Shown here: one piece after another, positions 1-64,000 of the stretch | How the letters are laid out: the number at the start of each line of letters is the position of its first letter | Numbering within the stretch: position 1 is the stretch's first letter | NCBI RefSeq assembly: GCF_013122565.1 | Contig: NZ_CP053258.1 | DNA length: 64,000 nucleotides | Direction: 5' to 3' (one strand) | Source: Escherichia coli | GTDB taxonomy: Bacteria; Pseudomonadota; Gammaproteobacteria; Enterobacterales; Enterobacteriaceae | Notes under the pieces: model-generated | Database searches by the model: none | Told to the model about the DNA's origin: nothing | Seen by the model: the letters and a program-made list of their open reading frames with translations, nothing else | Translations under genes and position numbers: made by a program

Positions 1-264
1 CATGGCTGGATTGAGGTTGTTGAGTCCATGACCTTATCCGTCTGATTCCGCCACTCTGTGCCGGTTTACTGCACCGGCACATTCCCCCTCCGGCAAAATT
101 TGTCCAACCTGTTGTACTCAATAAGAAAAAATCCGTGCGCTGATTCACAAATTTGTGCGTAATTTCTCCAGTCCGTTGGACGAGGAGCGGGATTTGATGC
201 GCTTCACAATTTTACTCCCCCTGAGCAACGAGACTGATTCCAGTATCTAAGACTGGAGTCCAGT

Positions 265-1047
265 ATGTTGGAATCAAGCAAAGTTCCCGCCCTGACACGG
301 GCTATTGATATTCTCAATTTGATTGCCCGCATTGGCCCCTGTAATGCTGCGACGATCATTGACACATTGGGGATCCCTAAAAGCACGACCTATTTGCTGC
401 TTAATGAACTCAGGCGTCAGCGTTTTCTTAGCCTTGATCACCAGGAAAATTTTTGTTTGTGGACCAGGCTGGTGGAGCTTTCCGGTCATGCGTTAAGCAA
501 GATGGATCTCCGGGAACTGGCTCGACCGCGTTTGACGCAACTGATGGATACCACCGGGCTGTTATGTCACCTGGGGATTATTGATAACGGCAGCGCTTAT
601 TACATTTTAAAAGTGGAGTCATCAGCCACTATCAGCGTGCGTTCCCATGAAGGAAAAAGCCTTTCGCTTTATCGCTCCGGAATAGGTAAATGCCTGCTTG
701 CCTGGCAACCTGCAGCGGTACAGCAAAGTATTATCGAAGGGCTGGTCTGGGAGCAGACGACACCCACAACGATTACTCATCCACAGCAACTTCACGAAGA
801 ACTGGCGCGTATTCGCCGTCAGGGCTGGAGCTATGACAACGGCGAAGATTACGCCGATGTCCGTTGTGTCGCTGCGCCGGTGTTTAACGCCAATAACGAG
901 CTTACCGCTGCGATCTCGGTGGTCGGTACCCGCTTACAAATCAATGAAGAATACCGTGATTATCTGGCGGGCAAGGCCATTGCCTGCGCCAGGGATATTT
1001 CACGTCTGTTGGGATGGAAAAGTCCCTTTGACTTACAAGCCTCATAA
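265..1047 (+). CDS. rhmR: IclR-family transcriptional regulator of the L-rhamnonate operon
   Basis: 260-aa ORF with N-terminal IclR-type HTH; GGAG SD 6 nt upstream of ATG; directly precedes rhmD-rhmT-rhmA as K-12 yfaX does. Confidence 0.85.
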
Positions 1048-1061
1048 CAATGGAGAACATC

Positions 1062-2267
1062 ATGACCCTACCAAAAATTAAACAGGTTCGCGCCTGGTTT
1101 ACTGGCGGTGCGACAGCAGAAAAAGGCGCTGGCGGCGGTGATTATCACGACCAGGGGGCGAATCACTGGATAGACGATCATATTGCCACCCCGATGAGTA
1201 AATACCGCGATTACGAGCAGTCACGCCAGTCATTTGGCATTAACGTTCTTGGCACGTTGGTTGTTGAAGTCGAAGCAGAAAACGGCCAGACCGGATTCGC
1301 TGTTTCGACAGCCGGTGAAATGGGCTGTTTTATCGTCGAAAAACACCTTAACCGTTTCATTGAGGGTAAATGTGTCAGTGATATCAAACTGATCCACGAT
1401 CAAATGCTCAATGCCACCCTGTATTACTCCGGCTCTGGTGGCCTGGTGATGAATACGATTTCCTGTGTCGATCTGGCTCTGTGGGATCTGTTCGGCAAAG
1501 TGGTTGGGCTTCCGATTTATAAACTTTTAGGCGGCGCTGTTCGTGATGAGATTCAGTTCTACGCCACAGGTGCGCGTCCGGATCTGGCAAAAGAGATGGG
1601 CTTTATCGGTGGCAAAATGCCGACGCACTGGGGGCCACATGATGGCGATGCGGGGATCCGCAAAGATGCCGCTATGGTCGCGGATATGCGTGAAAAATGC
1701 GGTGAGGATTTCTGGTTAATGCTCGACTGCTGGATGAGTCAGGACGTGAACTATGCCACCAAACTGGCCCACGCTTGCGCGCCCTATAACCTGAAATGGA
1801 TCGAAGAGTGCCTGCCGCCACAGCAGTATGAAGGTTATCGCGAACTGAAACGCAACGCCCCAGCGGGGATGATGGTCACCAGTGGTGAGCACCACGGCAC
1901 ACTGCAATCTTTTCGTACGCTTTCAGAAACCGGTATCGACATCATGCAGCCGGATGTTGGCTGGTGCGGTGGCTTAACCACGCTGGTGGAAATTGCCGCA
2001 ATCGCCAAATCCAGGGGGCAACTGGTGGTGCCGCACGGTTCGTCTGTTTACTCCCACCATGCGGTGATCACCTTCACCAATACGCCATTCAGTGAATTCC
2101 TGATGACCAGCCCGGATTGTTCAACGATGCGTCCGCAATTTGATCCGATTCTGCTTAATGAGCCGGTTCCGGTGAATGGTCGTATTCATAAATCAGTGCT
2201 TGATAAGCCCGGTTTCGGCGTCGAACTCAATCGTGACTGCAATTTGAAACGCCCCTACAGCCACTAA
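1062..2267 (+). CDS. rhmD: L-rhamnonate dehydratase (enolase superfamily)
   Basis: Enolase/mandelate-racemase-like protein; start placed at second ATG (1062), which has a GGAG SD 6 nt upstream, whereas the ORF-track ATG at 1050 has none; giving 401 aa. Confidence 0.85.
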
Positions 2268-2323
2268 TCACTCCGGGCGTTGCTGTGAGAACGGTAATGC
2301 CCACATATTCTAAGGAGCTTTTT

Positions 2324-3613
2324 ATGAGCACCGCTTTGCTTGACGCCGTGGTGAAGAAAAACCGTGCGCGTTTAATTCCGTTTATGTTGGCGCTGTATGT
2401 GCTGGCGTTTCTCGACCGTTCGAATATTGGTTTTGCCAAACAGACCTACCAGATTGATACCGGGCTGAGTAATGAAGCTTATGCGCTGGGAGCAGGCATT
2501 TTCTTTGTGGTATACGCGTTTCTGGGGGTTCCGGCGAATCTTTTGATGCGAAAACTGGGGGCCAGAACCTGGATTGGTACGACAACACTGCTGTGGGGAT
2601 TTCTTTCGGCAGCCATGGCATGGGCCGATACTGAAGCGAAATTTCTGATTGTTCGCACTCTGCTTGGTGCTGCGGAGGCTGGGTTTTTCCCTGGTATGAT
2701 TTATCTCACCTCGCAATGGTTTCCGCAGAGTAATCGCGCCAGCATTATGGGGCTGTTCTATATGGGCGCACCGCTGGCGTTAACACTGGGATCACCGCTT
2801 TCTGGCGCGCTGCTGGAGATGCATGGATTTATGGGGCATCCCGGCTGGTTCTGGATGTTTGTGATTGAAGGATTGTTGGCAGTCGGCGCTGGGGTATTCA
2901 CATTCTTTTGGCTTGATGACACACCGGAGCAGGCACGTTTTCTGAGTAAACAAGAAAAAAAGTTGCTTATCAATCAACTGGCAAGTGAAGAACAACAGAA
3001 AGTGACTTCCCGAATGAGCGATGCGCTGCGTAATGGGCGAGTCTGGCAACTGGCGATTATCTACCTGACCATTCAGGTGGCGGTTTACGGATTAATTTTC
3101 TTCTTGCCGACCCAGGTTGCTGCATTGCTGGGGACAAAAGTGGGCTTTACGGCGTCGGTGGTCACCGCCATTCCGTGGGTTGCTGCCTTATTTGGGACCT
3201 GGCTTATTCCGCGCTATTCCGATAAAACCGGCGAACGGCGTAATGTCGCAGCGCTGACATTACTGGCGGCGGGCATTGGTATTGGTCTGTCCGGGCTGCT
3301 TTCTCCAGTAATGGCGATCGTAGCGCTGTGTGTTGCAGCCATCGGGTTTATTGCCGTGCAGCCGGTGTTCTGGACGATGCCGACACAACTGCTTTCCGGT
3401 ACGGCGCTGGCTGCGGGGATTGGTTTTGTAAACCTGTTTGGTGCAGTGGGCGGGTTTATTGCCCCGATCCTGCGCGTGAAAGCAGAAACGTTATTTGCCA
3501 GCGATGCGGCGGGATTACTGACGCTGGCAGCGGTGGCGGTCATCGGTTCGCTGATTATTTTCACTCTGCGTGTATATCGTACTGTTGCGCAGACCGATGT
3601 GGCACATCATTAA
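2324..3613 (+). CDS. rhmT: MFS transporter, probable L-rhamnonate importer
   Basis: Polytopic MFS-like protein; ORF track starts at GTG 2285, but ATG 2324 has a strong AAGGAG SD 7 nt upstream, giving 429 aa. Confidence 0.85.
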
Positions 3614-3630
3614 ATAGGTTAAGGAACACG

Positions 3631-4434
3631 ATGAACGCATTATTAACCAATCCCTTTAAAGAACGTTTACGCAAGGGCGAAGTGCAAATTGGTCTGTGGT
3701 TAAGCTCAACAACTGCCTATATGGCAGAAATTGCCGCCACTTCCGGTTATGACTGGTTGCTGATTGACGGGGAGCACGCGCCAAACACCATTCAGGATCT
3801 TTATCACCAGCTACAGGCGGTAGCGCCCTATGCCAGCCAACCCGTGATCCGTCCGGTGGAAGGCAGTAAACCGCTGATTAAACAAGTCCTGGATATTGGC
3901 GCGCAAACTCTACTGATCCCGATGGTCGATACTGCCGATCAGGCACGTCAGGTGGTGTCTGCCACGCGCTATCCTCCCTACGGTGAGCGTGGTGTCGGGG
4001 CCAGTGTGGCACGGGCTGCGCGCTGGGGACGCATTGAGAATTACATGGCGCAAGTTAACGATTCACTTTGTCTGTTGGTGCAGGTGGAAAGTAAAACGGC
4101 ACTGGATAACCTGGACGAAATCCTCGACGTCGAAGGGATTGATGGCGTGTTTATTGGACCTGCGGATCTTTCTGCGTCGTTGGGCTACCCGGATAACGCC
4201 GGGCACCCGGAAGTGCAGCGAATTATTGAAACCAGTATTCGGCGGATCCGTGCTGCGGGTAAAGCGGCTGGTTTTCTGGCTGTGGCTCCTGATATGGCGC
4301 AGCAATGCCTGGCGTGGGGAGCGAACTTTGTCGCTGTTGGCGTTGACACGATGCTCTACAGCAATGCCCTGGATCAACGACTGGCGATGTTTAAATCAGG
4401 CAAAAATGGGCCACGCATAAAAGGTAGTTATTGA
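3631..4434 (+). CDS. rhmA: 2-keto-3-deoxy-L-rhamnonate aldolase (HpcH/HpaI family)
   Basis: 267-aa protein from ATG 3631 (SD AAGGAA upstream); the ORF-track entry 3328..4434 is an artefactual N-terminal extension overlapping rhmT. Confidence 0.85.
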
Positions 4435-4440
4435 TATCAA

Positions 4441-4467
4441 AGGCCCATGGGGATCGGCTGTGGGCCT
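4441..4467. terminator. Hairpin between convergent rhmA and ypaA (aggccca...tgggcct)
   Basis: 7-bp inverted repeat with 13-nt loop in the 40-bp gap between convergent genes. Confidence 0.4.
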
Positions 4468-4474
4468 GTGTTAA

Positions 4475-4696
4475 TTAGTGGTTATTCGCTGCCAGATCGG
4501 CTTCGCTTAGCTGGGTGGCCGCGAGCACCAGGTCACGATCAATGCCCTGTTCCAGCATGCGCAAAGCAATTTTAATGGCTTGTTCATGCATACCTTCCTG
4601 CAAACCTTCTAATTTACCTTGCTGCAAACCTACTAATTTACCTTCTTGCCAGCCAATTTGATGTCCTTCCTGCCGTAGCCGTTCAGCAATAGTCAT
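4475..4696 (-). CDS. ypaA: Small protein paralogous to the C-terminal ~56 aa of RpnB, with a repeat expansion
   Basis: 73 aa from ATG 4696 (ORF track begins one codon earlier at TTG); AAGGAGAG SD; near-identical at DNA level to rpnB 3' end; 12 nt downstream of rpnB stop. Confidence 0.7.
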   Translation of the reverse strand: MTIAERLRQEGHQIGWQEGKLVGLQQGKLEGLQEGMHEQAIKIALRMLEQGIDRDLVLAATQLSEADLAANNH

Positions 4697-4708
4697 CAAT
4701 CTCTCCTT

Positions 4709-4879
4709 TTAATGACAGTTCGGAATATCAGCATCAGTGAGTTGGGTTGCCGCCAGCACAATCTCACGTTCAAAGCCCTGCTCCAGCATGCGCAAAGCAA
4801 TTTTAATGGCTTGTTCATGCATACCTTCCTGCCAGCCAATTTGATGTCCTTCCTGCCGTAGCCGTTCAGCAATAGTCAT
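4709..4879 (-). CDS. Candidate in-frame internal small ORF within rpnB (56 aa, RpnS-like)
   Basis: Internal ATG at 4879 preceded by SD AAGGAGAG with 5-nt spacing, the same context as ypaA; shares frame and stop with rpnB. Confidence 0.45.
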
Positions 4880-5608
4880 CAATCTCTCCTTTTGTAGTGG
4901 TGAACGTTCGGCAATCTCCTCAATAAAACGGGTGAAACGGGAGGTATCGCCGCATTGCAGCAGATAATTAAACAGTGTTTGTAGCTGGCTGTCATTAGTG
5001 AAGCCTTTAACCAAAAGCGTGGTGATCCTGTCGACCATACCGATTAAATCGCGGTCGCGAATATGCTTTTGAATCAGTTCAAGCAGAGCTATACGCCGAT
5101 GTTGCATGATCTCATCGTCAGGTACGATGGTGATATCCACCAACGGAAAAGCTTCGGTGTACAACTGCCGGGCAAGTTGCGGATCGTCAAACTCATCCAG
5201 CCAGTTAAGTGAGTACGGGTAGGGCGAGGTTTCGCCATGATAAAACAGCAATGGCACCACCAGCGGAACTCTGTCATAGCCTTTATCCAGGTGACGCTGC
5301 ATGGCGGCAGTGGCATAGCGCATTAGCCGAAAAGCCATATTCTTTTCTGCAGAGCTTTGATGTTCAATCACGCAGTAGATATAACCGTCACCGTCGCTGG
5401 TTTCCACGGACCACAAAACATCCGAGTAGTAAGCGCGTAAACTTTTTTCAATAAAACTGGTGGGTTCCAGGCGTAAGGTTTGCAGGTTGCAAAGCTTGCG
5501 CAGCGGCTCTGGTAGATGTATTTCCAGAAAATCCCGTGCGGTTTCGGGTGTGAACATAAAGGTTTTAAACACCGCATCATGCGGGGAGGAGGTTGTTGAT
5601 TCGGTCAT
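4709..5608 (-). CDS. rpnB: Recombination-promoting nuclease, YhgA-like (Rpn) family
   Basis: 299-aa ORF; synteny with K-12 yfaD between glpC and rhmA; family assignment from recall. Confidence 0.8.
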
Positions 5609-5754
5609 GGTTGTCCGTCACCTGATATTTATGATGACGCGACATTACGGTTATCCCAGGCCTTTGACATCTGCCAGTTTCAGCCTTTGCGAGACGTTTT
5701 CAGAGGAATTTTCACTGCGTTGCAACGCATACATTGGGCACGGAATCGTGTACG

Positions 5755-5790
5755 CAAAAATGCCCGGTAACAACATGCTTACCGGGCATC
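5755..5790 (-). terminator. Rho-independent terminator of glpACB
   Basis: Read on minus strand: gcccggtaagc-loop-gttaccgggc hairpin followed by TTTTT, immediately 3' of glpC stop. Confidence 0.6.
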
Positions 5791-5800
5791 AGAAGGGAGT

Positions 5801-9865
<4,065 letters not shown>

Positions 9866-9945
9866 TGTTATCCCTCTGAAGTTCGTTTTTTACCATTTAG
9901 CCATAGTAAAAACATGAATTGTTTGATTTCGCGCATATTCGCTCA

Positions 9946-9995
9946 TAATTCGAAAATGAAACGTGATTTCATGCGTCATTTTGAACATTTTGTAA
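9946..9995. promoter_or_regulatory. Palindromic operator-like elements in the glpA/glpT control region (candidate GlpR sites)
   Basis: atgaaacgtgatttcat palindrome and ttttgaacat half-site in the divergent intergenic region. Confidence 0.4.
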
Positions 9996-10011
9996 ATCTT
10001 ATTTAATAATG

Positions 10012-10027
10012 TGTGCGGCAATTCACA
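10012..10027. promoter_or_regulatory. CRP-like site tgtgcggcaattcaca
   Basis: TGTG-N8-CACA with the correct 16-bp geometry in the glpA/glpT divergent region. Confidence 0.5.
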
Positions 10028-10137
10028 TTTAATTTCTGAATGTTTTCTTAACATCGCGGCAACTCAAGAAACGGCTGGTTCTCCCACTGAATCAGGCTGT
10101 TAATCATAAATAAGACCACGGGCCACGGAGGCTTTCA

Positions 10138-11496
10138 ATGTTGAGTATTTTTAAACCGGCGCCACACAAAGCGCGCTTACCTGCTGCGGAGATCGATCCG
10201 ACTTATCGTCGATTGCGCTGGCAAATTTTCCTGGGGATATTCTTTGGCTATGCTGCTTACTATTTGGTTCGTAAGAACTTTGCGCTCGCTATGCCTTACC
10301 TGGTGGAGCAGGGATTCTCACGCGGTGATTTAGGTTTTGCGCTTTCTGGGATCTCGATCGCCTATGGATTTTCGAAATTCATCATGGGTTCGGTATCGGA
10401 TCGCTCGAATCCGCGCGTTTTCCTGCCCGCAGGTTTGATTCTGGCGGCGGCAGTGATGTTGTTTATGGGCTTTGTGCCATGGGCGACGTCGAGCATTGCG
10501 GTGATGTTTGTACTGTTGTTCCTCTGCGGCTGGTTCCAGGGAATGGGGTGGCCGCCGTGTGGTCGTACTATGGTGCACTGGTGGTCGCAGAAAGAACGTG
10601 GCGGCATTGTGTCAGTATGGAACTGTGCGCACAACGTCGGTGGTGGTATTCCGCCGCTGCTGTTCCTGCTGGGGATGGCCTGGTTCAATGACTGGCACGC
10701 GGCGCTCTATATGCCCGCTTTCTGCGCCATTCTGGTGGCACTATTCGCCTTTGCGATGATGCGCGATACCCCGCAATCCTGTGGTCTGCCGCCGATCGAA
10801 GAGTACAAAAATGATTATCCGGACGACTATAACGAAAAAGCGGAACAGGAGCTGACTGCGAAGCAAATCTTCATGCAGTACGTGCTGCCGAACAAATTGC
10901 TGTGGTACATCGCCATCGCCAACGTGTTCGTTTATCTGCTGCGTTACGGCATCCTCGACTGGTCACCAACTTATCTGAAAGAGGTTAAGCATTTCGCGCT
11001 GGATAAATCCTCCTGGGCCTACTTCCTTTATGAATATGCAGGAATTCCGGGCACCCTGCTGTGTGGATGGATGTCGGATAAAGTCTTCCGTGGCAACCGT
11101 GGGGCAACCGGCGTCTTCTTTATGACACTGGTGACCATCGCGACTATCGTTTACTGGATGAACCCAGCGGGCAATCCGAACGTCGATATGATTTGTATGA
11201 TTGTTATCGGCTTCCTGATTTACGGCCCTGTGATGCTGATCGGTCTGCATGCGCTGGAACTGGCACCGAAAAAAGCGGCAGGTACGGCAGCGGGCTTTAC
11301 CGGGCTGTTTGGTTACCTGGGCGGTTCGGTGGCGGCGAGCGCGATTGTTGGCTATACCGTGGACTTCTTTGGCTGGGATGGCGGCTTTATGGTAATGATT
11401 GGCGGCAGCATTCTGGCGGTTATCTTGTTGATTGTTGTGATGATTGGCGAAAAACGTCGCCATCAGGAATTACTGCAAAAACGCAACGGAGGCTAA
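10138..11496 (+). CDS. glpT: Glycerol-3-phosphate:phosphate antiporter (MFS)
   Basis: 452-aa MFS protein; GGAGG SD upstream; synteny with glpQ. Confidence 0.93.
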
Positions 11497-11500
11497 TGGC

Positions 11501-12577
11501 ATGAAATTGACGCTGAAAAACCTTAGCATGGCGATCATGATGAGTGGAATGATCATGGGAAGCAGTGCAATGGCGGCGGACAGCAACGAAAAAATAGTCA
11601 TCGCCCATCGCGGTGCCAGTGGATATTTGCCGGAGCATACGCTGCCAGCAAAAGCGATGGCGTATGCGCAGGGAGCGGATTATCTTGAACAGGATTTGGT
11701 GATGACCAAAGACGACCATCTGGTTGTTCTGCATGACCATTATCTCGATCGTGTTACTGATGTTGCCGATCGTTTCCCGGATCGGGCGCGCAAAGACGGT
11801 CGTTACTACGCGATAGATTTCACGCTGGATGAAATTAAGTCGCTGAAATTTACCGAAGGTTTCGATATTGAAAACGGTAAAAAAGTGCAGACTTATCCGG
11901 GGCGTTTCCCAATGGGTAAGTCCGACTTTCGGGTGCACACCTTTGAAGAAGAGATTGAATTTGTTCAGGGGTTAAATCACTCTACCGGGAAAAATATCGG
12001 TATCTATCCAGAAATCAAAGCGCCGTGGTTCCATCATCAGGAAGGGAAGGATATTGCGGCAAAAACGCTGGAAGTGCTGAAGAAATATGGTTACACCGGT
12101 AAGGACGATAAAGTTTATTTGCAATGTTTTGATGCTGATGAGCTGAAGCGTATTAAGAATGAGCTGGAACCTAAAATGGGCATGGATCTCAATCTGGTAC
12201 AGCTGATTGCCTATACCGACTGGAATGAAACGCAGCAGAAACAGCCGGATGGAAGCTGGGTTAATTACAACTACGACTGGATGTTTAATCCGGGTGCGAT
12301 GAAACAGGTGGCGGAATATGCTGATGGTATTGGTCCGGATTACCATATGTTGATTGAGGAGACATCGCAGCCGGGTAATATCAAACTCACTGGCATGGTG
12401 CAAGATGCTCAGCAGAATAAACTAGTAGTGCATCCTTATACCGTGCGGTCAGATAAACTGCCTGAATACACTACTGATGTGAATCAGTTATATGATGCTC
12501 TGTATAACAAAGCGGGTGTAAATGGGCTGTTTACTGATTTCCCTGACAAGGCAGTAAAATTTCTTAATAAAGAGTAA
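11501..12577 (+). CDS. glpQ: Periplasmic glycerophosphodiester phosphodiesterase
   Basis: 358 aa from ATG 11501 (SD GGAGG); signal peptide; GP-PDE HRG motif (IAHRGASGYLPEHT). Confidence 0.92.
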   Translation: MKLTLKNLSMAIMMSGMIMGSSAMAADSNEKIVIAHRGASGYLPEHTLPAKAMAYAQGADYLEQDLVMTKDDHLVVLHDHYLDRVTDVADRFPDRARKDGRYYAIDFTLDEIKSLKFTEGFDIENGKKVQTYPGRFPMGKSDFRVHTFEEEIEFVQGLNHSTGKNIGIYPEIKAPWFHHQEGKDIAAKTLEVLKKYGYTGKDDKVYLQCFDADELKRIKNELEPKMGMDLNLVQLIAYTDWNETQQKQPDGSWVNYNYDWMFNPGAMKQVAEYADGIGPDYHMLIEETSQPGNIKLTGMVQDAQQNKLVVHPYTVRSDKLPEYTTDVNQLYDALYNKAGVNGLFTDFPDKAVKFLNKE

Positions 12578-12585
12578 TGCTACTG

Positions 12586-12611
12586 CAGGATGGCGTTCAT
12601 GCGCCATCCTG
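12586..12611. terminator. Bidirectional hairpin between glpQ and the LysR gene
   Basis: caggatggcg-ttcat-cgccatcctg perfect inverted repeat. Confidence 0.5.
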
Positions 12612-12618
12612 TCTCACA

Positions 12619-13497
12619 TCAAATTTTTCCACTCTCCACTAATTGTTCCGTGCACATTTGCAGTAAAAACAGTGGGCTGCCTTCTACCGGCTTTTCTTTA
12701 GCCAGCAACGAAATCTGTCGATAGAAGGTTGGTTCGAGAGGAACGGAACACAATTCACCTGCAATGGTTTTCAGAGTTAACTCTGGTAATAAGGCGATAC
12801 CTAATCCCTGTCGAATAAAACTGATCGCTGTATCCGGGTGATTAAATTCATATTTTATCTGCGGGGTAATATTCTTTTCTTTAAATAACGTCATAATGCT
12901 TAATTCATAGCGCCCTTTACTAATAATTAACGATTCACCCATTAGCTCTTCCACTGTAATAGTGCTGCTTTTTGCCAGAGCATGGTCGGGCGGTAACACT
13001 ACGGTGAATTTATCCTGATAAATGGGCACGGAGTACATTCCGCTTACCGGAAAATGAACAAAACCGGCATCAATGGATTCATTCTGAAGCGAATCAATAA
13101 TCGCTGTGCTATTTTCCTCAAAAGGAATAATTTTTATATTCGGATGATGAATTTCAAAGTAGCGAATCACAACCGGTAAGATACAGGCGCAGACGCTGGG
13201 GAAACAACCAAGTCGCAGCGTTCTTTGAGGGTTCTGCTTTTCCTGTTCGGCTATCTCTTTTACTGCGTTAACTTCCCGATTAATGGCGCGCAGATGATGC
13301 ACAATGCGGTGGCCTGCTGTGGTCAGTTGTATAGTTTTACGGCGATCGCGTAACAGTATATTCACGCCAAGTTCTTGTTCGAGGGCAGCAATTGCCTGGC
13401 TTACCGCCGACTGCGTCATGAACAATCGCTTGCTGGCTTCAGTAAAGCCACCGTAATCCAGCACGGCGAGTAAAGAATTTATTTGGGTAAGAGTCAT
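12619..13497 (-). CDS. LysR-family transcriptional regulator
   Basis: 292 aa with N-terminal LysR HTH; occupies the position of the K-12 yfaH fragment as I recall. Confidence 0.8.
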   Translation of the reverse strand: MTLTQINSLLAVLDYGGFTEASKRLFMTQSAVSQAIAALEQELGVNILLRDRRKTIQLTTAGHRIVHHLRAINREVNAVKEIAEQEKQNPQRTLRLGCFPSVCACILPVVIRYFEIHHPNIKIIPFEENSTAIIDSLQNESIDAGFVHFPVSGMYSVPIYQDKFTVVLPPDHALAKSSTITVEELMGESLIISKGRYELSIMTLFKEKNITPQIKYEFNHPDTAISFIRQGLGIALLPELTLKTIAGELCSVPLEPTFYRQISLLAKEKPVEGSPLFLLQMCTEQLVESGKI

Positions 13498-13648
13498 TAG
13501 GGTGTACTAATCAATAATATTAAAACGATTAATTTCTCTAATAGCATGCCGCCATTTATACTTTTGTTCTGCAAAGTACATCACAATTTGACGCAACCGC
13601 AGTAACGGGAGTGTTGTCTGCGTGCGTCATCCTGATAGGCGGTAGGGT

Positions 13649-14839
13649 ATGAAAGAGAAGTTATGGACGAAGGATTTTTGGGCAATAACCATCATCAGCT
13701 TTATTATTTTCTTCGTCTTTTATGTTTTACTAACATTGTTGCCAATTTATATCTCTGACCGCTTACATGCCTCTCCTGATAAAGCCGGTTTGTTGGTGAC
13801 TTTATTTTTAATTGCCGCCATTGTTATTCGCCCCTTTGCCGGGCAATGGGTGGGTAAATATTCGAATAAAACTATTCTGGTGCTCTCTTCTCTGGCCTTT
13901 TTATTGGTCACAGCGTTGTATCCTTTTTGCCACTCAATTGAATCACTACTTTTTATTCGGGTGCTTCATGGTATTACCTTCGGGGTTATCACTACGGTAA
14001 AAGGAACGATTTCCGCGCGGCTGATCCCGGCCTCCCGACGTGGGGAGGGCATCAGTTTTTTCTCCCTGGCAATGGGGCTGGCAATGGTGGTCGGGCCGTG
14101 GATTGGTCTGAATATGGCGCGCTGGGAAGCCTTTAATCTGGCTTTCTGGCTATGCACGGGCGTGGCAGCGGTGGGGATTATCCTGTCGCTGATTATGACA
14201 GTGCCACCGGTTATCAGCCATGCTGATGGTTCAAAGCCGAAAGTGGGCTTCGCCGCCATGTTCGATCGCGCAGCGTTGCCATTTGCGATGGTCACCTTTT
14301 TTATGACCTTTTCGTATGCCGGGGTTTCTGCTTTTCTGGCGCTTTATGCTCGCGAACTTAACCTGATGTCGGCGGCCAGTAATTTCCTGCTTTGCTATGC
14401 CATCTTCCTGATGATCTGCCGTACCTTTACCGGCAATGTCTGCGACAAAAAAGGACCGAAATATGTGGTTTACCCTTGCCTTGTGTTCTTTACGGTAGGA
14501 CTGGTGGTTCTCGGCTACACCCAGGGAAGCATAATGATGGTTATTTCTGGCGCGTTGATTGGTATCGGGTATGGTTCTGTGACGCCAGTTTTTCAGACGC
14601 AGATTATCAGTTCAGTGGAGCCGCATAAAATCGGTGTCGCAAACTCTCTCTTCTTCAATGCGATGGATGCAGGCCTGGCGCTGGGAGCCTTTGTGATGGG
14701 GATGATGGTTGCACATACTGGCTATCGGATGATCTATCTGCTGGGCGCACTATTAGTGGTAGTGGCTGGTGGAGTCTATGCGCTGCAAATGAAGGGTAAA
14801 AGCCCTGTCGCGCTAGTAGTGGCAAAAGAAATTCATTAA
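13649..14839 (+). CDS. MFS transporter (probable efflux/permease), divergent from the LysR gene
   Basis: 396-aa highly hydrophobic protein, about 12 predicted TM segments. Confidence 0.8.
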   Translation: MKEKLWTKDFWAITIISFIIFFVFYVLLTLLPIYISDRLHASPDKAGLLVTLFLIAAIVIRPFAGQWVGKYSNKTILVLSSLAFLLVTALYPFCHSIESLLFIRVLHGITFGVITTVKGTISARLIPASRRGEGISFFSLAMGLAMVVGPWIGLNMARWEAFNLAFWLCTGVAAVGIILSLIMTVPPVISHADGSKPKVGFAAMFDRAALPFAMVTFFMTFSYAGVSAFLALYARELNLMSAASNFLLCYAIFLMICRTFTGNVCDKKGPKYVVYPCLVFFTVGLVVLGYTQGSIMMVISGALIGIGYGSVTPVFQTQIISSVEPHKIGVANSLFFNAMDAGLALGAFVMGMMVAHTGYRMIYLLGALLVVVAGGVYALQMKGKSPVALVVAKEIH

Positions 14840-14919
14840 TACGACACGTTTCATTAAGATTTTTCGCAGGTAACCACCTATAGTCATTGTCGTTAATAAA
14901 AAATGACAGGCGATAGGGT

Positions 14920-15570
14920 ATGGCAGTTTCAGCAAAGCACGACGAATTTAATCACTGGTGGGCAACAGAGGGCGACTGGGTTGAAGAGCCTAACTATCGC
15001 CGTAATGGTATGAGCGGGGTGCAATGCGTCGAGCGCAACGGCAAAAAGCTGTATGTAAAGCGCATGACGCATCATCTGTTTCATTCCGTACGTTATCCGT
15101 TCGGCCGACCAACGATTGTCCGTGAGGTTGCGGTAATTAAAGAACTGGAACGGGCCGGTGTCATCGTGCCGAAGATCGTTTTTGGTGAAGCGGTGAAAAT
15201 TGAGGGTGAATGGCGCGCGTTGCTGGTGACTGAAGATATGGCGGGGTTCATCAGCATTGCTGACTGGTATGCCCGGCATGCAGTAACGCCTTATTCTGAC
15301 GAAGTACGGCAAGCCATGTTGAAAGCAGTGGCGCTGGCGTTTAAGAAAATGCATAGCATTAATCGTCAGCATGGCTGTTGTTATGTTCGCCATATCTATG
15401 TGAAAACAGAAGGTAAGGCAGAAGCTGGTTTTCTTGACCTGGAGAAAAGTCGTCGCCGCTTGCGTCGCCATAAAGCGATCAATCATGACTTCCGCCAGCT
15501 GGAAAAATATCTGGAGCCAATTCCCAAAGCGGACTGGGAGCAGGTGAAAGCGTATTACTACGCTATGTAA
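14920..15570 (+). CDS. inaA: Acid-inducible Kdo/WaaP-family protein kinase-like protein
   Basis: 216 aa; synteny next to yfaE-nrdB; the 225-aa minus-strand ORF over the same span is judged antisense artefact. Confidence 0.8.
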   Translation: MAVSAKHDEFNHWWATEGDWVEEPNYRRNGMSGVQCVERNGKKLYVKRMTHHLFHSVRYPFGRPTIVREVAVIKELERAGVIVPKIVFGEAVKIEGEWRALLVTEDMAGFISIADWYARHAVTPYSDEVRQAMLKAVALAFKKMHSINRQHGCCYVRHIYVKTEGKAEAGFLDLEKSRRRLRRHKAINHDFRQLEKYLEPIPKADWEQVKAYYYAM

Positions 15571-15573
15571 TCG

Positions 15574-15620
15574 TTGTAGGCCAGATAAAACGCATAAGCG
15601 CCGCATCTGGCACTACAACC
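15574..15620. repeat. REP palindromic unit
   Basis: gtaggccagataaaacgcataagcgccgcatctggcactac between inaA and yfaE. Confidence 0.6.
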
Positions 15621-15623
15621 AAT

Positions 15624-15878
15624 TCACATCTCGATTTCAATATCGCCTTTTGCCCGGCAACAACAGGGCAAAATTTCCCCCGGCTGAATAAAGGCTAACG
15701 GTTCGGCAATCCAGTCCACCTGACCTGCAACCAGGCGTGTGCGACAGGAGCCGCAGTAACCTTCGCGACACTGGTACTCAACCGCCACATTGTGGGATTC
15801 CAGCGCCGCCAGAAGAGAAGGGTGTTCATCCTGGCACAGCAGTTGTGTGCCAGTGATGCGCAGGGTAACGCGGGCCAT
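15624..15878 (-). CDS. yfaE: 2Fe-2S ferredoxin associated with ribonucleotide reductase
   Basis: 84 aa with CxxxxCxxC...C cluster; start overlaps nrdB stop by 1 nt. Confidence 0.88.
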   Translation of the reverse strand: MARVTLRITGTQLLCQDEHPSLLAALESHNVAVEYQCREGYCGSCRTRLVAGQVDWIAEPLAFIQPGEILPCCCRAKGDIEIEM

Positions 15879-17008
15879 CAGAGCTGGAAGTTACTCAAAT
15901 CGTCGGTGTCCACTTCCGCGTCAATCTGCCCGACCAGATAAGAACTGACTTCCACTTCCTGCGGAGCAACCTGCACGTTATCGGACACCAGCCAGGTGTT
16001 GATCCACGGGATCGGGTTGGAGCGAGTCTGGAACGGCAGATCCAAACCGACCGCCTGCATACGGATATTGGTGATGTACTCAACGTACTGGCAGAGAATG
16101 TCTTTATTCAGACCAATCATCGAACCGTCGCGGAACAGATAATCCGCCCAGTCTTTCTCCTGTTGAGCTGCCTGAACAAACAGGTCATAGCACTCCTGCT
16201 TACACTCTTCGGCAATTTCCGCCATCTCCGGATCATCTGCGCCGCTGCGCAGCAGATTCAGCATATGCTGAGTACCGGTCAGGTGCAGGGCTTCGTCGCG
16301 GGCAATCAGGCGAATAATTTTGGCGTTGCCTTCCATCAGTTCGCGTTCTGCAAAGGCAAAGGAGCAAGCAAAGCTGACGTAGAAACGAATCGCTTCCAGC
16401 GCGTTAACGCTCATCAGGCAGAGATACAGTTTTTTCTTCAGCTCGCGCAGGCTAACGGTTACGGTTTTACCGTTAACGGTGTGGGTGCCTTCGCCCAGAA
16501 GGTGCCAGTAGCTGGTCATTTCGATCAGTTCATCGTAATAGCTGGAGATCCCTTCCGCACGTTTCTGGATCTGCTCGTTGGTGACGATATCGTCAAACAC
16601 AACAGACGGATCGTTAATGATATTACGAATGATATGAGTATAGGAGCGGGAATGAATCGTTTCTGAGAACGCCCAGGTTTCGACCCAGGTTTCCAGTTCC
16701 GGGATCGAGATCAGCGGCAGCAGTGCCACGTTCGGGCTACGACCCTGAATGGAGTCCAGCAGCGTCTGATATTTCAGGTTGCTGATAAAGATGTGTTTTT
16801 CGTGTTCAGGCAGTGCCTGGTAATCGATACGGTCGCGAGAAACGTCAACTTCTTCCGGACGCCAGAAGAAAGAGAGCTGCTTTTCGATCAGCTTTTCGAA
16901 GATGTCATATTTTTGCTGATCGTAGCGAGCCACGTTGACCGGCTGACCAAAAAACATCGGTTCTTTAAGCTGATCATTTTTCGTCTGTGAAAAAGTGGTA
17001 TATGCCAT
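15878..17008 (-). CDS. nrdB: Class Ia ribonucleotide reductase beta subunit
   Basis: 376 aa, R2 family. Confidence 0.95.
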
Positions 17009-17044
17009 GAGTGTGTCCTGTGGTTTTATTACCCCTCACCCTAA

Positions 17045-17067
17045 CCCTCTCCCGCAAGGGGAGAGGG
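17045..17067 (-). other. GC-rich intercistronic hairpin between nrdA and nrdB
   Basis: ccctctccc-gcaa-ggggagaggg, 9-10-bp perfect stem. Confidence 0.5.
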
Positions 17068-17096
17068 GACGGTTTGGTGCAAAGGCTGGGGGATTA

Positions 17097-19382
17097 TCAG
17101 ATCTTACATGCGCCGCTTTCGCAGCCATCGTCCTGGATTGACGGCACCAGATCGTCCTGCGCGTCTTCAGCGCCGTCACGGGTGTTCTGATAATACAGCG
17201 TTTTGACCCCGAATTTGTAGGCGGTGAGCAGGTCTTTCAGCAGTTGCTGCATCGGCACTTTTCCTGACGGGAAGCGTGACGGATCGTAGTTGGTGTTGGC
17301 AGAGATCGACTGATCGATAAATTTCTGCATGATACCCACCAGTTGCAGATAACCATCGTTACCCGGCATTTCCCACAGCAGCTCATAAGCGTCGTGCAGG
17401 TGCTCGTAGTCCGGCACCACCTGGCGCAGAATACCGTCTTTCGACGCTTTGATGCTGACGTAACCGCGCGGCGGTTCAATACCGTTGGTGGCGTTAGAGA
17501 TCTGCGAAGAAGTCTCGGACGGCATCAGGGCAGAAAGCGTGGAGTTACGCAGGCCGTGCGTTTTGATTGATTCACGCAATGCTTCCCAGTCGTAATGCAG
17601 CGGCTCATTAGCGATGGCATCCAGATCTTTCTTATAGGTATCGATCGGCAGGATCCCTTTCGCGTAAGTGGTTTCGTTAAACCACGGGCACGCGCCTTGC
17701 TCTTTCGCCAGCTCGTTAGACGCTTTCAGCAGGTAATACTGAATCGCTTCGAAGGTTTTATGCGTCAGGTTGTTGGCGCTGCCGTCGGAGTAGCGTTTAC
17801 CGTGCTTCGCCAGGTAGTAAGCGAAGTTGATCACACCAATACCCAGCGTACGACGACCCATCGCTCCACGTTTGGCGGCCGGGATCGGGTAATCCTGATA
17901 ATCAAGCAGCGCGTCAAGTGCACGAACCGCCAGAATCGCCAGCTCTTCCAGTTCATCCAGGCTATTAATTGCGCCCAGGTTGAAAGCAGACAGCGTACAC
18001 AGCGCGATTTCACCGTTCTCGTCGTTGACGTCGTTCAGCGGTTTGGTCGGCAGGGCAATTTCCAGGCACAGGTTAGACTGGCGCACTGGCGCGATGGCCG
18101 GATCAAACGGGCTATGGGTATTGCAGTGGTCAACGTTCTGAATATAGATACGACCGGTAGACGCACGTTCCTGCATCATCAGCGAGAACAGCTCAACGGC
18201 TTTCACACGCTGCTTGCGGATGCTGTCGTCTTTCTCATATTTGGTATACAGGCGTTCAAACTCTTCCTGATCGGCGAAGAACGCGTCGTACAGCCCCGGT
18301 ACGTCGGACGGGCTGAACAGGGTGATATCTTCACCTTTCAGCAGGCGGGTATACATCAGTTTGTTGATTTGTACCCCGTAGTCCATATGACGCACGCGGT
18401 TGCCTTCAACCCCACGGTTGTTTTTCAACACCAGCAGGCTTTCCACTTCCAGATGCCACATCGGGTAGAACAGCGTTGCCGCACCGCCGCGCACACCGCC
18501 CTGAGAGCAGGATTTCACCGCTGTCTGGAAATGTTTGTAGAACGGGATACAGCCGGTATGGAACGCTTCGCCACCGCGAATCGGGCTACCCAGCGCACGA
18601 ATACGTCCGGCGTTGATGCCGATCCCGGCACGCTGGGAAACATATTTCACAATCGCGCTGGAGGTGGCGTTGATGGAATCCAGGCTGTCACCGCACTCGA
18701 TCAGTACGCAGGAGCTGAACTGACGAGTCGGGGTACGCACGCCGGACATGATTGGCGTCGGCAGCGAAATTTTAAATGTGGAAACCGCGTCGTAAAAACG
18801 CTTCACATATTGCAGGCGCGTTTCACGCGGGTAGTTCGAGAACAGGCACGCAGCAACCAGAATATAAAGGAACTGGGCGCTCTCATAGATTTCGCCGGTC
18901 ACACGGTTCTGTACCAGATATTTCCCTTCCAGCTGCTTAACGGCAGCATAAGAGAAGGTCATATCACGGTCGTGATCGATAAACGTGTCCATCTGCTTGA
19001 ACTCTTCTTCCGTGTAGTCTTCCAGCAGATGATTATCGTATTTGCCCATCTCGACCATTTTCACCACATGGTCGTACAGCGCAGGCGGCTCAAACTGGCC
19101 GTAGGCTTTTTTACGCAGGTGGAAGATCGCCAGGCGCGCGGCGAGATACTGATAATCCGGCGCATCACGGGAGATCAGGTCTGCGGCAGCCTTGATAATG
19201 GTTTCGTGGATGTCAGAGGTCTTGATACCGTCATAAAACTGAATGTGGGAGCGCAGCTCGACCTGGGAAATCGAAACGTTATGCAGTCCTTCTGCCGCCC
19301 AATCCAGAACGCGATGGATTTTGTCGAGATTGATGCGCTCTGTGCTACCGTCGCGCTTTGTCACCAGCAGATTCTGATTCAT
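17097..19382 (-). CDS. nrdA: Class Ia ribonucleotide reductase alpha subunit
   Basis: 761 aa with N-terminal ATP-cone; the 625-aa plus-strand ORF inside it is antisense artefact. Confidence 0.95.
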   Translation of the reverse strand: MNQNLLVTKRDGSTERINLDKIHRVLDWAAEGLHNVSISQVELRSHIQFYDGIKTSDIHETIIKAAADLISRDAPDYQYLAARLAIFHLRKKAYGQFEPPALYDHVVKMVEMGKYDNHLLEDYTEEEFKQMDTFIDHDRDMTFSYAAVKQLEGKYLVQNRVTGEIYESAQFLYILVAACLFSNYPRETRLQYVKRFYDAVSTFKISLPTPIMSGVRTPTRQFSSCVLIECGDSLDSINATSSAIVKYVSQRAGIGINAGRIRALGSPIRGGEAFHTGCIPFYKHFQTAVKSCSQGGVRGGAATLFYPMWHLEVESLLVLKNNRGVEGNRVRHMDYGVQINKLMYTRLLKGEDITLFSPSDVPGLYDAFFADQEEFERLYTKYEKDDSIRKQRVKAVELFSLMMQERASTGRIYIQNVDHCNTHSPFDPAIAPVRQSNLCLEIALPTKPLNDVNDENGEIALCTLSAFNLGAINSLDELEELAILAVRALDALLDYQDYPIPAAKRGAMGRRTLGIGVINFAYYLAKHGKRYSDGSANNLTHKTFEAIQYYLLKASNELAKEQGACPWFNETTYAKGILPIDTYKKDLDAIANEPLHYDWEALRESIKTHGLRNSTLSALMPSETSSQISNATNGIEPPRGYVSIKASKDGILRQVVPDYEHLHDAYELLWEMPGNDGYLQLVGIMQKFIDQSISANTNYDPSRFPSGKVPMQQLLKDLLTAYKFGVKTLYYQNTRDGAEDAQDDLVPSIQDDGCESGACKI

Positions 19383-19458
19383 GTATGTCGTACCTGTTTT
19401 TGGAATTCTTTCCGCAATAGTTTCATGCAGACTACCTGTAGTACGGGAGGCTGCTTAG

Positions 19459-19506
19459 AACACTATATATAGGGGGTATGTTTGGGATTCACTGCAAGAT
19501 AGTGTG
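19459..19506 (-). promoter_or_regulatory. Two NrdR-box-like palindromes in the nrdAB promoter/leader
   Basis: cactatatatag core at 19461-19472 and cactgcaagatagtgtg at 19490-19506, centres about 31 bp apart. Confidence 0.5.
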
Positions 19507-19535
19507 AAAATGGCCCTCTTGCAAGTGCATAACTT

Positions 19536-19544
19536 TGTGGATAA
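19536..19544 (-). promoter_or_regulatory. DnaA box (TTATCCACA on minus strand)
   Basis: Perfect 9-mer upstream of the nrdA promoter region. Confidence 0.5.
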
Positions 19545-20077
19545 CTCAGGAAGGAAAAAGTGGCTTTCGCGCACCTTAGGTCAGACAAGGTGTCCGGGAA
19601 AGTCAATGGGAAGAGAAAAATTTGTTAAAAATAACTGTTCGGCGATTTCTTGAACGGCAGAATAGGTTGGATAAATTGATATAGATGGTTTATTAATCTT
19701 TTTGCTAATGATTGCAAAAATTGATCTAAGCACGAGTCATCACATAATCTGATGTATCAGTTGTGGTCAATATATAAGCGAATGTAAGCGATTGTTGATG
19801 TCGAAATGGTTGTTTTCTATTCGGTTGTTGTTAAATGCTAAGCCATTTTGTTAATTTACCTTATATTATAAGAAAATTATTGATTACTTTAATTCAGTTT
19901 AAATATAACTGATATCCCTAAAGGTTATTAACTTGAATTATGACGCATTGATATTATTCATCAAATAATAACAAAATAGCCATTGCACCGCGTTGAACAA
20001 TTTACAAAAGAAAGAAAAACCTTATTGCATAATACGTTTAAATACGCCGTCTTATATAAAATGATGGTCAGATTAAT

Positions 20078-23000
20078 ATGCGAGTTATCTTTCTACGCAA
20101 GGAGTATTTATCTTTACTCCCGTCAATGATTGCGTCTCTCTTCTCAGCTAATGGCATTGCGGCAGTCACTGATTCATGCCAGGGATATGATATCAAAGCG
20201 AGTTGCCAGGCCAGCAGGCAAAGCCTTTCAGGCATTACGCAGGACTGGAGTATCGCCGATGGGCAATGGCTGGTTTTTTCGGATATGACCAATAACGCCA
20301 GCGGTGGGGCCGTATTTTTGCAACAAGGAGCGAAATTTACATTATCACCAGAAAACGAAACTGGAATGACTCTGTTTGCCAATAACACCGTTACAGGAGA
20401 ATATAATAACGGCGGGGCCATATTTGCTAAAGAAAACTCAACGCTGAATCTTACTGATGTTATTTTTTCCGGTAACGTCGCAGGCGGCTATGGTGGCGCA
20501 ATCTATTCTTCTGGTACTAATGATACTGGTGCCGTCGATTTAAGTGTCACTAACGCCATGTTTCGCAATAACATCGCTAATGATGGCAAAGGTGGCGCAA
20601 TTTATACCATTAATAATGACGTCTATTTAAGTGATGTTATTTTTGATAACAACCAGGCATATACATCAACAAGTTACAGTGATGGCGATGGCGGGGCAAT
20701 CGATGTTACCGATAATAATAGCGACAGCAAGCATCCTTCAGGTTATACGATAATAAATAACACCGCCTTTACAAATAACACAGCCGAAGGTTATGGCGGG
20801 GCGATATATACCAATAGCGCGACGGCTCCCTATCTTATTGATATTTCTGTTGATGACAGCTACAGCCAGAACGGCGGCGTGTTAGTCGATGAGAACAATA
20901 GCGCAGCAGGCTATGGAGAGGGTCCTTCCACTGCGGCGGGTGGCTTTATGTATCTCGGCTTAAGTGAAGTTACCTTTGATATTGCCGACGGAAAAACGCT
21001 GGTTATCGGCAATACAGAGAATGACGGAGCTGTTGACTCTATTGCTGGTACCGGGTTGATCACCAAAACAGGTTCCGGCGATCTGGTACTTAATGCAGAT
21101 AACAATGACTTTACTGGTGAGATGCAGATTGAAAACGGTGAAGTTATCCTGGGCCGCAGCAACTCACTGATGAATGTCGGAGATAGTCATTGCCAGGACG
21201 ATCCGCAACACTGCTACGGTCTGACGATAGGGAGTATTGATAAGTACCAGAATCAGGCAGAACTAAATGTTGGCTCCACCCAACAAACCTTTGTGCACTC
21301 ATTGACGGGCTTTCAGAATGGCACTTTAAATATCGATGCTGGTGGCAACGTTACTGTTAATCAGGGCAGTTTTGCTGGCACCATCGAAGGTGCTGGTCAG
21401 CTCACCATTGCGCAAAACGGCAGCTACGTGCTGGCAGGGGCGCAGTCAATGGCGCTAACTGGCGATATAGTGGTGGATGATGGCGCGGTGCTTTCGCTGG
21501 AAGGCGACGCGGCAGATCTTGCCGCTCTCCAGGACGATCCGCAGTCGATCGTGTTAAACGGCGGTGTGCTCGATCTCTCTGATTTCTCCACCTGGCAGAG
21601 CGGTACATCATACAACGATGGCCTTGAAGTCAGCGGCAGCAGCGGAACGGTTATCGGCAGTCAGGATGTGGTAGATCTTGCAGGCGGAAACGATATGCAT
21701 ATCGGCGGTGACGGGAAAGATGGCGTCTACGTGGTGGTGGATGCGGGCGACGGGCAGGTCAGCCTGGCAAATGACAATCAATACCTCGGCACAACGCAAA
21801 TTGCTTCCGGTACGCTGATGGTGAGCGACAACACGCAGCTTGGAGATACCCATTATAACCGCCAGGTTATCTTTACTGATAATCAACAAGAAAGCGTGAT
21901 GGAGATTACTGCCAATGTCGATACTCGTTCTACAACGGCTGAGCATGGGCGTGATATTGAAATGCGCGCCGACGGTGAAGTGGCAGTTGATGCGGGGGTA
22001 GACACGCAGTGGGGCGCACTGATGGCTGACAGCAGCAGGCAACATCAGGATGAGGGTAGCACATTGACTAAAACGGGGGCGGGTACACTTGAGCTGACCG
22101 CCAGCGGTACAACGCAGTCAGCGGTACGTGTCGAAGAAGGCTCCCTGAAAGGTGATGTTGCGGATATCTTCCCTTATGCTTCGTCGCTGTGGGTCGGTGA
22201 CGGGGCAACGTTCGTTACTGGCGCGGATCAGGATATTCAGTCAATTGATGCTACTTCCAGCGGCACTATCGACATCAGCGATGGTACGGTTTTGCGCCTG
22301 ACCGGGCAGGATACTTCCGTCGCCCTTAATGCCTCACTGTTTAACGGCGATGGGACGCTGGTGAATATCACCGATGGCGTGACGTTGACAGGTGAGCTTA
22401 ATACCAACCTTGAAACTGACAGCCTGACCTATCTTGCCGACGTGACGGTTAATGGTGATCTGACCAATACGTCCGGTGCGGTTAGCCTGCAAAATGGCGT
22501 CGTTGGCGATACGCTGACGGTAAACGGTGATTACACCGGCGGCGGTACGTTACTGCTCGACAGCGAATTAAACGGCGATGACTCAGCAAGCGACCAGTTG
22601 GTGTTGAACGGTAATACTGCTGGCAATACCACGGTTGTGATTAATCCCATTACAGGGATTGGTGAGCCGACATCTACAGGCATTAAAGTGGTTGATTTCG
22701 CAGCTGATCCCACGCAGTTTCAAAACAATGCGCAGTTCAGTCTGGCAGGCAGTGGCTACGTCAACATGGGAGCGTATGACTACACGCTGGTGGAAGATAA
22801 CAACGACTGGTATCTGCGATCGCAAGAAGTAACGCCGCCATCGCCACCTGATCCAGACCCGACTCCCGATCCTGATCCTTCGCCGGATCCTGATCCAACA
22901 CCCGACCCGGCCCCTACGCCTGCCTACAAGCCAGTGTTGAATGCCAAAGTTGGTGGATATTTTAATAACCTGCGGGCGGCAAATCAGGCGTTTATGATGG

Positions 23001-23830
23001 AGCGACGCGATCACGCTGGTGGCGATGGTCAGACGCTGAATTTACGTGTTATCGGCGGAGATTATCATTACACAGCAGCGGGGCAACTGGCTCAGCATGA
23101 AGACACTTCTACAGTGCAGCTTAGCGGCGACCTGTTTAGCGGGCGCTGGGGGGATAATGGCGAGTGGATGCTTGGGGCGGTTGGTGGCTACAGTGATAAT
23201 CAGGGCGACAGCCGCTCGAATCTGACCGGAACTCGCGCCGATAACCAGAACCACGGTTATGCCGTTGGGCTGACCTCAAGCTGGTTTCAGCACGGTAAGC
23301 AGAAGCAGGGGGCCTGGCTGGATAGCTGGCTGCAATACGCGTGGTTTAGCAACGATGTTTCCGAACAAGACGATGGCGCGGATCATTACCATTCGTCGGG
23401 AATTATTGCTTCTCTGGAAGCGGGGTATCAGTGGTTACCGGGGCATGGTGTGGTGATTGAACCGCAGGCGCAGGTGATTTATCAGGGCGTGCAACAGGAT
23501 GATTTTACCGCCGCTAACCATGCGCGCGTGTCACAATCGCAGGGTGATGATATTCAAACGCGGCTGGGTTTACACAGCGAATGGCGTACCGCTGTTCATG
23601 TCATACCAACATTAGATCTGAATTATTATCACGATCCGCATTTGGCAGAAATTGAAGAAGATGGCAGCACTATCAGTGACGATGCGGTGAAGCAACGGGG
23701 TGAAATAAAAGTGGGAGTCACGGGCAATATCAGTCAGCGAGTCTCGCTGCGCGGCAGCGTGGCGTGGCAGAAAGGGAGTGATGATTTTGCCCAGACGGCA
23801 GGGTTTTTATCGATGACGGTGAAATGGTAA
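20078..23830 (+). CDS. yfaL: AIDA-I-type autotransporter adhesin
   Basis: 1250 aa; N-terminal signal; repetitive Gly/Asn/Thr-rich passenger; Pro-rich PDPDPTPDP linker; C-terminal beta-barrel domain. Confidence 0.85.
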   Translation: MRVIFLRKEYLSLLPSMIASLFSANGIAAVTDSCQGYDIKASCQASRQSLSGITQDWSIADGQWLVFSDMTNNASGGAVFLQQGAKFTLSPENETGMTLFANNTVTGEYNNGGAIFAKENSTLNLTDVIFSGNVAGGYGGAIYSSGTNDTGAVDLSVTNAMFRNNIANDGKGGAIYTINNDVYLSDVIFDNNQAYTSTSYSDGDGGAIDVTDNNSDSKHPSGYTIINNTAFTNNTAEGYGGAIYTNSATAPYLIDISVDDSYSQNGGVLVDENNSAAGYGEGPSTAAGGFMYLGLSEVTFDIADGKTLVIGNTENDGAVDSIAGTGLITKTGSGDLVLNADNNDFTGEMQIENGEVILGRSNSLMNVGDSHCQDDPQHCYGLTIGSIDKYQNQAELNVGSTQQTFVHSLTGFQNGTLNIDAGGNVTVNQGSFAGTIEGAGQLTIAQNGSYVLAGAQSMALTGDIVVDDGAVLSLEGDAADLAALQDDPQSIVLNGGVLDLSDFSTWQSGTSYNDGLEVSGSSGTVIGSQDVVDLAGGNDMHIGGDGKDGVYVVVDAGDGQVSLANDNQYLGTTQIASGTLMVSDNTQLGDTHYNRQVIFTDNQQESVMEITANVDTRSTTAEHGRDIEMRADGEVAVDAGVDTQWGALMADSSRQHQDEGSTLTKTGAGTLELTASGTTQSAVRVEEGSLKGDVADIFPYASSLWVGDGATFVTGADQDIQSIDATSSGTIDISDGTVLRLTGQDTSVALNASLFNGDGTLVNITDGVTLTGELNTNLETDSLTYLADVTVNGDLTNTSGAVSLQNGVVGDTLTVNGDYTGGGTLLLDSELNGDDSASDQLVLNGNTAGNTTVVINPITGIGEPTSTGIKVVDFAADPTQFQNNAQFSLAGSGYVNMGAYDYTLVEDNNDWYLRSQEVTPPSPPDPDPTPDPDPSPDPDPTPDPAPTPAYKPVLNAKVGGYFNNLRAANQAFMMERRDHAGGDGQTLNLRVIGGDYHYTAAGQLAQHEDTSTVQLSGDLFSGRWGDNGEWMLGAVGGYSDNQGDSRSNLTGTRADNQNHGYAVGLTSSWFQHGKQKQGAWLDSWLQYAWFSNDVSEQDDGADHYHSSGIIASLEAGYQWLPGHGVVIEPQAQVIYQGVQQDDFTAANHARVSQSQGDDIQTRLGLHSEWRTAVHVIPTLDLNYYHDPHLAEIEEDGSTISDDAVKQRGEIKVGVTGNISQRVSLRGSVAWQKGSDDFAQTAGFLSMTVKW

Positions 23831-23853
23831 TCGCATCTCACCAGGCATCACTG

Positions 23854-23935
23854 CCGGATGCGGCGTAAACGCCTTATCTGGCCTACGGAGAGCATTTGTA
23901 GGCCTGATAAGACGCGGCAAGCGTCGCATCAGGCA
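23854..23935. repeat. BIME: two inverted REP units between yfaL and ubiG
   Basis: gccggatgcggcgtaaacgccttatctggcctac and gtaggcctgataagacgcggcaagcgtcgcatcaggc. Confidence 0.7.
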
Positions 23936-23957
23936 TTGGCGCGGCCAAACATCAACC

Positions 23958-24680
23958 TCACTTATTCTGCGTGTGCAGCATATAGTTCACATCCACGCCG
24001 GGGCCGAGCTTAAAGGAATTAGTGATCGGGTTGTAATGCAGCCCAGTCATATGCCGCTCTTTAAGGCTTGTCTGATCCACCCAGCCAAGCAGCTCTGCCG
24101 GTTTAATAAACTTCTTCACATCATGCGTGCCTTTGGGCACCATGCGCAAAATATATTCCGCGCCAACCACCGCCATCAGCCATGACTTGCCGTTGCGGTT
24201 AAGCGTCGAGAAAAAGACATCGCCGCCCGGTTTCACCAGTTGCGCACAGGCTCTGACCACTGACTGCGGATCGGGAACGTGCTCCAGCATCTCCATGCAG
24301 GTCACCACATCATACTGCCCGGCATGTTTTGCCGCGTGCTCTTCCACGGTTTCCTGCACGTAATCCACCTGAATGCCGCTTTCCAGTGCGTGCAGTTTTG
24401 CCACCTGCAATGGCTCAAAGCCCATATCCAGACCGGTCACCGTCGCGCCTTCGCGCGCCATACTCTCGGCCAGAATGCCGCCGCCACAACCGACATCGAG
24501 CACCTTTTTGCCAAATAAACCGCCAGCACGCTCGGCAATATAGCCCAGACGCAGCGGGTTAATGCGGTGCAGCGGTTTGAACTCACCTTCAAGATCCCAC
24601 CAGCGGGAGGCAACGGCTTCAAATTTAGCGATCTCTTCGTGGTCTACGTTATGGTTTACCGGCGATTTTTCGGCATTCAT
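23958..24680 (-). CDS. ubiG: Ubiquinone biosynthesis O-methyltransferase
   Basis: 240 aa from ATG 24680 (MNAEKSPV); SAM-binding VLDVGCGGG motif. Confidence 0.92.
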
Positions 24681-24826
24681 TGGCACTTCTACTCCGTAAT
24701 TGGCAAGACAAACGAGTATATCAGGCATTGGATGTGAATAAAGCGTATAGGTTTACCTCAATCTGCGCGGCTGTGTTATAATTTGCGACCTTTGAATCCG
24801 GGATACAGTAGAGGGATAGCGGTTAG

Positions 24827-27454
24827 ATGAGCGACCTTGCGAGAGAAATTACACCGGTCAACATTGAGGAAGAGCTGAAGAGCTCCTATCTGGATTATGC
24901 GATGTCGGTCATTGTTGGCCGTGCGCTGCCAGATGTCCGAGATGGCCTGAAGCCGGTACACCGTCGCGTACTTTACGCCATGAACGTACTAGGCAATGAC
25001 TGGAACAAAGCCTATAAAAAATCTGCCCGTGTCGTTGGTGACGTAATCGGTAAATACCATCCCCATGGTGACTCGGCGGTTTATGACACGATCGTCCGTA
25101 TGGCGCAGCCATTCTCGCTGCGTTACATGCTGGTAGACGGTCAGGGTAACTTCGGTTCCATCGACGGCGACTCTGCGGCGGCAATGCGTTATACGGAAAT
25201 CCGTCTGGCGAAAATTGCCCATGAACTGATGGCCGATCTCGAAAAAGAGACGGTCGATTTCGTTGATAACTATGACGGCACGGAAAAAATTCCCGACGTC
25301 ATGCCAACCAAAATTCCTAACCTGCTGGTGAACGGTTCTTCCGGTATCGCCGTAGGTATGGCAACCAACATCCCGCCGCACAACCTGACGGAAGTCATCA
25401 ACGGTTGTCTGGCGTATATCGATGATGAAGACATCAGCATTGAAGGGCTGATGGAACACATCCCGGGGCCGGACTTCCCGACGGCGGCAATCATTAACGG
25501 TCGTCGCGGTATTGAAGAAGCTTACCGTACCGGTCGCGGCAAGGTATATATCCGCGCCCGTGCTGAAGTGGAAGTTGACGCCAAAACCGGACGTGAAACC
25601 ATTATCGTCCACGAAATTCCGTATCAGGTAAACAAAGCGCGCCTGATCGAGAAGATTGCGGAACTGGTAAAAGAAAAACGCGTGGAAGGCATCAGCGCGC
25701 TGCGTGACGAGTCTGACAAAGACGGTATGCGCATCGTGATTGAAGTGAAACGCGATGCGGTCGGTGAAGTTGTGCTCAACAACCTCTACTCCCAGACCCA
25801 GTTGCAGGTTTCTTTCGGTATCAACATGGTGGCATTGCACCATGGTCAGCCAAAGATCATGAACCTGAAAGACATCATCGCGGCGTTTGTTCGTCACCGC
25901 CGTGAAGTGGTGACCCGTCGTACTATTTTCGAACTGCGTAAAGCTCGCGATCGTGCTCATATCCTTGAAGCATTAGCCGTGGCGCTGGCGAACATCGACC
26001 CGATCATCGAACTGATCCGTCATGCGCCGACGCCTGCAGAAGCGAAAACTGCGCTGGTTGCTAATCCGTGGCAGCTGGGTAACGTTGCCGCCATGCTCGA
26101 ACGTGCGGGCGACGATGCTGCGCGTCCGGAATGGCTGGAGCCAGAGTTCGGCGTGCGTGACGGTCTGTACTACCTGACCGAACAGCAAGCCCAGGCAATT
26201 CTGGATCTGCGTTTGCAGAAACTGACCGGCCTTGAGCACGAAAAACTGCTCGACGAATACAAAGAGCTGCTGGATCAGATCGCGGAACTGTTGCGTATTC
26301 TTGGTAGCGCCGATCGTCTGATGGAAGTGATCCGCGAAGAGCTGGAGCTGGTTCGTGAACAGTTCGGTGACAAACGTCGTACTGAAATCACCGCCAACAG
26401 CGCAGACATCAACCTGGAAGATCTGATCACCCAGGAAGATGTGGTCGTGACGCTCTCTCACCAGGGCTACGTTAAATATCAGCCGCTTTCTGAATACGAA
26501 GCGCAGCGTCGTGGCGGGAAAGGTAAATCTGCCGCACGTATTAAAGAAGAAGACTTTATCGACCGACTGCTGGTGGCGAACACGCACGATCATATCCTGT
26601 GCTTCTCCAGCCGTGGTCGCGTCTATTCGATGAAAGTTTATCAGTTGCCAGAAGCCACTCGTGGTGCGCGCGGTCGTCCGATCGTCAACCTGCTGCCGCT
26701 GGAGCAGGACGAACGTATCACCGCGATCTTGCCGGTGACCGAGTTTGAAGAAGGCGTGAAAGTCTTCATGGCGACCGCTAACGGTACCGTGAAGAAAACT
26801 GTCCTCACCGAATTCAACCGTCTGCGTACCGCCGGTAAAGTGGCGATCAAACTGGTTGAAGGCGATGAGTTGATCGGCGTTGACCTGACCAGTGGCGAAG
26901 ATGAAGTAATGCTGTTCTCCGCCGAAGGTAAAGTGGTGCGCTTTAAAGAGTCTTCTGTCCGTGCGATGGGCTGCAATACCACTGGTGTGCGCGGTATTCG
27001 CTTAGGCGAAGGCGATAAAGTCGTCTCTCTGATCGTGCCTCGTGGCGATGGCGCAATCCTCACCGCAACGCAAAACGGTTATGGTAAGCGTACCGCAGTG
27101 GCGGAATACCCAACCAAGTCGCGTGCGACGAAAGGGGTTATCTCCATCAAGGTTACCGAACGTAACGGTTTAGTGGTTGGCGCGGTGCAGGTAGATGACT
27201 GCGACCAGATCATGATGATCACCGATGCCGGTACGCTGGTACGTACTCGCGTTTCGGAAATCAGCATCGTGGGCCGTAACACCCAGGGCGTGATCCTCAT
27301 CCGTACTGCGGAAGATGAAAACGTAGTGGGTCTGCAACGTGTTGCTGAACCGGTTGACGAGGAAGATCTGGATACCATCGACGGCAGTGCCGCGGAAGGG
27401 GACGATGAAATCGCTCCGGAAGTGGACGTTGACGACGAGCCAGAAGAAGAATAA
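24827..27454 (+). CDS. gyrA: DNA gyrase subunit A
   Basis: 875 aa; [15 protein letters not shown]; acidic C-terminal tail. Confidence 0.97.
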
Positions 27455-27474
27455 TTTTACTTCTTCATGCCAAA

Positions 27475-27496
27475 AGGGAGCTATCTCCCTTGTTTG
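27475..27496 (+). terminator. Candidate gyrA terminator hairpin
   Basis: agggag-ctat-ctccct followed by tgtttg; a second imperfect hairpin with T-run at about 27510-27535. Confidence 0.4.
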
Positions 27497-27602
27497 AATT
27501 GAAAAGTCCAGGCTGCAAAGTCTGGGCTTTTGTCGTATTAGGGCGCGGTAAAGTTTGGCTGTGCCCGTAAAAAATGGCTGGCTATACACAAGGAATGTGG
27601 CA

Positions 27603-34449
<6,847 letters not shown>

Positions 34450-36099
34450 GTGAACTGGCGCAGAATCGTCTGGCTATTGGCGTTGGTTACTCAGCCAACG
34501 CTTGCGGAGGAGACGCCGTTACAACTGGCGCTGCGGGGCGCGCAGCACGATCAACTGTATCGGCTGTCGTCATCAGGCGTGACCAAAGTCTCGGCATTAC
34601 CTGACACGCTCACCACGCCGTTAGGGAGTTTGTGGAAACTGTATGTTTACGCCTGGCTGGAGGATACCCATCAACCGGAGCAGCCCTACCAGTGTCGCGG
34701 AAACTCCCCGGAAGAGGTTTATTGTTGTCAGGCTGGGGAGAGCATAACGCGCGATACCGCGCTGGTACGTTCCTGTGGGCTCTATTTTGCGCCGCAGCGG
34801 TTGCATATTGGCGCAGATGTGTGGGGGCAATACTGGCAACAGCGTCAGGCACCTGCGTGGTTAGCGTCTCTTACTACGCTGAAGCCAGAAACCTCGGTAA
34901 CGGTTAAATCGCTGCTTGATTCATTAGCGACGTTACCTGCGCAAAACAAAGCTCAGGAAGTCTTACTGGATGTGGTGCTGGACGAGGCGAAAATCGGTGT
35001 CGCATCCATGCTCGGTAGTCGGGTACGGGTGAAAACCTGGAGCTGGTTTGCCGATGATAAACAGGAAATCCGTCAGGGTGGTTTTGCTGGCTGGTTAACC
35101 GATGGTACACCGCTGTGGGTTACTGGCAGTGGCACCAGCAAAACGGTACTAACCCGTTATGCGACGGTGCTTAATCGGGTTTTGCCAGTGCCGACGCAGG
35201 TTGCCAGTGGGCAATGTGTAGAGGTGGAGCTGTTTGCCCGCTATCCGCTGAAGAAAATCACAGCGGAAAAGAGTACGACGGCAGTAAAACCCGGCGTACT
35301 TAATGGGCGCTATCGTGTGACATTTGCCAATGGTAACCACATTACGTTTGTCAGCCACGGTGAGACGACCTTACTGAGCGAAAAGGGCAAACTGAAATTG
35401 CAGTCGCATCTCGATCGTGAAGAGTATGTTGCCAGAGTTCTGGATCGCGAGGCGAAAAGTACGCCACCTGAGGCAGCGAAAGCCATGACCGTGGCGATAC
35501 GCACTTTTTTACAGCAAAACGCCAATCGGGAAGGCGATTGCCTGACCATCCCTGACAGCAGCGCCACGCAGCGTGTTTCGGCTTCGCCAGCGACCACGGG
35601 GGCGCGAACGATGACCGCCTGGACGCAGGATCTCATCTATGCGGGCGATCCGGTTCATTATCACGGCAGTCGCGCTAGCGAAGGGACGCTTTCCTGGCGG
35701 CAAGCCACGGCCCAGGCGGGGCAGGGAGAGCGTTACGACCAGATACTCGCGTTTGCTTATCCCGACAACAGCCTTAGCCGCTGGGGAGCGCCACGCTCAA
35801 CCTGCCAGTTATTACCCAAAGCGAAAGCCTGGCTGGCGAAAAAAATGCCGCAGTGGCGGCGTATATTACAAGGCGAGACAGGGTACAACGAACCAGACGT
35901 GTTTGCGGTCTGTCGTTTAGTCTCAGGTTTCCCCTATACCGATCGGCAGCAGAAACGGCTGTTTATTCGTAACTTCTTTACGCTTCAGGATCGGCTGGAT
36001 TTAACCCATGAGTATCTGCACCTGGCCTTTGATGGTTATCCCACCGGGCTTGATGAGAACTATATCGAAACGCTGACCCGACAATTATTAATGGACTAA
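34450..36099 (+). CDS. yfaQ: DUF2300-family exported protein
   Basis: 549 aa; GTG start immediately after yfaS TAA stop; signal peptide. Confidence 0.75.
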   Translation: MNWRRIVWLLALVTQPTLAEETPLQLALRGAQHDQLYRLSSSGVTKVSALPDTLTTPLGSLWKLYVYAWLEDTHQPEQPYQCRGNSPEEVYCCQAGESITRDTALVRSCGLYFAPQRLHIGADVWGQYWQQRQAPAWLASLTTLKPETSVTVKSLLDSLATLPAQNKAQEVLLDVVLDEAKIGVASMLGSRVRVKTWSWFADDKQEIRQGGFAGWLTDGTPLWVTGSGTSKTVLTRYATVLNRVLPVPTQVASGQCVEVELFARYPLKKITAEKSTTAVKPGVLNGRYRVTFANGNHITFVSHGETTLLSEKGKLKLQSHLDREEYVARVLDREAKSTPPEAAKAMTVAIRTFLQQNANREGDCLTIPDSSATQRVSASPATTGARTMTAWTQDLIYAGDPVHYHGSRASEGTLSWRQATAQAGQGERYDQILAFAYPDNSLSRWGAPRSTCQLLPKAKAWLAKKMPQWRRILQGETGYNEPDVFAVCRLVSGFPYTDRQQKRLFIRNFFTLQDRLDLTHEYLHLAFDGYPTGLDENYIETLTRQLLMD

Positions 36100-36103
36100 T
36101 GCT

Positions 36104-36880
36104 ATGCGAAAGATTTTTCTTCCGTTGTTACTGGTGGCGCTTTCGCCTGTCGCTCACAGTGAAGGTGTGCAGGAAGTCGAGATTGATGCACCGCTCTCTG
36201 GCTGGCATCCGGCAGAGGGCGAAGATGCCAGTTTTTCACAATCGATCAATTACCCGGCGTCGTCCGTCAACATGGCAGATGATCAAAATATCTCAGCGCA
36301 GATCCGCGGCAAAATAAAAAATTATGCTGCGGCGGGTAAGGTTCAGCAGGGCCGGCTGGTGATCAACGGTGCCAGTATGCCGCAGAGAATTGAATCCGAT
36401 GGTTCATTTGCACGCCCTTATATTTTCACTGAAGGCAGCAACAGCGTGCAGGTCATCAGCCCGGATGGGCAAAGCCGACAAAAAATGCAGTTTTACTCAA
36501 CGCCGGGTACAGGAACGATTCGTGCACGTTTACGGCTGGTTCTCTCGTGGGATACGGACAATACCGATCTCGATCTCCATGTTGTCACGCCCGATGGCGA
36601 ACACGCCTGGTACGGTAACACCGTGCTGAAAAACAGTGGTGCACTGGATATGGATGTCACGACGGGGTACGGACCCGAGATTTTCGCCATGCCAGCACCA
36701 GTTCACGGGCGCTATCAGGTGTATATCAACTACTATGGTGGGCGCAGCGAAACGGAATTAACCACCGCCCAACTGACGCTGATCACCGATGAAGGATCGG
36801 TCAATGAGAAACAGGAAACATTTATTGTACCGATGCGTAATGCTGGCGAGCTGACGCTGGTGAAAAGTTTTGACTGGTGA
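36104..36880 (+). CDS. yfaP: DUF2135-family exported protein
   Basis: 258 aa; ATG 4 nt after yfaQ stop; signal peptide. Confidence 0.8.
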   Translation: MRKIFLPLLLVALSPVAHSEGVQEVEIDAPLSGWHPAEGEDASFSQSINYPASSVNMADDQNISAQIRGKIKNYAAAGKVQQGRLVINGASMPQRIESDGSFARPYIFTEGSNSVQVISPDGQSRQKMQFYSTPGTGTIRARLRLVLSWDTDNTDLDLHVVTPDGEHAWYGNTVLKNSGALDMDVTTGYGPEIFAMPAPVHGRYQVYINYYGGRSETELTTAQLTLITDEGSVNEKQETFIVPMRNAGELTLVKSFDW

Positions 36881-36934
36881 TCCATCCCTTCACACAACCT
36901 GGCGCTCTCTTTTTTCAGATAAGACTGCTGGGCG

Positions 36935-36978
36935 ATCTGCCGACGCCAGGATATAACCATTAACAAGCGTCGGCAGAT
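36935..36978. other. Perfect 12-bp inverted repeat with 20-nt loop at the yfaP-rcsC junction
   Basis: atctgccgacgc ... gcgtcggcagat. Confidence 0.6.
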
Positions 36979-37151
36979 TGGTCATTTCTTATTCGTACTG
37001 AGAACTGTCCATTTACTCTGGCTTTCCTGGTTAAGGCAATGGTTTCCAAGCGATACGCATTATTGCAATGGTGACAGAACATTGCGGTAACACGCTTTTA
37101 CCGCTACCTTAACCACACTCCATCGGTCACCTGAGGCGGAGCTTCGCCCCT

Positions 37152-40001
37152 TTGAAATACCTTGCTTCTTTTCGTACAACCCTGAAAGCCTCGCGCTACA
37201 TGTTCAGAGCATTGGCGTTAGTGCTCTGGCTGTTGATTGCTTTTTCATCCGTTTTTTACATCGTTAATGCGTTACATCAGCGAGAATCGGAAATTCGTCA
37301 GGAATTTAATCTGAGTTCCGATCAGGCTCAGCGCTTTATTCAACGCACCTCTGATGTGATGAAAGAGCTGAAGTACATCGCTGAAAATCGCTTATCGGTA
37401 GAAAACGGTGTGCTTTCCCCGCGTGGACGAGAAACGCAGGCAGATGTGCCTGCGTTTGAACCGCTGTTTGCCGACTCCGATTGTTCCGCAATGAGTAACA
37501 CCTGGCGAGGTTCTCTGGAGTCATTGGCGTGGTTTATGCGCTACTGGCGCGATAATTTTTCTGCGGCTTACGATCTCAACCGGGTATTTTTAATCGGCAG
37601 CGATAACCTCTGCATGGCCAATTTCGGTCTGCGTGATATGCCAGTGGAACGCGATACCGCGTTGAAAGCTTTGCATGAACGCATCAATAAATATCGAAAT
37701 GCACCACAAGATGATAGCGGCAGTAACCTCTACTGGATCAGCGAAGGTCCGCGCCCTGGCGTCGGGTATTTTTACGCGTTGACGCCAGTTTATCTGGCGA
37801 ACCGGTTGCAGGCGCTTTTGGGTGTCGAGCAAACCATCCGGATGGAGAACTTTTTCTTACCGGGTACGTTGCCGATGGGGGTTACCATTCTTGATGAAAA
37901 TGGTCATACCCTGATTTCGCTTACCGGACCAGAAAGCAAAATTAAGGGCGATCCTCGCTGGATGCAGGAACGCTCCTGGTTTGGCTATACGGAAGGGTTC
38001 CGGGAGCTGGTGCTGAAGAAAAATCTGCCACCCTCATCGCTAAGCATCGTGTATTCGGTGCCGGTTGATAAGGTGCTGGAACGCATTCGCATGTTGATCC
38101 TTAACGCAATTTTGCTGAATGTGCTTGCCGGAGCTGCATTGTTTACTCTCGCGCGGATGTACGAGCGACGTATTTTCATTCCGGCGGAAAGCGACGCCCT
38201 GCGACTGGAAGAACATGAGCAGTTCAATCGCAAGATTGTCGCCTCCGCGCCAGTGGGTATCTGCATTTTGCGTACCGCTGATGGCGTCAATATTTTAAGT
38301 AACGAACTGGCGCATACCTATCTCAATATGCTTACGCATGAGGACCGCCAACGACTGACGCAAATTATCTGTGGGCAGCAGGTCAATTTTGTTGATGTCC
38401 TGACCAGCAACAATACCAATCTGCAAATCAGCTTCGTCCATTCGCGCTATCGTAATGAAAACGTGGCCATTTGTGTGCTGGTGGATGTTTCTTCGCGCGT
38501 GAAGATGGAAGAGTCGTTGCAGGAGATGGCACAAGCAGCGGAACAGGCGAGCCAGTCAAAATCGATGTTCCTTGCCACCGTCAGTCATGAGCTGCGAACG
38601 CCGCTGTATGGCATTATCGGTAACCTGGATCTTTTGCAAACCAAAGAGTTACCGAAAGGCGTCGATCGTCTGGTGACGGCAATGAACAACTCTTCCAGCC
38701 TGTTGTTGAAAATTATCAGCGATATTCTCGATTTCTCGAAGATTGAATCGGAACAGTTGAAGATCGAACCGCGTGAGTTTTCACCGCGTGAAGTGATGAA
38801 CCACATCACCGCCAACTATTTACCGCTGGTGGTACGCAAGCAGTTAGGCTTGTACTGCTTTATTGAACCGGATGTGCCAGTGGCCTTAAATGGCGACCCG
38901 ATGCGTTTACAGCAGGTCATCTCCAACCTGTTGAGTAACGCCATAAAATTCACCGATACCGGCTGTATAGTTTTGCATGTCCGCGCTGATGGCGATTATC
39001 TCTCTATCCGTGTTCGCGATACCGGCGTGGGGATCCCGGCGAAAGAAGTGGTGCGCTTGTTTGATCCCTTCTTCCAGGTCGGAACGGGCGTACAGCGAAA
39101 CTTCCAGGGGACCGGTCTGGGTCTGGCGATTTGTGAAAAACTGATCAGCATGATGGACGGCGACATCTCGGTAGATTCAGAACCGGGAATGGGCAGCCAG
39201 TTTACCGTGCGTATTCCGTTGTACGGCGCTCAGTACCCGCAGAAAAAAGGCGTGGAAGGGTTGAGTGGTAAACGCTGCTGGCTGGCGGTCCGCAATGCGT
39301 CACTCTGTCAGTTCCTGGAAACCAGTTTGCAGCGCAGCGGCATCGTCGTAACAACATACGAAGGGCAGGAACCGACTCCCGAAGATGTGTTAATCACTGA
39401 CGAGGTAGTGAGTAAAAAATGGCAGGGCAGAGCGGTAGTGACCTTCTGTCGTCGACATATTGGTATTCCGCTGGAGAAAGCGCCAGGGGAGTGGGTACAC
39501 AGTGTGGCTGCTCCGCATGAGCTACCGGCATTGTTGGCGCGTATTTATTTGATCGAGATGGAGAGCGACGATCCTGCTAACGCTCTGCCGTCGACGGACA
39601 AAGCGGTCAGCGATAATGACGATATGATGTTTCTGGTCGTGGATGATCATCCGATTAACCGACGTCTGCTGGCAGATCAGTTGGGATCGTTGGGCTATCA
39701 ATGTAAAACCGCGAATGATGGCGTCGATGCGCTTAATGTACTTAGCAAGAATCATATTGATATCGTGCTTAGCGACGTCAACATGCCAAATATGGATGGT
39801 TACCGCTTGACGCAACGCATTCGTCAGTTGGGACTGACGTTGCCGGTAATCGGAGTAACTGCTAATGCGTTGGCTGAAGAGAAGCAGCGGTGTCTGGAGT
39901 CCGGTATGGACAGCTGCCTGTCGAAGCCGGTAACGCTGGATGTGATAAAACAGACGCTGACGGTATATGCCGAGAGGGTCAGGAAATCGCGGGAATCGTA
40001 G
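37152..40001 (+). CDS. rcsC: Rcs phosphorelay hybrid sensor histidine kinase
   Basis: 949 aa; HisKA H-box (SHELRTPL), HATPase and C-terminal receiver domain; apparent TTG start. Confidence 0.92.
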   Translation: MKYLASFRTTLKASRYMFRALALVLWLLIAFSSVFYIVNALHQRESEIRQEFNLSSDQAQRFIQRTSDVMKELKYIAENRLSVENGVLSPRGRETQADVPAFEPLFADSDCSAMSNTWRGSLESLAWFMRYWRDNFSAAYDLNRVFLIGSDNLCMANFGLRDMPVERDTALKALHERINKYRNAPQDDSGSNLYWISEGPRPGVGYFYALTPVYLANRLQALLGVEQTIRMENFFLPGTLPMGVTILDENGHTLISLTGPESKIKGDPRWMQERSWFGYTEGFRELVLKKNLPPSSLSIVYSVPVDKVLERIRMLILNAILLNVLAGAALFTLARMYERRIFIPAESDALRLEEHEQFNRKIVASAPVGICILRTADGVNILSNELAHTYLNMLTHEDRQRLTQIICGQQVNFVDVLTSNNTNLQISFVHSRYRNENVAICVLVDVSSRVKMEESLQEMAQAAEQASQSKSMFLATVSHELRTPLYGIIGNLDLLQTKELPKGVDRLVTAMNNSSSLLLKIISDILDFSKIESEQLKIEPREFSPREVMNHITANYLPLVVRKQLGLYCFIEPDVPVALNGDPMRLQQVISNLLSNAIKFTDTGCIVLHVRADGDYLSIRVRDTGVGIPAKEVVRLFDPFFQVGTGVQRNFQGTGLGLAICEKLISMMDGDISVDSEPGMGSQFTVRIPLYGAQYPQKKGVEGLSGKRCWLAVRNASLCQFLETSLQRSGIVVTTYEGQEPTPEDVLITDEVVSKKWQGRAVVTFCRRHIGIPLEKAPGEWVHSVAAPHELPALLARIYLIEMESDDPANALPSTDKAVSDNDDMMFLVVDDHPINRRLLADQLGSLGYQCKTANDGVDALNVLSKNHIDIVLSDVNMPNMDGYRLTQRIRQLGLTLPVIGVTANALAEEKQRCLESGMDSCLSKPVTLDVIKQTLTVYAERVRKSRES

Positions 40002-40200
40002 GACGGATAAGGTGTTTATGCCGCATCTGGCATTCAGTGCAAATGCCAGATGCGACGCTGACGCGTCTTATCTGGCCTACTTTAATGTAATCTGTTGAAA
40101 TAATGGGAATCGTAGGACGGATAAGGCGTTTACGCCGCATCCGGCAATCGGTGCAAATGCCAGATAAGACACTAACTAGTCTTATCTGGCCTACATCTGG
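39991..40200. repeat. Tandem duplication (period 114 bp) of a REP-containing unit
   Basis: gggaatcgtaggacggataagg occurs at 39991 and 40105, each followed by REP palindromes; the first copy includes the last 11 nt of rcsC. Confidence 0.7.
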
Positions 40201-40211
40201 CCTACAGATGA

Positions 40212-40862
40212 TTAGTCTTTATCTGCCGGACTTAAGGTCACAGAAGAGAGATAATTCAGCAGGGCGATATCGTTCTCGACACCCAGCTTCATCATCGCAG
40301 ATTTCTTCTGGCTACTGATGGTTTTAATACTGCGGTTCAGCTTTTTAGCGATCTCGGTCACCAGGAAGCCTTCCGCAAACAGGCGCAGAACTTCACTCTC
40401 TTTTGGCGAGAGACGCTTGTCACCGTAACCACCAGCACTGATTTTTTCCAACAGGCGAGAAACGCTTTCCGGGGTAAATTTCTTCCCTTTCTGCAGCGCG
40501 GCGAGAGCTTTCGGCAGATCGGTCGGTGCACCTTGTTTCAGCACGATCCCTTCAATATCCAGATCCAATACCGCACTAAGAATCGCCGGGTTGTTGTTCA
40601 TAGTCAGAACAATGATCGACAGGCTTGGGAAATGGCGCTTGATGTACTTGATTAAGGTAATACCATCGCCGTACTTATCGCCAGGCATGGAGAGATCGGT
40701 AATCAACACATGCGCATCCAGTTTCGGCAGGTTGTTGATCAGTGCTGTAGAGTCTTCAAATTCGCCGACAACATTCACCCACTCAATTTGCTCAAGTGAT
40801 TTGCGAATACCGAACAAGACTATCGGATGGTCATCGGCAATAATTACGTTCATATTGTTCAT
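40212..40862 (-). CDS. rcsB: Rcs response regulator (LuxR/FixJ family)
   Basis: 216 aa from ATG 40862 (MNNMNVIIADDHPIV); receiver domain plus C-terminal HTH. Confidence 0.95.
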   Translation of the reverse strand: MNNMNVIIADDHPIVLFGIRKSLEQIEWVNVVGEFEDSTALINNLPKLDAHVLITDLSMPGDKYGDGITLIKYIKRHFPSLSIIVLTMNNNPAILSAVLDLDIEGIVLKQGAPTDLPKALAALQKGKKFTPESVSRLLEKISAGGYGDKRLSPKESEVLRLFAEGFLVTEIAKKLNRSIKTISSQKKSAMMKLGVENDIALLNYLSSVTLSPADKD

Positions 40863-40878
40863 GTAATAGGCTACCTTG

Positions 40879-43551
40879 CTACAGCAAGCTCTTGACATAA
40901 CTGTCAATGTCGCTGATGTATTTTTCTATTCCTGGAACATCCTTCTCACGAATCAGATGTTCCAGCGTTTCACATAACTGCTTGCCGGGTACCAGATTTA
41001 GCATGGCAAATACGCCTTTAAGACGATGAGCCGTTTGGGCTAACGCAGCAAAGTCACTGGTTGCTGCTTCAGTATACAGCCTCTTAACATCATCCGGTAC
41101 TGTGTCTACAAAGAGCGCATAATAGCCGCTGGCATGGAGTTGCGCATTTTCATCTCCGCCCAGAGGCGATTCTGTCACCTCTTCCTGCGCCAGTTGCACT
41201 TCAATTAATTGTAAGACCGCTTCCTGCATAGCGTTGCTCATATTGAAGTTGACGCACAATTGACCAGGCCCAATTTCCCGTACGCCAGACTCATCATCGC
41301 TTAAAAGCAAGCCAGAGGCAGTAAGATTAGACGGATTATCCGTTAAAAAGATATCATAATCTTGACTAATTAATCTTTCATCGGGTGTGATACAGGTTGC
41401 ACCCCAATTTTCTAACTGGCGAGTGACAATATTCCGAATTTCTGCCGAAGTAACATCCACCATTACGCAGACATCATCCAGTAAACGCTCTTCTTCCTCT
41501 TCAACTTCCGGGTCAGCTGCGAGCATTTTGATATGCACAGAGTAGCGTGTACCAAGCCCATCCCGCGTTTTGATGTTTAAATGACCGCCCAGTTTACGCG
41601 CCAGTTGATCGCTCAGCCAGAATGCCAGCGGGTCCGCCTTGCCATAGCGATCGTTTTGGGTCTGGTTGATAAACGGGAAGTGCAAATTATCCATTTCATG
41701 AATACTTACGCCTTCTCCCGTGTCCAGAATGCGGAACGTCAGGCGGTCTTCGGAGGACTCATCCTGATCAACCTCAAGGGTGATTTTTCCCAATTGCGTT
41801 GAGGTCACGGCATATTGCATCAGTAGCAGCAAAATACGTCGTAAGGCATCGCGATCGCCGCGGCGCATATCGTGTGCTTTCAGATGATTGTTAATCAGCA
41901 GTTGCAGACCTTTACGCTTGATGGCAGGCAACACTGAAGGCACAACTTCATCAATTAAATCCTGCACGGAGAACAGCACCGTCTCACTTTTCCAGCTATC
42001 GTCCGCAAGCATGTTCGCTAACTGTATTTCATCGACCAGCCGCACCAGCACATCTGCCTGATTCGCCAGTTGTTTGCTTTCCGGGGCGTTGAGTTTAGCC
42101 GCGCTCTCCGCCAGGGACTGTGCGGGTTCTTTCAGCGCATCGCCAATGTTTTTCATAAAGGTCATCCGCCCCTGCTGGTTTTTCTCATACAGACGCTGCG
42201 CCTGCTTGAGTTTCTTGTTTACCAGCACTTCGCGATCCTGATCGCGAATAATGAAAATTTGTGTGCGCGGCGCAACCTGGCTGCGGAACATGCGGATCTC
42301 ATACAGCTCGTTATTGATCGTCGCCTGAATAATCCCCTGATGCTGTTCCGCCATGGTGGTGATGTTTTGCAGATTCAAATGCGGCAGCAAATGATCGGCA
42401 ATTTTGTTACTTATGACAGTGCGGTTCGATTCCTGATCGTGAACCAGCAGGCCGAGCGGCAGCAGTGAGACTATCTCTTCATTAATTGCCCGTAAAATGC
42501 GCAATTCGTTATTGACCGCCGTGTTGGGTAGACTTTCTGTACTGCGACTGGAGAAATGGCGGAATGTGGTATAGCCAAATAACGCCAGCGCCAGCAAACC
42601 GATGTTCAGCAGCAGTGGCAGCAGAATGTTTTGCAACGTATCCAGCAATAAGGTGCCATAAGGAACCTGCCAGACCAGGCGCATATCGGTAGAGTTGAGT
42701 GCCGAGGAGATTTCAATCTTCGTACTGTTAAAGTGGATACTGACGCTATCCGTCCCTTCTTTCTCATTATCATTGTTTCCCGTTGCCGTCGCGTCTGGCT
42801 CAAGGCGGAAACTGTCCAGCGGCATACCCGGTGGGATCAAATCATTAATCGGCAGATCAAAAGCCACGACCGTTGCCAGATGTCCCGGCTGGTTGAACGT
42901 GGTACGCAAGGTAAAGTAATGACCGTTCTGCCAGGCCAGGCGGCGCATGTTAGAAAAACTTTCGCGTTCATCGAGGGCGTTGGCCTGTTGCAACATCTCT
43001 GCACGACGTGAATCAACAATGTCACTGACGGTCGATTCTTTAAATCCGGAGGTGAGATCTTTGAGGGGCAGGGTTGAGATCAGCACCAGACTGTTATCCT
43101 GACCATTCAGGTAATACATCGACCACGGTACATTTTCTGCGCCCCACAATGTATCCAGATAAGTGGACATCCGCTGAGTCATCTCAAGCGTTGAGTTGTC
43201 GTGAGAGCCAAAGATTAACGCTTCCGTTTTGCGACGCGGTTTTTCCAGATAGTAGACATCCTGTTTCAGGCGCGTCTCTTGTAAACCTTCGCCGGAGGAG
43301 GGGGAGGTCGTCGCGGCAATGTTGTCGTAGATCTGCCAGGTCACGTAACGCCAGGTATCGACGCGCTTTTGGATTGCGTGGGTAATGTCGACAATCTGGT
43401 AACTTTTATCTTTCAGCCAGGCGTTAACGGCGCTTTGTACCATTACACCCATCGTCACCAGTAACACAATGATCAACAGTAAAAAGAAGCGGGTAATGCT
43501 CCCCGGTAGGAGTGAAAAGCGGGTCGTGGCCGTTGTCTCTTTCTGACGCAT
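40879..43551 (-). CDS. rcsD: Rcs phosphotransfer protein (HPt)
   Basis: 890 aa; two N-terminal TM segments, degenerate kinase-like core, C-terminal HPt. Confidence 0.92.
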   Translation of the reverse strand: MRQKETTATTRFSLLPGSITRFFLLLIIVLLVTMGVMVQSAVNAWLKDKSYQIVDITHAIQKRVDTWRYVTWQIYDNIAATTSPSSGEGLQETRLKQDVYYLEKPRRKTEALIFGSHDNSTLEMTQRMSTYLDTLWGAENVPWSMYYLNGQDNSLVLISTLPLKDLTSGFKESTVSDIVDSRRAEMLQQANALDERESFSNMRRLAWQNGHYFTLRTTFNQPGHLATVVAFDLPINDLIPPGMPLDSFRLEPDATATGNNDNEKEGTDSVSIHFNSTKIEISSALNSTDMRLVWQVPYGTLLLDTLQNILLPLLLNIGLLALALFGYTTFRHFSSRSTESLPNTAVNNELRILRAINEEIVSLLPLGLLVHDQESNRTVISNKIADHLLPHLNLQNITTMAEQHQGIIQATINNELYEIRMFRSQVAPRTQIFIIRDQDREVLVNKKLKQAQRLYEKNQQGRMTFMKNIGDALKEPAQSLAESAAKLNAPESKQLANQADVLVRLVDEIQLANMLADDSWKSETVLFSVQDLIDEVVPSVLPAIKRKGLQLLINNHLKAHDMRRGDRDALRRILLLLMQYAVTSTQLGKITLEVDQDESSEDRLTFRILDTGEGVSIHEMDNLHFPFINQTQNDRYGKADPLAFWLSDQLARKLGGHLNIKTRDGLGTRYSVHIKMLAADPEVEEEEERLLDDVCVMVDVTSAEIRNIVTRQLENWGATCITPDERLISQDYDIFLTDNPSNLTASGLLLSDDESGVREIGPGQLCVNFNMSNAMQEAVLQLIEVQLAQEEVTESPLGGDENAQLHASGYYALFVDTVPDDVKRLYTEAATSDFAALAQTAHRLKGVFAMLNLVPGKQLCETLEHLIREKDVPGIEKYISDIDSYVKSLL

Positions 43552-43863
43552 TCGTGTTTATGACCTGTTAAAACTTCGCGAAGTGATAGGGCAGTATAAA
43601 GGGTACAGTGTGAAATTCCAGACTCTTACCTGATTGATGATTCTCTATTCTCCCGTGATATTTAACATCCTGTATGGGGGGAAATAGATGTACAAGCGCC
43701 ATTTTGCTGTACAAATAACCTACGAAAAGCCCAACGAAATAAATTGCAAATAAACGAAGATTGCTGGAAATTATGCTGATGTTAATTATTTGTGAAATAG
43801 TTAACAAGCGTTATAGTTTTTCTGTGGTAGCACAGAATAATGAAAAGTGTGTAAAGAAGGGTA

Positions 43864-43956
43864 AAAAAAAACCGGATGCGAGGCATCCGGTTGAAATAGG
43901 GGTAAACAGACATTCAGAAATGAATGACGGTAATAAATAAAGTTAATGATGATAGC
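43864..43956 (-). ncRNA. micF: MicF antisense sRNA
   Basis: Minus strand reads gctatcatcattaactttatttattaccgtcattcatttctgaatgtctgtttacccc...aaccggatgcctcgcatccggtttttttt, the MicF sequence with its terminator hairpin, divergent from ompC. Confidence 0.85.
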
Positions 43957-44111
43957 GGGAGTTATTCTAGTTGCGAGTGAAGGTTTTGTTTTGACATTCA
44001 GTGCTGTCAAATACTTAAGAATAAGTTATTGATTTTAACCTTGAATTATTATTGCTTGATGTTAGGTGCTTATTTCGCCATTCCACAATAATCTTAAAAA
44101 GTTCCCTTGAA

Positions 44112-44171
44112 TTTACATTTTGAAACATCTATAGCGATAAATGAAACATCTTAAAAGTTTTAGTATCATAT
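44112..44171 (+). promoter_or_regulatory. OmpR-binding region (C1-C3) of the ompC promoter
   Basis: tttacattttgaaacatcta / tagcgataaatgaaacatct / taaaagttttagtatcatat, matching the ompC upstream repeats as I recall. Confidence 0.65.
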
Positions 44172-44275
44172 TCGTGTTGGATTATTCTGCATTTTTGGGG
44201 AGAATGGACTTGCCGACTGATTAATGAGGGTTAATCAGTATGCAGTGGCATAAAAAAGCAAATAAAGGCATATAA

Positions 44276-45394
<1,119 letters not shown>

Positions 45395-45412
45395 TCTCGA
45401 TTGATATCGAAC

Positions 45413-45436
45413 AAAGGGCCTGCGGGCCCTTTTTTC
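45413..45436 (+). terminator. Rho-independent terminator of ompC
   Basis: aaagggcc-tgcg-ggcccttttttt. Confidence 0.8.
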
Positions 45437-45505
45437 ATTGTTTTCAGCGTACAAACACAGTTTTTTGGTGTACTCTTGCGACCGTTCGCATGAGGATAAT
45501 CACGT

Positions 45506-46561
45506 ATGGAAATAAGCTTTACCCGCGTGGCACTGCTGGCTGCCGCGCTCTTCTTTGTTGGTTGCGATCAAAAACCACAACCCGCCAAAACCCACGCTAC
45601 TGAAGTTACCGTTCTTGAAGGCAAAACTATGGGTACCTTCTGGCGTGCCAGCATCCCGGGCATTGACGCCAAACGCAGCGCCGAACTTAAAGAAAAGATT
45701 CAGACCCAGCTGGACGCCGACGATCAGCTGCTTTCGACCTATAAAAAAGATTCCGCGCTGATGCGCTTTAACGACTCGCAAAGTTTGTCGCCGTGGCCGG
45801 TAAGTGAAGCGATGGCCGATATCGTCACCACCTCGCTGCGCATTGGCGCAAGGACCGATGGTGCGATGGATATAACCGTCGGGCCGCTGGTGAATCTGTG
45901 GGGCTTTGGCCCGGAACAACAGCCGGTTCAAATTCCGAGCCAGGAACAGATCGATGCGATGAAAGCCAAAACTGGTTTACAGCACCTGACGGTCATTAAT
46001 CAGTCGCATCAGCAATATCTGCAAAAAGACCTACCGGATTTATATGTCGATCTCTCCACCGTCGGTGAAGGTTATGCGGCGGATCACCTGGCACGCTTGA
46101 TGGAGCAGGAAGGAATTTCACGTTATCTGGTGTCAGTTGGTGGTGCTCTGGATAGCCGTGGTATGAACGGTGAAGGCCAGCCGTGGCGGGTAGCGATTCA
46201 AAAACCAACCGATAAAGAAAACGCGGTTCAGGCTGTGGTGGATATCAACGGTCATGGGATTAGCACCTCTGGCAGCTACCGTAACTATTACGAACTGGAC
46301 GGCAAACGTCTTTCCCATGTTATCGATCCGCAAACCGGGCGTCCCATCGAACACAATCTGGTATCCGTGACGGTGATTGCTCCGACGGCGCTGGAAGCCG
46401 ATGCCTGGGATACTGGCTTGATGGTACTCGGGCCGGAGAAAGCCAAAGAGGTTGTTCGCCGGGAAGGGCTGGCGGTTTATATGATCACCAAAGAAGGTGA
46501 TAGCTTTAAAACCTGGATGTCACCACAGTTTAAAAGCTTCCTGGTCAGCGAAAAAAATTAA
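45506..46561 (+). CDS. apbE: FAD:protein FMN transferase (lipoprotein)
   Basis: 351 aa; lipobox FFVGC near N-terminus. Confidence 0.9.
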   Translation: MEISFTRVALLAAALFFVGCDQKPQPAKTHATEVTVLEGKTMGTFWRASIPGIDAKRSAELKEKIQTQLDADDQLLSTYKKDSALMRFNDSQSLSPWPVSEAMADIVTTSLRIGARTDGAMDITVGPLVNLWGFGPEQQPVQIPSQEQIDAMKAKTGLQHLTVINQSHQQYLQKDLPDLYVDLSTVGEGYAADHLARLMEQEGISRYLVSVGGALDSRGMNGEGQPWRVAIQKPTDKENAVQAVVDINGHGISTSGSYRNYYELDGKRLSHVIDPQTGRPIEHNLVSVTVIAPTALEADAWDTGLMVLGPEKAKEVVRREGLAVYMITKEGDSFKTWMSPQFKSFLVSEKN

Positions 46562-46568
46562 TGCGCAA
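46551..46568 (+). promoter_or_regulatory. Ada-box-like element of the ada promoter
   Basis: aaaaaaattaatgcgcaa (AAAT...GCAA) about 70 bp upstream of ada, overlapping the apbE stop. Confidence 0.5.
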
Positions 46569-46634
46569 GATTGTTGGTTTTTGCGTGATGGTGACCGGGC
46601 AGACTAAAGGCTATCCTTAACCAGGGAGCTGATT

Positions 46635-47699
46635 ATGAAAAACGCCACATGCTTAACTGACGATCAACGCTGGCAATCTGTCTTAGCCCGCGACCCGAAT
46701 GCCGACGGCGAATTCGTTTTCGCCGTGCGCACCACGGGTATCTTTTGCCGTCCGTCTTGCCGCGCCAGACATGCCTTGCGGGAAAACGTCTCCTTCTACG
46801 CAAATGCCAGCGAGGCACTCGCCGCTGGCTTTCGCCCCTGCAAACGTTGTCAGCCAGACAAAGCCAATCCCCGGCAACATCGCCTTGATAAAATTACCCA
46901 CGCCTGCCGACTTCTGGAACAGGAAACGCATGTAACGCTGGAAACCTTAGCCGACCAGGTGGCGATGAGCCCGTTCCATCTGCATCGGTTGTTTAAAGCG
47001 ACTACCGGAATGACGCCTAAAGCCTGGCAACAGGCCTGGCGCGCTCGCCGTTTGCGCGAATCGCTGGCGAAAGGGGAGAGCGTGACGACGTCTATTCTTA
47101 ACGCCGGATTCCCCGACATCAGCAGTTACTACCGCAAAGCTGACGAAACGCTGGGCATGACGGCTAAACAATTCCGTCACGGTGGCGAAAATCTGGCGGT
47201 GCGTTACGCGCTGGCTGATTGTGAGCTGGGTCGTTGCCTGGTGGCAGAAAGCGAGCGGGGGATTTGCGCGATATTGCTGGGCGATGATGACGCGACATTA
47301 ATCAGCGAGTTGCAGCAGATGTTTCCCGCTGCCGACAGCGCGCCTGCCGATCTGACGTTTCAGCAACATGTGCGTGACGTGATCGCCAGCCTCAATCAAC
47401 GCGATACGCCGCTGACGTTACCGCTGGACATTCGCGGCACTGCTTTTCAGCAACAAGTCTGGCAGGCACTGCGCACGATACCTTGCGGTGAAACCGTCAG
47501 TTATCAGCAACTGGCGAACGCCATCGGCAAACCGAAAGCGGTACGGGCCGTTGCCAGCGCCTGTGCCGCCAACAAGCTGGCTATCGTAATACCCTGTCAT
47601 CGAGTGGTCCGTGGTGATGGCACTCTTTCTGGTTACCGCTGGGGCGTGTCGCGTAAAGCACAACTGCTGCGCCGCGAAGCTGAAAATGAGGAGAGGTAA
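46635..47699 (+). CDS. ada: Bifunctional transcriptional activator / O6-methylguanine-DNA methyltransferase
   Basis: 354 aa; N-terminal Cys cluster (FCRPSCRAR), AraC-type HTH, C-terminal PCHRV active site. Confidence 0.95.
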   Translation: MKNATCLTDDQRWQSVLARDPNADGEFVFAVRTTGIFCRPSCRARHALRENVSFYANASEALAAGFRPCKRCQPDKANPRQHRLDKITHACRLLEQETHVTLETLADQVAMSPFHLHRLFKATTGMTPKAWQQAWRARRLRESLAKGESVTTSILNAGFPDISSYYRKADETLGMTAKQFRHGGENLAVRYALADCELGRCLVAESERGICAILLGDDDATLISELQQMFPAADSAPADLTFQQHVRDVIASLNQRDTPLTLPLDIRGTAFQQQVWQALRTIPCGETVSYQQLANAIGKPKAVRAVASACAANKLAIVIPCHRVVRGDGTLSGYRWGVSRKAQLLRREAENEER

Positions 47700-48349
47700 T
47701 GTTGGATCTGTTTGCCGATGCTGAACCGTGGCAAGAGCCTCTGGCGGCTGGTGCGGTAATTTTACGGCGTTTTGCTTTTAACGCTGCGGAGCAACTAATC
47801 CGCGATATTAATGACGTTGCCAGCCAGTCGCCGTTTCGCCAGATGGTCACTCCAGGCGGATATACCATGTCGGTGGCGATGACCAACTGCGGGCATCTGG
47901 GCTGGACGACCCATCGGCAAGGTTATCTCTATTCGCCCATTGATCCGCAAACAAATAAACCGTGGCCCGCCATGCCACAAAGCTTTCATGATTTATGCCA
48001 ACGTGCGGCTACGGCGGCGGGCTATCCAGATTTCCAGCCAGATGCTTGTCTTATCAACCGCTACGCTCCTGGCGCGAAACTGTCGCTGCATCAGGATAAA
48101 GACGAACCGGATCTGCGCGCGCCAATTGTTTCTGTTTCTCTGGGCTTACCCGCGATTTTTCAATTTGGCGGCCTGAAACGAAATGATCCGCTAAAAAGAT
48201 TGTTGTTGGAACATGGCGATGTGGTGGTATGGGGCGGTGAATCGCGGCTGTTTTATCACGGCATTCAACCGCTGAAAGCGGGGTTTCATCCACTCACCGG
48301 CGACTGCCGCTACAACCTGACATTCCGGCAGGCAGGTAAAAAAGAATAA
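47699..48349 (+). CDS. alkB: Fe(II)/2-oxoglutarate-dependent DNA/RNA demethylase
   Basis: 216 aa; HxD...H motif (HQDKDE); start overlaps ada stop by 1 nt. Confidence 0.95.
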   Translation: MLDLFADAEPWQEPLAAGAVILRRFAFNAAEQLIRDINDVASQSPFRQMVTPGGYTMSVAMTNCGHLGWTTHRQGYLYSPIDPQTNKPWPAMPQSFHDLCQRAATAAGYPDFQPDACLINRYAPGAKLSLHQDKDEPDLRAPIVSVSLGLPAIFQFGGLKRNDPLKRLLLEHGDVVVWGGESRLFYHGIQPLKAGFHPLTGDCRYNLTFRQAGKKE

Positions 48350-48424
48350 AAATAAGAATTATTATTGCTGTGCGCGCGAAGATGTTTAAACTGCGGGCTG
48401 TAATTCATTGTCCGGGTTTTCTGC

Positions 48425-50068
48425 ATGGAACTTCTTGTACTTGTCTGGCGGCAGTATCGCTGGCCATTTATCAGTGTGATGGCGCTAAGCCTCGCCAGTG
48501 CGGCTTTAGGCATTGGCTTAATTGCTTTTATCAATCAGCGCCTTATCGAAACGGCGGATACCAGTCTGCTGGTGTTGCCGGAGTTTCTGGGATTATTGCT
48601 GCTGTTGATGGCCGTCACTCTCGGATCGCAACTGGCGCTCACCACTTTGGGGCATCACTTCGTTTACCGACTGCGTAGTGAATTTATCAAGCGGATTCTG
48701 GATACCCACGTCGAACGCATTGAACAACTCGGTAGCGCCTCGTTGTTGGCGGGGTTAACCAGCGATGTGCGCAATATCACCATTGCTTTTGTGCGTCTGC
48801 CGGAACTGGTGCAGGGGATCATTCTCACTATCGGTTCCGCGGCGTATCTGTGGATGCTGTCGGGCAAAATGTTGCTGGTAACGGCTATCTGGATGGCGAT
48901 CACCATCTGGGGTGGTTTTGTACTGGTGGCGCGGGTGTACAAACATATGGCGACCCTGCGTGAAACCGAAGACAAGCTGTACACGGATTTTCAAACCGTA
49001 CTCGAAGGGCGCAAAGAGCTGACTCTGAACCGGGAACGCGCCGAGTATGTGTTTAACAACCTCTACATTCCTGATGCGCAAGAGTATCGCCATCATATTA
49101 TCCGCGCAGACACCTTCCATCTTAGTGCCGTGAACTGGTCAAACATCATGATGCTGGGCGCTATCGGCCTGGTGTTCTGGATGGCGAACAGTCTCGGTTG
49201 GGCTGATACCAACGTTGCTGCGACCTATTCGTTGACGCTGTTATTCCTGCGTACGCCGCTGCTTTCGGCGGTTGGCGCATTGCCGACGCTGCTGACGGCG
49301 CAGGTGGCGTTTAACAAGCTGAACAAATTCGCGCTCGCGCCTTTCAAAGCGGAATTTCCGCGTCCGCAGGCGTTTCCCAACTGGCAAACACTGGAATTGC
49401 GTAACGTGACGTTTAGCTATCAGGATAACGCGTTTTCCGTTGGGCCGATTAACCTCACCATCAAACGTGGCGAACTGCTGTTTCTGATTGGCGGCAACGG
49501 TAGCGGAAAATCGACGCTGGCGATGTTGTTGACGGGCTTGTATCAGCCGCAAAGCGGCGAAATCTTGCTGGATGGCAAACCTGTCAGCGGCGAACAACCG
49601 GAAGATTATCGCAAATTGTTTTCGGCAGTGTTTACCGATGTCTGGCTGTTTGATCAACTGCTGGGGCCGGAGGGGCAACCCGCTAACCCGCAACTGGTTG
49701 AGAAGTGGCTGGCGCAGCTGAAAATGGCTCATAAGCTTGAGTTAAGTAACGGGCGTATTGTTAACCTGAAGTTATCGAAAGGGCAGAAAAAACGCGTGGC
49801 GCTGTTGCTGGCGCTGGCAGAAGAACGCGATATTATCCTGCTGGATGAATGGGCGGCGGATCAGGACCCACACTTCCGTCGTGAGTTTTATCAGGTGTTG
49901 CTGCCGCTGATGCAGGAGATGGGTAAAACTATTTTCGCCATCAGTCATGATGATCATTACTTTATCCACGCCGACCGCCTGCTGGAAATGCGCAACGGGC
50001 AACTTAGCGAGCTGACGGGCGAAGAGCGCGATGCCGCTTCGCGTGATGCCGTTGCCCGGACGGCATAA
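48425..50068 (+). CDS. yojI: ABC exporter, fused TMD-NBD (microcin J25 efflux type)
   Basis: 547 aa; N-terminal TM domain; Walker [10 protein letters not shown]. Confidence 0.9.
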
Positions 50069-50273
50069 TATTACGACGCTGACCTGGCGGACTGCTGCCG
50101 CCAGGTCAATATGCTAAAAATCCCTTCATTTCTAATAACCCTATAATTAATCAACGAAATTATAATGTTTCTAAAATTAGAATATAATTTATAAACATTA
50201 TTTAAATGTTGTTACTTAAGTGTTACCGTTGATGCCGCGCAAATCTCACCTGCAATAAAGCGACTAAAAGTAA

Positions 50274-51932
<1,659 letters not shown>

Positions 51933-51938
51933 TGATGT

Positions 51939-51969
51939 GCCACATCCGGCATGGTATGCCGGATGTGGC
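51939..51969 (+). other. 14-bp perfect-stem hairpin immediately 3' of mqo
   Basis: gccacatccggcat-ggt-atgccggatgtggc. Confidence 0.6.
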
Positions 51970-51974
51970 GTATG

Positions 51975-52313
51975 CTGATAAGACGCGCCAGCGTCGCATC
52001 AGGCAACCGGCTTGGGTGTTAGATGTCGGATGCGGCGTAACCGACTTATTCGACCTACGGGGTGGAGCACTTCACAGCGGTGTAGGCCTGATAAGACGCG
52101 TCAGCGTCGCATCAGGCAACCGGCTCGGACGTTGGATGTCGGATGCGGCGTAACCGCCTTATCCGACCTACGGGGTGGAGCACTTCACAGCGGTGTAGGC
52201 CTGATAACACGCGTCAGCGTCGCATCAGGCAACCGGCTCGGGCGTTAGATGTCGGATGCGGCGTGACCGCTTTATCCAACCTACGGGGTGCCGCACTTCA
52301 CGGCAGTTTAGCG
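51975..52313. repeat. BIME array: three tandem ~113-bp REP-containing units
   Basis: Units start at 51975, 52088 and 52201; the third overlaps the eco stop codon. Confidence 0.8.
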
Positions 52314-52796
52314 AACTACTGCGTTGTCAATTTTCTCTTCCGCCTTCCAGACGCGGTACTTCACATCCACATTGTCTGGCGTATACACCACGATCGGCAG
52401 CTTGCTGTTGTAACGCAGCATTCCGGCATCGCCCAGATACGCGGTGACAAATTTCCTCTCTTTCTTGCCATCCGGGCAGGCCATCATCGTGGAAACCGGC
52501 GAGCTACCTTTATCAAAGACATAATAATCATAGCCCCAGCCTTCCAGCGTTTTGCTTTCCAGCTTCCCGCCGAGACGATGCAAATTACAATCGACTTCCA
52601 GCGTCTGACCGATTAACAGTTCTACTTTCAGGGTAGATTCATCTTCTTGCGGGGTTAACTGAATCACCTGACGCTTCATGCCTTTTTCAGCTTGTGGATA
52701 AGGCGCGATTTTTTCCAGTGGCTGGACGCTCTCTGCCGCCCAGGCGGAAGTGGTGGCGAAAGCGGCAAACAATACTGCAGGTAGAATGGTCTTCAT
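52308..52796 (-). CDS. eco: Ecotin, periplasmic serine-protease inhibitor
   Basis: 162 aa from ATG 52796 ([20 protein letters not shown] signal peptide). Confidence 0.92.
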
Positions 52797-53055
52797 TTTT
52801 TTGCTTTCCTTCTTCATTTATAGGTTTTCACCGATGATGTCGCTGAAGGTTAACATATTCATCAGATTTATTAATTTGCTTTATGAATAACTTAAAGAAT
52901 ATTCAGACAATTTTACCTGCTCTTTTAGTGTTAAATTCTGATGAGAGAACAAACCAGCAGAAATATCTCTGGTGAATTAATCGCTATATAAATATGTTTA
53001 TAACCATTAGAAATGTGAGCAAAAGCCCGTTTTTGCCACGCTTCCCGCCACTCTT

Positions 53056-53090
53056 TTGATCCTGCTACAGGTTTTACCCCGATCGGGGTA
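53056..53090 (+). promoter_or_regulatory. napF control region: FNR-like half-site plus perfect NarP/NarL 7-2-7 palindrome
   Basis: ttgatcctgctaca (53056-53069) and taccccgatcggggta (53075-53090), centres 20 bp apart. Confidence 0.6.
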
Positions 53091-53203
53091 TGCACCTTTG
53101 ACACAACCTTTTATATCTTAGCGGCCATAAAAATAGCTTATTAGTTGTGTGGTTTATTTGCTCGCTCTCAATTTTCAGAGCGCGTTAATGATGGAAGGTC
53201 AAT

Positions 53204-53698
53204 GTGAAGATTGATGCATCCCGTCGGGGCATACTCACTGGTCGCTGGCGCAAAGCCAGTAACGGTATCCGTCCGCCCTGGTCCGGTGATGAATCTCATT
53301 TTCTGACCCATTGCACCCGCTGCGACGCCTGTATTAATGCTTGTGAAAACAACATTCTGCAACGCGGCGCGGGTGGCTATCCGAGCGTTAATTTCAAAAA
53401 TAACGAGTGCAGCTTCTGTTACGCCTGCGCGCAGGCTTGCCCCGAATCGCTATTTTCTCCGCGCCACACCAGGGCCTGGGATTTGCAGTTCACCATTGGG
53501 GACGCGTGCCTGGCGTATCAGTCAGTTGAATGCCGCCGCTGTCAGGATAGCTGTGAGCCAATGGCAATTATCTTTCGCCCGACGCTCTCCGGGATCTACC
53601 AGCCGCAACTTAATAGCCAACTTTGCAACGGATGTGGAGCATGTGCAGCCAGCTGTCCGGTATCAGCCATAACTGCGGAGTATCTCCATGCACACTAA
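53204..53698 (+). CDS. napF: Ferredoxin-type protein NapF
   Basis: 164 aa; several Cys clusters; GTG start with GGAAGG SD. Confidence 0.9.
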   Translation: MKIDASRRGILTGRWRKASNGIRPPWSGDESHFLTHCTRCDACINACENNILQRGAGGYPSVNFKNNECSFCYACAQACPESLFSPRHTRAWDLQFTIGDACLAYQSVECRRCQDSCEPMAIIFRPTLSGIYQPQLNSQLCNGCGACAASCPVSAITAEYLHAH

Positions 53699-53951
53699 CT
53701 GGCAAGTTTGCAGCCTGGTCGTGCAGGCCAAAAGCGAACGAATTTCAGACATCAGCACCCAACTGAACGCCTTTCCCGGCTGTGAAGTTGCTGTCAGCGA
53801 CGCGCCAAGCGGTCAGTTGATTGTGGTGGTGGAAGCAGAAGACAGCGAAACGCTGATCCAAACCATTGAGTCAGTACGCAACGTAGAGGGCGTGCTGGCG
53901 GTGTCGCTGGTTTATCACCAGCAGGAAGAGCAAGGTGAGGAAACACCATGA
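53688..53951 (+). CDS. napD: NapA chaperone NapD
   Basis: 87 aa; overlaps napF and napA. Confidence 0.9.
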
Positions 53952-56434
53952 AACTCAGTCGTCGTAGCTTTATGAAAGCTAACGCCGTTGCGGCCGCTGC
54001 GGCGGCTGCCGGTCTCAGCGTGCCGGGCGTTGCCCGTGCCGTTGTTGGTCAGCAGGAAGCCATTAAATGGGATAAAGCGCCGTGCCGTTTCTGCGGTACT
54101 GGTTGCGGCGTTCTGGTCGGAACGCAGCAGGGGCGTGTGGTGGCCTGTCAGGGCGACCCGGATGCACCGGTTAACCGTGGCCTGAACTGCATTAAGGGCT
54201 ATTTCCTGCCCAAAATCATGTACGGTAAAGACCGTTTGACGCAGCCGCTGCTGCGTATGAAAAACGGTAAATATGACAAAGAGGGCGAATTTACCCCAAT
54301 CACCTGGGATCAAGCCTTCGATGTGATGGAAGAGAAATTCAAAACCGCCCTGAAAGAAAAAGGGCCGGAATCGATCGGTATGTTCGGTTCTGGTCAGTGG
54401 ACTATCTGGGAAGGTTATGCCGCGTCCAAGCTGTTCAAAGCGGGCTTCCGTTCGAACAACATCGACCCGAACGCGCGTCACTGTATGGCGTCGGCAGTAG
54501 TTGGCTTTATGCGTACCTTTGGTATGGATGAGCCGATGGGCTGCTATGACGACATCGAGCAGGCTGACGCGTTTGTGCTGTGGGGCGCAAACATGGCGGA
54601 GATGCACCCGATCCTCTGGTCGCGCATCACTAACCGTCGTCTTTCTAACCAGAACGTCACCGTGGCGGTGCTTTCTACCTACCAGCATCGTAGCTTCGAA
54701 CTGGCGGATAACGGCATCATCTTTACGCCACAGTCTGACCTGGTGATCCTGAACTACATCGCTAACTATATCATTCAAAACAATGCGATAAATCAGGACT
54801 TCTTCAGCAAACACGTTAACCTGCGTAAAGGTGCGACGGACATCGGCTACGGTTTACGTCCGACCCATCCGCTGGAAAAAGCAGCGAAGAATCCGGGTTC
54901 TGACGCCTCCGAACCGATGAGCTTTGAAGATTACAAAGCCTTCGTTGCTGAGTATACGCTGGAAAAAACCGCTGAAATGACCGGCGTGCCGAAAGACCAG
55001 TTAGAACAACTGGCGCAGCTGTACGCCGATCCGAACAAGAAAGTCATCTCCTACTGGACGATGGGCTTCAACCAGCACACGCGCGGCGTGTGGGCCAACA
55101 ACCTGGTCTACAACCTGCACCTGCTGACCGGCAAAATTTCCCAGCCGGGTTGCGGTCCGTTCTCCCTGACCGGGCAGCCTTCCGCGTGTGGTACTGCGCG
55201 TGAAGTGGGCACTTTTGCTCACCGTCTGCCTGCGGATATGGTGGTTACCAACGAAAAACACCGTGATATTTGCGAGAAGAAGTGGAATATCCCGAGCGGC
55301 ACCATTCCGGCGAAAATCGGTCTGCACGCGGTGGCACAAGACCGTGCGCTGAAAGACGGCAAACTGAATGTTTACTGGACCATGTGTACCAATAACATGC
55401 AGGCCGGACCGAACATTAATGAAGAGCGTATGCCGGGCTGGCGCGATCCGCGCAACTTTATCATCGTTTCCGATCCGTATCCGACAGTCAGTGCGCTGGC
55501 CGCCGACTTGATCCTGCCGACCGCAATGTGGGTAGAAAAAGAGGGTGCTTACGGTAACGCCGAACGCCGTACTCAGTTCTGGCGTCAGCAGGTACAGGCA
55601 CCGGGCGAAGCGAAATCGGATCTCTGGCAGTTAGTCCAGTTCTCCCGCCGCTTCAAAACCGAAGAAGTATGGCCGGAAGAGCTGCTGGCTAAGAAACCGG
55701 AACTGCGTGGCAAAACGCTGTACGAAGTTCTGTATGCCACCCCCGAAGTGAGCAAATTCCCGGTATCCGAACTGGCGGAAGATCAGCTGAACGATGAATC
55801 CCGCGAGCTGGGCTTCTATCTGCAAAAAGGGCTATTCGAAGAGTACGCATGGTTTGGTCGCGGTCACGGTCACGATCTGGCACCGTTCGATGACTACCAC
55901 AAAGCGCGCGGTCTGCGCTGGCCGGTGGTGAACGGTAAAGAAACGCAGTGGCGTTACAGCGAAGGTAACGACCCGTACGTGAAAGCGGGTGAAGGCTACA
56001 AGTTCTACGGTAAACCGGATGGCAAAGCGGTGATTTTCGCGCTGCCGTTCGAACCGGCGGCGGAAGCACCGGATGAAGAGTACGATCTGTGGCTCTCTAC
56101 CGGACGCGTTCTGGAGCACTGGCACACCGGCAGTATGACTCGCCGTGTGCCGGAACTGCACCGCGCCTTCCCGGAAGCGGTCCTGTTTATTCACCCGCTG
56201 GATGCGAAAGCGCGCGATCTACGCCGTGGCGACAAAGTGAAAGTGGTTTCTCGCCGTGGTGAAGTGATCTCGATTGTCGAAACGCGCGGTCGTAACCGTC
56301 CGCCGCAGGGCCTGGTGTACATGCCGTTCTTCGACGCCGCACAGCTGGTTAACAAACTGACGCTGGATGCGACCGATCCGCTCTCGAAAGAGACGGATTT
56401 CAAGAAGTGCGCGGTCAAACTGGAGAAGGTGTAA
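53948..56434 (+). CDS. napA: Periplasmic nitrate reductase catalytic subunit
   Basis: 828 aa; twin-arginine signal (SRRSFMK); N-terminal Cys cluster. Confidence 0.97.
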
Positions 56435-56440
56435 GCCATT

Positions 56441-57136
56441 ATGTCCCGGTCAGCGAAACCTCAAAATGGTCGCCGCCGCTTTCTGCGCGATGTTGTTCGC
56501 ACAGCAGGCGGGCTGGCTGCCGTGGGTGTGGCGCTGGGGTTACAACAGCAAACCGCACGCGCATCTGGCGTGCGGTTGCGCCCGCCCGGAGCCATAAACG
56601 AGAACGCCTTTGCCAGTGCCTGTGTGCGTTGCGGTCAGTGTGTTCAGGCTTGCCCTTACGACACCTTAAAACTGGCGACGCTGGCTTCTGGCCTGTCGGC
56701 GGGCACGCCATATTTTGTCGCACGGGATATTCCTTGCGAAATGTGTGAGGACATTCCGTGCGCCAAAGTGTGCCCGAGCGGTGCGCTGGATCGTGAGATT
56801 GAATCGATCGACGACGCGCGGATGGGGCTGGCGGTACTGGTGGACCAGGAAAACTGTCTCAACTTTCAGGGGCTGCGCTGCGATGTTTGTTATCGCGAAT
56901 GCCCGAAAATTGATGAGGCCATCACCCTGGAGCTGGAGCGCAACACGCGTACCGGTAAGCACGCCCGCTTTCTGCCGACGGTTCACAGCGACGCCTGTAC
57001 TGGTTGCGGTAAGTGCGAAAAAGTGTGCGTGCTGGAACAACCGGCAATCAAGGTGTTACCGCTGTCACTGGCGAAAGGGGAGTTAGGTCACCATTACCGC
57101 TTCGGCTGGCTGGAGGGGAACAATGGCAAATCGTAA
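56441..57136 (+). CDS. napG: Ferredoxin-type protein NapG
   Basis: 231 aa; RRRF Tat-like motif; four CxxCxxC clusters. Confidence 0.92.
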
Positions 57137-57986
57137 ACGTGACGCCGGGCGCGAGGCGCTGGAGAAAAAAGGCTGGTGGCGCAGTCACCGTTGGCTGGTG
57201 TTACGTCGCCTTTGTCAGTTCTTCGTGCTGGGGATGTTTTTGAGCGGTCCGTGGTTTGGTGTGTGGATCTTGCACGGCAACTACAGCAGTAGCCTGTTAT
57301 TCGACACCGTTCCGCTGACCGATCCGCTGATGACGCTGCAAAGTCTTGCCAGTGGTCATCTGCCTGCCACGGTGGCGTTGACCGGTGCGGTGATTATCAC
57401 CGTGCTCTACGCCCTGGCAGGAAAGCGATTATTTTGCAGCTGGGTCTGCCCGCTGAACCCGATTACCGACTTAGCGAACTGGTTACGCAGGCGCTTTGAC
57501 CTCAATCAGTCTGCGACGATCCCTCGCCACATTCGCTACGTGCTGTTGGTGGTCATTCTGGTGGGATCAGCCTTAACTGGCACGCTCATCTGGGAATGGA
57601 TCAACCCCGTTTCCCTGATGGGGCGTAGCCTGGTAATGGGCTTCGGCAGCGGCGCGCTGCTTATTCTCGCGCTGTTTTTATTTGATCTACTGGTCGTTGA
57701 ACACGGCTGGTGCGGGCACATTTGTCCGGTTGGCGCGCTGTATGGCGTGCTGGGTAGCAAAGGTGTGATTACCGTTGCGGCCACCGATCGGCAGAAATGT
57801 AACCGCTGTATGGATTGTTTTCATGTTTGCCCGGAACCGCATGTGCTACGTGCCCCGGTGCTGGATGAACAAAGCCCGGTGCAGGTCACCAGCCGCGATT
57901 GCATGACGTGCGGTCGCTGCGTGGATGTCTGTTCTGAGGATGTATTTACAATAACTACACGATGGAGTTCGGGAGCGAAATCATGA
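57123..57986 (+). CDS. napH: Membrane ferredoxin-type protein NapH
   Basis: 287 aa; TM segments plus C-terminal Cys clusters. Confidence 0.92.
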
Positions 57987-58432
57987 AAAGCCATGACCTG
58001 AAGAAAGCGCTGTGTCAATGGACGGCGATGCTGGCCCTGGTGGTAAGCGGCGCGGTTTGGGCGGCTAATGGCGTCGATTTTAGCCAGTCGCCGGAAGTAT
58101 CCGGGACGCAGGAAGGGGCCATTCGGATGCCAAAAGAGCAGGAACGGATGCCGCTGAACTATGTGAATCAGCCGCCAATGATCCCGCATAGCGTTGAAGG
58201 TTATCAGGTAACGACCAATACCAACCGCTGCTTACAGTGCCACGGTGTCGAAAGTTATCGCACCACTGGTGCGCCGCGTATCAGTCCTACTCACTTTATG
58301 GACAGCGACGGCAAAGTGGGCGCAGAAGTGGCTCCGCGTCGTTATTTCTGTCTGCAATGTCACGTACCGCAGGCCGATACCGCGCCAATCGTGGGGAATA
58401 CCTTTACCCCATCAAAAGGTTACGGGAAATAA
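57983..58432 (+). CDS. napB: Dihaem cytochrome c NapB
   Basis: 149 aa from ATG 57983 (GGGAG SD); two CxxCH motifs. Confidence 0.92.
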   Translation: MKSHDLKKALCQWTAMLALVVSGAVWAANGVDFSQSPEVSGTQEGAIRMPKEQERMPLNYVNQPPMIPHSVEGYQVTTNTNRCLQCHGVESYRTTGAPRISPTHFMDSDGKVGAEVAPRRYFCLQCHVPQADTAPIVGNTFTPSKGYGK

Positions 58433-58441
58433 GAGGTTATT

Positions 58442-59044
58442 ATGGGAAATTCTGACCGTAAGCCTGGTCTGATTAAGCGCCTGTGGAAATGGTGGCGTAC
58501 CCCCAGCCGTCTGGCGCTGGGGACGCTGCTGTTGATCGGCTTTGTTGGCGGCATCGTCTTCTGGGGCGGCTTTAACACCGGGATGGAAAAAGCCAATACC
58601 GAAGAGTTCTGCATTAGCTGCCACGAAATGCGTAACACGGTGTATCAGGAATACATGGATTCCGTGCACTACAACAACCGTAGCGGCGTTCGTGCGACCT
58701 GTCCGGATTGTCACGTTCCGCACGAGTTTGTGCCGAAAATGATACGCAAGCTCAAAGCAAGTAAAGAGCTGTATGGTAAAATTTTTGGCGTTATTGACAC
58801 GCCGCAGAAATTCGAAGCTCATCGCCTGACTATGGCACAGAATGAGTGGCGGCGAATGAAGGACAACAACTCGCAGGAGTGCCGTAACTGTCACAACTTC
58901 GAGTTTATGGATTTAACCGCCCAGAAAGGTGTTGCCGCGAAGATGCATGACCAGGCGGTGAAAGATGGGCAAACCTGTATTGATTGCCATAAAGGGATAG
59001 CGCACAAGCTGCCCGATATGCGTGAAGTCGAGCCAGGTTTTTAA
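58442..59044 (+). CDS. napC: Membrane tetrahaem cytochrome c NapC (NapC/NirT family)
   Basis: 200 aa; four CxxCH motifs. Confidence 0.95.
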   Translation: MGNSDRKPGLIKRLWKWWRTPSRLALGTLLLIGFVGGIVFWGGFNTGMEKANTEEFCISCHEMRNTVYQEYMDSVHYNNRSGVRATCPDCHVPHEFVPKMIRKLKASKELYGKIFGVIDTPQKFEAHRLTMAQNEWRRMKDNNSQECRNCHNFEFMDLTAQKGVAAKMHDQAVKDGQTCIDCHKGIAHKLPDMREVEPGF

Positions 59045-59056
59045 CAGGGTTATTGC

Positions 59057-59680
59057 GTGGGTATGCTTGAAGCCAGAGAGTTACTTTGTGAGCGGGATGA
59101 ACGAACCTTATTTAGTGGCTTGTCATTTACGCTGAACGCAGGAGAGTGGGTACAAATCACCGGTAGCAACGGCGCGGGGAAGACAACGCTTCTCCGTTTG
59201 CTGACGGGGTTGTCTCGCCCTGACGCAGGCGAGGTTCTCTGGCAAGGGCAGCCCTTGCATCAGGTACGCGACAGCTACCATCAAAACCTGTTATGGATAG
59301 GCCATCAGCCGGGGATCAAAACCCGGCTGACGGCGTTAGAAAATCTGCACTTTTATCATCGCGATGGCGATACCGCACAATGTCTGGACGCCCTGGCGCA
59401 GGCCGGGCTTGCCGGATTCGAAGATATTCCTGTAAATCAACTTTCTGCCGGACAACAACGCCGCGTCGCTTTAGCGCGTTTGTGGCTGACCCGTGCCACG
59501 TTATGGATCCTCGACGAGCCTTTTACCGCGATTGACGTTAACGGCGTCGATCGTCTGACCCAGCGTATGGCGCAGCATACGGAGCAGGGGGGAATTGTGA
59601 TTCTGACTACCCACCAGCCGCTCAACGTTGCTGAAAATAAAATTCGCCGCATTTCACTGACGCAAACGAGGGCCGCATGA
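59057..59680 (+). CDS. ccmA: Cytochrome c maturation ABC ATPase
   Basis: 207 aa; Walker [10 protein letters not shown]; GTG start. Confidence 0.92.
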
Positions 59681-60339
59681 TGTTCTGGCGCATTTTCCGT
59701 CTTGAGCTGCGCGTAGCGTTTCGCCATAGCGCCGAAATCGCCAACCCGCTGTGGTTCTTCCTGATTGTAATTACCCTTTTTCCGCTCAGTATCGGTCCGG
59801 AGCCGCAATTGCTGTCGCGTATTGCACCGGGCATTATCTGGGTTGCTGCGCTGCTTTCATCCTTGCTGGCGCTGGAACGACTGTTCCGTGACGATTTGCA
59901 GGACGGCAGTCTTGAACAATTGATGTTGTTGCCGTTACCCTTGCCCGCCGTTGTGCTGGCGAAGGTGATGGCGCACTGGATGGTAACCGGTCTGCCGTTA
60001 CTCATCCTTTCGCCACTGGTAGCAATGCTACTGGGAATGGATGTTTATGGCTGGCAAGTGATGGCGCTGACGCTGCTGCTGGGAACGCCTACGCTTGGCT
60101 TTCTCGGTGCACCGGGTGTGGCGTTGACAGTGGGACTTAAGCGCGGTGGTGTGCTGCTCAGCATACTGGTGTTACCGCTGACTATCCCATTACTCATCTT
60201 TGCCACCGCCGCGATGGACGCGGCTTCCATGCATTTGCCCGTTGACGGGTATCTGGCAATTTTAGGCGCGTTGCTGGCAGGCACCGCGACATTAAGTCCT
60301 TTTGCGACGGCGGCAGCGTTACGAATCAGCATTCAATAA
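59677..60339 (+). CDS. ccmB: Haem exporter permease CcmB
   Basis: 220 aa polytopic; start overlaps ccmA stop. Confidence 0.92.
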
Positions 60340-60380
60340 CGCTGGATTACTGATTTTTGTTCGAGTCTGGTATCGAAACT

Positions 60381-61118
60381 ATGTGGAAAACACTGCATCA
60401 ACTGGCGATCCCACCACGACTGTATCAAATCTGTGGCTGGTTTATACCGTGGCTGGCAATTGCCAGTGTGGTCGTGCTTACCGTCGGCTGGATCTGGGGA
60501 TTCGGCTTTGCTCCGGCTGATTATCAGCAGGGAAATAGCTACCGCATTATCTACCTGCATGTGCCTGCGGCGATCTGGTCGATGGGCATTTATGCATCAA
60601 TGGCGGTGGCGGCGTTTATTGGCCTTGTCTGGCAGATGAAAATGGCCAACCTGGCGGTGGCGGCGATGGCCCCCATTGGTGCCGTGTTTACTTTTATTGC
60701 CCTGGTTACCGGCTCTGCATGGGGAAAACCGATGTGGGGCACCTGGTGGGTATGGGATGCACGTCTGACTTCTGAACTGGTGCTGCTGTTTCTGTATGTT
60801 GGTGTAATTGCCCTGTGGCACGCCTTCGACGACCGCCGTCTGGCGGGCCGTGCGGCAGGTATCCTGGTGCTGATTGGCGTGGTGAATCTGCCGATTATTC
60901 ATTACTCCGTGGAGTGGTGGAACACCCTGCATCAGGGATCAACGCGGATGCAGCAAAGTATCGATCCGGCGATGCGTTCGCCGCTGCGCTGGTCGATTTT
61001 TGGCTTCCTGCTGCTGTCTGCCACGCTGACGCTGATGCGGATGCGTAATTTGATTTTGCTGATGGAAAAACGCCGTCCGTGGGTGAGTGAACTGATACTG
61101 AAAAGAGGCCGTAAATGA
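60381..61118 (+). CDS. ccmC: Haem exporter protein CcmC
   Basis: 245 aa from ATG 60381 (MWKTLHQLA); ORF track starts earlier at TTG 60357. Confidence 0.9.
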   Translation: MWKTLHQLAIPPRLYQICGWFIPWLAIASVVVLTVGWIWGFGFAPADYQQGNSYRIIYLHVPAAIWSMGIYASMAVAAFIGLVWQMKMANLAVAAMAPIGAVFTFIALVTGSAWGKPMWGTWWVWDARLTSELVLLFLYVGVIALWHAFDDRRLAGRAAGILVLIGVVNLPIIHYSVEWWNTLHQGSTRMQQSIDPAMRSPLRWSIFGFLLLSATLTLMRMRNLILLMEKRRPWVSELILKRGRK

Positions 61119-61324
61119 CCCCTGCATTTGCTTCCTGGAATGAATTTTTCGCAATGGGCGGTTACGCCTTTTTTGTCTGGCTGGCGGTGGTGATGACCGT
61201 TATTCCGCTGGTGGTTTTGGTCGTGCACTCGGTGATGCAACATCGCGCAATTCTGCGTGGCGTGGCGCAACAGTGGGCGCGTGAGGCGCGTTTACGTGCT
61301 GCGCAACAGCAGGAGGCTGCATGA
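61115..61324 (+). CDS. ccmD: Haem exporter small membrane protein CcmD
   Basis: 69 aa, single TM; 4-nt overlaps on both sides. Confidence 0.88.
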
Positions 61325-61800
61325 ATATTCGCCGTAAAAACCGCTTGTGGATTGCCTGTGCTGTGTTGGCAGGGCTGGCGCTGACTATCGGTCTGGTGCT
61401 GTATGCGCTGCGCTCGAATATCGATCTCTTTTATACGCCGGGGGAGATTCTCTACGGCAAGCGTGAAACTCAGCAGATGCCGGAAGTCGGTCAGCGTCTG
61501 CGCGTTGGCGGGATGGTGATGCCGGGTAGCGTGCAGCGCGATCCCAATTCGCTGAAAGTAACGTTCACCATTTACGATGCTGAAGGCTCAGTGGATGTCT
61601 CTTACGAAGGCATTTTGCCGGATCTGTTCCGTGAAGGGCAGGGCGTTGTGGTGCAGGGCGAGCTGGAAAAAGGCAATCATATCCTCGCGAAAGAAGTGCT
61701 GGCGAAACATGATGAAAACTACACGCCGCCAGAAGTTGAGAAAGCGATGGAAGCTAACCACCGTCGCCCGGCGAGTGTTTATAAGGACCCAGCATCATGA
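61321..61800 (+). CDS. ccmE: Haem chaperone CcmE
   Basis: 159 aa, N-terminal TM anchor. Confidence 0.92.
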
Positions 61801-63740
61801 TGCCGGAAATTGGTAACGGACTGCTGTGCCTGGCGCTGGGAATTGCGCTGCTGCTGTCCGTGTATCCGCTATGGGGCGTGGCGCGCGGAGATGCGCGCAT
61901 GATGGCGTCTTCCCGCTTGTTTGCCTGGCTGCTGTTTATGTCTGTAGCTGGCGCATTTCTGGTGCTGGTCAATGCTTTCGTGGTCAACGACTTTACCGTC
62001 ACCTATGTTGCCAGCAACTCCAATACCCAGCTTCCGGTGTGGTATCGCGTGGCGGCTACCTGGGGCGCGCATGAAGGCTCGCTACTGCTGTGGGTGCTGC
62101 TGATGAGCGGCTGGACCTTTGCGGTGGCGATTTTTAGTCAGCGTATTCCGCTGGATATTGTGGCCCGTGTACTGGCGATAATGGGGATGGTCAGCGTCGG
62201 CTTTTTGCTGTTCATTCTCTTTACCTCTAACCCGTTTTCACGCACGTTGCCGAACTTCCCGATTGAAGGGCGCGATCTTAACCCGCTGTTACAGGATCCG
62301 GGGCTGATCTTCCATCCGCCTCTGCTCTATATGGGGTACGTGGGTTTCTCGGTGGCGTTTGCTTTTGCCATTGCTTCTTTGCTGAGCGGGCGTCTGGACA
62401 GCACTTATGCGCGTTTTACTCGTCCGTGGACGCTGGCGGCGTGGATTTTCCTGACGCTCGGCATTGTGCTCGGTTCCGCATGGGCCTATTACGAACTCGG
62501 CTGGGGTGGCTGGTGGTTCTGGGATCCGGTAGAAAACGCCTCGTTTATGCCGTGGTTGGTGGGTACTGCGCTGATGCACTCACTGGCGGTCACTGAACAA
62601 CGCGCCAGCTTCAAAGCGTGGACATTACTGCTGGCAATCAGTGCCTTTTCGCTGTGTCTGTTGGGGACTTTCCTGGTGCGTTCCGGCGTGCTGGTATCGG
62701 TACACGCGTTTGCGTCTGATCCGGCGCGCGGTATGTTTATCCTCGCCTTTATGGTGCTGGTGATTGGCGGTTCGCTGCTGCTGTTTGCCGCGCGTGGACA
62801 CAAAGTTCGCTCACGCGTAAACAATGCGCTGTGGTCGCGGGAATCTTTGCTGTTAGCGAACAACGTTTTGCTGGTCGCCGCAATGCTGGTGGTGTTGCTG
62901 GGGACGCTGCTGCCGCTGGTGCACAAGCAACTGGGACTGGGCAGTATTTCGATTGGCGAACCGTTCTTCAACACCATGTTTACCTGGCTGATGGTGCCGT
63001 TTGCTCTACTGCTGGGTGTCGGTCCTCTGGTGCGCTGGGGGCGCGATCGCCCACGTAAAATCCGCAATTTATTGATTATCGCCTTCATCTCAACGCTGGT
63101 GCTGTCGCTGCTGCTGCCGTGGCTGTTCGAAAGCAAAGTTGTGGCGATGACGGTGCTCGGCCTGGCAATGGCCTGCTGGATTGCGGTGCTGGCAATTGCG
63201 GAAGCTGCGCTGCGTATTTCACGTGGCACGAAAACCACCTTCAGTTATTGGGGAATGGTGGCGGCTCACCTGGGGCTGGCAGTGACAATTGTTGGTATTG
63301 CCTTTAGCCAGAACTATAGCGTTGAGCGTGATGTGCGCATGAAGTCCGGCGATAGTGTCGATATTCATGAATATCGCTTCACCTTCCGTGATGTCAAAGA
63401 GGTGACTGGCCCGAACTGGCGTGGCGGTGTGGCGACTATCGGCGTAACGCGAGAGGGTAAACCAGAAACGGTGCTGTATGCGGAAAAACGTTATTACAAC
63501 ACTGCCGGGTCGATGATGACCGAAGCGGCGATTGACGGCGGCATCACGCGTGACCTGTACGCGGCCCTCGGTGAAGAGCTGGAAAACGGCGCGTGGGCCG
63601 TGCGTCTTTACTACAAACCGTTTGTTCGCTGGATTTGGGCGGGCGGGCTGATGATGGCGTTGGGCGGACTGCTGTGTCTGTTTGATCCTCGCTATCGTAA
63701 GCGCGTGAGCCCGCAAAAAACTGCGCCGGAGGCTGTATGA
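61797..63740 (+). CDS. ccmF: Cytochrome c haem lyase subunit CcmF
   Basis: 647 aa polytopic membrane protein. Confidence 0.93.
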
Positions 63741-64000
63741 AGCGCAAAGTATTGTTAATTCCGTTGATTATCTTCCTGGCGATTGCCGCGGCGCTGCTGT
63801 GGCAGCTGGCGCGTAATGCCGAAGGGGATGATCCGACCAATCTGGAATCGGCGCTCATTGGCAAGCCTGTGCCGAAGTTTCGTCTCGAATCACTGGACAA
63901 TCCAGGGCAGTTTTATCAGGCGGATGTGCTGACTCAGGGCAAACCAGTGCTGCTTAACGTCTGGGCGACCTGGTGTCCGACCTGCCGTGCGGAACATCAA
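63737..64000 (+). CDS. ccmG: Thiol:disulfide interchange protein CcmG/DsbE (5' part; continues beyond window)
   Basis: ATG 63737 overlaps ccmF stop; N-terminal TM then thioredoxin motif WCPTC; truncated by window end. Confidence 0.88.
   Translation, partial: MKRKVLLIPLIIFLAIAAALLWQLARNAEGDDPTNLESALIGKPVPKFRLESLDNPGQFYQADVLTQGKPVLLNVWATWCPTCRAEHQ

Follow-up and report, generated by a model that had tools for sequence, protein, structure and literature searches.

The interval between yfaY and rhmR in Escherichia coli appears to hold two separate units. The first is a GC-rich hairpin at the 3′ end of yfaY, situated at a Rho-dependent boundary, and the second is an rhmR regulatory module that carries two CRP-type sites together with three palindromic boxes, which are candidate operators of the operon's own regulator. 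This explanation, taken as a whole, is held with moderate confidence, and its parts differ in strength. One of the CRP sites, at 193-208, is already known as a published in vitro binding site, and the hairpin is unrelated to the CRP-like 16-mer at 134-149 with which it had been grouped. All positions refer to the window, that is, the whole stretch of 64,000 nucleotides that was analysed (contig NZ_CP053258.1). The binding sites and boxes are given without strand, while the genes and the RNA-level features are on the plus strand.

Layout of the yfaY-rhmR locus

The window opens with the 3′ end of yfaY (1-45, plus strand), represented by its last 14 codons, ending in HGWIEVVESMTLSV, with the TGA stop at 43-45, as recognized from the translation and from the RefSeq annotation of matching E. 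coli genomes. After an intergenic region of 219 bp follows rhmR (yfaX; 265-1047, plus strand), which was assigned from the open reading frame list and annotation. It encodes an IclR-family regulator, starts with an ATG at 265 and is the first gene of rhmR-rhmD-rhmT-rhmA, with rhmD beginning at 1062. E. coli K-12 is collinear here, such that window position x corresponds to NC_000913.3 coordinate 2362476 - x on the minus strand. To our knowledge, this rhamnonate operon, rhmRDTA, is a poorly characterized sugar-acid locus of E. coli, and its promoter and operators have never been mapped.

At this locus, a deletion found in many complete E. coli genomes joins GTCCAACC, inside the element termed Box A below, to the middle of rhmA (window 110-3972). 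The junction, GTCCAACC/CTCCCTACGG, shows 2-3 bp of microhomology, and the deletion takes out the 5′ half of rhmA together with rhmT, rhmD, rhmR and the entire rhmR promoter. Of 5,407 genomes, 1,574 do not cover window 1-1100 over its full length, and the pattern expected of the deletion, a match to 1-109, was seen in three of the five partial matches sampled (H11-H15). At 9800-10300 and 48600-48950, even the closest complete E. coli genome is only 98.6-98.8% identical to the window, compared with 99.5% at 1-1100; therefore, the source strain is either not closely represented in the collection or mosaic.

Conservation was read from an alignment of window 90-276 in 21 genomes, consisting of the window and 20 orthologous rhmR loci. 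These loci come from E. albertii, Citrobacter, Klebsiella, Kluyvera, Trabulsiella and Atlantibacter, and from six further genera, namely Kosakonia, Phytobacter, Mixta, Prodigiosinella, Cedecea and Pantoea. For every 16-column frame of the alignment (n=172), a contrast score was calculated as the information content of the half-sites minus that of the spacer.

The proximal CRP site

The stronger of the two CRP sites, which the initial annotation overlooked, is TTTGA-TGCGCT-TCACA (TTTGATGCGCTTCACA) at 193-208, hereafter site 2, with 9 of 10 core bases matching TGTGA-N6-TCACA (one mismatch). In Table 1 of a recent Footprint-seq study, a novel CRP site is listed for the gene rhmR as atTGTGAagcgcaTCAAAtcc, centred at NC_000913.3 2362274, with an inferred in vitro Kd of 8.0 nM with cAMP-CRP (Wang, Stringer, Wade, bioRxiv 2026, PMC12871828). 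The reverse complement of atTGTGAagcgcaTCAAAtcc is window 190-210, and thus the listed site is identical to 193-208 and different from 134-149, which lies 59 bp upstream.

A symmetric CRP matrix was built from the other 39 sites of the same Table 1, with the rhmR site left out; in leave-one-out scoring, these bound sites range from 5.9 to 22 bits, with a median of 16. On this matrix, site 2 scores 12.65 bits and ranks third among the 63,981 positions of the window. As a positive control, the matrix returns a match at 10012-10027, in the glpT/glpA control region. The two highest scores in the window fall at 48766-48781 (13.45 bits, inside yojI) and 42231-42246 (13.1 bits), and these may be intragenic CRP sites or chance matches. 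Within the intergenic region, site 2 and the 16-mer at 134-149 (site 1) are the only positions above 3 bits, and in 20 of the 21 genomes the matrix scores highest at their two aligned counterparts, the exception being E. albertii, where site 1 comes third.

Across the alignment, G196, A197 and the TCACA at 204-208 are invariant while the spacer of site 2 varies, and its contrast between half-sites and spacer ranks first of the 172 frames. This conservation of the Footprint-seq site across genera supports a regulatory role. Neither rhmR nor yfaX has an entry in the CRP ChIP-exo supplement, and published datasets yielded neither an in vivo ChIP signal for CRP at rhmR nor evidence that rhmR expression depends on CRP. 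The possibility of catabolite control of the rhamnonate locus, raised initially on account of 134-149, is supported: cAMP-CRP does bind the region in vitro, with the Kd given above, and the published site is the one at 193-208, not 134-149. Taken together, CRP control of rhmRDTA is plausible; it would act mainly via 193-208, and 134-149 is probably a distal partner.

The distal CRP-type site

The CRP-like 16-mer that the initial annotation placed about 115 bp before the rhmR ATG, cgtgcgctgattcaca, occupies 134-149, and its last base lies 116 nt before the ATG. It is regarded here, from the matrix and from conservation, as a candidate distal site, and it reads CGTGC-GCTGAT-TCACA, or TGTGA-atcagc-GCACG on the other strand. 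The imperfection of one half-site, noted at the same time, is also present, as 8 of 10 core bases match around a 6-bp spacer and both mismatches fall at outer positions of one half (GCACG). Matches to TGTGA-N6-TCACA with two mismatches number 23 in the window versus 25.8 expected, and therefore the 16-mer is not above chance when judged from the window sequence. The support for 134-149 as a CRP site comes entirely from its conservation across genera.

The matrix scan, which had been suggested as a check of the 16-mer, gives an intermediate answer. Site 1 scores 6.77 bits and ranks 33rd of 63,981 positions, a level at which about 0.11 matches are expected per 219-bp intergenic region, and which is close to the lowest leave-one-out scores of bound sites. 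Its ten half-site bases (TGTGA...GCACG) score 12.3 bits, equal to those of the atpI and dusC/yohJ sites, for which the Footprint-seq study gives Kd values of 2.2 nM and 3.8 nM, respectively (PMC12871828). The score is lost at the A straight after TGTGA, which site 2 has as well, and at the flank base C133, which is invariant, adjoins the half-site and contributes -4.0 bits, although such penalties are rough for a matrix with only 39 training sites.

In the 21 genomes, site 1 combines a varying spacer with three invariant positions (G137, C146 and C148) and three that are at least 90% conserved (G135, T145 and A149). The half-sites hold 1.50 bits of information content versus 0.23 bits for the spacer, a contrast that ranks fourth of the 172 frames. 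Since its position is conserved with fixed half-sites and a variable spacer, site 1 is plausibly a second, distal CRP site. On these sequence features it is probably a real CRP site, weaker and less strictly maintained than site 2, for which it would be a plausible distal partner.

It is possible, albeit doubtful, that 134-149 is conserved without being a working CRP site, so that CRP acts through 193-208 only and the likeness is incidental. The segment would then be contacted by another protein, such as RhmR sitting on the adjacent boxes, or would act as a bendable or UP-like element together with the A-tract at 125-132. The low score in E. coli is consistent with this possibility, as is the spread of site 1 scores across the genomes, from -0.1 to 10.8 bits, with values of about 0-1.6 bits in E. 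albertii, Phytobacter and Pantoea. The same can be said of the chance frequency of two-mismatch matches and of the absence of 134-149 from Table 1 of PMC12871828, which takes in sites with Kd <10 nM only. In addition, the CRP matrix leaves the conserved A-tract and the invariant C133 unexplained, and this matrix-disfavoured base hints at a constraint other than CRP. However, conservation falls on the CRP-contact positions G135, G137, C146 and C148 while the 6-bp spacer drifts, and in Prodigiosinella the site is a perfect TGTGA-N6-TCACA. Moreover, TGTGA...GCACG half-sites occur in sites of nM affinity, and flanks rich in A/T reportedly promote the binding of CRP (PMC12871828).

That 134-149 serves a separate promoter, as its class I or class II site, was rejected, there being no acceptable -10 at the required distance. 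A 12-bp perfect palindrome, CACAAATTTGTG (146-157), overlaps the right half of site 1 and was rejected as an operator. Its counterparts are CACAAATTTGTA in another E. coli and CACAAATTTATG in E. albertii, and it is absent elsewhere; with conservation failing even inside Escherichia, the palindrome is probably incidental.

Candidate operators of RhmR

Three conserved palindromic elements of the module are candidate operators of RhmR. Box A, GTCCAACCTGTTGTACT (102-118), is the most conserved element in the interval to which the initial annotation referred, with 11 invariant columns in the 21 genomes, and it bounds the rhmR regulatory module on the left. In Prodigiosinella and Cedecea it is perfectly palindromic, as AGTACAACCTGTTGTACT, and in Pantoea it is also symmetric, as AGTACAACCGGTTGTACT. 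Every rhmR locus has exactly one copy, always about 163 bp before the ATG. Box B, TCCAGTCCGTTGGA (167-180), is a palindromic TCCA-N6-TGGA between the CRP sites; it takes the form TCCAnnCTGCTGGAA in most genera and is lost in the three most distant ones.

The third candidate, the Box C block (236-276), consists of TCCAGT/ACTGGA half-site repeats and would lie over the transcript start. Its repeats are GATTCCAGTAT at 236-246, ACTGGAGTCCAGT at 252-264 and TCCAGTATGTTGGA at 259-272, which cover both the Shine-Dalgarno sequence GGAG (254-257) and the ATG at 265. The block 231-276 is nearly invariant from Escherichia to Pantoea, the first rhmR codons included; this conservation exceeds coding need and may reflect an operator or a structure in the 5′-UTR. 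Nested repeats are also seen within 231-276, comprising GATTCCAGTAT/GAGTCCAGTAT at a distance of 20 bp, TGATTCCA/TGGAATCA, and the palindrome ACTGGAGTCCAGT, which covers the Shine-Dalgarno sequence.

The pattern TCCARY-NN-GTTGKA has three copies, at 103-116, 167-180 and 259-272, and elsewhere in the window a single match with one mismatch, at 38694-38707, a count that is partly circular because the pattern was derived from those copies. As with the operators of IclR-type regulators, candidate Boxes A, B and C are conserved palindromes that lie upstream of or overlap the promoter and are kept together with the regulator gene. The literature yielded no ChIP, SELEX or EMSA results for RhmR; the ChIP-exo study of uncharacterized transcription factors contains no RhmR binding data, and the XynR paper gives no motif for it. 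The 'RhmR' of a rhamnose-regulon paper was set aside, as it is an unrelated LacI-type protein of Chloroflexus.

Promoter geometry and proposed regulation

A scan of 1-400 for sigma-70 consensus promoters found none, and on reading the sequence of the intergenic region no GG-N10-GC match of a sigma-54 promoter was seen. The best -10 candidate is the putative weak hexamer GAGACT (nAnACT) at 230-235 on the plus strand, in which A231, A233, C234 and T235 are invariant and which would place +1 near 242. Two other hexamers were rejected as -10 elements, CAGTAT (241-246), which is not conserved in distant genera and would leave almost no leader before the Shine-Dalgarno sequence, and CACAAT (205-210), which falls within the CRP footprint and lacks a -35 partner.

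The spacing of the module is rigid, with 32 bp between Box A and site 1, 59-60 bp between sites 1 and 2, and 72 bp between site 2 and the ATG. With about 5.6 helical turns in 59-60 bp, the CRP dimers would not share a face of the DNA. The rhmR regulatory module would extend from Box A (102) to the ATG (265) with the two CRP-type sites inside it. With +1 at about 242, the proximal CRP would be at -41.5, in class II geometry, and the distal CRP at about -100.5. Of the boxes, Box B would sit between the two CRPs at about -68, with Box A farther upstream at about -132 and Box C spanning +1 to +30. The three boxes are probably bound by RhmR, the operon's own IclR-type regulator. Expression of the operon would need cAMP-CRP, present when no preferred sugar is available, plus relief or activation by RhmR when the substrate is present.

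The centres of Box A (109.5) and Box B (173.5) are each 32 bp away from that of site 1 (141.5), and this arrangement holds within 1 bp from Escherichia to Pantoea. It is conceivable, though rather improbable, that the distal site is an architectural element and not just another activator site, in which a bend introduced by CRP draws Box A close to Box B for a single RhmR tetramer. If so, a CRP-dependent loop or wrapped complex would couple the catabolite status of the cell to the operon-specific switch.

The outcome is a testable map of rhmRDTA, which places a published high-affinity CRP site at a predicted class II distance and adds a probable second site, three candidate RhmR operators, their rigid spacing, and a Rho-dependent boundary that would isolate the operon from yfaY. 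This is a gain at the level of annotation, and the understanding of CRP or of termination is unchanged by it.

The hairpin and the probable Rho-dependent boundary at the yfaY 3′ end

The perfect 8-bp inverted repeat reported initially, gtgccggt/accggcac, is present at 58-65/73-80, where it forms part of a perfect 9-bp stem (57-65/73-81) that closes a 7-nt loop. The resulting GC-rich stem-loop (57-81, plus strand) has a folding energy of -17.6 kcal/mol (z = -2.75), which was equalled by 1 of 200 shuffles. The window has about 13 perfect 9-bp hairpins, versus about 2.3 registers in shuffled sequences. From the fold stability and these counts, the hairpin is a real feature, yet one of a common class.

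Its position and composition are those of the stem-loop of an intrinsic terminator, since it begins 11 nt past the yfaY TGA and six of its nine pairs are G/C. The U-rich tract of such a terminator is missing in E. coli, where the 8 nt after the stem (82-89, ttccccct) contain 3 T. Because of this tail, no intrinsic terminator is called in Escherichia, and a consensus terminator scan of 1-400 called none at the hairpin. An Rfam search of 1-400 at a permissive threshold gave no match.

Among the genomes with yfaY upstream of rhmR, the window counted, all 16 have a GC-rich hairpin 10-15 nt past the yfaY stop. The stems are unrelated between clades, being GTGCCGGT in Escherichia, CGCCCGAA in Citrobacter, GCGTCGGGA in Klebsiella and GCCGGAAG in Kosakonia and Phytobacter. 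In most of the related genera, a T-run comes right after the corresponding hairpin; it is seen in Citrobacter, Kluyvera, Kosakonia, Phytobacter and Atlantibacter. Genomes without yfaY upstream keep the segment from Box A through the ATG (from 102), and the homologous hairpin is absent from them. These are Mixta and Prodigiosinella, with no plus-strand open reading frame ending nearby, and Cedecea and Pantoea, with another gene upstream; in Trabulsiella odontotermitis (L011), an assembly gap takes the place of the upstream region. In Citrobacter sedlakii (L005), the spacer between the yfaY stop and Box A is 134 nt versus 34-56 nt, and it folds into several hairpins (-50 kcal/mol), which suggests an inserted repetitive (REP-like) element.

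The hairpin is followed by a C-rich, G-poor tract at 82-110 on the plus strand (12 C, 3 G; C/G = 4.0), which holds a published Rho termination peak. Supplementary file 2 of Adams et al. 2021 (eLife, PMC7815308) places a Rho termination region at K-12 2362376 on the minus strand, which is window 100, 19 nt downstream of the hairpin; this position is only approximate because the score uses 800-nt windows. Reads upstream/downstream are 73/25 without bicyclomycin (BCM) and 80/128 with it, with a Rho score of 4.67 and p = 5e-9 (PMC7815308), and BCM raises the downstream reads 4.7-fold. Within the resolution set by the 800-nt windows, these published data with and without BCM indicate that termination here depends on Rho, unlike that at an intrinsic terminator. 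The supplement of PMC7815308 lists no Term-seq 3′ ends at the hairpin.

The hairpin is no control element of rhmR: it lies 11 nt past the yfaY stop, tracks yfaY across genera and is just upstream of the Rho region. It belongs to the yfaY 3′ end. In the proposed course of events, the hairpin would form in the 3′ untranslated RNA of yfaY, where in related genera the T-run gives it the look of an intrinsic terminator. In Escherichia, the T-run is missing, the C-rich, G-poor tract comes next, and transcription of yfaY would end through Rho. The residual terminator stem most likely serves as a structure protecting the 3′ end or as a pause site, and the net outcome would be that rhmR is insulated from yfaY transcription.

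That the hairpin is instead an attenuator of rhmR, acting on transcripts from yfaY or from its internal sigma-54 site, is unlikely. Such a site does exist, since ChIP-seq places sigma-54 at ATGGCACTGAATATGCT (IS27) inside yfaY, oriented toward rhmR (PMC4591121 Table 2), and the sigma-54 holoenzyme has a SELEX peak in the yfaY region (PMC8743547). The site is 38-54 bp before window position 1 (L001 1447-1463) and hence outside the window. The rise of downstream reads with BCM is also in line with attenuation, and some readthrough is to be expected because the hairpin has no U-tract. However, sigma-54 occupancy is low (fold-above-threshold score 2), and neither an activator nor a transcript is known. 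The hairpin follows yfaY rather than rhmR, the whole rhmR module is kept elsewhere without it, and most orthologous hairpins, having T-runs, resemble plain terminators. A sigma-54 transcript starting within yfaY would need to cross both the hairpin and the Rho zone before reaching rhmR.

It is highly improbable that the hairpin and the 16-mer are both functionless chance patterns, for although two-mismatch 16-mers occur at the rate of shuffled sequence and 1-400 has neither a consensus terminator or promoter nor an Rfam match, the hairpin persists in place despite the turnover of its stem sequence, its stability stands out from shuffles at the z given above, and the half-site bases of the 16-mer are invariant or nearly so across genera as far as Pantoea.

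Comparison with known systems

Among gene-end stem-loops, both Rho-dependent and intrinsic, the yfaY hairpin resembles those with a GC-rich stem-loop soon after the stop codon, and its orthologues have T-runs. In E. coli, the C-rich tract and the BCM-sensitive termination zone after the hairpin are as at Rho-dependent gene ends. It differs from intrinsic terminators in that the E. coli hairpin is without the defining U-tract, and no RNA 3′ end was found mapped to its foot.

Several catabolic operons are co-regulated by an IclR-family protein and CRP, including mhp (MhpR), yiaK-S (YiaJ) and the pectinase genes under KdgR and CRP. The rhamnonate locus shares with them a sugar-acid or aromatic operon with its own IclR-type regulator gene, AT-centred palindromes and CRP upstream. 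The difference is that Boxes A, B and C of rhmR are known only as conserved palindromes of the form TCCARY-NN-GTTGKA.

The arrangement at deoP2 is a class III layout, in which two CRP sites flank a repressor site (PMC5957442). At deoP2, CRP is near -40 and -93 with CytR between, a spacing of about 50-53 bp, whereas the rhmR sites are 59-60 bp apart and the local regulator would be the IclR-type RhmR instead of CytR. Moreover, binding at rhmR is known in vitro for one site of two, and its transcription start is a prediction. Apart from these differences, rhmR resembles deoP2 in having two CRP-type sites, with the proximal one at a predicted -41.5, a palindrome for a candidate local regulator (Box B) between them, and no good sigma-70 consensus.

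Follow-up and report, generated by a model that had tools for sequence, protein, structure and literature searches.

The Rpn genes form a gene-within-a-gene toxin-antitoxin family, an interesting piece of biology that was published between 2019 and 2023. In each of the five rpn genes of E. coli, ribosome profiling with retapamulin revealed peaks at internal start codons that lie in frame (Meydan et al. 2019, 10.1101/520783). Zhong et al. 2023 (PMC10400941) describe small C-terminal Rpn proteins as antagonists of toxic Rpn nucleases, with a role against phages. In their experiments the long proteins RpnA, RpnB and RpnP2 lose their toxicity in the presence of the small one, which likewise blocks SOS induction for RpnA and RpnB, and DNA cleavage in vitro for RpnA. 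Binding and inhibition of the cognate long protein (RpnL) are shown there for RpnA, RpnB, RpnC and RpnP2, and the plasmid-borne RpnP2 is reported to protect against some phages. The crystal structure of RpnA-S (7TH0) is a dimer of three-helix bundles joined via their long first helix, and all E. coli small proteins (RpnS), as well as their stand-alone copies (RpnSs), vary between strains by 4-aa repeats in helix 1 (PMC10400941). For RpnC, the one protein on which the repeat-matching rule was established, neutralisation occurs only with equal repeat number, and a difference of one unit abolishes it (PMC10400941).

Second RpnS copies are explicitly named in the commentary by Koonin (PMC10400984). 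According to Zhong et al., a stand-alone rpnSs copy can disappear in two ways, by deletion or when it is fused to the N-terminal region of rpn, and ypaA, which they renamed rpnE-Ss, stems from rpnE and amounts to a second RpnE-S. The likeness of the rpnE internal product to the independent gene ypaA had already been remarked on (10.1101/520783). In K-12, internal initiation in rpnE and its tagged small protein are documented by Ribo-RET/Onc112 profiling and SPA tagging (bioRxiv 10.1101/520783 and PMC10400941), and the latter source reports that tagged RpnE-S and tagged YpaA were both detected as proteins. RpnE from K-12 was, on overexpression, the sole Rpn protein without toxicity, SOS induction or recombination (Kingston 2017, PMC5350276). 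The RpnE construct of that study would have co-expressed RpnE-S.

We analyzed a window, that is, a stretch of 64,000 nucleotides of E. coli DNA (contig NZ_CP053258.1), in which an rpn gene with an internal small ORF is followed by a duplicate of that ORF. What we see is very probably the rpnE (yfaD)-ypaA locus on the chromosome of an E. coli-like organism, a member of the published Rpn family. All of the anatomy that we observe, together with its interpretation, is already in print (Meydan 2019; Zhong et al. 2023). Our addition is small, and consists of the invariance of the ribosome binding site and start codon in 58 loci, the independent variation of repeat number in the two copies, and one more allele combination.

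Identity of rpnE and of its nested ORF

The main ORF of the locus (4709..5608, minus strand) encodes RpnE-L, a protein of 299 aa with a PD-(D/E)XK / Transposase_31 domain at its N-terminus and a helical domain at its C-terminus. Residues 8-209 match Pfam PF04754 (Transposase_31) with an E-value of 4.7e-88. The protein reaches 698.8 bits on the NCBIfam equivalog NF007418, against a cut-off of 583, while it scores 422 bits on the RpnA model (cut-off 583) and 175.9 bits on TIGR01784 (cut-off 52.1). A direct count in the translation places D11, D63, E82, Q84, R94 and D165, all of which were mutagenised in RpnA (Kingston 2017, PMC5350276), at the same numbers in RpnE-L, so that the PD-(D/E)XK catalytic positions (RpnA D11, D63, E82 and Q84) are all present; the correspondence between the two proteins is one of numbering and of alignment to the full-length RpnA model, not of structure.

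The original prediction had named this gene rpnB, which proved to be its sole factual error: the gene is rpnE (yfaD), not rpnB (yfcI). This identity follows from RefSeq annotation, in which the orthologue is called rpnE in many genomes, those of the K-12 type included, from the position between glpC and yfaU, and from the equivalog score together with the PF04754 domain. The published equivalences (RpnB = YfcI, RpnE = YfaD; Kingston 2017, PMC5350276) and the placement of ypaA downstream of rpnE by Zhong et al. 2023 (PMC10400941) speak against rpnB in the same way. Of the 5,426 complete genomes of E. coli, 5,420 match the region, always on the chromosome and between glpC and yfaU; the gene order of the window is glpC-rpnE-ypaA-yfaU. 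An exact look-up of the window's RpnE sequence found no record of it, and the best complete E. coli genomes are 97.3-98.1% identical to the window. The K-12 locus agrees with it in position and gene order, in the length of RpnE (299 aa) and of the nested product (56 aa), and in the Shine-Dalgarno sequence.

Inside rpnE, an ATG at 4879-4877 opens the nested in-frame ORF rpnE-S (4709..4879, minus strand), which has its frame and stop in common with rpnE and encodes 56 aa plus stop. Immediately 5' of this ATG the sequence reads AAGGAGAG (4891-4884), followed by ATTG; the Shine-Dalgarno element (4884..4891, minus strand, read from the sequence) is thus separated from the start codon by 4 nt when counted from the 8-mer, or by 6 nt when counted from its GGAG core. 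An internal ATG at 4879 behind such an element, and a 56-aa C-terminal product, had been predicted, and both are borne out by the sequence and its translation; the predicted spacing of 5 nt needs correcting to one or other of these values. A Shine-Dalgarno sequence and a start codon lying in frame towards the 3' end of the rpn gene are what characterizes an RpnS. The internal-start context ACAAAAGGAGAGATTRATG is unchanged, except at base -1, in 58 of 58 loci that carry both copies, and the same holds for the Shine-Dalgarno sequence and ATG of ypaA, the only variation in either copy being A or G at -1.

A consensus scan detected no sigma-70 promoter within 4350-5800, and the support for an internal promoter at rpnE is published K-12 dRNA-seq rather than the window sequence. 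RpnE belongs to the same Pfam/NCBIfam family as RpnA-L/RpnA-S, RpnB, RpnC and RpnP2, and its internal start lies at the corresponding point of the gene; these systems and the rpnE locus also have in common a three-helix small protein whose helix 1 contains 4-aa repeats.

ypaA, a stand-alone duplicate of the small ORF

The stop codon of rpnE (TAA, 4711-4709) is followed by exactly 12 nt (AAGGAGAGATTG), then by the ATG of ypaA at 4696. ypaA (rpnE-Ss; 4475..4696, minus strand) encodes 73 aa plus stop and is a stand-alone duplicate of rpnE-S. The ORF lister placed its start at a TTG at 4699, which is not conserved, since K-12 reads ATTAATG at the same place. The two copies have in common a block of 62 nt, made up of the Shine-Dalgarno sequence and the first 47 coding nt, which is exact at its upstream site (4830..4891, minus strand) and its downstream site (4647..4708, minus strand, including the ypaA Shine-Dalgarno sequence at 4701-4708); no such match arose in 100 shuffles. 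Beyond this block, the alignment of rpnE-S and ypaA shows a gap of 48 nt, then another 51 identical nt, and finally a diverged 3' third. The codons differ by 7 synonymous and 6 non-synonymous changes, 12 of these 13, six of each kind, in the last third. At the protein level, YpaA and RpnE-S are 64% identical (47/73, gaps included), with identical first 19 residues and different tails, SEADLAANNH in the YpaA type against TDADIPNCH.

Because the duplicate starts exactly at the Shine-Dalgarno sequence and ends at the stop, ypaA results from the tandem duplication of 183 bp at the end of rpnE, comprising the Shine-Dalgarno sequence and the small ORF. It has the two marks of an RpnSs, namely an ORF of its own immediately downstream of the parent and a derivation from that parent's own RpnS. 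The predicted placement of ypaA 12 nt past the rpn stop, its identical start context and its status as a 73-aa paralogue all hold, and the stretches that had been described as near-identical turn out to be exact over 62 nt. In K-12 the spacer is likewise 12 nt long, and YpaA ends in the same tail. A small-ORF tandem duplicate derived from RpnC likewise lies directly downstream of its parent gene and, by the phylogeny of Zhong et al. 2023, is of independent origin. It is absent from the window, where tblastn with RpnE retrieves only the two copies described here. Between the convergent ypaA and yfaU lies a G+C-rich hairpin (4441..4467, no strand assigned) with a 10-bp stem containing 6 G-C pairs, which is terminator-like as a consensus match only.

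For the family of the small protein we draw on precomputed data, from which we take the assignment of PF27070 (HTH_Rpn_C) to the window's exact YpaA and its relatives. Our own Pfam scan of YpaA gave a marginal Yae1_N hit and returned neither PF27070 nor a significant match to PF14261. The PF27070 family sets YpaA apart from the stand-alone DUF4351 (PF14261) proteins, under which separate RpnS-type genes of some species are annotated according to Zhong et al. A search of PDB sequences matched YpaA residues 33-71 to the RpnA-S chain 7th0 (E 7.7e-4). The top sequence matches in that search were designed PPR proteins, which we disregarded as sums of weak repeats worth about 4 bits per stretch.

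The AlphaFold2 model of YpaA (mean pLDDT 73.7) contains helices at residues 17-49, 54-61 and 65-70, with high confidence in the C-terminal core and low confidence over the repeats (pLDDT 51-58). Its best fold match among solved structures is 7th0 (probability 1.00; TM 0.76, target-normalised). YpaA is thus predicted to adopt the three-helix RpnS fold (HTH_Rpn_C) with its long first helix, and RpnE-S has the same core. Neither RpnE nor YpaA was matched by PADLOC (2023), which is without a model for either.

Repeat number in the window and across strains

The basal repeat tract of rpnE and rpnE-S (4823..4846, minus strand) consists of two 12-nt units, HQIG WQEG, and has 0 extra units; in other strains, 2-12 extra units occur at this site. 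In ypaA, the tract (4592..4663, minus strand) comprises six 12-nt units and occupies residues 12-35 of the protein, starting at residue 12; most of it is borne by the long helix 17-49 of the model, which extends past the tract. In one placement, positions 4592-4639 of ypaA are 48 extra in-frame nt absent from rpnE-S and coding KLVGLQQGKLEGLQEG, that is, four extra 4-aa units (KLVG LQQG KLEG LQEG). Tandem Repeats Finder reports 2.5 copies of period 24 with 88% matches at 4591-4649, and a period of 12 as well. The 48 nt agree with the two extra 24-nt copies of the original prediction, whose repeat coordinates were off by about one base. The window therefore contributes one further allele combination, RpnE with 0 extra units beside YpaA with 4. 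The repeat number of this YpaA is not that of the resident RpnL (4 against 0), an inequality that bears on function and not on homology.

The comparison covers 72 loci, 58 of them with both copies, taken from complete genomes and from assemblies; a metagenome scan by junction pattern yielded just 2 two-copy loci, too few for statistics. The presence of 4-aa repeats 8-20 residues after the initial methionine, in a number variable between strains, is another RpnS character found here. Extra units range from 0 to 12 in rpnE and RpnE-S and from 0 to 6 in ypaA, which provides the between-strain variation in ypaA repeat number that had been proposed as a check. None of the 58 two-copy loci has a broken ypaA; its length is always 57+4n aa, with changes in multiples of 12 nt, and the lengths in the database run from 57 to 89 aa in 4-aa steps. 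K-12 combines an RpnE-S of 56 aa (0 extra units) with a YpaA of 61 aa (1 extra unit), whereas the window has a YpaA of 73 aa (4 extra units); a few substitutions also separate the two loci. The window's exact YpaA occurs on at least 23 other contigs, where the places shown have an RpnE of 307, 319 or 323 aa, corresponding to 2, 5 and 6 extra units.

The fetched loci fall into 18 distinct (rpnE, ypaA) repeat configurations, which are phylogenetically non-independent, and the two numbers match in one of them, a (2,2) locus. By our own arithmetic, about 2.3 matches would be expected under independence against the one observed, a difference that is not significant. The two repeat numbers thus appear, from sequence comparison, to vary independently, with no sign of either co-variation or avoidance. 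A systematic mismatch between YpaA and RpnE-S, which would have suggested selection, was considered when none of the first 15 configurations matched, and was abandoned when the (2,2) locus was found.

The same tract sequences are found in either copy, depending on the strain: KIEGWQEGKLEGLQKGKVEGM, for instance, is in rpnE at three loci (L014, L019 and L025) and in ypaA at others (L046-L055). ypaA is absent from about one third of evenly spaced E. coli rows among the genome matches. In four single-copy loci (L005-L007 and L011), rpnE bears the YpaA-type tail SEADLAANNH, which fits the deletion/fusion route described by Zhong et al. In all of the E-type and Y-type proteins the helix-2/3 core H37-G51 is invariant. 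The original view of the orphan as evolving by repeat expansion agrees with the longer ypaA of the window but must be widened, as both copies vary; judging from these alleles, the 0-unit rpnE of the window could equally be the product of contraction.

Possible roles of YpaA

The expected workings of the locus can be drawn from its better-studied paralogues. rpnE would produce the 299-aa PD-(D/E)XK nuclease RpnE-L, and the strong Shine-Dalgarno sequence and ATG in its 3' end would have the last 56 residues translated on their own as well. The resulting RpnE-S would be a three-helix protein whose long helix 1 provides a dimerisation surface common with RpnE-L. In RpnA, RpnB, RpnC and RpnP2, the small protein attaches to the C-terminal domain of the long one, and the nuclease stays inactive until a trigger, probably phage infection; by analogy RpnE-S would bind the identical C-terminal domain of RpnE-L and keep this nuclease inactive. 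It is for those paralogues that toxicity, inhibition, complex formation and defence against phages have been demonstrated, whereas RpnE was inactive in the 2017 assays; the toxin-antitoxin relation is therefore attributed to RpnE by homology only. The background of the original prediction, in which small Rpn proteins antagonize toxic nucleases and act against phages, is confirmed by PMC10400984 and by PMC10400941. Its scheme of one nuclease with a cognate and an orphan inhibitor matches the anatomy, and the orphan status suits the count of 4 against 0 units, but toxicity is extrapolated, the K-12 RpnE having been inactive.

ypaA is presumably co-transcribed with rpnE and rpnE-S, as no consensus promoter of its own was found. 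In view of the four-unit difference and of the one-unit rule known from RpnC, the YpaA of the window would most likely dimerise with itself and pair poorly with RpnE-L, making it a decoupled paralogue rather than a second cognate antitoxin. Differences in copy number would probably arise when the 12/24-nt units slip or recombine unequally. Where rpnE-S and ypaA recombine with each other, ypaA would be deleted and an rpnE with the YpaA-type tail would remain, as may have happened in about a third of E. coli genomes. The independent drift of the repeats, and the occurrence of the same tracts in either copy, lead to a bolder suggestion that we consider rather unlikely, namely that YpaA is no antitoxin for the resident RpnE but a decoupled, independently drifting specificity cassette. 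The data allow this reading; they do not establish such a role. In a weaker variant, YpaA could neutralise non-resident RpnE alleles or a phage mimic.

That YpaA is instead a working second antitoxin of the resident RpnE-L, adding dose or a separate mode of regulation, seems to us doubtful. The identical Shine-Dalgarno sequence and N-terminal 19 residues, the invariant H37-G51 core and the expression of YpaA in K-12 (PMC10400941) are all as this explanation would have them, the matched (2,2) configuration (L058) provides one case of equal numbers, and Koonin has suggested that a second copy may give regulatory flexibility (PMC10400984). A single-unit mismatch was however sufficient to abolish RpnC neutralisation (PMC10400941) and the difference in the window is of four units; moreover, the numbers are unequal in 17 of the 18 configurations and vary independently, and the tail residues are unlike. 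Decay into a functionless fragment is a poorer explanation still, and we regard it as improbable. It would account for the absence of ypaA from many strains, for the lack of an assigned function and for the pseudogene flag ('incomplete, missing N-terminus') that PGAP attaches to the gene in many RefSeq genomes. A decaying sequence is nevertheless hard to reconcile with an ORF intact in every two-copy locus, with length changes that are all multiples of 12 nt around an invariant start signal, with a divergence from rpnE-S of which about half is synonymous, or with the detection of the protein in K-12 (PMC10400941).

The RefSeq/NCBIfam product name 'ISNCY family transposase' and the Pfam name Transposase_31 invite a last interpretation, in which rpnE is a transposase and the ypaA duplicate a by-product of transposition. 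We hold this to be very improbable: the gene occupies a fixed site between glpC and yfaU in 5,420 of the 5,426 complete genomes and was matched on chromosomes only, Zhong et al. (PMC10400941) report neither terminal inverted repeats nor target-site duplications around rpn genes, and a duplicate spanning exactly from Shine-Dalgarno sequence to stop is that of a tandem duplication. Such names have a practical side, as PGAP often labels the intact ypaA a pseudogene fragment and rpnE an 'ISNCY transposase', wrongly in both cases.

Since RpnE is the one K-12 paralogue inactive in toxicity assays (PMC5350276), the natural rpnE/ypaA repeat combinations form a ready test set for the rule that repeat number sets specificity. 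Should YpaA prove to be a specificity cassette, recombination between the copies could exchange the C-terminal module of rpnE, or fuse it, and re-set the pairing of RpnE-L and RpnE-S in one step, giving a defence gene a small diversification device of its own.

The chromosomal setting of rpnE and ypaA

The window is collinear throughout (1-64000) with the E. coli chromosome, its gene order running from yfaV through glp, nrdA, yfaL, gyrA, rcsCD, ompC and napA to ccm. It shares just 97.3-98.1% identity with the best records in a set of 5,426 complete genomes of E. coli, so its source falls outside that set. Over window 1-22000 the alignment with these records is split into 5-6 pieces, and the records are longer by about 1.9-2.7 kb of DNA; there is therefore an insertion/deletion difference between them and the window somewhere in the yfaL-nrdA-glp region. 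Between the convergent genes ypaA and yfaU lies a G+C-rich hairpin of 10 bp (window 4441-4467), which could act as a bidirectional terminator; its T tail is weak on the reported strand.

Sequence relationships of YpaA

The internal product of rpnE has been described as 98% identical to YpaA (Meydan et al., bioRxiv 10.1101/520783). By BLASTP, the K-12 pair (3' end of rpnE and ypaA, L001 1389-1800) shows 46/61 identical residues, or 75% with gaps, the two products being distinguished by a 4-aa insertion and a differing tail.

The helix formed by the 4-residue xxxG repeat of YpaA (residues 8-53; window 4592-4663) gives two weak profile matches, one to the flagellar protein FliH in NCBIfam (E 1.9e-5, far under the cut-off), the other to Yae1_N in Pfam (E 0.0012). 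FliH and Yae1_N proteins contain helices with GxxxG-type glycine repeats. The likeness of YpaA to either family looks compositional rather than homologous.

Occurrence and annotation of the locus

The exact YpaA of the window is also present in GCA_014105675.1 (locus L021, 1-1722), in which no upstream rpnE is called. The place of rpnE is occupied by a large gene that encodes Toprim, D5_N and primase domains, which suggests a mobile element that either replaced rpnE or inserted beside ypaA.

Among RefSeq orthologues of window 4475-4708 (loci L002-L004, L008-L010 and L012-L014), the ypaA ORF is intact, yet in many genomes it is listed by PGAP as the fragment of a pseudogene, with the label 'incomplete; partial in the middle of a contig; missing N-terminus'. 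The product name given by PGAP to rpnE is 'ISNCY family transposase'. In view of the published biology, both labels, fragment for ypaA and transposase for rpnE, look like annotation artefacts.

Follow-up and report, generated by a model that had tools for sequence, protein, structure and literature searches.

The 272-bp gap between the start codons of glpA (ATG at 9865, minus strand) and glpT (ATG at 10138), i.e., positions 9866-10137 of the stretch of 64,000 nucleotides that was analysed (the window), is the well-studied glpACB/glpTQ divergent control region of E. coli. Very probably, the interval is the orthologue of the glpTQ-glpACB divergent control region of E. coli K-12 and works in the same way and, as part of this explanation, the palindrome ATGAAACGTGATTTCAT (ATGAAA-CGTGA-TTTCAT, 9956-9972) is a chance dyad rather than a regulatory unit, the functional part of which is the CRP-type half-site CGTGA(T). 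The control region is already known and the novelty of the main finding is nil, in line with the sequence-only reading, which had recognised a known architecture with nothing unexpected in it. That reading took a chance palindrome for an operator and placed the CRP site correctly; the finding is, therefore, an ordinary one.

The open reading frame glpA (8237-9865, minus strand), the first gene of glpACB, encodes subunit A of the anaerobic G3P dehydrogenase and matches the NCBIfam equivalog model NF008313 with 1106 bits, in agreement with the gene annotated as glpA in E. coli, while glpT (10138-11496, plus strand), encoding the G3P:phosphate antiporter, matches the equivalog model NF008433 with 976.7 bits. 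The genes glpB and glpC are located downstream of glpA, glpQ is located downstream of glpT, and all five products (GlpA, GlpB, GlpC, GlpT, and GlpQ) match NCBIfam equivalog models far over the cut-offs. The spacer with its flanks was matched in 5,419 of the 5,426 complete E. coli genomes, in each case between glpA and glpT. The assignment of the interval to the glpACB/glpTQ control region is borne out by these equivalog matches and by the alignment with K-12 (NC_000913.3, 2352375-2352646, reverse strand; the K-12 coordinate is 2,362,512 minus the window position), which is colinear over 272/272 columns with 0 gaps and only 5 differences.

Compared to the K-12 control region (Larson et al., 1992; Yang et al., 1997), the interval thus has the same flanking genes and the same length, and the CRP 22-mer, the FNR-like motif, three of the four GlpR operators, the glpT -10 element, and the IHF core are identical. 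The five substitutions are 9956 G>A, which is located inside the operator at -28 to -9 of glpA and is the base that perfects the palindrome; 10036 A>C in the glpT spacer, at -25; 10076 A>T and 10084 T>C, both in the IHF-protected leader; and 10134 A>T. We infer that the proteins discussed below also bind the present allele, which has one of these five substitutions inside an operator.

A spacer identical to that of the window was absent from the complete E. coli genomes searched, the best match being 98.9% identical. The spacer alleles of E. coli apparently fall into two classes, 5,281 genomes being 95-99% identical to the window and 138 only 90-95%. Across the locus, SCPM-O-B-8794, which represents E. 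coli in GTDB by its label, shares 91% identity with the window and diverges most at 9990-10070. The best identity of the window to any of the 5,426 complete E. coli genomes is 97.8% over 24 kb (20000-44000) and 98.6% over the kilobase around the glp spacer (9500-10500); the window would, therefore, derive from an Escherichia/Shigella-like lineage without a representative among those 5,426 genomes.

The main CRP site is located at 10008-10029, with the core TGTGCGGCAATTCACA at 10012-10027 and the centre at 10019.5. Its core matches TGTGA-N6-TCACA at 9 of the 10 positions with the correct spacing, and the 22-mer AATGTGTGCGGCAATTCACATT, which was footprinted with cAMP-CRP at -30 to -52 of glpT in EHEC (Kurabayashi et al., 2017; PMC5352689), occurs unchanged at 10008-10029. 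The site overlaps the glpT -35 element (TCACAT), and expression of glpT was undetectable in crp and cyaA mutants (PMC5352689). The motif alone is not significant genome-wide, since 3 cores with at most one mismatch occur in the 64-kb window and 1.86 are expected; when the 272-bp region itself is shuffled, such a core turns up in only 0.8% of cases. The 9/10 core is retained in 19 of 24 aligned sequences and is kept across Escherichia, Salmonella, Citrobacter, Enterobacter, and Klebsiella. The CRP geometry that had been proposed for 10012-10027 is, thus, confirmed by the core, its conservation, and the footprint on an identical 22-mer (PMC5352689).

The glpT -10 element (TAACAT, 10049-10054) and the start region (10059-10061) lie within the conserved TTAACATCGCGGC (10049-10061, plus strand). 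The transcription start of glpT is at 10059 according to the numbering of PMC5352689, and a CRP centre at -41.5 would place it at 10061. The main CRP site is of class II for glpT and is centred at -90.5 relative to the published glpA promoter (P1). As in class II CRP-dependent promoters such as galP1 and melAB, where CRP is bound near -41.5, a 9/10 core is located over the -35 element of glpT, approximately 40-42 bp from the start. Unlike in galP1 and melAB, the same CRP dimer is also found ~90 bp ahead of a promoter that fires in the opposite direction, and it is surrounded by repressor operators with action at a distance.

Some further features were observed around the CRP site. The 20-mer at 10010-10029 scores 13/20 against the GlpR operator consensus; competition between GlpR and CRP at this position is a possibility, and the match could also be a coincidence. 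In the stretch that separates the last GlpR operator from the CRP site (9990-10009), Salmonella, Citrobacter, Enterobacter, Klebsiella, and Kosakonia share the conserved TGTCATAWWTCTGTAACAA, where Escherichia has the unrelated AT-rich TTGTAAATCTTATTTAATAA; it looks as if some site had been lost or replaced in a lineage-specific manner. The CRP-type palindrome GTGATnnnnATCAC occurs upstream of glpA, 59-60 bp upstream of the centre of the FNR site, in Edwardsiella, Pectobacterium, Providencia, Serratia, Yersinia, and Proteus (loci L033, L039, L044, L058, L067, L076, and L080), the corresponding CRP-FNR spacings in Escherichia being 40 and 90 bp.

GlpR operators were scanned for with the half-site consensus that Zhao et al. 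reportedly gave in 1994, WATGTTCGWT, arranged as an inverted repeat and scored over 20-mers out of 20. The top matches in the region are 9918-9937 (15/20), 9878-9897 (14/20), and 9970-9989 (13/20), and 4 of the 20-mers in the region reach at least 13/20 where 0.82 are expected (p ~0.006). According to Larson (1992), as quoted in PMC3050690, the GlpR operators are located at -60 to -41, -28 to -9, -8 to +12, and +33 to +52 of glpACB. The published start of glpA transcription (minus strand) would then be at 9929, since this is the sole position that aligns the intervals quoted there with the consensus matches and with the gaps of 12, 0, and 20 bp; both the operator and the IHF coordinates are second-hand through PMC3050690, and the start is deduced from them. 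A start at 9929 brings three of the four quoted operators into exact register with the top consensus matches, to the base, and reproduces the three gaps. On this mapping of the quoted intervals, the operators are GAAGTTCGTTTTTTACCATT at 9878-9897 (+33 to +52), which is conserved; ATTGTTTGATTTCGCGCATA at 9918-9937 (-8 to +12), the best match; a weak one (10/20) at 9938-9957 (-28 to -9), which includes the window-specific G>A at 9956; and CATGCGTCATTTTGAACATT at 9970-9989 (-60 to -41), which includes TGAACAT (9982-9988) and in which TGAACATT is conserved. The quoted IHF sites are at +15 to +51 and +193 to +227 of glpT (Yang, 1997, via PMC3050690); the former maps to 10075-10111 and contains the core AATCAGGCTGTTA (10090-10102), a match to WATCARNNNNTTR. 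In the coding DNA, 20-mers scoring 12-14/20 against the GlpR consensus were encountered at 10367-10404 and 10478-10497 in glpT and at 9472-9491 in glpA, including a tandem GlpR-like pair at +306 to +343 of glpT; these 20-mers are candidate remote operators of the kind that papers on "action at a distance" imply.

The arrangement of these sites is mirrored in their conservation. We collected 80 glpT loci of the Enterobacterales, aligned 22 spacers of Enterobacteriaceae to the window, and averaged the identity to the window across 12 diverse taxa. The blocks of conservation correspond to the mapped sites, which have identities of 0.73-0.89, vs. 0.37-0.53 for the spacers between them. The operators at 9878-9897, 9918-9937, 9938-9957, and 9970-9989 have mean identities of 0.77, 0.89, 0.78, and 0.73, respectively, the CRP core 0.79, the glpT -10 element with the start 0.71, and the ribosome-binding block of glpT 0.90.

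The palindrome stands apart from these sites. The sequence-only reading had interpreted it, together with adjacent TGAACAT half-sites, as tandem GlpR operators within 9946-9995. The quoted strings indeed occur where they had been placed (the CRP core at 10012-10027, the palindrome at 9956-9972, and TGAACAT at 9982-9988), and the stretch 9946-9995 does contain 12 bp of the operator quoted at -28 to -9 and all of that at -60 to -41, within which TGAACAT is a good half-site (TTTGAACATT, 8/10). However, TGAACAT occurs only once in 9800-10200, so that the plural half-sites fall away, and the palindrome itself lies in the only unprotected gap (12 bp, -29 to -40) among the published operators as quoted in PMC3050690, sharing 2 bp with one flanking operator and 3 bp with the other; the characterised sites, as far as they are quoted there, thus map to other coordinates, and two of the quoted operators and the FNR-like motif are located wholly outside 9946-9995. 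Consensus scans for CRP, GlpR, and FNR, for which the sequence-only reading had proposed a weight-matrix scan, recovered the CRP core, ranked three of the operators on top, and gave an FNR-like motif of 7/10, but the 20-mer centred on the palindrome scores only 6/20 for GlpR, which is the modal background score in the window, and it is not among the 20-mers with at least 13/20. Nor is the palindrome beyond chance as a dyad, since the region has 3 perfect inverted repeats with an arm length of 6 or more and a loop length of up to 12, vs. 1.67 expected (p ~0.26). Its right arm (TTTCAT) is not conserved, being TTCCGT or TTTCGT in Salmonella and Citrobacter, and its left arm is missing from Klebsiella and Superficieibacter, whereas GTGA at 9963-9966 is kept nearly everywhere among the aligned genera. 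The perfect 6-bp arms need the A at 9956; K-12 has a G there and arms of 5 bp, and A9956 is common to Salmonella and Citrobacter. A search for 9940-9995 at 100% identity found none among the matching complete E. coli genomes. We, therefore, rejected the palindrome as a GlpR operator on its score, its position between the operators, its unconserved right arm, and the chance level of such dyads, and consider tandem GlpR operators made up of it and the adjoining TGAACAT to be highly improbable.

It also seems very unlikely that the palindrome region is the site of another regulator, i.e., NsrR through a predicted half-site or Cra/FruR through a TGAAAC-type motif. For strain CFT073 an NsrR ChIP-seq peak was reported in the spacer between glpT and glpA, along with the predicted 11-mer ACGTTTCACTT at a distance of 93 bp upstream of glpA (PMC5320621), and this 11-mer is the complement of window positions 9954-9964. 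However, the summit of the peak is at -41 from the glpA ATG, at ~9906 and off the palindrome, and the scores of the 11-mers were low (PMC5320621). Two predicted NsrR 11-mers in fact lie under the CFT073 peak, at 9954-9964 and 9911-9921 (PMC5320621). As for Cra, AATGAAACGTGATT resembles the consensus RSTGAAWCSNTHHW, but matches to this consensus with at most 2 mismatches number 166 in the window vs. 141 expected, which is the chance level. The main text of the Cra/CRP study that was searched makes no mention of glp genes, and the Cra/FruR reading of TGAAACG was discarded on both grounds.

For the palindrome region, the explanation that we prefer is a chance dyad around a functional CRP-type half-site, and the half-site CGTGA(T) would belong to a weak second site of the CRP/FNR family, CGTGA-TTTCAT-GCGTC (9962-9977, centre 9969.5). 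This probable second CRP site matches the core at 5 of 10 positions with a conserved GTGA; its centre would be at -40.5 of glpA P1 and at approximately -91.5 of glpT, and the homologous 16-mer of Klebsiella oxytoca, TGTGACTTTGTGCGCA, scores 8/10. A weak second CRP site centred on 9969.5 presumably agrees with the K-12 annotation. Several CRP sites in the glpT-glpA spacer have been reported with no positions given (PMC3105977; PMC4790336), and a literature search with the sequence of the second site yielded nothing but primers and an unrelated protocol. Since Kurabayashi et al. (2017) encountered only one CRP-protected region (PMC5352689), we consider a second site at this position only slightly better than an even chance.

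These sites suggest a mechanism in which one strong CRP site (10012-10027), placed over the glpT -35 element and ~90 bp upstream of the glpA start, would be required for transcription of glpT. GlpR bound to the four 20-bp operators would cover the promoter and leader of glpA and would repress both the glpA and the glpT operons until glycerol-3-phosphate releases the repressor. IHF would bind the glpT leader at ~10075-10111 and FNR the stretch 9905-9975.

A generic sigma-70 scan returned as its sole result TTGAAC/AATAAT at 9981-10010, which matches neither known promoter; that the known promoters were missed is an expected outcome because they are activator-dependent. A scan against Rfam found no family above noise. 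An A/U RNA hairpin in the glpA leader (9887-9912) was considered and rejected, since its fold is not better than that of shuffles (z = -1.23) and its stem, judged by eye, is not kept in Citrobacter or Enterobacter.

The position of the FNR-like motif raises a question on the glpA promoter. Kurabayashi et al. named TTGAT-TTCG-CGCAT an FNR-like motif within the 70-bp footprint of FNR(D154A), which starts 32 bp upstream of the CRP site (PMC5352689). This footprint maps to ~9905-9975, where it covers the palindrome too, and the motif maps to 9923-9936 (minus strand; ATGCG-CGAA-ATCAA in the direction of glpA), matching TTGAT-N4-ATCAA at 7 of 10 positions. Relative to 9929, the published start, its centre is at -0.5, an untenable position for an activator. 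The DNA of the motif is protected by FNR(D154A) in vitro (PMC5352689), and in more distant genera the homologous positions match at 9 of 10: Serratia, Yersinia, Pectobacterium, Brenneria, Cedecea, Buttiauxella, and Limnobaculum carry the near-consensus site TTGyTCyTTATCAA. Further into the leader, the near-invariant CATTTAGCCA (9894-9903) reaches past the adjoining operator; positions 9898-9903 are 100% identical across the 12 diverse taxa, and the flanks vary. On the glpA strand it reads TGGCTAAAT (9895-9903), an extended -10-like element (TRTGn followed by NNNAAT) and a candidate -10 of a second promoter (P2). In a search for the composite ATCAA-N18-20-TGnnnnAWT upstream of glpA, 43 of 53 loci of the Enterobacterales have ATCAA followed by such an element, and the spacer is exactly 19 nt in every match at glpA even though 18-20 were allowed; only ~18 unrelated matches occur in 1.16 Mb of sequence. 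Given a spacer of 19 nt and a start ~7 nt beyond the hexamer, predicted at ~9888, i.e., ~41 nt downstream of the published start, the FNR site would be centred at -41.5 and the leader would be 23 nt long. Relative to this predicted start the operator at 9878-9897 would span -9 to +11 and the CRP sites would be located at -81.5 and -131.5.

The comparative evidence for a predicted class II FNR promoter at glpA across the Enterobacterales is strong. Whether such a P2, ~41 nt downstream of the published start and possibly the principal promoter, exists in the present sequence appears to us evenly balanced. The fixed spacing, the near-consensus FNR site in distant genera, the invariant -10-like element, and the odd location of the FNR motif at the published start all argue for it. 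However, the hexamer (CTAAAT) is without the usual A at -11, Escherichia has a degenerate distal half-site in the FNR motif, and the conservation of this DNA in Escherichia could be due entirely to its being a GlpR operator. In addition, the strain without hns and stpA was the only one to show an FNR ChIP peak at glpT/glpA (PMC3688515, supplement), and P2 may already be recorded in EcoCyc, RegulonDB, or Cole (1988). A Cappable-seq supplement has no entries for K-12 23524xx-23526xx and our literature searches found no start-site data for glpA.

Promoters of the ansB type are co-activated by FNR at -41.5 and CRP bound upstream. If P2 is real, its FNR site at -41.5 and CRP-family sites at -81.5 and -131.5 would resemble this arrangement, although, unlike in the ansB type, the putative FNR site of glpA is a degenerate one in Escherichia that serves as a GlpR operator as well. 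Under the P2 reading, the operator quoted at +33 to +52 would be the core operator of this promoter, and the distal FNR half-site would have decayed in Escherichia, Salmonella, and Citrobacter as the DNA became a GlpR operator too. It is a tentative and rather doubtful suggestion that the textbook start at 9929 may not be the FNR-dependent one and that the deeply conserved P2 would drive anaerobic expression of glpACB.

The classical glp control region is, thus, kept intact in the present Escherichia lineage. Within a crowded, AT-rich promoter, the neatness of a palindrome is no evidence for an operator; the genuine operators of GlpR in this region are poor palindromes that were found through consensus scores, published coordinates, and conservation across species. 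If true, P2 would explain the activation of glpA by FNR, for which the published start offers no explanation, and would be of modest importance in that the promoter map of a model regulon would be revised.

Follow-up and report, generated by a model that had tools for sequence, protein, structure and literature searches.

The interval between glpQ, which ends at position 12577 of the analysed window (a 64,000-nt stretch of Escherichia coli DNA), and inaA, which starts at 14920 and gives a Kdo/InaA match in Pfam, contains only two genes, which are transcribed divergently:

12619-13497, minus strand: LysR-type regulator gene (ORF, 292 aa)
13649-14839, plus strand: MFS transporter gene (ORF, 396 aa)
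13498-13648: divergent control region of 151 bp between the LysR and MFS genes
12586..12611: hairpin with a 10-bp stem, CAGGATGGCG-TTCATG-CGCCATCCTG, between the convergent glpQ and LysR genes, read from the sequence

The ORFs matched exactly the arrangement described in an earlier note on this DNA, including the gene lengths, the spacer and the glpQ-inaA position. The hairpin obtained no canonical-terminator score in the terminator scan, the Rfam search (E ≤ 1) over 12300-15200 returned no RNA family, and the consensus promoter/terminator scan of 12450-15000 left the spacer empty, with overall counts no higher than expected from shuffled sequence. The AT-richness that had been judged by eye in the same note was borne out by calculation, although its degree is moderate (lowest 5%). 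The LysR gene has a GC content of 43.6% and a GC3 of 42.7%, which is the lowest among the 43 ORFs of the window (mean 58.1%, sd 4.9). Within the MFS gene, GC rises from 42.7% over the first 400 nt to 51.2% in the remainder; the LysR gene and these first 400 nt fall into the bottom 4.8% of same-size windows for GC. The flanking glpQ gene is also low in GC (45.3%), and the overall GC3 of the MFS gene (53.9%) is unremarkable.

Judged by gene content, gene order and protein identity, the interval is an intact copy of O-island 97 (OI-97) of EHEC O157:H7, with z3495 as the LysR gene and z3494 as the MFS gene. In EDL933, the same two genes are found in the same orientation, with the same 151-bp spacer and in the same glpQ-inaA place, at 97-98% amino acid identity, and the deletion primers listed in the supplement of the published study (PMC10819331) match the O157 spacer sequence. 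O157:H7 differs from the window by an extra 1.7-kb segment of 33.6% GC between glpQ and the regulator gene, in which a 356-aa ORF gave no significant Pfam match. The module is thus already known (OI-97, z3494/z3495) and has been the subject of one functional paper, and its K-12 remnant yfaH carries an annotation as a fragment of a LysR pseudogene. Mentions of yfaH in the literature, judged by titles and occurrence counts, were only incidental, and a search under the guessed Salmonella and Sakai locus tags STM2280, STM2281, ECs3121 and ECs3122 returned nothing.

The regulator is the ortholog of Z3495 of EHEC EDL933. Pfam HTH_1 at residues 3-63 (5.5e-18) and LysR_substrate at residues 88-267 (1.9e-35) correspond to the layout of the family, that is, an N-terminal HTH_1 followed by a substrate-binding domain in a protein of ~300 aa, and the relatives in the PDB include CysB, BenM and OxyR. 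The protein shares 97-98% amino acid identity with the intact E. coli copies, with a dN/dS of 0.05-0.11.

The transporter is the ortholog of Z3494 and is DHA1-like, being only distantly similar to YfcJ and YhhS. It matches Pfam MFS_1 (1.8e-60), contains twelve hydrophobic 19-mers, corresponding to twelve predicted helices, and carries the motif B arginine R104 (RVLHG); its gene has a dN/dS of 0.05-0.13. Motif A is degenerate at loop 2-3 (GQWVGKYSNK) and better at loop 8-9 (GNVCDKKGPK), and helix 5 contains a motif-C-like GP149-150 rather than the full motif C. A single acidic residue, D340, is embedded in the membrane, and it does not vary among 10 orthologs. NorA (1e-12) is the nearest solved structure, and only NorA and an L-lactate transporter were matched by sequence among the solved structures. 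The best NCBIfam matches were to the YfcJ/YhhS group (TC 2.A.1.46), yet they remained below both cut-offs: membership of YhhS (NF003477) was rejected at 112 bits against a cut-off of 374, and that of YfcJ (NF009048) at 84 bits against 364, K-12 YfcJ itself scoring 704 bits. Identity to K-12 YfcJ is 25% over 119 residues; in the published study, Z3494 was given an "MFS_YfcJ" domain match (PMC10819331). The score is far under the curated cut-off for every named NCBIfam transporter family, and these comparisons identified no substrate, in agreement with the earlier note, which assigned none.

In K-12, the locus is degraded, as stated in the earlier note, which named the LysR fragment yfaH; the final 105 nt of the MFS gene are retained there as well. 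The retained part of the LysR gene comprises its last ~80 codons, and the 68-aa YfaH model of NCBIfam (NF007272) matches residues 226-292 of the regulator; the yfaH pseudogene is the same as the 3′ end of the regulator gene in the window. K-12 is without 1,879 bp, comprising the part of the LysR gene that encodes the N-terminus, the spacer and ~91% of the MFS gene. The breakpoints were located by a three-way junction comparison at two copies of a direct repeat:

12856..12866: first copy of TATCTGC-N-GGG, at which the K-12-type deletion has its left breakpoint
14735..14745: second copy of TATCTGC-N-GGG, at which the deletion has its right breakpoint, at a distance of 1,879 bp from the first

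The K-12 junction joins the remnants at TATCTGC, which is present at both breakpoints. Because both genes leave remnants and these are joined at a short direct repeat, the K-12 state is a deletion. The locus is strain-variable in E. coli, again as expected: in a survey of 5,426 complete E. coli genomes, the module core was carried by 1,232 (23%), the scar of the 1,879-bp deletion was found in ~3,000 (~56%), and about 1,060 to 1,175 (given as 19%) lacked the module wholly, the module-free strains being recognised as what we take to be phylogroup B2 reference strains. Nearly all of the K-12-type matches listed span the same 821 bp. The module-free haplotype contains a 122-nt filler, for which no match was obtained in any of the loci compared or in the window. 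Further E. coli variants include partial deletions, IS hits and one allelic replacement, and no complete E. coli genome surveyed exceeds 97.4% identity to the window.

A different origin was proposed in the 2024 paper in which Z3495 was reported to activate rcsF/LEE and was described as laterally acquired (PMC10819331); the earlier note likewise had the module "inserted" and "possibly horizontally acquired". Such an islet, having entered the glpQ-inaA interval of certain E. coli lineages, would agree with the GC content of the regulator gene and of the 5′ portion of the MFS gene, which both rank among the lowest 5% in the window, with the patchy distribution in E. coli, and with the independent lateral acquisition that was inferred in that paper from two E. 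coli clades (PMC10819331). However, the pair lies in the same slot, between the glp genes and yfaE-nrdBA, across at least ten other enterobacterial genera. The taxa sharing this slot are Escherichia sp., E. whittamii, Salmonella arizonae and diarizonae, five Citrobacter, Kluyvera, Klebsiella spallanzanii, Pseudocitrobacter, Superficieibacter, Phytobacter and Pluralibacter. Synonymous divergence from E. whittamii (dS of 0.53 for LysR and 0.67 for MFS) is similar to that of the flanks (0.78 for glpQ and 0.66 for inaA), and that from Salmonella (1.75 and 1.60, respectively) is similar to the 1.48 of nrdB. For the regulator gene, GC3 varies with the host genus, with values of 0.36-0.43 in Escherichia, 0.48 in Salmonella, 0.56-0.58 in Citrobacter and 0.67 in Kluyvera; since the low value is specific to Escherichia, it speaks against reading the low GC as a donor signature. 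No tRNA, integrase or IS was found at the module, and no flanking repeat pair brackets it. With respect to the criteria for a genomic island, the findings are synteny in more than 10 genera, dS concordant with the flanks and no mobility signatures; together with the K-12 scar, where remnants at a direct-repeat junction point to deletion, they contradict insertion, and a lateral origin of the module is largely refuted and, in our estimation, very unlikely. At the same time, a divergent O145-type regulator allele, carried by ~99 E. coli genomes, also speaks for lateral transfer: its dS of 1.72 is far above that of the flanks (0.07-0.33), which shows that it was imported by recombination from a distant donor, so lateral exchange at the locus is not zero. 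As to the neighbouring gene, it is inaA that is narrowly distributed at this slot, Escherichia and Pseudocitrobacter being the only genera in which it was found.

The spacer was compared in an alignment of 25 orthologous intergenic regions from more than 10 genera, and the following elements were recognised:

13507..13544: conserved candidate operator block CTAAT...ATTAAAACGATTAAT...CTAAT, predicted LysR binding site, near-invariant in the 25 loci
13519-13533: T-N11-A dyad ATTAAAACGATTAAT (ATTAA-N5-TTAAT), detected as a palindrome
13557..13562, plus strand: -10-like hexamer TATACT without a good -35, candidate activator-dependent MFS promoter, read from the sequence
13580..13595: second conserved block of the spacer, ATCACAATTTGACGCA, from the 25-locus alignment

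The dyad and the CTAAT repeats flanking it are nearly unchanged in the 25 loci, and the remaining spacer diverges, apart from the second block, in which TCACA never varies and ACGCA hardly does. The 64-kb window contains one exact copy of the dyad, namely that in the spacer, and other occurrences have 2-3 mismatches, at about the chance level. A divergent neighbour gene and a T-N11-A dyad in the shared spacer are the usual pattern for LysR-type regulators, and we infer that the conserved block 13507-13544 is the binding site of the regulator. The TATACT element, missed by the consensus sigma-70 scan, is kept in Escherichia, Salmonella and Citrobacter; the centre of the dyad lies ~40 nt upstream of the start implied by this candidate -10, which is closer than the classical -65 recognition site of LysR proteins. 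In Leminorella, the pair and the operator are kept together in an unrelated context, fadR-dsbB. Conservation of the dyad and the CTAAT repeats in the 25 loci, Leminorella included, argues for a functional coupling of the regulator and the transporter.

The reading to which we assign a probability of roughly 0.75 is that the OI-97 module is ancestral, vertically inherited and under purifying selection, and that the regulator acts at the dyad on its own gene and on the putative exporter gene. According to this reading, an ancestral enterobacterial pair would have been inherited vertically, with purifying selection wherever it was retained, and would have disappeared from E. coli on several occasions, by the 1,879-bp direct-repeat deletion that left the yfaH scar and by complete absence in the strains recognised as B2. 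The regulator would bind the T-N11-A dyad block beside its own start codon, from which it would autoregulate, and, when bound to a small-molecule ligand, it would activate the divergent transporter gene at its weak-(-35) promoter; control of the neighbouring transporter and of itself in response to a ligand is what the arrangement of the locus leads us to infer. The transporter would be a 12-helix, DHA1-like, proton-coupled protein that most likely exports this ligand or a related compound. Any action of the regulator on rcsF and LEE in O157:H7 would then be a secondary role that is specific to the lineage. Divergent LysR/MFS exporter pairs of E. coli such as PunR-PunC (ydhB-ydhC) offer an architectural likeness to the module: a LysR gene is divergent there from the gene of a 12-helix DHA1-type MFS protein, with a T-N11-A site in the spacer between them. 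These pairs are not known to be orthologous to the module, and the likeness is architectural only.

The functional part of this reading has two rivals, both of which we consider unlikely. One of them takes the regulator to be chiefly a global or virulence regulator, acting through rcsF on LEE, with the adjacency of the transporter being incidental. Pair and operator are, however, kept in genera without LEE and remain together in the different genomic context of Leminorella, and EPEC E2348/69, which is LEE-positive, carries the module-free haplotype. The K-12 rcsF promoter fragment used in the published study contained no site like the conserved dyad at ≥10/15 matches, only generic T-N11-A dyads. 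The published experiments do favour a virulence role: deletion of z3495 resulted in lower LEE transcription, adherence and mouse colonisation and was complemented, binding of Z3495 to the rcsF promoter was reported by EMSA and ChIP-qPCR, and deletion of z3494 had no adherence or colonisation phenotype (PMC10819331). Since one deletion has a phenotype and the other has none, the regulator has transporter-independent effects. The ChIP-seq enrichments of the same study, on the other hand, were small (log2 1.2-1.8) and fell mostly on dnaKJ, ompA, ompC, pflB, ptsHI and clpB, along with genes in K-12 coordinates; the ChIP-seq table uses K-12-like coordinates, in which the spacer does not exist (PMC10819331).

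Import of a nutrient or signal, with the regulator inducing uptake when the compound is present, is the other rival, and it appears improbable to the same extent. The degenerate motif C, the existence of symporters among MFS proteins of similar size and the weak profile matches to lactate, aromatic-acid and sugar-acid symporter families are consistent with import, but the best profile and structure matches are to exporters (the YhhS/YfcJ group, CntE and NorA), and a catabolic enzyme gene stands beside the pair in none of the 25 loci, that of Leminorella included. Export rather than import seems most likely for the transporter, the motifs that speak for it being weak and degenerate.

A further step, which we hold to be rather doubtful, would be to regard the module as a conserved enterobacterial sensor-exporter pair whose repeated and independent losses in E. 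coli were due to lineage-specific selection and not to drift. If this were true, the label of a laterally acquired virulence regulator used in the literature would need revision, and the ligand of the regulator would serve as an input signal for Rcs and LEE control in the lineages that keep the module. No new kind of system is described here; the contribution is an evolutionary correction of the lateral-acquisition view, based on conserved synteny, flank-like synonymous divergence and the deletion scar in K-12, and the candidate operator at 13507-13544 is offered for the likely primary target of the regulator. Moreover, among O-islands defined solely by comparison with K-12, some are deletions in K-12 and not acquisitions by the pathogen.

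The divergent LysR regulator and MFS transporter genes lie in the window as the earlier note had described them, and the six-frame ORF list returned the same reading frames, orientation, spacer and flanks:

11501-12577, glpQ, left flank of the module
12619-13497, minus strand, LysR-type regulator gene, 292-aa ORF
13498-13648, spacer between the LysR and MFS genes, 151 bp
13649-14839, plus strand, MFS transporter gene, 396-aa ORF
14920-15570, inaA, right flank of the module

A Pfam search assigned HTH_1 and LysR_substrate to the regulator, MFS_1 to the transporter and the Kdo/InaA kinase family to the gene downstream, which NCBIfam identified as InaA at equivalog level. Regulator residues 226-292 matched NF007272 above its cut-off; this 68-position NCBIfam model, described merely as "hypothetical protein", corresponds to K-12 YfaH. 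Twelve helices were predicted for the transporter, which carries the motif B arginine in helix 4, the GP element in helix 5 and a single membrane-embedded acidic residue, D340, invariant in ten orthologs; the nearest solved structure is NorA. Assignment to YhhS, YfcJ or another named NCBIfam transporter family was rejected, the scores falling far under the cut-offs.

The module is ancestral. With each species represented by one genome, a scan detected 26 loci with the transporter gene, and tblastn with the window's GlpA, GlpT, GlpQ, LysR, MFS, InaA, YfaE, NrdB and NrdA proteins placed the pair, divergent as in the window, between the glp genes and yfaE-nrdB-nrdA across genera: in two other Escherichia species, Salmonella enterica subsp. 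arizonae and diarizonae, five Citrobacter, three Kluyvera and one unnamed relative, Klebsiella spallanzanii, Pseudocitrobacter, two Superficieibacter, Phytobacter and Pluralibacter. The protein identities drop in step with phylogenetic distance, and the Nei-Gojobori dS of the module resembles that of its flanks, both against E. whittamii (LysR 0.53, MFS 0.67; glpQ 0.78, inaA 0.66) and against Salmonella arizonae (LysR 1.75, MFS 1.60; nrdB 1.48). The dN/dS of both module genes (0.05-0.13) is comparable to that of inaA.

The base composition, which had looked AT-rich by eye, was confirmed as such by windowed GC, the effect being moderate. Against a window mean of 52.1%, the regulator gene has a GC of 43.6%, and its GC3 of 42.7% is the lowest among 43 ORFs (mean 58.1%, sd 4.9). 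In the transporter gene, GC is 42.7% over the first 400 nt and 51.2% thereafter. Compared with sliding windows of equal size, the regulator gene and these 400 nt both rank within the lowest 4.8%, and the entire interval of the earlier note (GC 45.9%) within the lowest 6.6%; glpQ, flanking the module, itself has just 45.3%. Leave-one-out codon scores of the two genes are ~1.3 and 0.8 sd under the window mean. The regulator GC3 tracks genus, with 0.36-0.43 in Escherichia, 0.48 in Salmonella, 0.56-0.58 in Citrobacter, 0.62 in Pluralibacter and 0.67 in Kluyvera, which makes the AT-richness a feature local to Escherichia and no donor signature. No tRNA gene was found within 8000-21000, no mobility gene between glpQ and inaA in the ORF list, and no repeat pair bracketing the module. 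The proposal of an inserted, possibly horizontally acquired module thus fails against the synteny across genera, the flank-like dS, the genus-tracking GC3 and the lack of these tRNA, mobility and repeat features.

The variability within E. coli, correctly anticipated in the earlier note, was quantified in 5,426 complete genomes. The flanks were present in 5,425 of them, and at least 80% coverage of a 2.7-kb module-spanning query was reached in 1,219 only. A query limited to the part absent in K-12 matched 1,232 genomes and the regulator gene's 3' fragment 4,251; a K-12-type remnant is therefore carried by ~3,000. In 1,057, including the phylogroup B2 strains ST131, 536, NRG 857C, E2348/69 and Seattle 1946, the whole module is replaced by a 122-nt sequence. 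In E. coli MS1494 this filler occupies positions 1679-1800 of the fetched locus (L004), with glpQ on one side and the region upstream of inaA on the other, and it had no match in the window or any fetched locus. Among the further variants, O104:H4 has an IS5-family insertion and strain 042 a partial fragment; coverage classes of 23% and 10% occur as well.

K-12 has lost 1,879 bp by deletion between short direct repeats, and the junction bears the signature of this event. BLAST placed the breakpoints at window 12866 and 14735; base-by-base comparison revealed that both carry the heptamer TATCTGC with N-GGG after it (12856-12866 and 14735-14745), and the change from left-type to right-type sequence in K-12 falls inside this repeat. 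In the K-12 annotation, a LysR fragment "missing N-terminus" adjoins a 105-nt hypothetical-protein fragment, the two being joined at the deletion repeat, so the claimed degradation to a LysR fragment holds. Almost all K-12-type matches listed cover one identical 821-bp span, which points to a single deletion event. Of the first interpretation as a whole, the strain variability and the K-12 remnant stand and the origin does not, the module being syntenic across genera.

The locus is not free of lateral exchange, which takes two forms, allelic replacement and an extra segment. The module core is merely ~85% identical to the query in ~99 of the 5,426 genomes. The O145 strain RM12367-C1 carries a mosaic patch (positions 3700-4900 of its locus, L031, ~window 12500-13800) with 70-81% identity vs 93-99% in the flanks, which begins at the glpQ end, takes in the LysR gene and spacer and stops ~150 nt inside the MFS gene. 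The dS of this regulator is 1.72 vs 0.07-0.33 for neighbouring genes, and the allele is about equidistant from every sampled Escherichia, Salmonella and Citrobacter allele; it is an allelic replacement via homologous recombination from a donor outside the sample. The other form is a 1.7-kb segment (GC 33.6%) between glpQ and the regulator gene, carried by O157:H7 and many further E. coli but neither by the window nor by other Escherichia species. In O157:H7 Z892 (L002, 1715-3423) it encodes a 356-aa ORF (WP_001301786.1), which had no significant match in Pfam and is frameshifted in strain UTME-7. This segment resembles foreign DNA more closely than the module does.

The module has been described before; what the present analysis contributes is an evolutionary correction, the mechanism of the deletion and a candidate operator with defined coordinates. 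O-island 97 of EDL933 is a 2,006-bp region missing in K-12, with z3494 (MFS) and z3495 (LysR), whose presence in two E. coli clades was taken as independent lateral acquisition (PMC10819331); the present data contradict that claim. The deletion primers in its supplement match the O157 spacer in our spacer alignment. Deletion of z3495, and not of z3494, is reported to reduce LEE transcription, HeLa adherence and mouse colonisation, and Z3495 to bind the rcsF promoter (PMC10819331). Supplementary Table S4 lists 97 Z3495 ChIP-seq peaks with log2 enrichment about 1.2-1.8, including dnaKJ, ompA, ompC, pflB, ptsHI and clpB (PMC10819331). The table appears to use K-12 coordinates: its positions for dnaJ (12-15 kb) and glpQ (2.351 Mb) fit K-12. 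Many of the peaks lie on highly expressed genes, such as the six loci named. The module's spacer does not exist in a K-12-like reference and could not be scored there, and nothing like the conserved dyad was found in the rcsF promoter fragment. The low enrichments, K-12-like coordinates, peaks on highly expressed genes and dyad-free rcsF fragment call for caution on the published regulon.

The candidate operator emerged from an alignment of 25 spacers, from Escherichia to Leminorella:

13507-13544, block CTAAT..ATTAAAACGATTAAT..CTAAT beside the regulator start codon, almost unchanged in the 25 loci
13557-13562, candidate promoter element, -10-like TATACT without recognisable -35
13580-13595, second conserved block

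The first block has at its core a perfect dyad, ATTAA-N5-TTAAT, whose T-N11-A pattern is characteristic of LysR recognition sites; the remaining spacer varies in sequence and in length (151-218 bp). A -10 without recognisable -35 is typical of activator-dependent promoters, and a consensus scan reported no promoter in the spacer. The Leminorella pair and operator have fadR-dsbB on one side and unrelated genes on the other; regulator, transporter and operator therefore travel together, and no accompanying enzyme gene was found beside them in any locus. From the conserved dyad, this co-travelling and the transporter features, a ligand-responsive regulator with an exporter is therefore proposed. 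The regulator would respond to a putative ligand, autoregulate through the candidate operator, and activate a proton-coupled MFS protein that probably exports this ligand or a related compound.

The window appears to represent a natural Escherichia lineage outside the complete E. coli genomes compared. Its best identity to any of the 5,426 complete E. coli genomes is 97.4% for the module (12400-15100) and 98.4% for nrdAB (15600-19400), with dS ~0.1 and dN/dS ~0.05-0.1; Escherichia sp. MOD1-EC7003, E1V33 and E. whittamii are all more distant from it than E. coli is.

Several minor observations were made. Among loci L007-L025, compared with window 14920-15570, inaA occupies the glpQ-nrd position in Escherichia and Pseudocitrobacter only; the MFS gene adjoins yfaE directly in Salmonella, Citrobacter, Kluyvera, Klebsiella and the remaining genera, and glpQ, or glpT and glpQ, is absent beside the pair in several. 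Two Citrobacter sp. loci (L008, L010) carry a ~56-bp spacer insertion between the -10-like element and the second block (217-218 vs ~160 bp). A 3.5-kb contig labelled MAG: Collinsella sp. (JAIJJM010000334.1, L027), 97.6% identical to the O157:H7 glpQ-LysR-MFS region, is almost certainly mis-binned Escherichia. Large ORFs at window 37200-43551, ~25 kb off the module, are candidate rcsD, rcsB and rcsC judging by size and order; they would belong to the Rcs phosphorelay, the pathway tied to Z3495 (PMC10819331), and their proximity was judged a coincidence of map position. Additionally, a 19-nt direct repeat, TGA[T/C]AGGCG[G/A]TAGGGTATG, ends on the MFS and inaA start codons (13633-13651 and 14904-14922; chance expectation ~0.03 per region). 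Its copies agree at 17/19 positions in the window and at 18/19 in those E. coli loci that carry the common MFS allele; the repeat is shorter but retained in other Escherichia species, and missing in Pseudocitrobacter and on the MFS side of the O145-type allele. Were the copies to recombine, the transporter gene would be cut out precisely and inaA set behind the LysR-controlled promoter.

Follow-up and report, generated by a model that had tools for sequence, protein, structure and literature searches.

Why does a strong G+C-rich hairpin stand between nrdA and nrdB of Escherichia coli? An earlier note on this DNA proposed that the hairpin serves the operon itself. By attenuation, processing or mRNA stabilisation, it could set the ratio of the alpha to the beta subunit of ribonucleotide reductase. 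Alternatively, the hairpin could belong to a repeat family that is scattered over many sites, and the nrdAB operon could simply be one of these sites. To decide between these answers we turn to the window, the whole stretch of DNA that was analysed (64,000 nt). The genes and signals around the hairpin are, in window coordinates:

15624..15878, minus strand: an 84-aa ORF, taken as yfaE (ORF map).
15878..17008, minus strand: nrdB, the beta subunit, 376 aa (ORF list; annotation in matching E. coli genomes).
17006-17008, minus strand: the ATG of nrdB.
17007..17141, plus strand: an antisense ORF that starts from the same ATG as K-12 yoaM (K-12 yoaM annotation; translation).
17009..17096, minus strand: the nrdA-nrdB spacer, exactly 88 nt, in the form that we call the BoxC allele below (sequence, ORF list, alignment with K-12, O157 and UTI89).
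17016..17019, minus strand: the likely nrdB Shine-Dalgarno sequence AGGA, 7 nt 5' of the ATG and unpaired in the predicted fold.
17097-17099, minus strand: the nrdA stop codon TGA, with an in-frame TAA directly after it.
17097..19382, minus strand: nrdA, class Ia ribonucleotide reductase alpha, 761 aa (ORF list; nrdA annotation in matching E. coli genomes).

Since nrdA and nrdB both lie on the minus strand, the transcribed sense of the spacer is the minus strand. A 701-nt stretch across the junction is 96-98% identical to nrdA/nrdB of 5425 complete E. coli genomes. In E. coli, the two genes are co-transcribed as nrdAB-yfaE. The sequence ACAGGAC at the nrdB Shine-Dalgarno site is kept across genera in our spacer comparison. 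In each 8-kb bin of the whole window, the plus strand has a positive GC skew. Hence the plus strand should be the leading strand, and nrdAB-yfaE should be transcribed head-on to replication.

The hairpin lies at 17045-17067, inside the 88-nt spacer and between the nrdA and nrdB ORFs (17009-17096), just as the earlier note had placed it. On the plus strand it reads CCCTCTCCC GCAAG GGGAGAGGG. The note had described a perfect GC-rich stem of 9-10 bp. Nine pairs stand (7 G-C and 2 A-T), closed by a 5-nt loop and without a mismatch. A tenth pair with a 4-nt loop does not, because the next inner position is G/G on the plus strand and C/C in the mRNA. RNA folding of the spacer, which had been suggested as a check, bears the structure out: the stem forms with a pair probability of ~0.99 and is stable. 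The core stem by itself has -17.6 kcal/mol and the complete spacer -30.4 kcal/mol.

Folding energy says little about where such a stem comes from. Against shuffles, the z-score of the whole-spacer minimum free energy (MFE) is just -1.5, because any G+C-rich shuffle folds well. The z-score is uninformative for a G+C-rich sequence, and therefore we rely on motif shuffles and on family membership. The hairpin motif pattern has no match in 100 dinucleotide shuffles of the window. Chance origin is excluded by the motif and by membership in a multi-copy family, not by the folding energy. An Rfam scan of 15500-20500 with E values up to 10 gives for the spacer a chance-level Antizyme_FSE match alone (16.6 bits against a threshold of 40, E 9.5).

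The family in question is BoxC, a G+C-rich element of ~52-56 bp that is scattered in enterobacterial intergenic regions. The repeat was named BoxC first, then PIT (potential intrastrand triplex element) and then TM_ECO (Bergler 1992; Bachellier 1990s; Hoyne and Maher 2000/2002; Holder et al. 2015, PMC4666352). Judged by its sequence, the hairpin is the Watson-Crick stem of one BoxC copy of TM_ECO type A. The parts of this copy are:

17032..17083, minus strand: the full BoxC unit, ~52 bp, made of the 5' flank and the 36-nt core (aligned to 10 K-12 copies).
17068-17083, minus strand: the conserved BoxC 5' flank TTTGCACCAAACCGTC (aligned to 10 K-12 copies).
17032-17067, minus strand: the triplex-motif core, 36 nt, identical to TM_ECO entries in the supplement of Holder et al.
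17059..17067, minus strand: block 1, the pyrimidine arm CCCTCTCCC, which is the 5' arm in the mRNA (sequence, fold).
17054..17058, minus strand: loop 1, CTTGC (fold).
17045..17053, minus strand: block 2, the purine arm GGGAGAGGG, which is the 3' arm (sequence, fold).
17042..17044, minus strand: loop 2, TTA, which marks TM_ECO type A (Table 1 of PMC4666352) and is GAC in ~600 E. coli genomes.
17032..17041, minus strand: block 3, GGGTGAGGGG, mirror-symmetric to block 2 (direct reading; Table 1 of PMC4666352).
17083..17092, minus strand: CCCCCAGCCT, which is predicted to pair with block 3 and to supply the 5' strand of the resulting outer helix (MFE, pair probabilities).

In the mRNA sense the 36-nt core is CCCTCTCCC-CTTGC-GGGAGAGGG-TTA-GGGTGAGGGG, or as one string CCCTCTCCCCTTGCGGGAGAGGGTTAGGGTGAGGGG. 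The part that defines the repeat family is the third block, which the earlier note had missed: TTA-GGGTGAGGGG follows the hairpin in the mRNA sense at 17032-17044. Block 1 is the complement of block 2, and block 2 in turn is mirrored by block 3 (CCCTCTCCC / GGGAGAGGG / GGGTGAGGG(G)). By direct reading, all nine of the nine triplets are allowed ones, with seven G.G:C, one T.A:T and one A.A:T. The second loop at 17042-17044 is the TTA of type A and not the CCG-like loop of type B (Table 1 of PMC4666352). The same paper gives the exact 36-mer 12 times in its supplementary list, for example in SE11 and in E24377A at 2526240-2526275. Both strains have it at the nrdA-nrdB locus, and the E24377A entry falls in the 88-nt spacer there. 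The element at this locus is already catalogued and not new.

The identification could have failed at the third block or at the 5' flank. Both do align with other BoxC copies. Among 10 aligned K-12 copies, conservation reaches ~16-20 nt 5' of the core, with a consensus of roughly GCaCGnnCGG-TC. The element is also dispersed. In E. coli genomes, the median number of places matched by a 77-nt query centred on it is at least 15 and the maximum 28, and almost all of these places are chromosomal. No further BoxC copies were found within the 64-kb window, and thus the evidence for its repeat nature comes from other genomes. BoxC was reportedly first described downstream of fabI in K-12. We found nothing there; the K-12 copy sits on the other side of fabI (table of Holder et al., PMC4666352). 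Other K-12 copies lie between adjacent same-strand genes, at pstA-pstB and yihS-yihR. Hence the position between nrdA and nrdB is not unique for BoxC.

What would this element look like in an mRNA? In DNA, block 3 would be the Hoogsteen strand of a purine-motif intrastrand triplex. Purine-motif triplexes do not form in RNA (PMC4666352), and so what remains of BoxC on an mRNA is a hairpin that ends in a G-rich tail. From the nrdA stop to the start of the core stem, the distance is 29 nt. In the predicted RNA fold, block 3 pairs with a C run at 17088-17092. This outer helix would start closer to the nrdA stop, 4 nt behind it; it has a probability of ~0.55 and contains mismatches. The CCCCCAGCCT segment that supplies the C run is specific to the nrdA-nrdB locus: it is missing from the flanks of the K-12 BoxC copies and lies outside the BoxC consensus. 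In Pseudocitrobacter, the left inverted BoxC copy has an outer block that looks similar to the segment. Direct TAAT repeats (17093-17096 and 17028-17031, minus strand) flank the 61 nt that reach from the C run through block 3. These repeats could be a target-site duplication or chance, a 4-nt A+T-rich repeat being weak evidence.

The BoxC allele is not fixed in E. coli. With a query that spans the junction, we find it in 1683 of 5426 complete genomes (31%). It is missing from the other 69%, and four sampled genomes among these carry REPs instead. In a junction alignment of five strains the spacer is conserved at both ends, at the nrdA stop and at the ACAGGACAC...ATG leader, and wholly different in its interior. 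The BoxC unit is found in the window and in strain JNE141411. The REP spacers measure 233 nt in K-12, 226 nt in O157 and 146 nt in UTI89 and hold two to five classical REP palindromes. REL606 and Escherichia albertii have a REP cluster in the nrdA-nrdB spacer too. The REP consensus palindrome (GCCGGATGCGGCG...CGCCTTATCCGGCCTAC), present in the spacers of K-12, O157 and UTI89, was not found in the spacer of the window. According to PMC4666352, TM loci are far more rearranged among E. coli strains than control intergenic sites. The polymorphism of REP and BoxC at this spacer fits such rearrangement hotspots.

The BoxC allele itself comes in two forms. In six aligned carriers the hairpin arms are identical, and the variation consists of a C-to-T change 5' of the stem and of a linker that changes from TTA to GAC. 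No compensatory changes occur among these six carriers. The stem is invariant in them and the spacers of other genera cannot be aligned; hence the covariation test that the note had suggested has no power. About 1077 genomes have the TTA form of the window and ~600 the GAC form, which we saw in E. coli TUM14697, AVS0578 and AR_0081 at the equivalent of window positions 17042-17044. With GAC, the right side becomes complementary to CCGTC on the left, and the stem grows from 9 to 14 bp (CCGTCCCCTCTCCC / GGGAGAGGGGACGG), with -25.5 kcal/mol for the inner 12 bp. The longer stem uses up part of the third block and abolishes the predicted outer helix. Template switching within a quasi-palindrome yields adjacent substitutions that perfect the palindrome. 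The step from TTA to GAC, three adjacent changes that perfect a palindrome, looks like a templated correction of this kind.

The junction also carries a small antisense ORF. K-12 annotates YoaM as an 11-aa small protein antisense to the nrdB start codon. In the window, the ORF from the same ATG is 44 aa long and reads through BoxC; its first five residues alone are common to K-12 YoaM. From these translations, the predicted YoaM peptide is not conserved between spacer alleles. Beyond nrdB, Rfam naRNA4 matches weakly at window positions 15579-15646 (minus strand; 27.2 bits against a gathering score of 59.5, E 0.073), over the final codons of the yfaE ORF and the adjoining 3' sequence. Rfam naRNA4 derives from a REP cluster, and the match is probably a classical REP at the 3' end of the operon. 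Two observations concern plasmids. One match to the BoxC-allele junction lies on a record typed as plasmid. The 111.7-kb E. coli plasmid record NZ_AP027545.1 has a nrdB homologue with ~75% nucleotide identity to the chromosomal gene.

Other Enterobacterales show how general a structure at this junction is. We scanned species-representative genomes with NrdB, obtained 80 loci and located the nrdA stop in 79 of them (L010-L089). The 79 orthologous nrdA-nrdB spacers range from 12 to 322 nt. Nine are short, with 12-23 nt and no room for structure (Photorhabdus, Xenorhabdus, Providencia and one MAG). A strong stem-loop is present in every one of the 70 spacers that measure 30 nt or more. Their median MFE z-score is -3.3, and 56 of the 70 score below -2. 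The first strong stem begins no more than 15 nt from the nrdA stop in at least 53 of the 70, a lower bound because the automated hairpin parser returned the inner hairpin for a few spacers, and the median gap is 9 nt. For L013, L016, L027 and L040, which have long interrupted stems, we read the start positions by eye.

Together with the window, the 71 spacers fall into 32 sequence clusters (the relatives alone into ~31 unrelated ones), and thus the structure recurs on unrelated sequences. By crude regular expressions, which make the classes approximate, ~23 of the 70 spacers are terminator-like, ~12 are REP-like, four contain BoxC and the rest carry other hairpins. Terminator-like spacers, with a stem and a T run, occur in Kosakonia, Cedecea, Buttiauxella, Rahnella and some Erwinia and Pantoea. 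REP-like ones occur in E. albertii, Citrobacter, Klebsiella and relatives. In other genera, BoxC forms inverted pairs that make a long hairpin (two Pseudocitrobacter loci, L013 and L016, and Phytobacter L022) or stands beside a terminator-like hairpin (Cedecea sulfonylureivorans L038). In its right half, the Pseudocitrobacter spacer is a close match to the window, and the leader AAAACCACAGGACAC is part of the aligned stretch. From the C run of the window, with its likeness to the outer block of the left Pseudocitrobacter copy, we tentatively suggest that the E. coli allele may be an inverted BoxC pair that has lost most of its left copy. Partial deletions at paired TM sites have been described by Holder et al. 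(PMC4666352).

Did the hairpin nevertheless evolve at nrdAB as a dedicated, conserved device that fixes the alpha:beta ratio through attenuation, processing or stabilisation? Such a device would predict a stable stem between the two cistrons and some hairpin in nearly all relatives, and both are found. However, the sequence is a dispersed repeat rather than a locus-specific one, most E. coli genomes lack it, the six aligned carriers show no compensatory changes and the hairpins of the relatives are unrelated in sequence. Because REP and BoxC replace each other within the species, a dedicated hairpin is largely refuted, and we consider it very unlikely. The earlier claim about the ratio thus survives in part. 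A published REP precedent at nrdAB and hairpins in 70 of 70 orthologous spacers speak for an influence of structure at this site; what is not supported is the stem of the window as a locus-specific, conserved regulator, in view of its dispersed nature and its absence from 69% of genomes. Attenuation is one of the routes named in the note. An intrinsic terminator or attenuator that reduces read-through into nrdB would have its counterpart in the ~23 of 70 orthologous spacers that the crude rule classes as terminator-like (for example in Kosakonia, Cedecea, Buttiauxella and Rahnella). Yet in the window the stem is followed by UUAGGGUGAGGGG, which contains no U tract, a terminator scan found no terminator-like site in the spacer, and PIT elements showed no terminator activity in vivo in the work of Hoyne and Maher (2002) as summarised in PMC4666352. 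On these grounds we rejected the terminator; its probability is close to nil. Another functional model is the K-12 REP. According to PMC12306157, which cites Liang, Rudd and Deutscher (2015), ribosomes stall at REPs that lie no more than 15 nt from a stop codon, and the transcript for which this is reported is nrdAB. BoxC could be an equivalent that hinders the terminating ribosome and leads to mRNA cleavage, trans-translation and less NrdA relative to NrdB. The K-12 REP begins 9 nt after the stop, the outer helix in the window is predicted to begin at 4 nt, and the stop-proximal stems in at least 53 of 70 orthologous spacers (median gap 9 nt) point the same way. The 2015 study by Liang, Rudd and Deutscher is said to describe mRNA cleavage, trans-translation and relief after UV. 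The core stem of the window, however, lies 29 nt after the stop and so beyond the reported 15-nt range. The outer helix is predicted to form just about half of the time (P ~0.55) and with mismatches, and in the GAC variant (~600 genomes) it is wholly lost. Moreover, ordinary terminators also look like hairpins soon after stop codons. Functional equivalence with the REP therefore seems improbable to us.

Two further readings concern the G-rich strand. As mRNA, GGG-AGA-GGG-TTA-GGG-TGA-GGGG fits the pattern G3N3G3N3G3N3G4 and could form a three-tetrad G-quadruplex that affects nrdB translation; for the G-rich half on its own, ViennaRNA predicts -12.6 kcal/mol. With quadruplexes allowed, however, the MFE structure of the spacer is still the hairpin at -30.4 kcal/mol, and NMR excluded a quadruplex for the DNA oligonucleotide (PMC4666352). 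Predicted energies and published NMR together led us to reject the quadruplex, to which we give hardly any chance. As DNA, the element may act mainly through an intrastrand purine-motif triplex on a displaced strand that promotes rearrangement, with any effect on the RNA incidental. TM_ECO oligonucleotides, other than the exact copy of the window, form intrastrand triplexes in vitro by CD and NMR, and TM loci vary far more than control sites do (PMC4666352). The nrdA-nrdB locus shows just such an intergenic replacement polymorphism, and the three-base change from TTA to GAC perfects the palindrome. Against this, the GC skew suggests that the purine-motif strand, which is the nrd sense strand, would be the leading-strand template, whereas it is the lagging-strand template that becomes exposed as single strand. 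In the summary of PMC4666352, Hoyne and Maher (2002) saw PIT elements block DNA polymerase in vitro. In vivo they found no effects: PIT elements had no promoter activity and left RNA polymerase unaffected. A role that is mainly in the DNA is possible but on the whole rather unlikely, and it is compatible with the explanation that we prefer rather than exclusive of it.

The explanation that we prefer is a BoxC copy that has no dedicated role at nrdAB and acts as a generic intercistronic stem-loop, a barrier that favours the nrdA segment. We hold this to be probable. Transcribed within the nrdAB-yfaE mRNA, the copy is predicted to fold into a stable 9-bp stem-loop. With no U tract behind it, the stem should not terminate transcription. 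The likeliest effect would be generic, as a barrier to 3'-to-5' exonucleases that favours survival of the upstream nrdA segment; we infer this from general knowledge of stem-loops and REPs. A version of the K-12 ribosome stalling may act as well, weaker or absent altogether, given a core at 29 nt and an outer helix at 4 nt from the stop. PMC4666352 reports that the positions of TM_ECO elements show no connection with gene regulation.

As it stands, the element matters little. It is a catalogued repeat that shows no sign of a dedicated role at nrdAB. Its value lies in the pointer that it gives: the nrdA-nrdB junction is a published model of translation control by stop-proximal structure, and natural E. 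coli have three structurally different alleles of it, whose shares of the complete genomes are 69%, about 20% and about 11%. A hairpin in every orthologous spacer of at least 30 nt hints that structure at the nrdA-nrdB site may be selected, and BoxC may then be more than a passenger. In the strongest form of this idea, structure 3' of nrdA is selected across Enterobacterales to tune NrdA against NrdB, and each lineage recruits any palindrome that is available, be it terminator-like, REP or BoxC. We doubt this strong form. If it is true, the E. coli alleles are a natural series: a REP at 9 nt, BoxC with TTA at 29 nt plus a weak outer helix at 4 nt, and BoxC with GAC as a 14-bp stem at 24 nt without the outer helix. 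About a third of E. coli strains would then have a NrdA:NrdB ratio and a stress response of ribonucleotide reductase unlike those of K-12.

How does the BoxC copy compare with known systems? One of them is the REP/BIME cluster of K-12. Bounded by the same junctions, it takes the place that BoxC has in the window; it too is a dispersed palindromic repeat and gives a stable RNA stem-loop just 3' of nrdA. In contrast to BoxC, it belongs to an unrelated sequence family, has two to five elements in 145-233 nt instead of one in 88 nt, and its stem starts 9 nt after the nrdA stop rather than at 29 nt, where the BoxC core begins. Beyond this locus, Higgins, Newbury and co-workers reportedly found that intercistronic REP stem-loops stabilise mRNA at malE-malF and hisJ-hisQ. 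Those REPs resemble the BoxC of the window in being stable stem-loops in a polycistronic mRNA, 3' of the upstream cistron. The hairpins of Kosakonia, Cedecea, Buttiauxella, Rahnella and Erwinia are likewise G+C-rich and lie a few nt from the nrdA stop. They are followed by a T run, whereas the hairpin of the window is not. Within its own family, the copy differs from the commonest K-12 TM_ECO form ('A mm', CCCTCGCCCC, with one mismatched triplet) by its perfect stem CCCTCTCCC, and like a minority of BoxC copies it lies inside an operon. With the BoxC family as a whole it shares the three-block core, the TTA linker, the 5' flank, the intergenic site and the dispersed multi-copy distribution, and in nothing essential does it differ.

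Follow-up and report, generated by a model that had tools for sequence, protein, structure and literature searches.

The operators of Escherichia coli nrdDG and nrdHIEF consist of tandem 16-bp, partially palindromic NrdR boxes with 15-bp linkers. NrdR binding requires two boxes, the length of the linker being important but not its sequence, and the key positions of a box are C4, A6, A8, T9, T11 and G13 (bioRxiv 10.64898/2026.05.11.724285). Binding needs dATP plus ATP or ADP, and affinities are 138-160 nM for nrdDG and nrdHIEF vs 113 nM for nrdAB (PMC12176259). The nrdAB value is the KD of E. coli NrdR on boxes 1+2, with ATP+dATP or ADP+dATP (FEBS J 2025, Rozman Grinberg et al., PMC12176259), whereas boxes 0+1 are bound weakly, with a KD >6000 nM (PMC12176259). 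Boxes 0 and 1 form the classical nrdAB pair, and box 2 is a newly recognised downstream element (PMC12176259). Annotation of the classical pair is attributed to Rodionov & Gelfand 2005 and Torrents 2007, in so far as these are cited in PMC12176259 and bioRxiv 10.64898/2026.05.11.724285; according to the same two sources, box 0 covers the nrdA -10 and transcription start. The pair that forms the operator is in dispute: Sjoberg/Logan favour 1+2, and the Torrents-lab preprint keeps the classical pairs. Further accounts of the K-12 nrdAB promoter/operator are those of Tuggle & Fuchs 1986, Augustin et al. 1994, Torrents et al. 2007, Olliver et al. 2010 and Rozman Grinberg et al. 2025.

The second regulator of nrdAB is DnaA. 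It generally needs both halves of a double box at 2-3 bp spacing, and nrdA is among 16 DnaA ChIP-seq regions (PMC11317965). The nrdA peak is 14-fold over control and contains the double box gTTATCCACAaagTTATGCACTt; the whole K-12 genome has 32 perfect DnaA boxes (Stringer et al. 2024, PMC11317965). Double boxes of the DnaA regulon (polA, purH, mioC, DARS1/2; Stringer et al. 2024) likewise combine two 9-mers of the same orientation with 3-bp spacing. At nrdAB, DnaA-ADP or low DnaA-ATP at high-affinity boxes activates and high DnaA-ATP represses; a review also mentions a third, ATP-specific DnaA box and names Fis and IciA as regulators (PMC8203912).

The window, i.e. the whole stretch of 64,000 nucleotides analysed here, contains the nrdAB control region at 19383-19560, consisting of the nrdA leader and core promoter on the minus strand. 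The identity proposed in the earlier note is borne out by the nrdA/nrdB/yfaL context and by E. coli loci with 99.8% identity: of 5,426 complete E. coli genomes, 5,425 contain a match to an 801-bp query that spans the site (best 99.8%), with nrdA, ypaB and yfaL annotated at the matching loci. In an annotated E. coli neighbour the gene order is ubiG, yfaL, nrdA, nrdB, yfaE, inaA. The region thus is the E. coli nrdAB promoter-operator, a well-described feature and as such an ordinary, already known finding. Its elements are listed in Table 1.

Table 1. Elements of the nrdAB control region and neighbouring genes in the window, in descending order of position.
Feature	Position	Strand	Sequence	Remarks
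yfaL, divergent autotransporter gene	20078-23830	+		ORF list
AT-rich intergenic region, nrdA to yfaL	19601-20077			composition: 29% GC vs 52% in the window
Perfect DnaA box	19536-19544	-	TTATCCACA	9/9 to TTATNCACA; plus-strand string TGTGGATAA is the reverse complement
Promoter-proximal DnaA box	19524-19532	-	TTATGCACT	8/9 to TTATNCACA; abuts -35 with one-base overlap
-35 hexamer, candidate sigma-70 nrdA promoter	19519-19524	-	TTGCAA	read from sequence
NrdR box 0	19492-19507	-	TCACACTATCTTGCAG	5/6 key positions; 8.0 bits, rank 16/63,985; second palindrome
-10 hexamer, candidate sigma-70 nrdA promoter	19496-19501	-	TATCTT	read from sequence; 17-bp spacer to TTGCAA
Box 0-1 linker, 16 bp	19476-19491	-	TGAATCCCAAACATAC	varied sequence, fixed length between species
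nrdA 5' leader, ~107-110 nt	19383-19492	-		holds NrdR boxes 1 and 2; from -10 position and literature on box 0
NrdR box 1	19460-19475	-	CCCCTATATATAGTGT	6/6 key positions; 17.2 bits, rank 1/63,985; includes first palindrome
Box 1-2 linker, 15 bp	19445-19459	-	TCTAAGCAGCCTCCC	one base differs from K-12
NrdR box 2	19429-19444	-	GTACTACAGGTAGTCT	5/6 key positions; 11.4 bits, rank 2/63,985
nrdA CDS, class Ia ribonucleotide reductase alpha subunit, 761 aa	17097-19382	-		ORF list and RefSeq annotation, 99.8%-identical loci
nrdB	15878-17008	-		follows nrdA (ORF list, RefSeq)

Boxes 0, 1 and 2 agree with the published K-12 sequences, as does the double DnaA box, and the -35 and -10 hexamers as placed here are identical in K-12. 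This strain differs from K-12 by two single-base changes, both outside the motifs: GGGCCAT instead of GGGTCAT in the promoter spacer, and GCAGCCTCCC instead of GCAGCTTCCC in the box 1-2 linker. The window sequence therefore deviates by one linker base from the oligo with boxes 1+2 used in the binding assays, and the published KD applies to that oligo.

RefSeq additionally annotates ypaB, a 47-aa ORF at 19510-19653 on the plus strand, opposite nrdA; both the double DnaA box and the nrdA -35 fall within it, and its 'conservation' probably stems from the underlying regulatory DNA. In the AT-rich part of the intergenic region (19601-20077), a consensus scan of both strands yielded eight promoter-like hexamer pairs vs 2.9 expected. 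Presumably this part holds the yfaL promoter together with published Fis, IciA and H-NS sites, and we take it to be the location of published cell-cycle elements as well. Jacobson and Fuchs reportedly tied, in 1998, a 45-bp inverted repeat to the cell-cycle control of nrdAB. A search for this repeat found only short AT-rich inverted repeats at 19861-19974, none of which matched the published element.

Three NrdR boxes were recovered with a weight matrix that had been trained on the four boxes of E. coli nrdDG and nrdHIEF only (oligos printed in PMC12176259) and made symmetric; the matrix is thus independent of nrdAB. The scan covered 63,985 positions of the window. Two imperfect palindromes about 31 bp apart had been noted before, CACTATATATAG at 19461-19472 and CACTGCAAGATAGTGTG at 19490-19506, besides the DnaA 9-mer TGTGGATAA at 19536-19544. 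All three strings lie exactly at these positions, and the spacing holds too: the centres of the palindromes are 31.5 bp apart in that register, and 32 bp apart, with a 16-bp linker, in the published 16-bp register. Both palindromes score above background and correspond to boxes 1 and 0. Box 2 is located inside the same span but had been missed. It is non-canonical, with a central AG and hence G at position 9, and its sequence recurs unchanged in the nrdAB_1,2 oligo of PMC12176259. In box 0, C replaces A at key position 6.

The centres of boxes 0 and 1 are 32 bp apart and those of boxes 1 and 2 are 31 bp apart, i.e. integer numbers of helical turns. Among the 127,907 possible pairs with 15-16 bp linkers in the window, 19429+19460 (boxes 1+2) ranks first with 28.6 bits and 19460+19492 (boxes 0+1) second with 25.2 bits, far above the third-ranked pair (10.7 bits). 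The palindromes are real and beyond chance, as confirmed by these ranks. The three boxes together span the stretch from 47 to 125 bp before the nrdA ATG (19382), a location expected for the promoter of an RNR operon. Key positions, 15-16 bp linkers, location, matrix score and conservation next to unconserved linkers all agree with an NrdR operator. The nrdAB operator differs from those of nrdDG and nrdHIEF in its three phased boxes instead of two, in the central AG instead of AT of box 2 and in the C at position 6 of box 0.

The candidate promoter, TTGCAA-17 bp-TATCTT, matches the sigma-70 consensus at 8 of 12 positions. A consensus promoter and terminator scan did not call it, since its cut-off was nine matches, and flagged mostly AT-rich sites nearer yfaL. 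The predicted start is at ~19489 by the geometry of the -10. The nrdA leader is said to measure 110 nt, a length attributed to Tuggle and Fuchs (1986), and the start would then be 19492. As far as can be told from literature and promoter geometry, transcription starts near the palindromes, box 0 overlapping both the -10 and the start. With the start taken at 19492, box 1 occupies ~ +18 to +33 and box 2 ~ +49 to +64.

Upstream of the promoter, the DnaA double box TTATCCACAaagTTATGCACT (19524-19544) is composed of TTATCCACA and TTATGCACT in the same orientation, separated by the 3 bp aag, and its sequence is identical to that of the published double box. It is unique in the 64 kb, i.e. one double box was observed vs 0.03 per shuffled window. 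Like other double boxes of the DnaA regulon it combines one perfect with one near-consensus 9-mer, and we see no substantive difference from them. The single 9-mer described previously is a genuine site, bound in vivo according to ChIP-seq (PMC11317965), but its second half TTATGCACT had been overlooked and both halves are needed. The perfect 9-mer occurs three times in the window vs 0.43 times in shuffles, 2% of which reach three. The two further copies (32880-32888 and 52693-52701) have the same orientation as the nrdA copy, are located within long ORFs and are unlikely to bind DnaA stably, because neither has a partner box. DnaA input to a cell-cycle regulation of nrdAB had also been proposed; DnaA does regulate the operon, but the proposal was overstated, as DnaA sets the level of expression and not necessarily its timing (PMC8203912).

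Four E. coli alleles were compared. No variation occurs in boxes 0 and 1 or in the linker that joins them; the alleles differ in the promoter spacer, in the box 1-2 linker, at positions 1-2 of box 2 and, in one case, by a 13-bp deletion in the leader. Polymorphism of the box 1-2 linker is as expected, because the linker is constrained in length only. About 1,700 records fall into the 95-99% identity band for the nrdA upstream region. PA45B (L083) and some other E. coli are without the 13 leader bp CGGAAAGAATTCC (~19400-19412); the gap falls between box 2 and the ribosome-binding region, and positions 1-2 of box 2 differ as well.

Part of the nrdA promoter (19506-19554) is matched by 235 E. coli plasmid records. 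In the one plasmid examined (L082, 3001-3048), a 48-bp copy with ~92% identity comprises the double DnaA box, the -35 and the spacer. It is located just upstream of hot, a theta-subunit homologue, in a P1-like backbone, and similarity stops at the -10. A similar ypaB ORF fragment is recreated in this copy, probably because the same regulatory DNA is kept. The P1 record NC_005856 annotates 86399-86454 (L085, 714-769) as '94 pct identical to E. coli DNA region containing two predicted DnaA boxes'. A mobile copy of the nrdA promoter on plasmids was accordingly rejected; the segment belongs to the P1 family and is already annotated in the P1 genome record.

For comparison across the Enterobacterales, the first 150 residues of NrdA were used as query. 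This returned 80 loci from distinct species, 79 of which had an nrdA upstream region that was used in an ungapped alignment anchored on the best NrdR box. All six key bases of box 1 are present in 79/79 species. At the position of box 0, which precedes box 1 by 32 bp, or by 31 bp in two species, at least five of six key bases occur in 97% of the species, and no other offset shows such conservation of key bases among the 79. Within box 0, C4, A8, T9, T11 and G13 are each found in 77/79 species and position 6 carries the non-consensus C in 71/79, while positions 7, 10, 12 and 14-16 are variable, as is the sequence of the box 0-1 linker. Mean column conservation is 0.90 for box 1, 0.76 for box 0 and 0.58 for the linker. 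A full box 2 (at least 5/6 key bases at +31 or +32) was confined to E. coli, E. albertii, the MAG L011 and Rouxiella, and is thus, among these sequences, essentially limited to the Escherichia lineage. Its key bases are kept in E. albertii and L011 while linker and flanks diverge. Among 23 other species with an E. coli-type promoter, 17 keep only the left half-site CACTA at the box 2 position (+32 to +34).

Two promoter types are distinguished. In the E. coli type, box 0 contains the -10 TATCTT, conserved in all members, and the -35 is preceded by a TTATCCACA box; TTGCAA is kept in Serratia, Yersinia, Dickeya and Rahnella. It occurs in Escherichia, a Pseudocitrobacter-labelled MAG, Yersinia, Serratia, Hafnia, Dickeya, Brenneria, Rahnella and others. 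In the remaining E. coli-type genera, another 10 bp separate the perfect DnaA box from the -35 as compared with Escherichia, and for that reason the close 3-bp arrangement of the two DnaA boxes seems to be particular to Escherichia. The Salmonella type (Salmonella, Citrobacter, Klebsiella, Enterobacter, Kosakonia, Cedecea, Pantoea, Erwinia and others) shares boxes 0 and 1 in the same register with a 16-bp linker, as well as promoter-associated DnaA boxes. On the weight matrix, box 0 of Salmonella or Klebsiella reaches 11.2 bits, vs 8.0 in E. coli. In contrast to E. coli, the -10 TAGAAT of this type is immediately 5' of box 0, and a full box 2 and a DnaA box upstream of the -35 are lacking. Instead, a DnaA double box TTATCCACAgagTTAGTCACA is present in the leader directly after box 1, followed by a third, inverted TTATCCACA box ~46 bp downstream of the box 1 start. 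In Salmonella-type loci (L004-L081), DnaA boxes occur at +16 to +55 from box 1, and a weak DnaA box TTAGTCACA takes the position of the box 2 half-site (T)CAC(A/T)A.

E. coli, E. albertii and the MAG L011 alone carry yfaL as an insertion between ubiG and nrdA; elsewhere the two genes are direct neighbours, ubiG first, with 350-600 bp between them. Distant yfaL-like genes (~43% identical) are present in L036 and L073. By its promoter type, Escherichia groups with Yersinia and Serratia, although Salmonella and Citrobacter are its closer relatives. This and the yfaL insertion hint at a replacement of the intergenic region by recombination.

With high confidence, we read the region as the nrdAB promoter-operator with a double DnaA box and three phased NrdR boxes, of which 1+2 form the strong pair. 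The tandem boxes put forward in the earlier note are the classical annotated pair, but NrdR hardly binds 0+1 (>6000 nM) and prefers 1+2 (113 nM); the upstream palindrome nevertheless is a conserved partner across the Enterobacterales. The earlier interpretation is therefore partly supported: locus and regulators were right, the DnaA site was half described, and the NrdR pair is the classical and not the high-affinity one. The 1+2 model is not general for the Enterobacterales, because most species have no full box 2. As to a possible in vivo role of box 0 in E. coli, the in vitro data speak against it, and the order-wide conservation and Salmonella genetics speak for it.

Somewhat more speculatively, the nrdAB operator was possibly three-site in its ancestral state, with box 0 weak but active in vivo, box 1 strong, and box 2 present in full or as a half-site; the DnaA sites would have been rewired between lineages and the Escherichia promoter replaced by recombination. 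Box 0 may then be deliberately weak, as suggested by the C6 in 71/79 species, and act as a cooperative or alternative partner, and it may be active despite its dismissal from binding assays with short oligos.

An operator made up of boxes 0 and 1, which would repress by direct occlusion of the -10 and the start and leave box 2 as an incidental sequence, we consider unlikely for E. coli. This arrangement is the second-ranked pair in the window, its upstream box is conserved at the fixed 16-bp linker in 97% of the 79 species, Salmonella-type promoters included, and most species are without a full box 2 although NrdR needs two boxes. Moreover, mutation of either classical box, the upstream one included, de-represses nrdAB of Salmonella in vivo (Panosa et al. 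2010, PMC2892513). However, the two KD values differ strongly in favour of 1+2, and earlier work with a 185-bp probe, as related in PMC12176259, found box 0 mutation without effect and binding abolished by box 1 mutation. The C at key position 6 of box 0 is unfavourable as well, a C6A change raising affinity 10-fold (bioRxiv 10.64898/2026.05.11.724285), and box 2 exceeds box 0 on the independent matrix (11.4 vs 8.0 bits).

It is likewise improbable that box 0 is just the -10 and start region, AT-rich with flanking C and G and NrdR-like by chance, so that only boxes 1+2 matter. TATCTT does fall within box 0, in vitro binding is negligible (PMC12176259), and AT-rich promoter cores inflate matrix scores, box 0 being merely rank 16. 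Yet the five positions kept in 77/79 species (4, 8, 9, 11 and 13) are five of the six NrdR key positions, whereas positions 7, 10 and 12, supposedly part of the -10, vary. The NrdR-like pattern also persists in promoters of the Salmonella type, in which the -10 precedes the box, and so the -10 alone does not explain the conservation of box 0. The 16-bp linker is fixed in length while its sequence drifts, and from the matrix scan the probability that a box reaching 8 bits or more is correctly spaced upstream of box 1 by chance is ~5e-4. Promoter or start-site function, instead of NrdR binding, could nonetheless account for part of the conservation of box 0.

An explanation at the RNA level, with the palindromes as leader hairpins affecting stability or translation and not as protein-binding sites in DNA, is very improbable and was rejected: boxes 1 and 2 are indeed transcribed (~ +18 to +64) and long nrdAB leaders matter in Pseudomonas aeruginosa according to PMC12528414, but the leader folds no better than shuffled sequences (-17.0 vs -16.4 kcal/mol, z = -0.17), the Rfam scan of the leader gave a sole, far sub-threshold match (IS605-orfB-I, 16 bits vs a gathering score of 94), box 0 is mostly upstream of the start, and what is conserved is the key positions for NrdR and a constant helical phase of the DNA, not base-pairing.

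For the promoter-operator with 1+2 as the strong pair, the following mechanism is proposed. The sigma-70 promoter would start a leader of ~110 nt, and a DnaA dimer on the double box directly upstream of the -35 would tune the recruitment of polymerase. According to the literature, RNA polymerase is aided there by DnaA-ADP or low DnaA-ATP, and is shut out as high DnaA-ATP spreads. When dNTPs are plentiful, an NrdR tetramer would be bound downstream of the promoter, at the downstream edge of the polymerase footprint, where it probably blocks open-complex formation or promoter escape. The weak but conserved box 0 would most likely be an auxiliary or alternative partner of box 1 that carries repression over the -10. 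DnaA binding, NrdR affinities and nucleotide dependence are taken from the work of others, motif significance, phasing and conservation result from this analysis, and the steric mechanism and the role of box 0 are what we infer.

The annotation of the window is hereby corrected to three NrdR boxes and a double DnaA box, instead of two boxes and a single 9-mer. The box declared non-functional in E. coli, box 0, is the one conserved throughout the order, and the new box 2 is, in its full form, essentially specific to the Escherichia lineage. What is non-trivial about this otherwise familiar locus is that conservation and binding data conflict for box 0, and that DnaA and NrdR sites were rewired in a lineage-specific manner. 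As nrdAB expression determines how much dNTP is available for replication, and efforts are under way to target NrdR with antibacterials, it matters which boxes are the true operator when this promoter is modelled or engineered.

Follow-up and report, generated by a model that had tools for sequence, protein, structure and literature searches.

AT-rich DNA between yfaL and nrdAB in Escherichia coli: a catalogued H-NS-bound promoter island that probably keeps an adhesin gene cryptic

Introduction

The adhesin gene yfaL of Escherichia coli is preceded by DNA that is far richer in A+T than its surroundings and that lies in a divergent spacer shared with the essential housekeeping operon nrdAB. This raises the question of what the AT-rich DNA does and to which of the two neighbors it belongs. 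We examined the locus in a stretch of 64,000 nucleotides (the window; assembly GCF_013122565.1, contig NZ_CP053258.1), the orientation of which is reversed relative to K-12. The genes that frame the locus, assigned from the open reading frame list and the K-12 annotation and in the case of yfaL from a protein family match, are:

15878-17008, minus strand: nrdB
17097-19382, minus strand: nrdA, the divergent neighbor of yfaL
20078-23830, plus strand: yfaL/ehaC, AIDA-I family autotransporter adhesin (NCBIfam equivalog YfaL/EhaC, 2777 bits, full length)
23958-24728, minus strand: ubiG
24827-27454, plus strand: gyrA

Window positions convert to K-12 coordinates as U00096.3 = 2364247 - window and U00096.2 = 2362269 - window. 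The offset was checked by the positions of nrdA and ypaB in NC_000913.3 and in the supplement of Kim et al. 2012. The linear conversion breaks between yfaL and ompC (window ~27500 to 40900), where about 7 kb of K-12 is seemingly missing from the window; in K-12 atoS occupies the position predicted for ompC.

Results

Composition of the interval

A composition scan gave an A+T content of 71.1% for the interval 19600-20077, against 47.9% across the 64-kb window. This bears out a preliminary description, made from the letters of the window, which had reported some 480 bp of strongly AT-rich DNA upstream of yfaL. Among 478-bp stretches the interval is the extreme of the window, about 5 SD over the mean; equally AT-rich 478-bp windows make up 0.02% of all, and every one of them overlaps it. 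Followed at 50-bp intervals, A+T climbs from 0.46-0.56 to reach 0.68 at ~19600, peaks at 0.84 at ~19850 and returns to 0.58-0.54 at ~20100-20125, so the edges given in the preliminary description were accurate, and its yfaL start at 20078 was correct as well. TpA steps amount to 11.7% in the interval and 4.3% in the window (2.7-fold), and A/T tracts of at least four occur at 21 per kb versus 9 per kb (~2.3-fold). High A+T and TpA-richness are features that the interval shares with H-NS-silenced (xenogeneic) regions. Low G+C (38-49%) also extends over the 5' ~800 bp of yfaL.

The interval forms the yfaL-proximal 478 bp, about two thirds, of the 695-bp divergent spacer between nrdA (minus strand) and yfaL (plus strand). 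Neither this sharing of the spacer with nrdA nor the overlap with the small open reading frame ypaB at 19600-19653 had been mentioned in the earlier account. The spacer is 99.9% identical to that of strain S10, and essentially every complete E. coli genome has it. The AT-rich core at 19657-20077 is a single-copy sequence in 5425 of the 5426 complete E. coli genomes and has no annotated feature beneath it. Tandem and direct repeats in the spacer are restricted to a 10-bp duplication and weak AT-rich pairs.

Conserved nrdAB regulatory DNA and its boundary

The nrdA side of the spacer carries the following features:

19489, minus strand: nrdA transcription start with a 107-nt 5' UTR (start-site table of Kim et al. 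2012, U00096.2 2342780 (+))
19510-19653, plus strand: ypaB, annotated small open reading frame of 47 aa that overlaps the nrd promoter
19525-19546, minus strand: two DnaA boxes forming direct repeat D2, GTGCATAACT / GTGGATAACT, just upstream of the nrd -35 (repeat search)
19600-19656, minus strand: distal conserved nrdAB upstream region (12-species alignment), outside the yfaL-linked block
19657-20077, no strand assigned: core AT-rich block, ~72% A+T, yfaL-linked, with the cluster of promoter-like sites; putative main H-NS platform

With the nrdA start at 19489, the AT-rich interval begins just 111 bp upstream of it. An alignment of 12 Enterobacterales showed that the NrdR boxes, the DnaA-box region, the ATTGAC element and the GAAGAAATC sequence with its T-run are present in all aligned species, out to ~19656. 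The arrangement GAAGAAATC...TTTTT...ATTGAC is kept upstream of nrdA with or without yfaL. A G-N13-C motif in 19600-19656 we take to be Fis-like, judged by the Fis consensus. At 19600-19656, its first 57 bp, the interval consists of conserved nrd upstream DNA together with the 3' end of ypaB. If conservation regardless of yfaL is taken as the mark of an nrd activator region, these 57 of the 478 bp have it and 19657-20077 does not.

In the same alignment the upstream homology common to enterobacteria stops at ~19656. Past this point species without yfaL enter the ubiG terminator, and Escherichia enters the AT-rich block. We compared 80 Enterobacterales nrdA loci. About 70 of them have gyrA, ubiG and nrdA side by side, and ubiG is there separated from nrdA by ~350-600 bp of 54-61% A+T. 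Out of ~75 informative loci, five have yfaL between ubiG and nrdA: E. coli/Escherichia (locus L004), E. albertii, a Pseudocitrobacter MAG, strain RIT691 and Rahnella bonaserana. Orthologues of b2232 and b2234 occur in K. pneumoniae, and none of b2233. The island DNA is thereby associated with a horizontally acquired gene, as most promoter islands are. On the yfaL-ubiG side, a search for insertion scars of the yfaL module gave REP-like palindromes and no target duplication; the whole convergent spacer from the yfaL stop codon to that of ubiG (window ~23840-23945) is filled with these palindromes.

Identity to the window differs on the two sides of the boundary:

nrdA and 19383-19656: K-12 99%; B2 strain 96-98%; L004 96-97%
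19657-20077: K-12 91-97%; B2 strain 83-92%; L004 58-72%
yfaL: K-12 94-97%; B2 strain 73-81%; L004 72-75%

The block thus diverges alongside the yfaL allele and not with nrdA, which argues that it belongs to the yfaL module. The gene itself is a hypervariable surface-protein locus between core genes, with alleles that are deeply divergent within Escherichia.

The literature on the nrd promoter suggests a different owner of the AT-rich DNA. The operon is regulated by DnaA (PMC8203912), and H-NS is a repressor of class Ia nrdAB (PMC4009431). The titles of Sun et al. (1994) and of Jacobson & Fuchs (1998) state that cell-cycle regulation of nrd requires AT-rich DNA upstream and a 45-bp inverted repeat. 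Two candidates for such an element are present here, the conserved T-rich run at ~19605-19640 and an imperfect inverted repeat of ~45 bp at 19686-19732. The latter is one candidate for the '45 bp inverted repeat' in the title of Jacobson & Fuchs 1998. The AT-rich DNA might accordingly serve mainly nrdAB, as an AT-rich/inverted-repeat element with Fis sites for activation and cell-cycle timing. Those titles, the short distance to the nrdA start, the position of the repeat and the conservation of 19600-19656 across enterics fit this proposal. Species without yfaL, however, have ubiG-nrdA spacers of ~350 bp with 55-61% A+T that contain the full conserved nrd block, and the other ~340 bp of the interval track the yfaL allele. 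Because the whole nrd block is kept in such ~350-bp spacers, nrd regulatory DNA should extend no more than 60-140 bp into the interval, and we regard nrdAB as the main beneficiary of the AT-rich DNA as improbable. The likeness to the known nrdAB regulatory region (DnaA boxes, Fis, IciA, NrdR boxes, AT-rich element, H-NS) holds for the left edge, 19600-19656, and possibly to ~19735; the difference is that the conserved part ends at ~19656 and that the bulk of the block is absent where yfaL is absent. Cendra et al. are said to have observed, in 2013, direct binding of H-NS to nrdAB regulatory fragments.

The annotated ypaB frame has CTG instead of ATG as its start codon in the B2 strain, and it has internal stops in E. 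albertii and in strain EC2001. Since start codon or frame is lost in several lineages, ypaB is doubtful as a real protein and is probably not a conserved one; judged from the alignments, it seems to be conserved as nrd regulatory DNA rather than as a protein. On the same strand, a 625-aa ATG-initiated open reading frame lies antisense to nrdA (17595-19472, plus strand), probably a shadow of the highly biased nrdA frame. Kim et al. 2012 list a weak antisense start inside nrdA (window 18870, plus strand; U00096.2 2343399 (-); 4 reads), assigned to ypaB with a 640-nt leader. Transcription from it would head toward the AT-rich block and yfaL.

DNA resembling the nrd promoter also occurs elsewhere. 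A stretch of ~115 bp in 235 plasmid records (L002 4001-4115) shares 78% identity with the segment of the nrd promoter at window 19506-19620, and a core of ~45 bp with the -35 and both DnaA boxes is near-identical. The core lies ~65 bp upstream of a gene for a DNA polymerase III theta (Hot-like) subunit. By gene content (Hot/theta homologue, HumD) these plasmids look P1-like, and it seems that a phage-plasmid borrowed a DnaA-controlled host promoter module.

A published promoter island bound by H-NS

Published K-12 data and a motif search place the following features on the interval:

19593-20126, no strand assigned: projection of K-12 promoter island 2342143-2342676 (PMC3661553, Table 1 and Table S1)
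19668-19677, plus strand: H-NS high-affinity motif TCGATAAATT, 9/10 match (consensus search)
20062-20123, no strand assigned: two overlapping GadX ChIP-exo peaks over the yfaL start codon (PMC4918353, supplementary table, U00096.2 2342146-2342207)

The region 2342143-2342676 (2342143_534; yfaL(-)/ypaB(-), U00096.2) is one of the 78 promoter islands in E. coli K-12 (Panyukov & Ozoline 2013, PMC3661553, Table 1 and Table S1). Such islands are defined by at least 8 PlatProm start points per 100-bp sliding window over at least 300 bp; they are bound by RNA polymerase, give almost no long transcripts, occur mostly with foreign genes, and all 78 are reported to be H-NS-bound (PMC3661553). The yfaL/ypaB island has H-NS category 'A', meaning that it was bound in the ChIP-chip sets of Grainger, Kahramanoglou and Oshima (PMC3661553). 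Furthermore, genomic SELEX placed an RpoD holoenzyme (sigma-70) site and an HNS mark in the yfaL-nrdA spacer (PMC3946193). The AT-rich interval is an already known, catalogued H-NS-bound promoter island.

The preliminary description had considered an AT-rich leader of this kind typical of surface factors silenced by H-NS. As to binding this agrees with the published data, the K-12 counterpart being bound in all three compiled studies (PMC3661553); the silencing itself we infer. The published binding concerns K-12, to which the block in the window is 91-97% identical. No published test of whether an hns mutation derepresses yfaL was found. The 9/10 motif match at 19668, the one in the AT-rich block, is weak evidence by itself, as TCGATAAATT-type matches of that quality occur 10 times in the window with 4.4 expected.

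Other published protein sites lie at the margins of the block. The GadX peaks cover the yfaL start codon and were assigned neither a start site nor a regulatory effect (PMC4918353). A published RpoH SELEX peak projects to window ~19423 and published HusR boxes project to ~19580-19596, both in the nrd-proximal part of the spacer and outside the AT-rich block.

Promoter-like sites and transcription of yfaL

Two features of the block emerged from a consensus scan for sigma-70-like promoters:

19721-19748, plus strand: best predicted promoter toward yfaL, TTGATC-16-CATAAT, ~330 nt upstream of the ATG
19721-19977, both strands: cluster of eight promoter-like sites, four on each strand

The scan covered 20 kb, and 8 of its 21 sites fall in 19721-19977. 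When the rule was re-implemented, site density came to 19 per kb in the block and 0.7 per kb in the window (~27-fold). Dinucleotide shuffles of the block gave 3.4 +/- 1.9 sites, and 9 of 500 shuffles reached the observed 8. Composition alone raises the density from 0.7 to about 8 per kb, ~40% of that in the block, and accounts for much, not all, of the enrichment. The hexamers of the best site are identical to those given for the yfaL direction in the RpoD SELEX table, TTGATC-16-CATAAT (PMC3946193). The only GATC of the spacer, at 19723, lies inside the -35 of this predicted promoter. It had been suggested that this DNA may hide an uncharacterised promoter; the dense promoter-like sites and the RNA polymerase binding in SELEX are there, but had already been described.

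Little or no productive transcription from these sites was recorded within the data sets of Kim et al. 2012 and the GadX study and their growth conditions. The Kim et al. 2012 table contains rows for ubiG, ypaB, nrdA and nrdB and has no start site for yfaL/b2233 and none inside the block at 19657-20077. The GadX table lists no yfaL start either. The first of these maps, reportedly of 3,746 start sites, is shallow, so that absence from it is weak evidence. Reportedly, Roux et al. found yfaL to be cryptic in K-12 in 2005. A biofilm phenotype of yfaL was seen only after a constitutive promoter had been inserted directly before the ATG (PMC3764049). The conditional or cryptic expression of yfaL that had been supposed earlier is consistent with these data.

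A retained A+T profile, curvature and the possibility of a passive relic

Two further features of the block were found by comparing haplotypes and by searching for repeats:

19686-19732, no strand assigned: imperfect inverted repeat of ~45 bp, DNA fold z = -1.8, coinciding with the strongest predicted curvature peak (19700-19725)
19764-19793, no strand assigned: best-conserved patch in the block, TGGTCAATATATAAGCGAATGTAAGCGATT, with a 10-bp tandem (invariant columns in six deep haplotypes including E. albertii and Pseudocitrobacter)

Along the spacer, successive A+T values are 0.58, 0.54, 0.63, 0.69, 0.72, 0.77 and 0.69 in the window and 0.57, 0.53, 0.66, 0.64, 0.74, 0.74 and 0.70 in L004. Although their sequences differ by 30-40%, the window, L004, E. 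albertii and Pseudocitrobacter have nearly equal profiles. A profile kept while the sequence diverged argues that composition is the maintained property. The yfaL spacers of RIT691 and Rahnella have an A+T content of only 57-58%, and AT-richness is thus not obligatory for yfaL. The patch at 19764-19793 is a candidate promoter or regulator site, proposed from its invariant columns. In E. coli EC2001 an IS5-family element (ISKpn26-like; L085 1373-2353) is inserted inside the block at ~window 19838. IS5 insertions in H-NS-bound DNA are known to activate silent operons elsewhere.

Helix-axis curvature was predicted with three dinucleotide wedge models. Local peaks at ~19620 and 19700-19725 appeared in all three, and the Bolshoy-Trifonov peak of 19.8 degrees per turn is near the window maximum. 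Dinucleotide shuffles of the block reached its mean curvature in 8 of 200 cases with the Bolshoy-Trifonov model and in 88 and 106 of 200 with the other two. The curved leader proposed in the preliminary description is therefore retained as local predicted peaks, but the block mean is within the shuffled range in two of three models. Curvature was rejected as a distinctive feature, since its elevation over the window was mostly compositional in the three models.

Several of these results are what would be expected if the AT-richness were a passive relic of the DNA from which yfaL came, to which H-NS sticks while no function is maintained. Conservation of the block is poor (58-72% between deep haplotypes), composition by itself produces many promoter-like sites, curvature is mostly within shuffles, one strain carries an IS5-family element in it, and RIT691 and Rahnella manage without high A+T. 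On the other hand, the near-constant A+T profile points to compositional pressure, the promoter-like sites exceed what shuffling gives, the 19764-19793 patch is kept in all six haplotypes and the block is kept in all but one of the complete E. coli genomes. A passive relic is in our view unlikely.

No sign of a small RNA or hidden gene

The preliminary description had also suggested that the AT-rich DNA may hide a small RNA, and the window offers a natural comparison in its second most AT-rich stretch:

43552-44290, divergent: ompC-micF-rcsD spacer, 68% A+T (composition scan)
43864-43957, minus strand: MicF (Rfam, 116.8 bits)

This spacer resembles that of yfaL in being divergent and AT-rich and in carrying an HNS mark in the SELEX table (PMC3946193). 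It differs in containing a real small RNA, whereas Rfam gave no match to the yfaL spacer, either at E <= 1 over 19000-20500 or at the gathering score over the whole window. Elsewhere in the window, Rfam naRNA4 (REP-derived nucleoid-associated RNA) has three matches, within 40001-40191 and 52085-52168. No terminator-like site was found in 19200-20300, and RNA folding of the putative yfaL leader and of the opposite strand was no better than shuffles (z = -0.40 and +0.14). The open reading frame list contains only short, unconserved frames in the block. With neither a family match nor the combination of promoter, terminator and conserved structure that a small RNA gene would have, and with the poor conservation of the block, the suggestion of a hidden small RNA found no support.

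More broadly, the product of the block might be a small RNA or small protein that has escaped annotation, or else a long structured 5' leader of yfaL. Promoter-like sites are numerous on both strands, and the best one directed at yfaL would give a leader of ~330 nt; a 'ypaB' transcript on the yfaL strand was measured in the HusR study, and the comparable ompC-rcsD spacer does hold MicF. Against this stand the lack of Rfam matches, terminators and excess structure just described, the poor conservation, the absence of a start in the block from the Kim et al. 2012 map and, for a protein, the shortness of the frames and the broken state of ypaB in several lineages. We consider a product encoded by the block highly improbable.

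Discussion

The reading that we prefer, to which we assign a probability of about 0.75, is that the AT-rich DNA belongs to the yfaL module and acts as an H-NS platform that keeps yfaL cryptic. The AT-rich DNA from 19657 to the yfaL start would have arrived as part of the yfaL module. H-NS would polymerise across the block, with its many TpA steps, and over the 5' part of yfaL, which is low in G+C, and the filament would render the promoter-like sites, which bind RNA polymerase, unproductive, so that the adhesin stays cryptic unless H-NS is displaced. Positioned beside the conserved distal activator region at 19600-19656, H-NS probably dampens nrdAB too. That H-NS binding silences yfaL, that it does so through a filament and that the same applies to the strain of the window are steps that we infer.

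The locus shares with the promoter islands of Shavkunov et al. 2009 and PMC3661553 its AT-richness, H-NS binding, poor transcription and a neighboring gene predicted to be foreign, as well as dense predicted start points on both strands (PMC3661553). Nothing essential separates it from the published island (PMC3661553) apart from the window being another strain, 91-97% identical over the block. What sets the yfaL island apart from most promoter islands is that it directly borders the promoter of nrdAB, an essential housekeeping operon. An H-NS-occupied AT-rich region upstream of an adhesin or fimbrial gene is likewise seen at the ycgV, fimB/fimE/fimA and ecpR islands (PMC3661553), among which ycgV, also an autotransporter gene, is listed with an island of its own (PMC3661553). 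The H-NS-silenced adhesin and fimbrial loci differ from yfaL, for which no published hns derepression, anti-silencer or mapped promoter was found. Examples of xenogeneic silencing by H-NS are bgl and proU.

The first reading of the raw sequence was sound: from the letters alone it rediscovered a catalogued island in front of a cryptic adhesin gene. The comparison made here adds, at the level of sequence, the sharp junction at ~19656 and a hypervariable block in which A+T is kept while the sequence is not. Together they make the locus a clean natural example of a silencing platform in which composition, not sequence, is conserved.

The locus also raises the question of whether AT-rich DNA of foreign origin affects the essential nrdAB promoter beside it. 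A doubtful but consequential proposal is that the yfaL-borne AT-rich DNA was co-opted in Escherichia as distal regulatory DNA for nrdAB. If this were true, the ~45-bp repeat with the curvature peak at 19686-19732, as well as the H-NS filament nucleated in the block, would lie in foreign DNA that is missing in Salmonella-like and Klebsiella-like relatives. A xenogeneic silencing platform would then help to set the level of ribonucleotide reductase or its cell-cycle timing, and a mechanical coupling would exist between adhesin silencing and the supply of dNTPs.

Follow-up and report, generated by a model that had tools for sequence, protein, structure and literature searches.

The initial annotation of the DNA analysed here, a 64-kb stretch of the E. 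coli chromosome (the window), described in the autotransporter gene yfaL a Pro-Asp-Pro linker encoded by repetitive DNA that could be prone to slippage. This raises two questions: what role such a tract could play in an adhesin, and whether its length changes from strain to strain.

The proline-rich junction of YfaL

The features of the locus on which the analysis rests are as follows.

20078–23830, + strand: yfaL/ehaC coding sequence, 1250 aa, a type Va AIDA-I-family autotransporter adhesin (ORF list, translation, Pfam, RefSeq annotation)
22457–22789, + strand: autochaperone domain (AC_1, PF18883, E=6.7e-18), aa 794–904, capping the beta-helical passenger at its C-terminal end (Pfam, structure alignment, AlphaFold2 strands)
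22835–22921, + strand: acidic proline-rich linker PPSPPDPDPTPDPDPSPDPDPTPDPAPTP, aa 920–948 (sequence, composition, entropy, AlphaFold2 coil, site of the linker-length indels)
22850–22895, no strand: five GATC (Dam) sites at 22850, 22868, 22874, 22886 and 22892 (GATC scan of the window)
22868–22878 and 22886–22896, + strand: two copies of the 11-mer GATCCTGATCC, the longest exact direct repeat in the tract, at a spacing of 18 nt (exact-repeat scan)
22943–22987, + strand: alpha-helix after the linker, aa 956–970 (AlphaFold2 helix at fragment residues 163–177; the 4MEE alignment starts at fragment residue 164)
23042–23761, + strand: 12-stranded outer-membrane beta-barrel (translocator), aa 989–1228 (PF03797, E=5.8e-33; 12 long AlphaFold2 strands; 4MEE, E=1.4e-34)

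The yfaL open reading frame covers 3,753 nt on the + strand of the window. Pfam assigns Chlam_PMP and PATR (passenger repeats), AC_1 and Autotransporter domains to its product, and the N-terminus, MRVIFLRKEYLSLLPSMIASLFSANGIAA, was judged by eye to be a putative Sec signal peptide. The adjoining ORFs, at 23958–24728 (−) and 24827–27454 (+), correspond to ubiG and gyrA; in the E. coli loci that we fetched, ubiG and then gyrA likewise lie downstream of yfaL, with ubiG 96–98% and the 5' end of gyrA 98.6–99.9% identical to the window. Over the full gene the window's yfaL is 82–95% identical to the fetched alleles, with a best match around the linker of 96.1%, and the allele is an unusual one for E. 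coli. Locus and near-full-length identity together indicate orthology to E. coli yfaL. When a 701-nt query around the tract was searched against complete E. coli genomes, 5,419 of 5,426 matched, and the RefSeq label at the matches listed was 'yfaL: AIDA-I family autotransporter adhesin YfaL/EhaC'. An antisense ORF of 143 aa with a GTG start (22583–23014) overlaps the tract region and was regarded as incidental to the high GC content of the coding strand.

The autochaperone of YfaL aligns with those of AIDA-I (4MEE) and IcsA (3ML3/5KE1) and is built of beta-strands in our structural model; these alignments, with Pfam, identify a beta-helical passenger that ends in a type 1 autochaperone. A pore helix and a 12-stranded barrel, recovered by Pfam, 4MEE and AlphaFold2, place the protein among the AIDA-I-family type Va autotransporters. 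AIDA-I, the prototype of the family, has homologous domains on both sides of the YfaL tract (E=1.4e-34), with chain residues 30–138 of 4MEE matching the autochaperone and 149–463 the helix and barrel. The junction between them is about 10 residues long in AIDA-I, whereas it is about 40 in YfaL, so that the Pro-rich segment of YfaL is effectively an insertion of about 30 residues relative to AIDA-I.

The AlphaFold2 model of YfaL residues 794–1250, calculated from a 51-sequence alignment, has a mean pLDDT of 92.1 and a pTM of 0.87. In this model residues 920–948 form a coil without helix or strand, and their pLDDT of 73–82, the lowest of the model, indicates neither confident structure nor clear disorder. 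The coil is followed by a short strand, the helix at 956–970 and the twelve long strands of the barrel; by homology, this helix is presumably the one that passes through the pore of the barrel. The tract is thus flanked by AC_1 (794–904) and the beta-domain (989–1228), with 4MEE and AlphaFold2 in agreement, and its initial description as a linker between passenger and translocator holds. Judged by the model and the sequence, it would form a stalk from the base of the passenger to the pore helix.

The 29 residues of PPSPPDPDPTPDPDPSPDPDPTPDPAPTP comprise 16 Pro, 7 Asp, 3 Thr, 2 Ser and 1 Ala, against 16 Pro in the remaining 1,221 residues of YfaL (binomial P 1.7e-18). The tract contains the lowest-entropy 20-aa segment of the protein, at 1.54 bits (runner-up 2.50; mean 3.23, sd 0.28), and it is the sole tandem array that TRF reports between 20000 and 23900 at a minimum score of 30 (period 6, 8.3 copies, 67% matches). 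The claim that yfaL carries no other low-complexity tract is therefore borne out. The position given for it, 22840–22925, needs a small correction: the tract is real, and its true span of 22835–22921 begins about 4 nt further upstream. Its DNA has a GC content of 66.7%, compared with 51.2% for yfaL. The linker repeats of the window are degenerate at the DNA level, and the GATCCTGATCC pair is the likeliest substrate for slippage in this allele.

The GATC sites in the tract form the only 60-bp span with five such sites, the densest among the 317 in the window. E. coli encodes Asp more often by GAT than by GAC, and five of the seven Asp-Pro pairs in the tract are encoded as GAT-CC, which creates GATC sites. 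The switch mechanism of agn43 involves Dam and OxyR. The GATC cluster and the repeat slippage in an adhesin gene recall both contingency loci and agn43, which is phase-variable (PMC3764049); the GATC sites of yfaL, however, lie 2.8 kb inside the coding sequence, and GAT-CCN codon pairs account for them. For these two reasons a regulatory role of the cluster is unlikely.

We propose that the tract is a non-folding acidic interdomain stalk of YfaL, the length of which changes through repeat slippage. Considering the sequence comparisons and the structural model, we give this reading a probability of about 0.7.

Length variation of the linker in E. coli

Linker length was counted from Gln916 through the Pro that precedes Ala-Tyr. 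By this count the intact E. coli genes carry linkers of 21, 25, 27, 33, 35 and 37 aa; the 21-aa form first came to light in database proteins and later also in genomes. A protein search at 90% clustering returned mostly fragments; it contributed extra linker alleles and revealed the assembly breaks described below. To estimate how common each length is, we drew two systematic samples, each of 60 genomes, in even steps down the ranking of the 5,419 matches, with the following counts.

Same length as the window: sample 1, 40; sample 2, 40
18 nt shorter than the window: sample 1, 12; sample 2, 13
6 nt longer than the window: sample 1, 4; sample 2, 5
24 nt shorter than the window: sample 1, 2; sample 2, 1
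12 nt longer than the window: sample 1, 1; sample 2, 0
168-nt deletion: sample 1, 1; sample 2, 1 (one strain, present in both samples)

From these samples we estimate that about two thirds of the 5,419 complete genomes have the linker length of the window, and the 33-aa linker dominates at this level across divergent allele classes. In the complete genomes, all linker-length differences from the window (−36, −24, −18, +6 and +12 nt) are in frame and multiples of 6 nt. In the fetched representatives these differences are located within the tract, and the 168-nt deletion has one of its ends in the linker. An alignment of 17 full-length yfaL alleles places at least 5 indel events in the 33 linker codons and 1 in the other 1,217 codons; this sole indel outside the linker, of 2 aa near residue 546, marks two passenger classes. 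The number of linker repeats thus varies between strains, and an invariant linker length was not found.

How the blocks are gained and lost can be read from individual alleles. In the 24-nt deletion allele (KOr021) the sequence between GATC‌C-type direct repeats, the equivalents of the GATCCTGATCC pair, has been removed. In the +12-nt allele a 12-nt unit repeats perfectly over 32 nt; this is a fresh, perfect 12-nt tandem duplication. The common −18-nt class, which makes up roughly a fifth of genomes, has a linker that ends in DPIP and in which the 18-nt unit TGACCCAACACCCGATCC repeats perfectly over 38 nt. A synthetic one-copy DPIP allele was used as a query for this class, and among the 60 best-ranked genomes 22 were one-copy and 11 had a span 36 nt longer, followed by 27 two-copy genomes. 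One, two and three copies of the 18-nt unit were confirmed in sequences whose flanks differ at 0–1 of 518 nt, and the three-copy allele has the same length as the window. The one-copy alleles occur on two sub-backgrounds, PPSPP and PPLPP, each of which is matched by a two-copy allele.

The clearest case is provided by two O111:H8 strains, 1056-1 and TW05614, which are identical over 5,827 nt (yfaL, ubiG and the 5' end of gyrA) except for one 18-nt unit. This difference arose by recent slippage inside a single clone, and it contradicts the view that the length states do not change within clones. The perfect 18-nt tandem class behaves as a true variable-number repeat. Of the roughly 1,100 genomes in this class, only about 33 have a copy number other than two.

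The K-12-type class has the length of the window and similarly degenerate repeats. It displayed no recent change in linker repeats, as the sampled alleles with at least 99% identity to K-12, 22 of 22, have the same length. One recent event was found on the K-12 background, a 168-nt in-frame deletion in an allele that is otherwise one SNP from K-12, and we read this deletion as having joined a copy of CTGATCCCACGC in the autochaperone to a second copy in the linker. The linker of the window lacks this 12-mer, because a Ser codon (TCG) replaces the Thr codon (ACG) of K-12. Since its repeats are degenerate and the 22 K-12-like alleles are uniform in length, the window's copy is probably far less prone to length change than the perfect-repeat class. 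The suggestion that the tract is slippage-prone is supported by the E. coli alleles compared, with lengths of 21–37 aa and, in one allele class, one to three copies of the 18-nt unit, and it probably applies much less to the copy in which it was first noticed.

A surface-proximal, repeat-encoded and polymorphic region of an adhesin could also be an antigenic-variation module or a contingency locus, in which repeat number would serve immune or phage evasion, or on/off switching. Some draft, Logan and ENA assemblies do contain frameshifted linker products, which would fit such a role, but these may be sequencing errors. Among the complete genomes we found no switch of frame or of promoter spacing, every variant being a multiple of 6 nt with the frame kept, and the few perfect-repeat genomes that depart from two copies fall far below the behavior of contingency loci. 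The yfaL units of 6, 12 or 18 nt differ in this from contingency loci: the frame is kept and nothing is switched off. As all of the linker indels are in frame, they change the length of the stalk and do not turn yfaL on or off. We consider this explanation very improbable.

The tract also seems to break short-read assemblies, giving rise to many 'partial' YfaL entries. In Shigella sonnei, contigs end at the linker, at every codon across 23 codons and without IS sequence. Insertion of an IS element in the linker is an unlikely cause of these breaks, as the ends are scattered and IS sequence is absent.

The junction across the autotransporter family

Consideration of distant relatives gives insight into which properties of the tract are kept. 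A homolog search of 1.84 billion cluster representatives returned 611 relatives at E<=1e-30, and 149 of the best 150 were aligned; these representatives stand for clusters at 50% identity or less. With a Pro-rich segment defined as at least 10 aa with at least 30% Pro at the junction, 99 of the 149 homologs carry one at the same place as YfaL, and a third of the family is without. The length of the junction segment across the 149 has a median of 30 aa and a range of 8–105. In the Pro-rich segments about 40% of residues are Pro, and the next most frequent are Asp, Thr, Glu and Val. Of the 99, 94 have a net acidic charge and 60 contain at least 4 consecutive Pro-X dipeptides; the family consensus is PxPxPxP. 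The spacer is thus conserved as a compositional trait and not as a sequence.

Closer orthologs also differ in length. The linker is 33 aa in E. albertii and 25 aa in Escherichia sp. E1V33, while a Pseudocitrobacter metagenome-assembled genome (MAG) encodes one of 54 aa that consists mostly of PPx triplets. The scan of cross-species contigs used exact peptide patterns and yielded 5 loci only, which was sufficient to show length change across species. Both the spacer and length variation of this kind are ordinary for the protein family.

These comparisons bear on two further explanations. The first is that the tract aids translocation: as an unfolded segment it would form or adjoin the hairpin with which entry into the barrel/BamA pore begins, and it would prevent premature folding beside the barrel, so that the autochaperone folds outside and pulls the passenger through. 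The tract does lie between the autochaperone and the pore helix, the part expected first into the pore; it is without secondary structure in the AlphaFold2 model, its composition is kept across two thirds of the family, and the surface-display anchor YfaL 786–1250 contains it (PMC7138890). AIDA-I and about a third of the homologs, however, have no Pro-rich stretch, and the span of 17–33 Pro-rich residues within one species and 8–105 family-wide, with the frame intact, argues against precise pore mechanics. We consider such a role unlikely. The short AIDA-I junction of about 10 residues, together with the third of the family that lacks a Pro-rich segment, implies that a long stalk is dispensable for secretion and display.

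The second explanation is that the tract is a neutral indel hotspot, a tolerated spacer in which variation reflects mutation pressure from short repeats and the known recombination of yfaL. The indels are concentrated in the tract and coincide with direct repeats, as this would predict, and yfaL has been reported to be mosaic or recombining and positively selected overall, with hypervariable regions in the N-terminal half and not in the linker (PMC12175518, PMC9110714). A purely neutral spacer, however, would be expected to lose a composition of about 40% Pro and a net acidic character, which 94 of 99 distant segments retain, and the dominance of 33 aa across divergent allele classes is also against it. 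This leaves neutrality distinctly unlikely, and the stalk described above is the reading that we prefer.

Among published systems, the closest counterpart is found in the Pro-rich linkers of classical (type Va) autotransporters such as Agrobacterium Aat, which are likewise placed between a beta-solenoid passenger and a helix-plus-barrel, and are unfolded; the authors propose that the linker remains unfolded and extends reach (bioRxiv 10.1101/2022.02.15.480547). Compared with these, YfaL is the E. coli instance, and what we add is the length polymorphism within a species and the copy-number variation of an 18-nt unit in one allele class. Our literature search gave no mention of a proline-rich linker in yfaL, and Celik et al. 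(2012) refer to proline-rich passengers only. The proline-rich regions in a paper on Chlamydia Pmp proteins are not a counterpart, as they are side loops of the passenger in a different place.

A proposed extended acidic stalk

We propose that the stalk, a non-folding segment with Pro at about every second residue, connects the autochaperone, at the base of the beta-helical passenger, with the helix that threads the barrel. After secretion it would lie just outside the mouth of the barrel in an extended, polyproline-II-like form. The rise of a polyproline-II helix is about 0.31 nm per residue; the 29 residues of the window would then span a rod of about 9 nm, and alleles with 17–33 residues one of about 5–10 nm. 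Such a rod may hold the adhesive passenger off the membrane and the LPS core, with its negative charge keeping it stretched and away from the anionic surface. Blocks of 6, 12, 18 and 24 nt would be gained or lost by replication slippage, or by short-homology deletion, between CCNGAYCC-type repeats, and these direct repeats would themselves be a by-product of coding for Pro-Asp-Pro-Thr. Where composition and approximate length suffice for the protein, the DNA is free to gain or lose such blocks.

Two known proline-rich regions resemble the stalk. Region 2 of pertactin, from Bordetella pertussis, contains polymorphic PQP repeats with units of 3 aa, which have been associated with antigenic variation. 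Pertactin, like YfaL, is an autotransporter with in-frame Pro-rich repeats of varying number toward the C-terminal end of the passenger, but its repeats lie within the passenger, whereas those of YfaL are 6-, 12- or 18-nt units in the linker. The (Glu-Pro)n/(Lys-Pro)n spacer of TonB is periplasmic and belongs to an energy-transducing protein; it shares with the YfaL linker an alternating X-Pro pattern that is expected to form an extended, polyproline-II-like distance spacer, without homology between the two.

A stronger form of our proposal would make the linker an adjustable 'ruler', in which the repeat number (17–33 Pro-rich residues, about 5–10 nm) is selected to fit the depth of the O-antigen or capsule. 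We regard this as quite improbable. If it were true, the 18-nt repeat would be a tuning knob for the exposure of the adhesin and not neutral noise.

Taken together, our data describe a feature of a familiar type in a long-annotated gene, and the 18-nt copy-number variation in one allele class is a minor addition to what is known. The result carries little weight for basic biology, as autotransporters are well known to carry Pro-rich stalks, and surface proteins to vary in the number of in-frame repeats. The 18-nt repeat could be used as a fine-scale typing marker in some clones, such as O111:H8. Furthermore, YfaL surface-display constructs contain the tract, and natural alleles tolerate between 17 and 33 Pro-rich residues in it.

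Contig breaks and frameshifted products at the linker

Dozens of YfaL proteins recorded as 'partial' in the databases (proteins P0025-P0075; fetched loci L014 and L015-L018), from draft assemblies of Shigella sonnei and some of E. coli, derive from contigs of roughly 1.9 kb that end inside the linker. These ends fall at every codon across a 23-codon span, with no IS sequence present at them, and the contigs downstream of the breaks begin at the linker end (APTPAYQ). This looks like a drop-out of short-read coverage or of assembly over the linker; the breaks may instead reflect real heterogeneity in the tract. Several predicted products from Logan/ENA assemblies (proteins P0024, P0030, P0039, P0058 and P0067) go out of frame after entering the linker and reach an early stop, an example being ...PDPDPTPDQHPTRNLRLPTSRC. 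Genuine frameshift pseudogenes are one possible reading of these products, sequencing errors in the GC-rich tract another.

An Alkalicoccobacillus porphyridii assembly, from a Bacillaceae genome, includes a 252-nt contig of labelled coverage 0.84 (NZ_VLXZ01000332.1, locus L013), which codes for an Escherichia-type YfaL fragment of 95% identity ending in the linker. Its presence there is almost certainly contamination.

GATC sites and an antisense reading frame

Two features overlap the linker DNA:
22850-22895: cluster of GATC (Dam) sites, five in 47 nt, from a GATC scan of the window
22583-23014, minus strand: ORF of 143 aa with a GTG start, antisense to the linker region

The cluster is the densest among the 317 GATC sites of the 64-kb window, which holds no second 60-bp span with five. 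It arises because the Asp-Pro codon pairs are written GAT-CCN (five of the seven pairs), and is probably incidental. The cluster could nevertheless bind SeqA, or could favour MutH-directed repair of slippage loops. In our view the antisense ORF arises incidentally from the GC richness of the coding strand.

Deletion and alternative forms of the linker

One annotated allele has lost part of the linker:
Equivalent to window about 22704-22880: in-frame 168-nt deletion in yfaL of E. coli VTB97022v (NZ_CP178670.1; loci L008 and L026)

The deletion removes 56 residues from FAADPT onwards, so that the autochaperone region loses its end and the linker its start, and we read its breakpoints as two copies of the 12-mer CTGATCCCACGC. 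Elsewhere the gene is one SNP apart from that of K-12, and the deletion is therefore recent.

The allele with three copies of the 18-nt unit in E. coli OkiPb01681 (NZ_AP042510.1, locus L035) lies in a yfaL that RefSeq lists as a pseudogene ('internal stop'), the stop falling outside the 994-nt stretch fetched. In an orthologue from a Pseudocitrobacter MAG (CAJYVI010000014.1, locus L012; 64% identity), the 54-aa linker consists mostly of PPx triplets (PPDPPEPPTPPDPPAPPMPP...), followed by PDPDPTPDPTP at its end. Translation of such PPx runs would presumably depend on EF-P. Repeat type, like length, can change in the linker at the passenger-barrel junction.

Divergence and possible recombination at yfaL

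Among E. coli strains, identity to the window is 82-95% for yfaL (20078-23830) and 98.6-99.9% for the adjacent gyrA (24827-25926), with ubiG (96-98%) falling between the two. The window yfaL allele has no close match in 5,426 complete genomes, the best reaching 96.1% around the linker. Published work that describes yfaL as evolving in mosaic fashion and under positive selection agrees with this divergence.

Outside the linker, the 17 aligned alleles differ by one indel only (GD--GKDG versus GSDASQNG, window about 21710-21720, aa about 546), which divides them into two passenger classes. Linker alleles are shuffled over both classes, DPAPDPTP for example being found in each, and this sharing of the same linker allele suggests intragenic recombination in yfaL.
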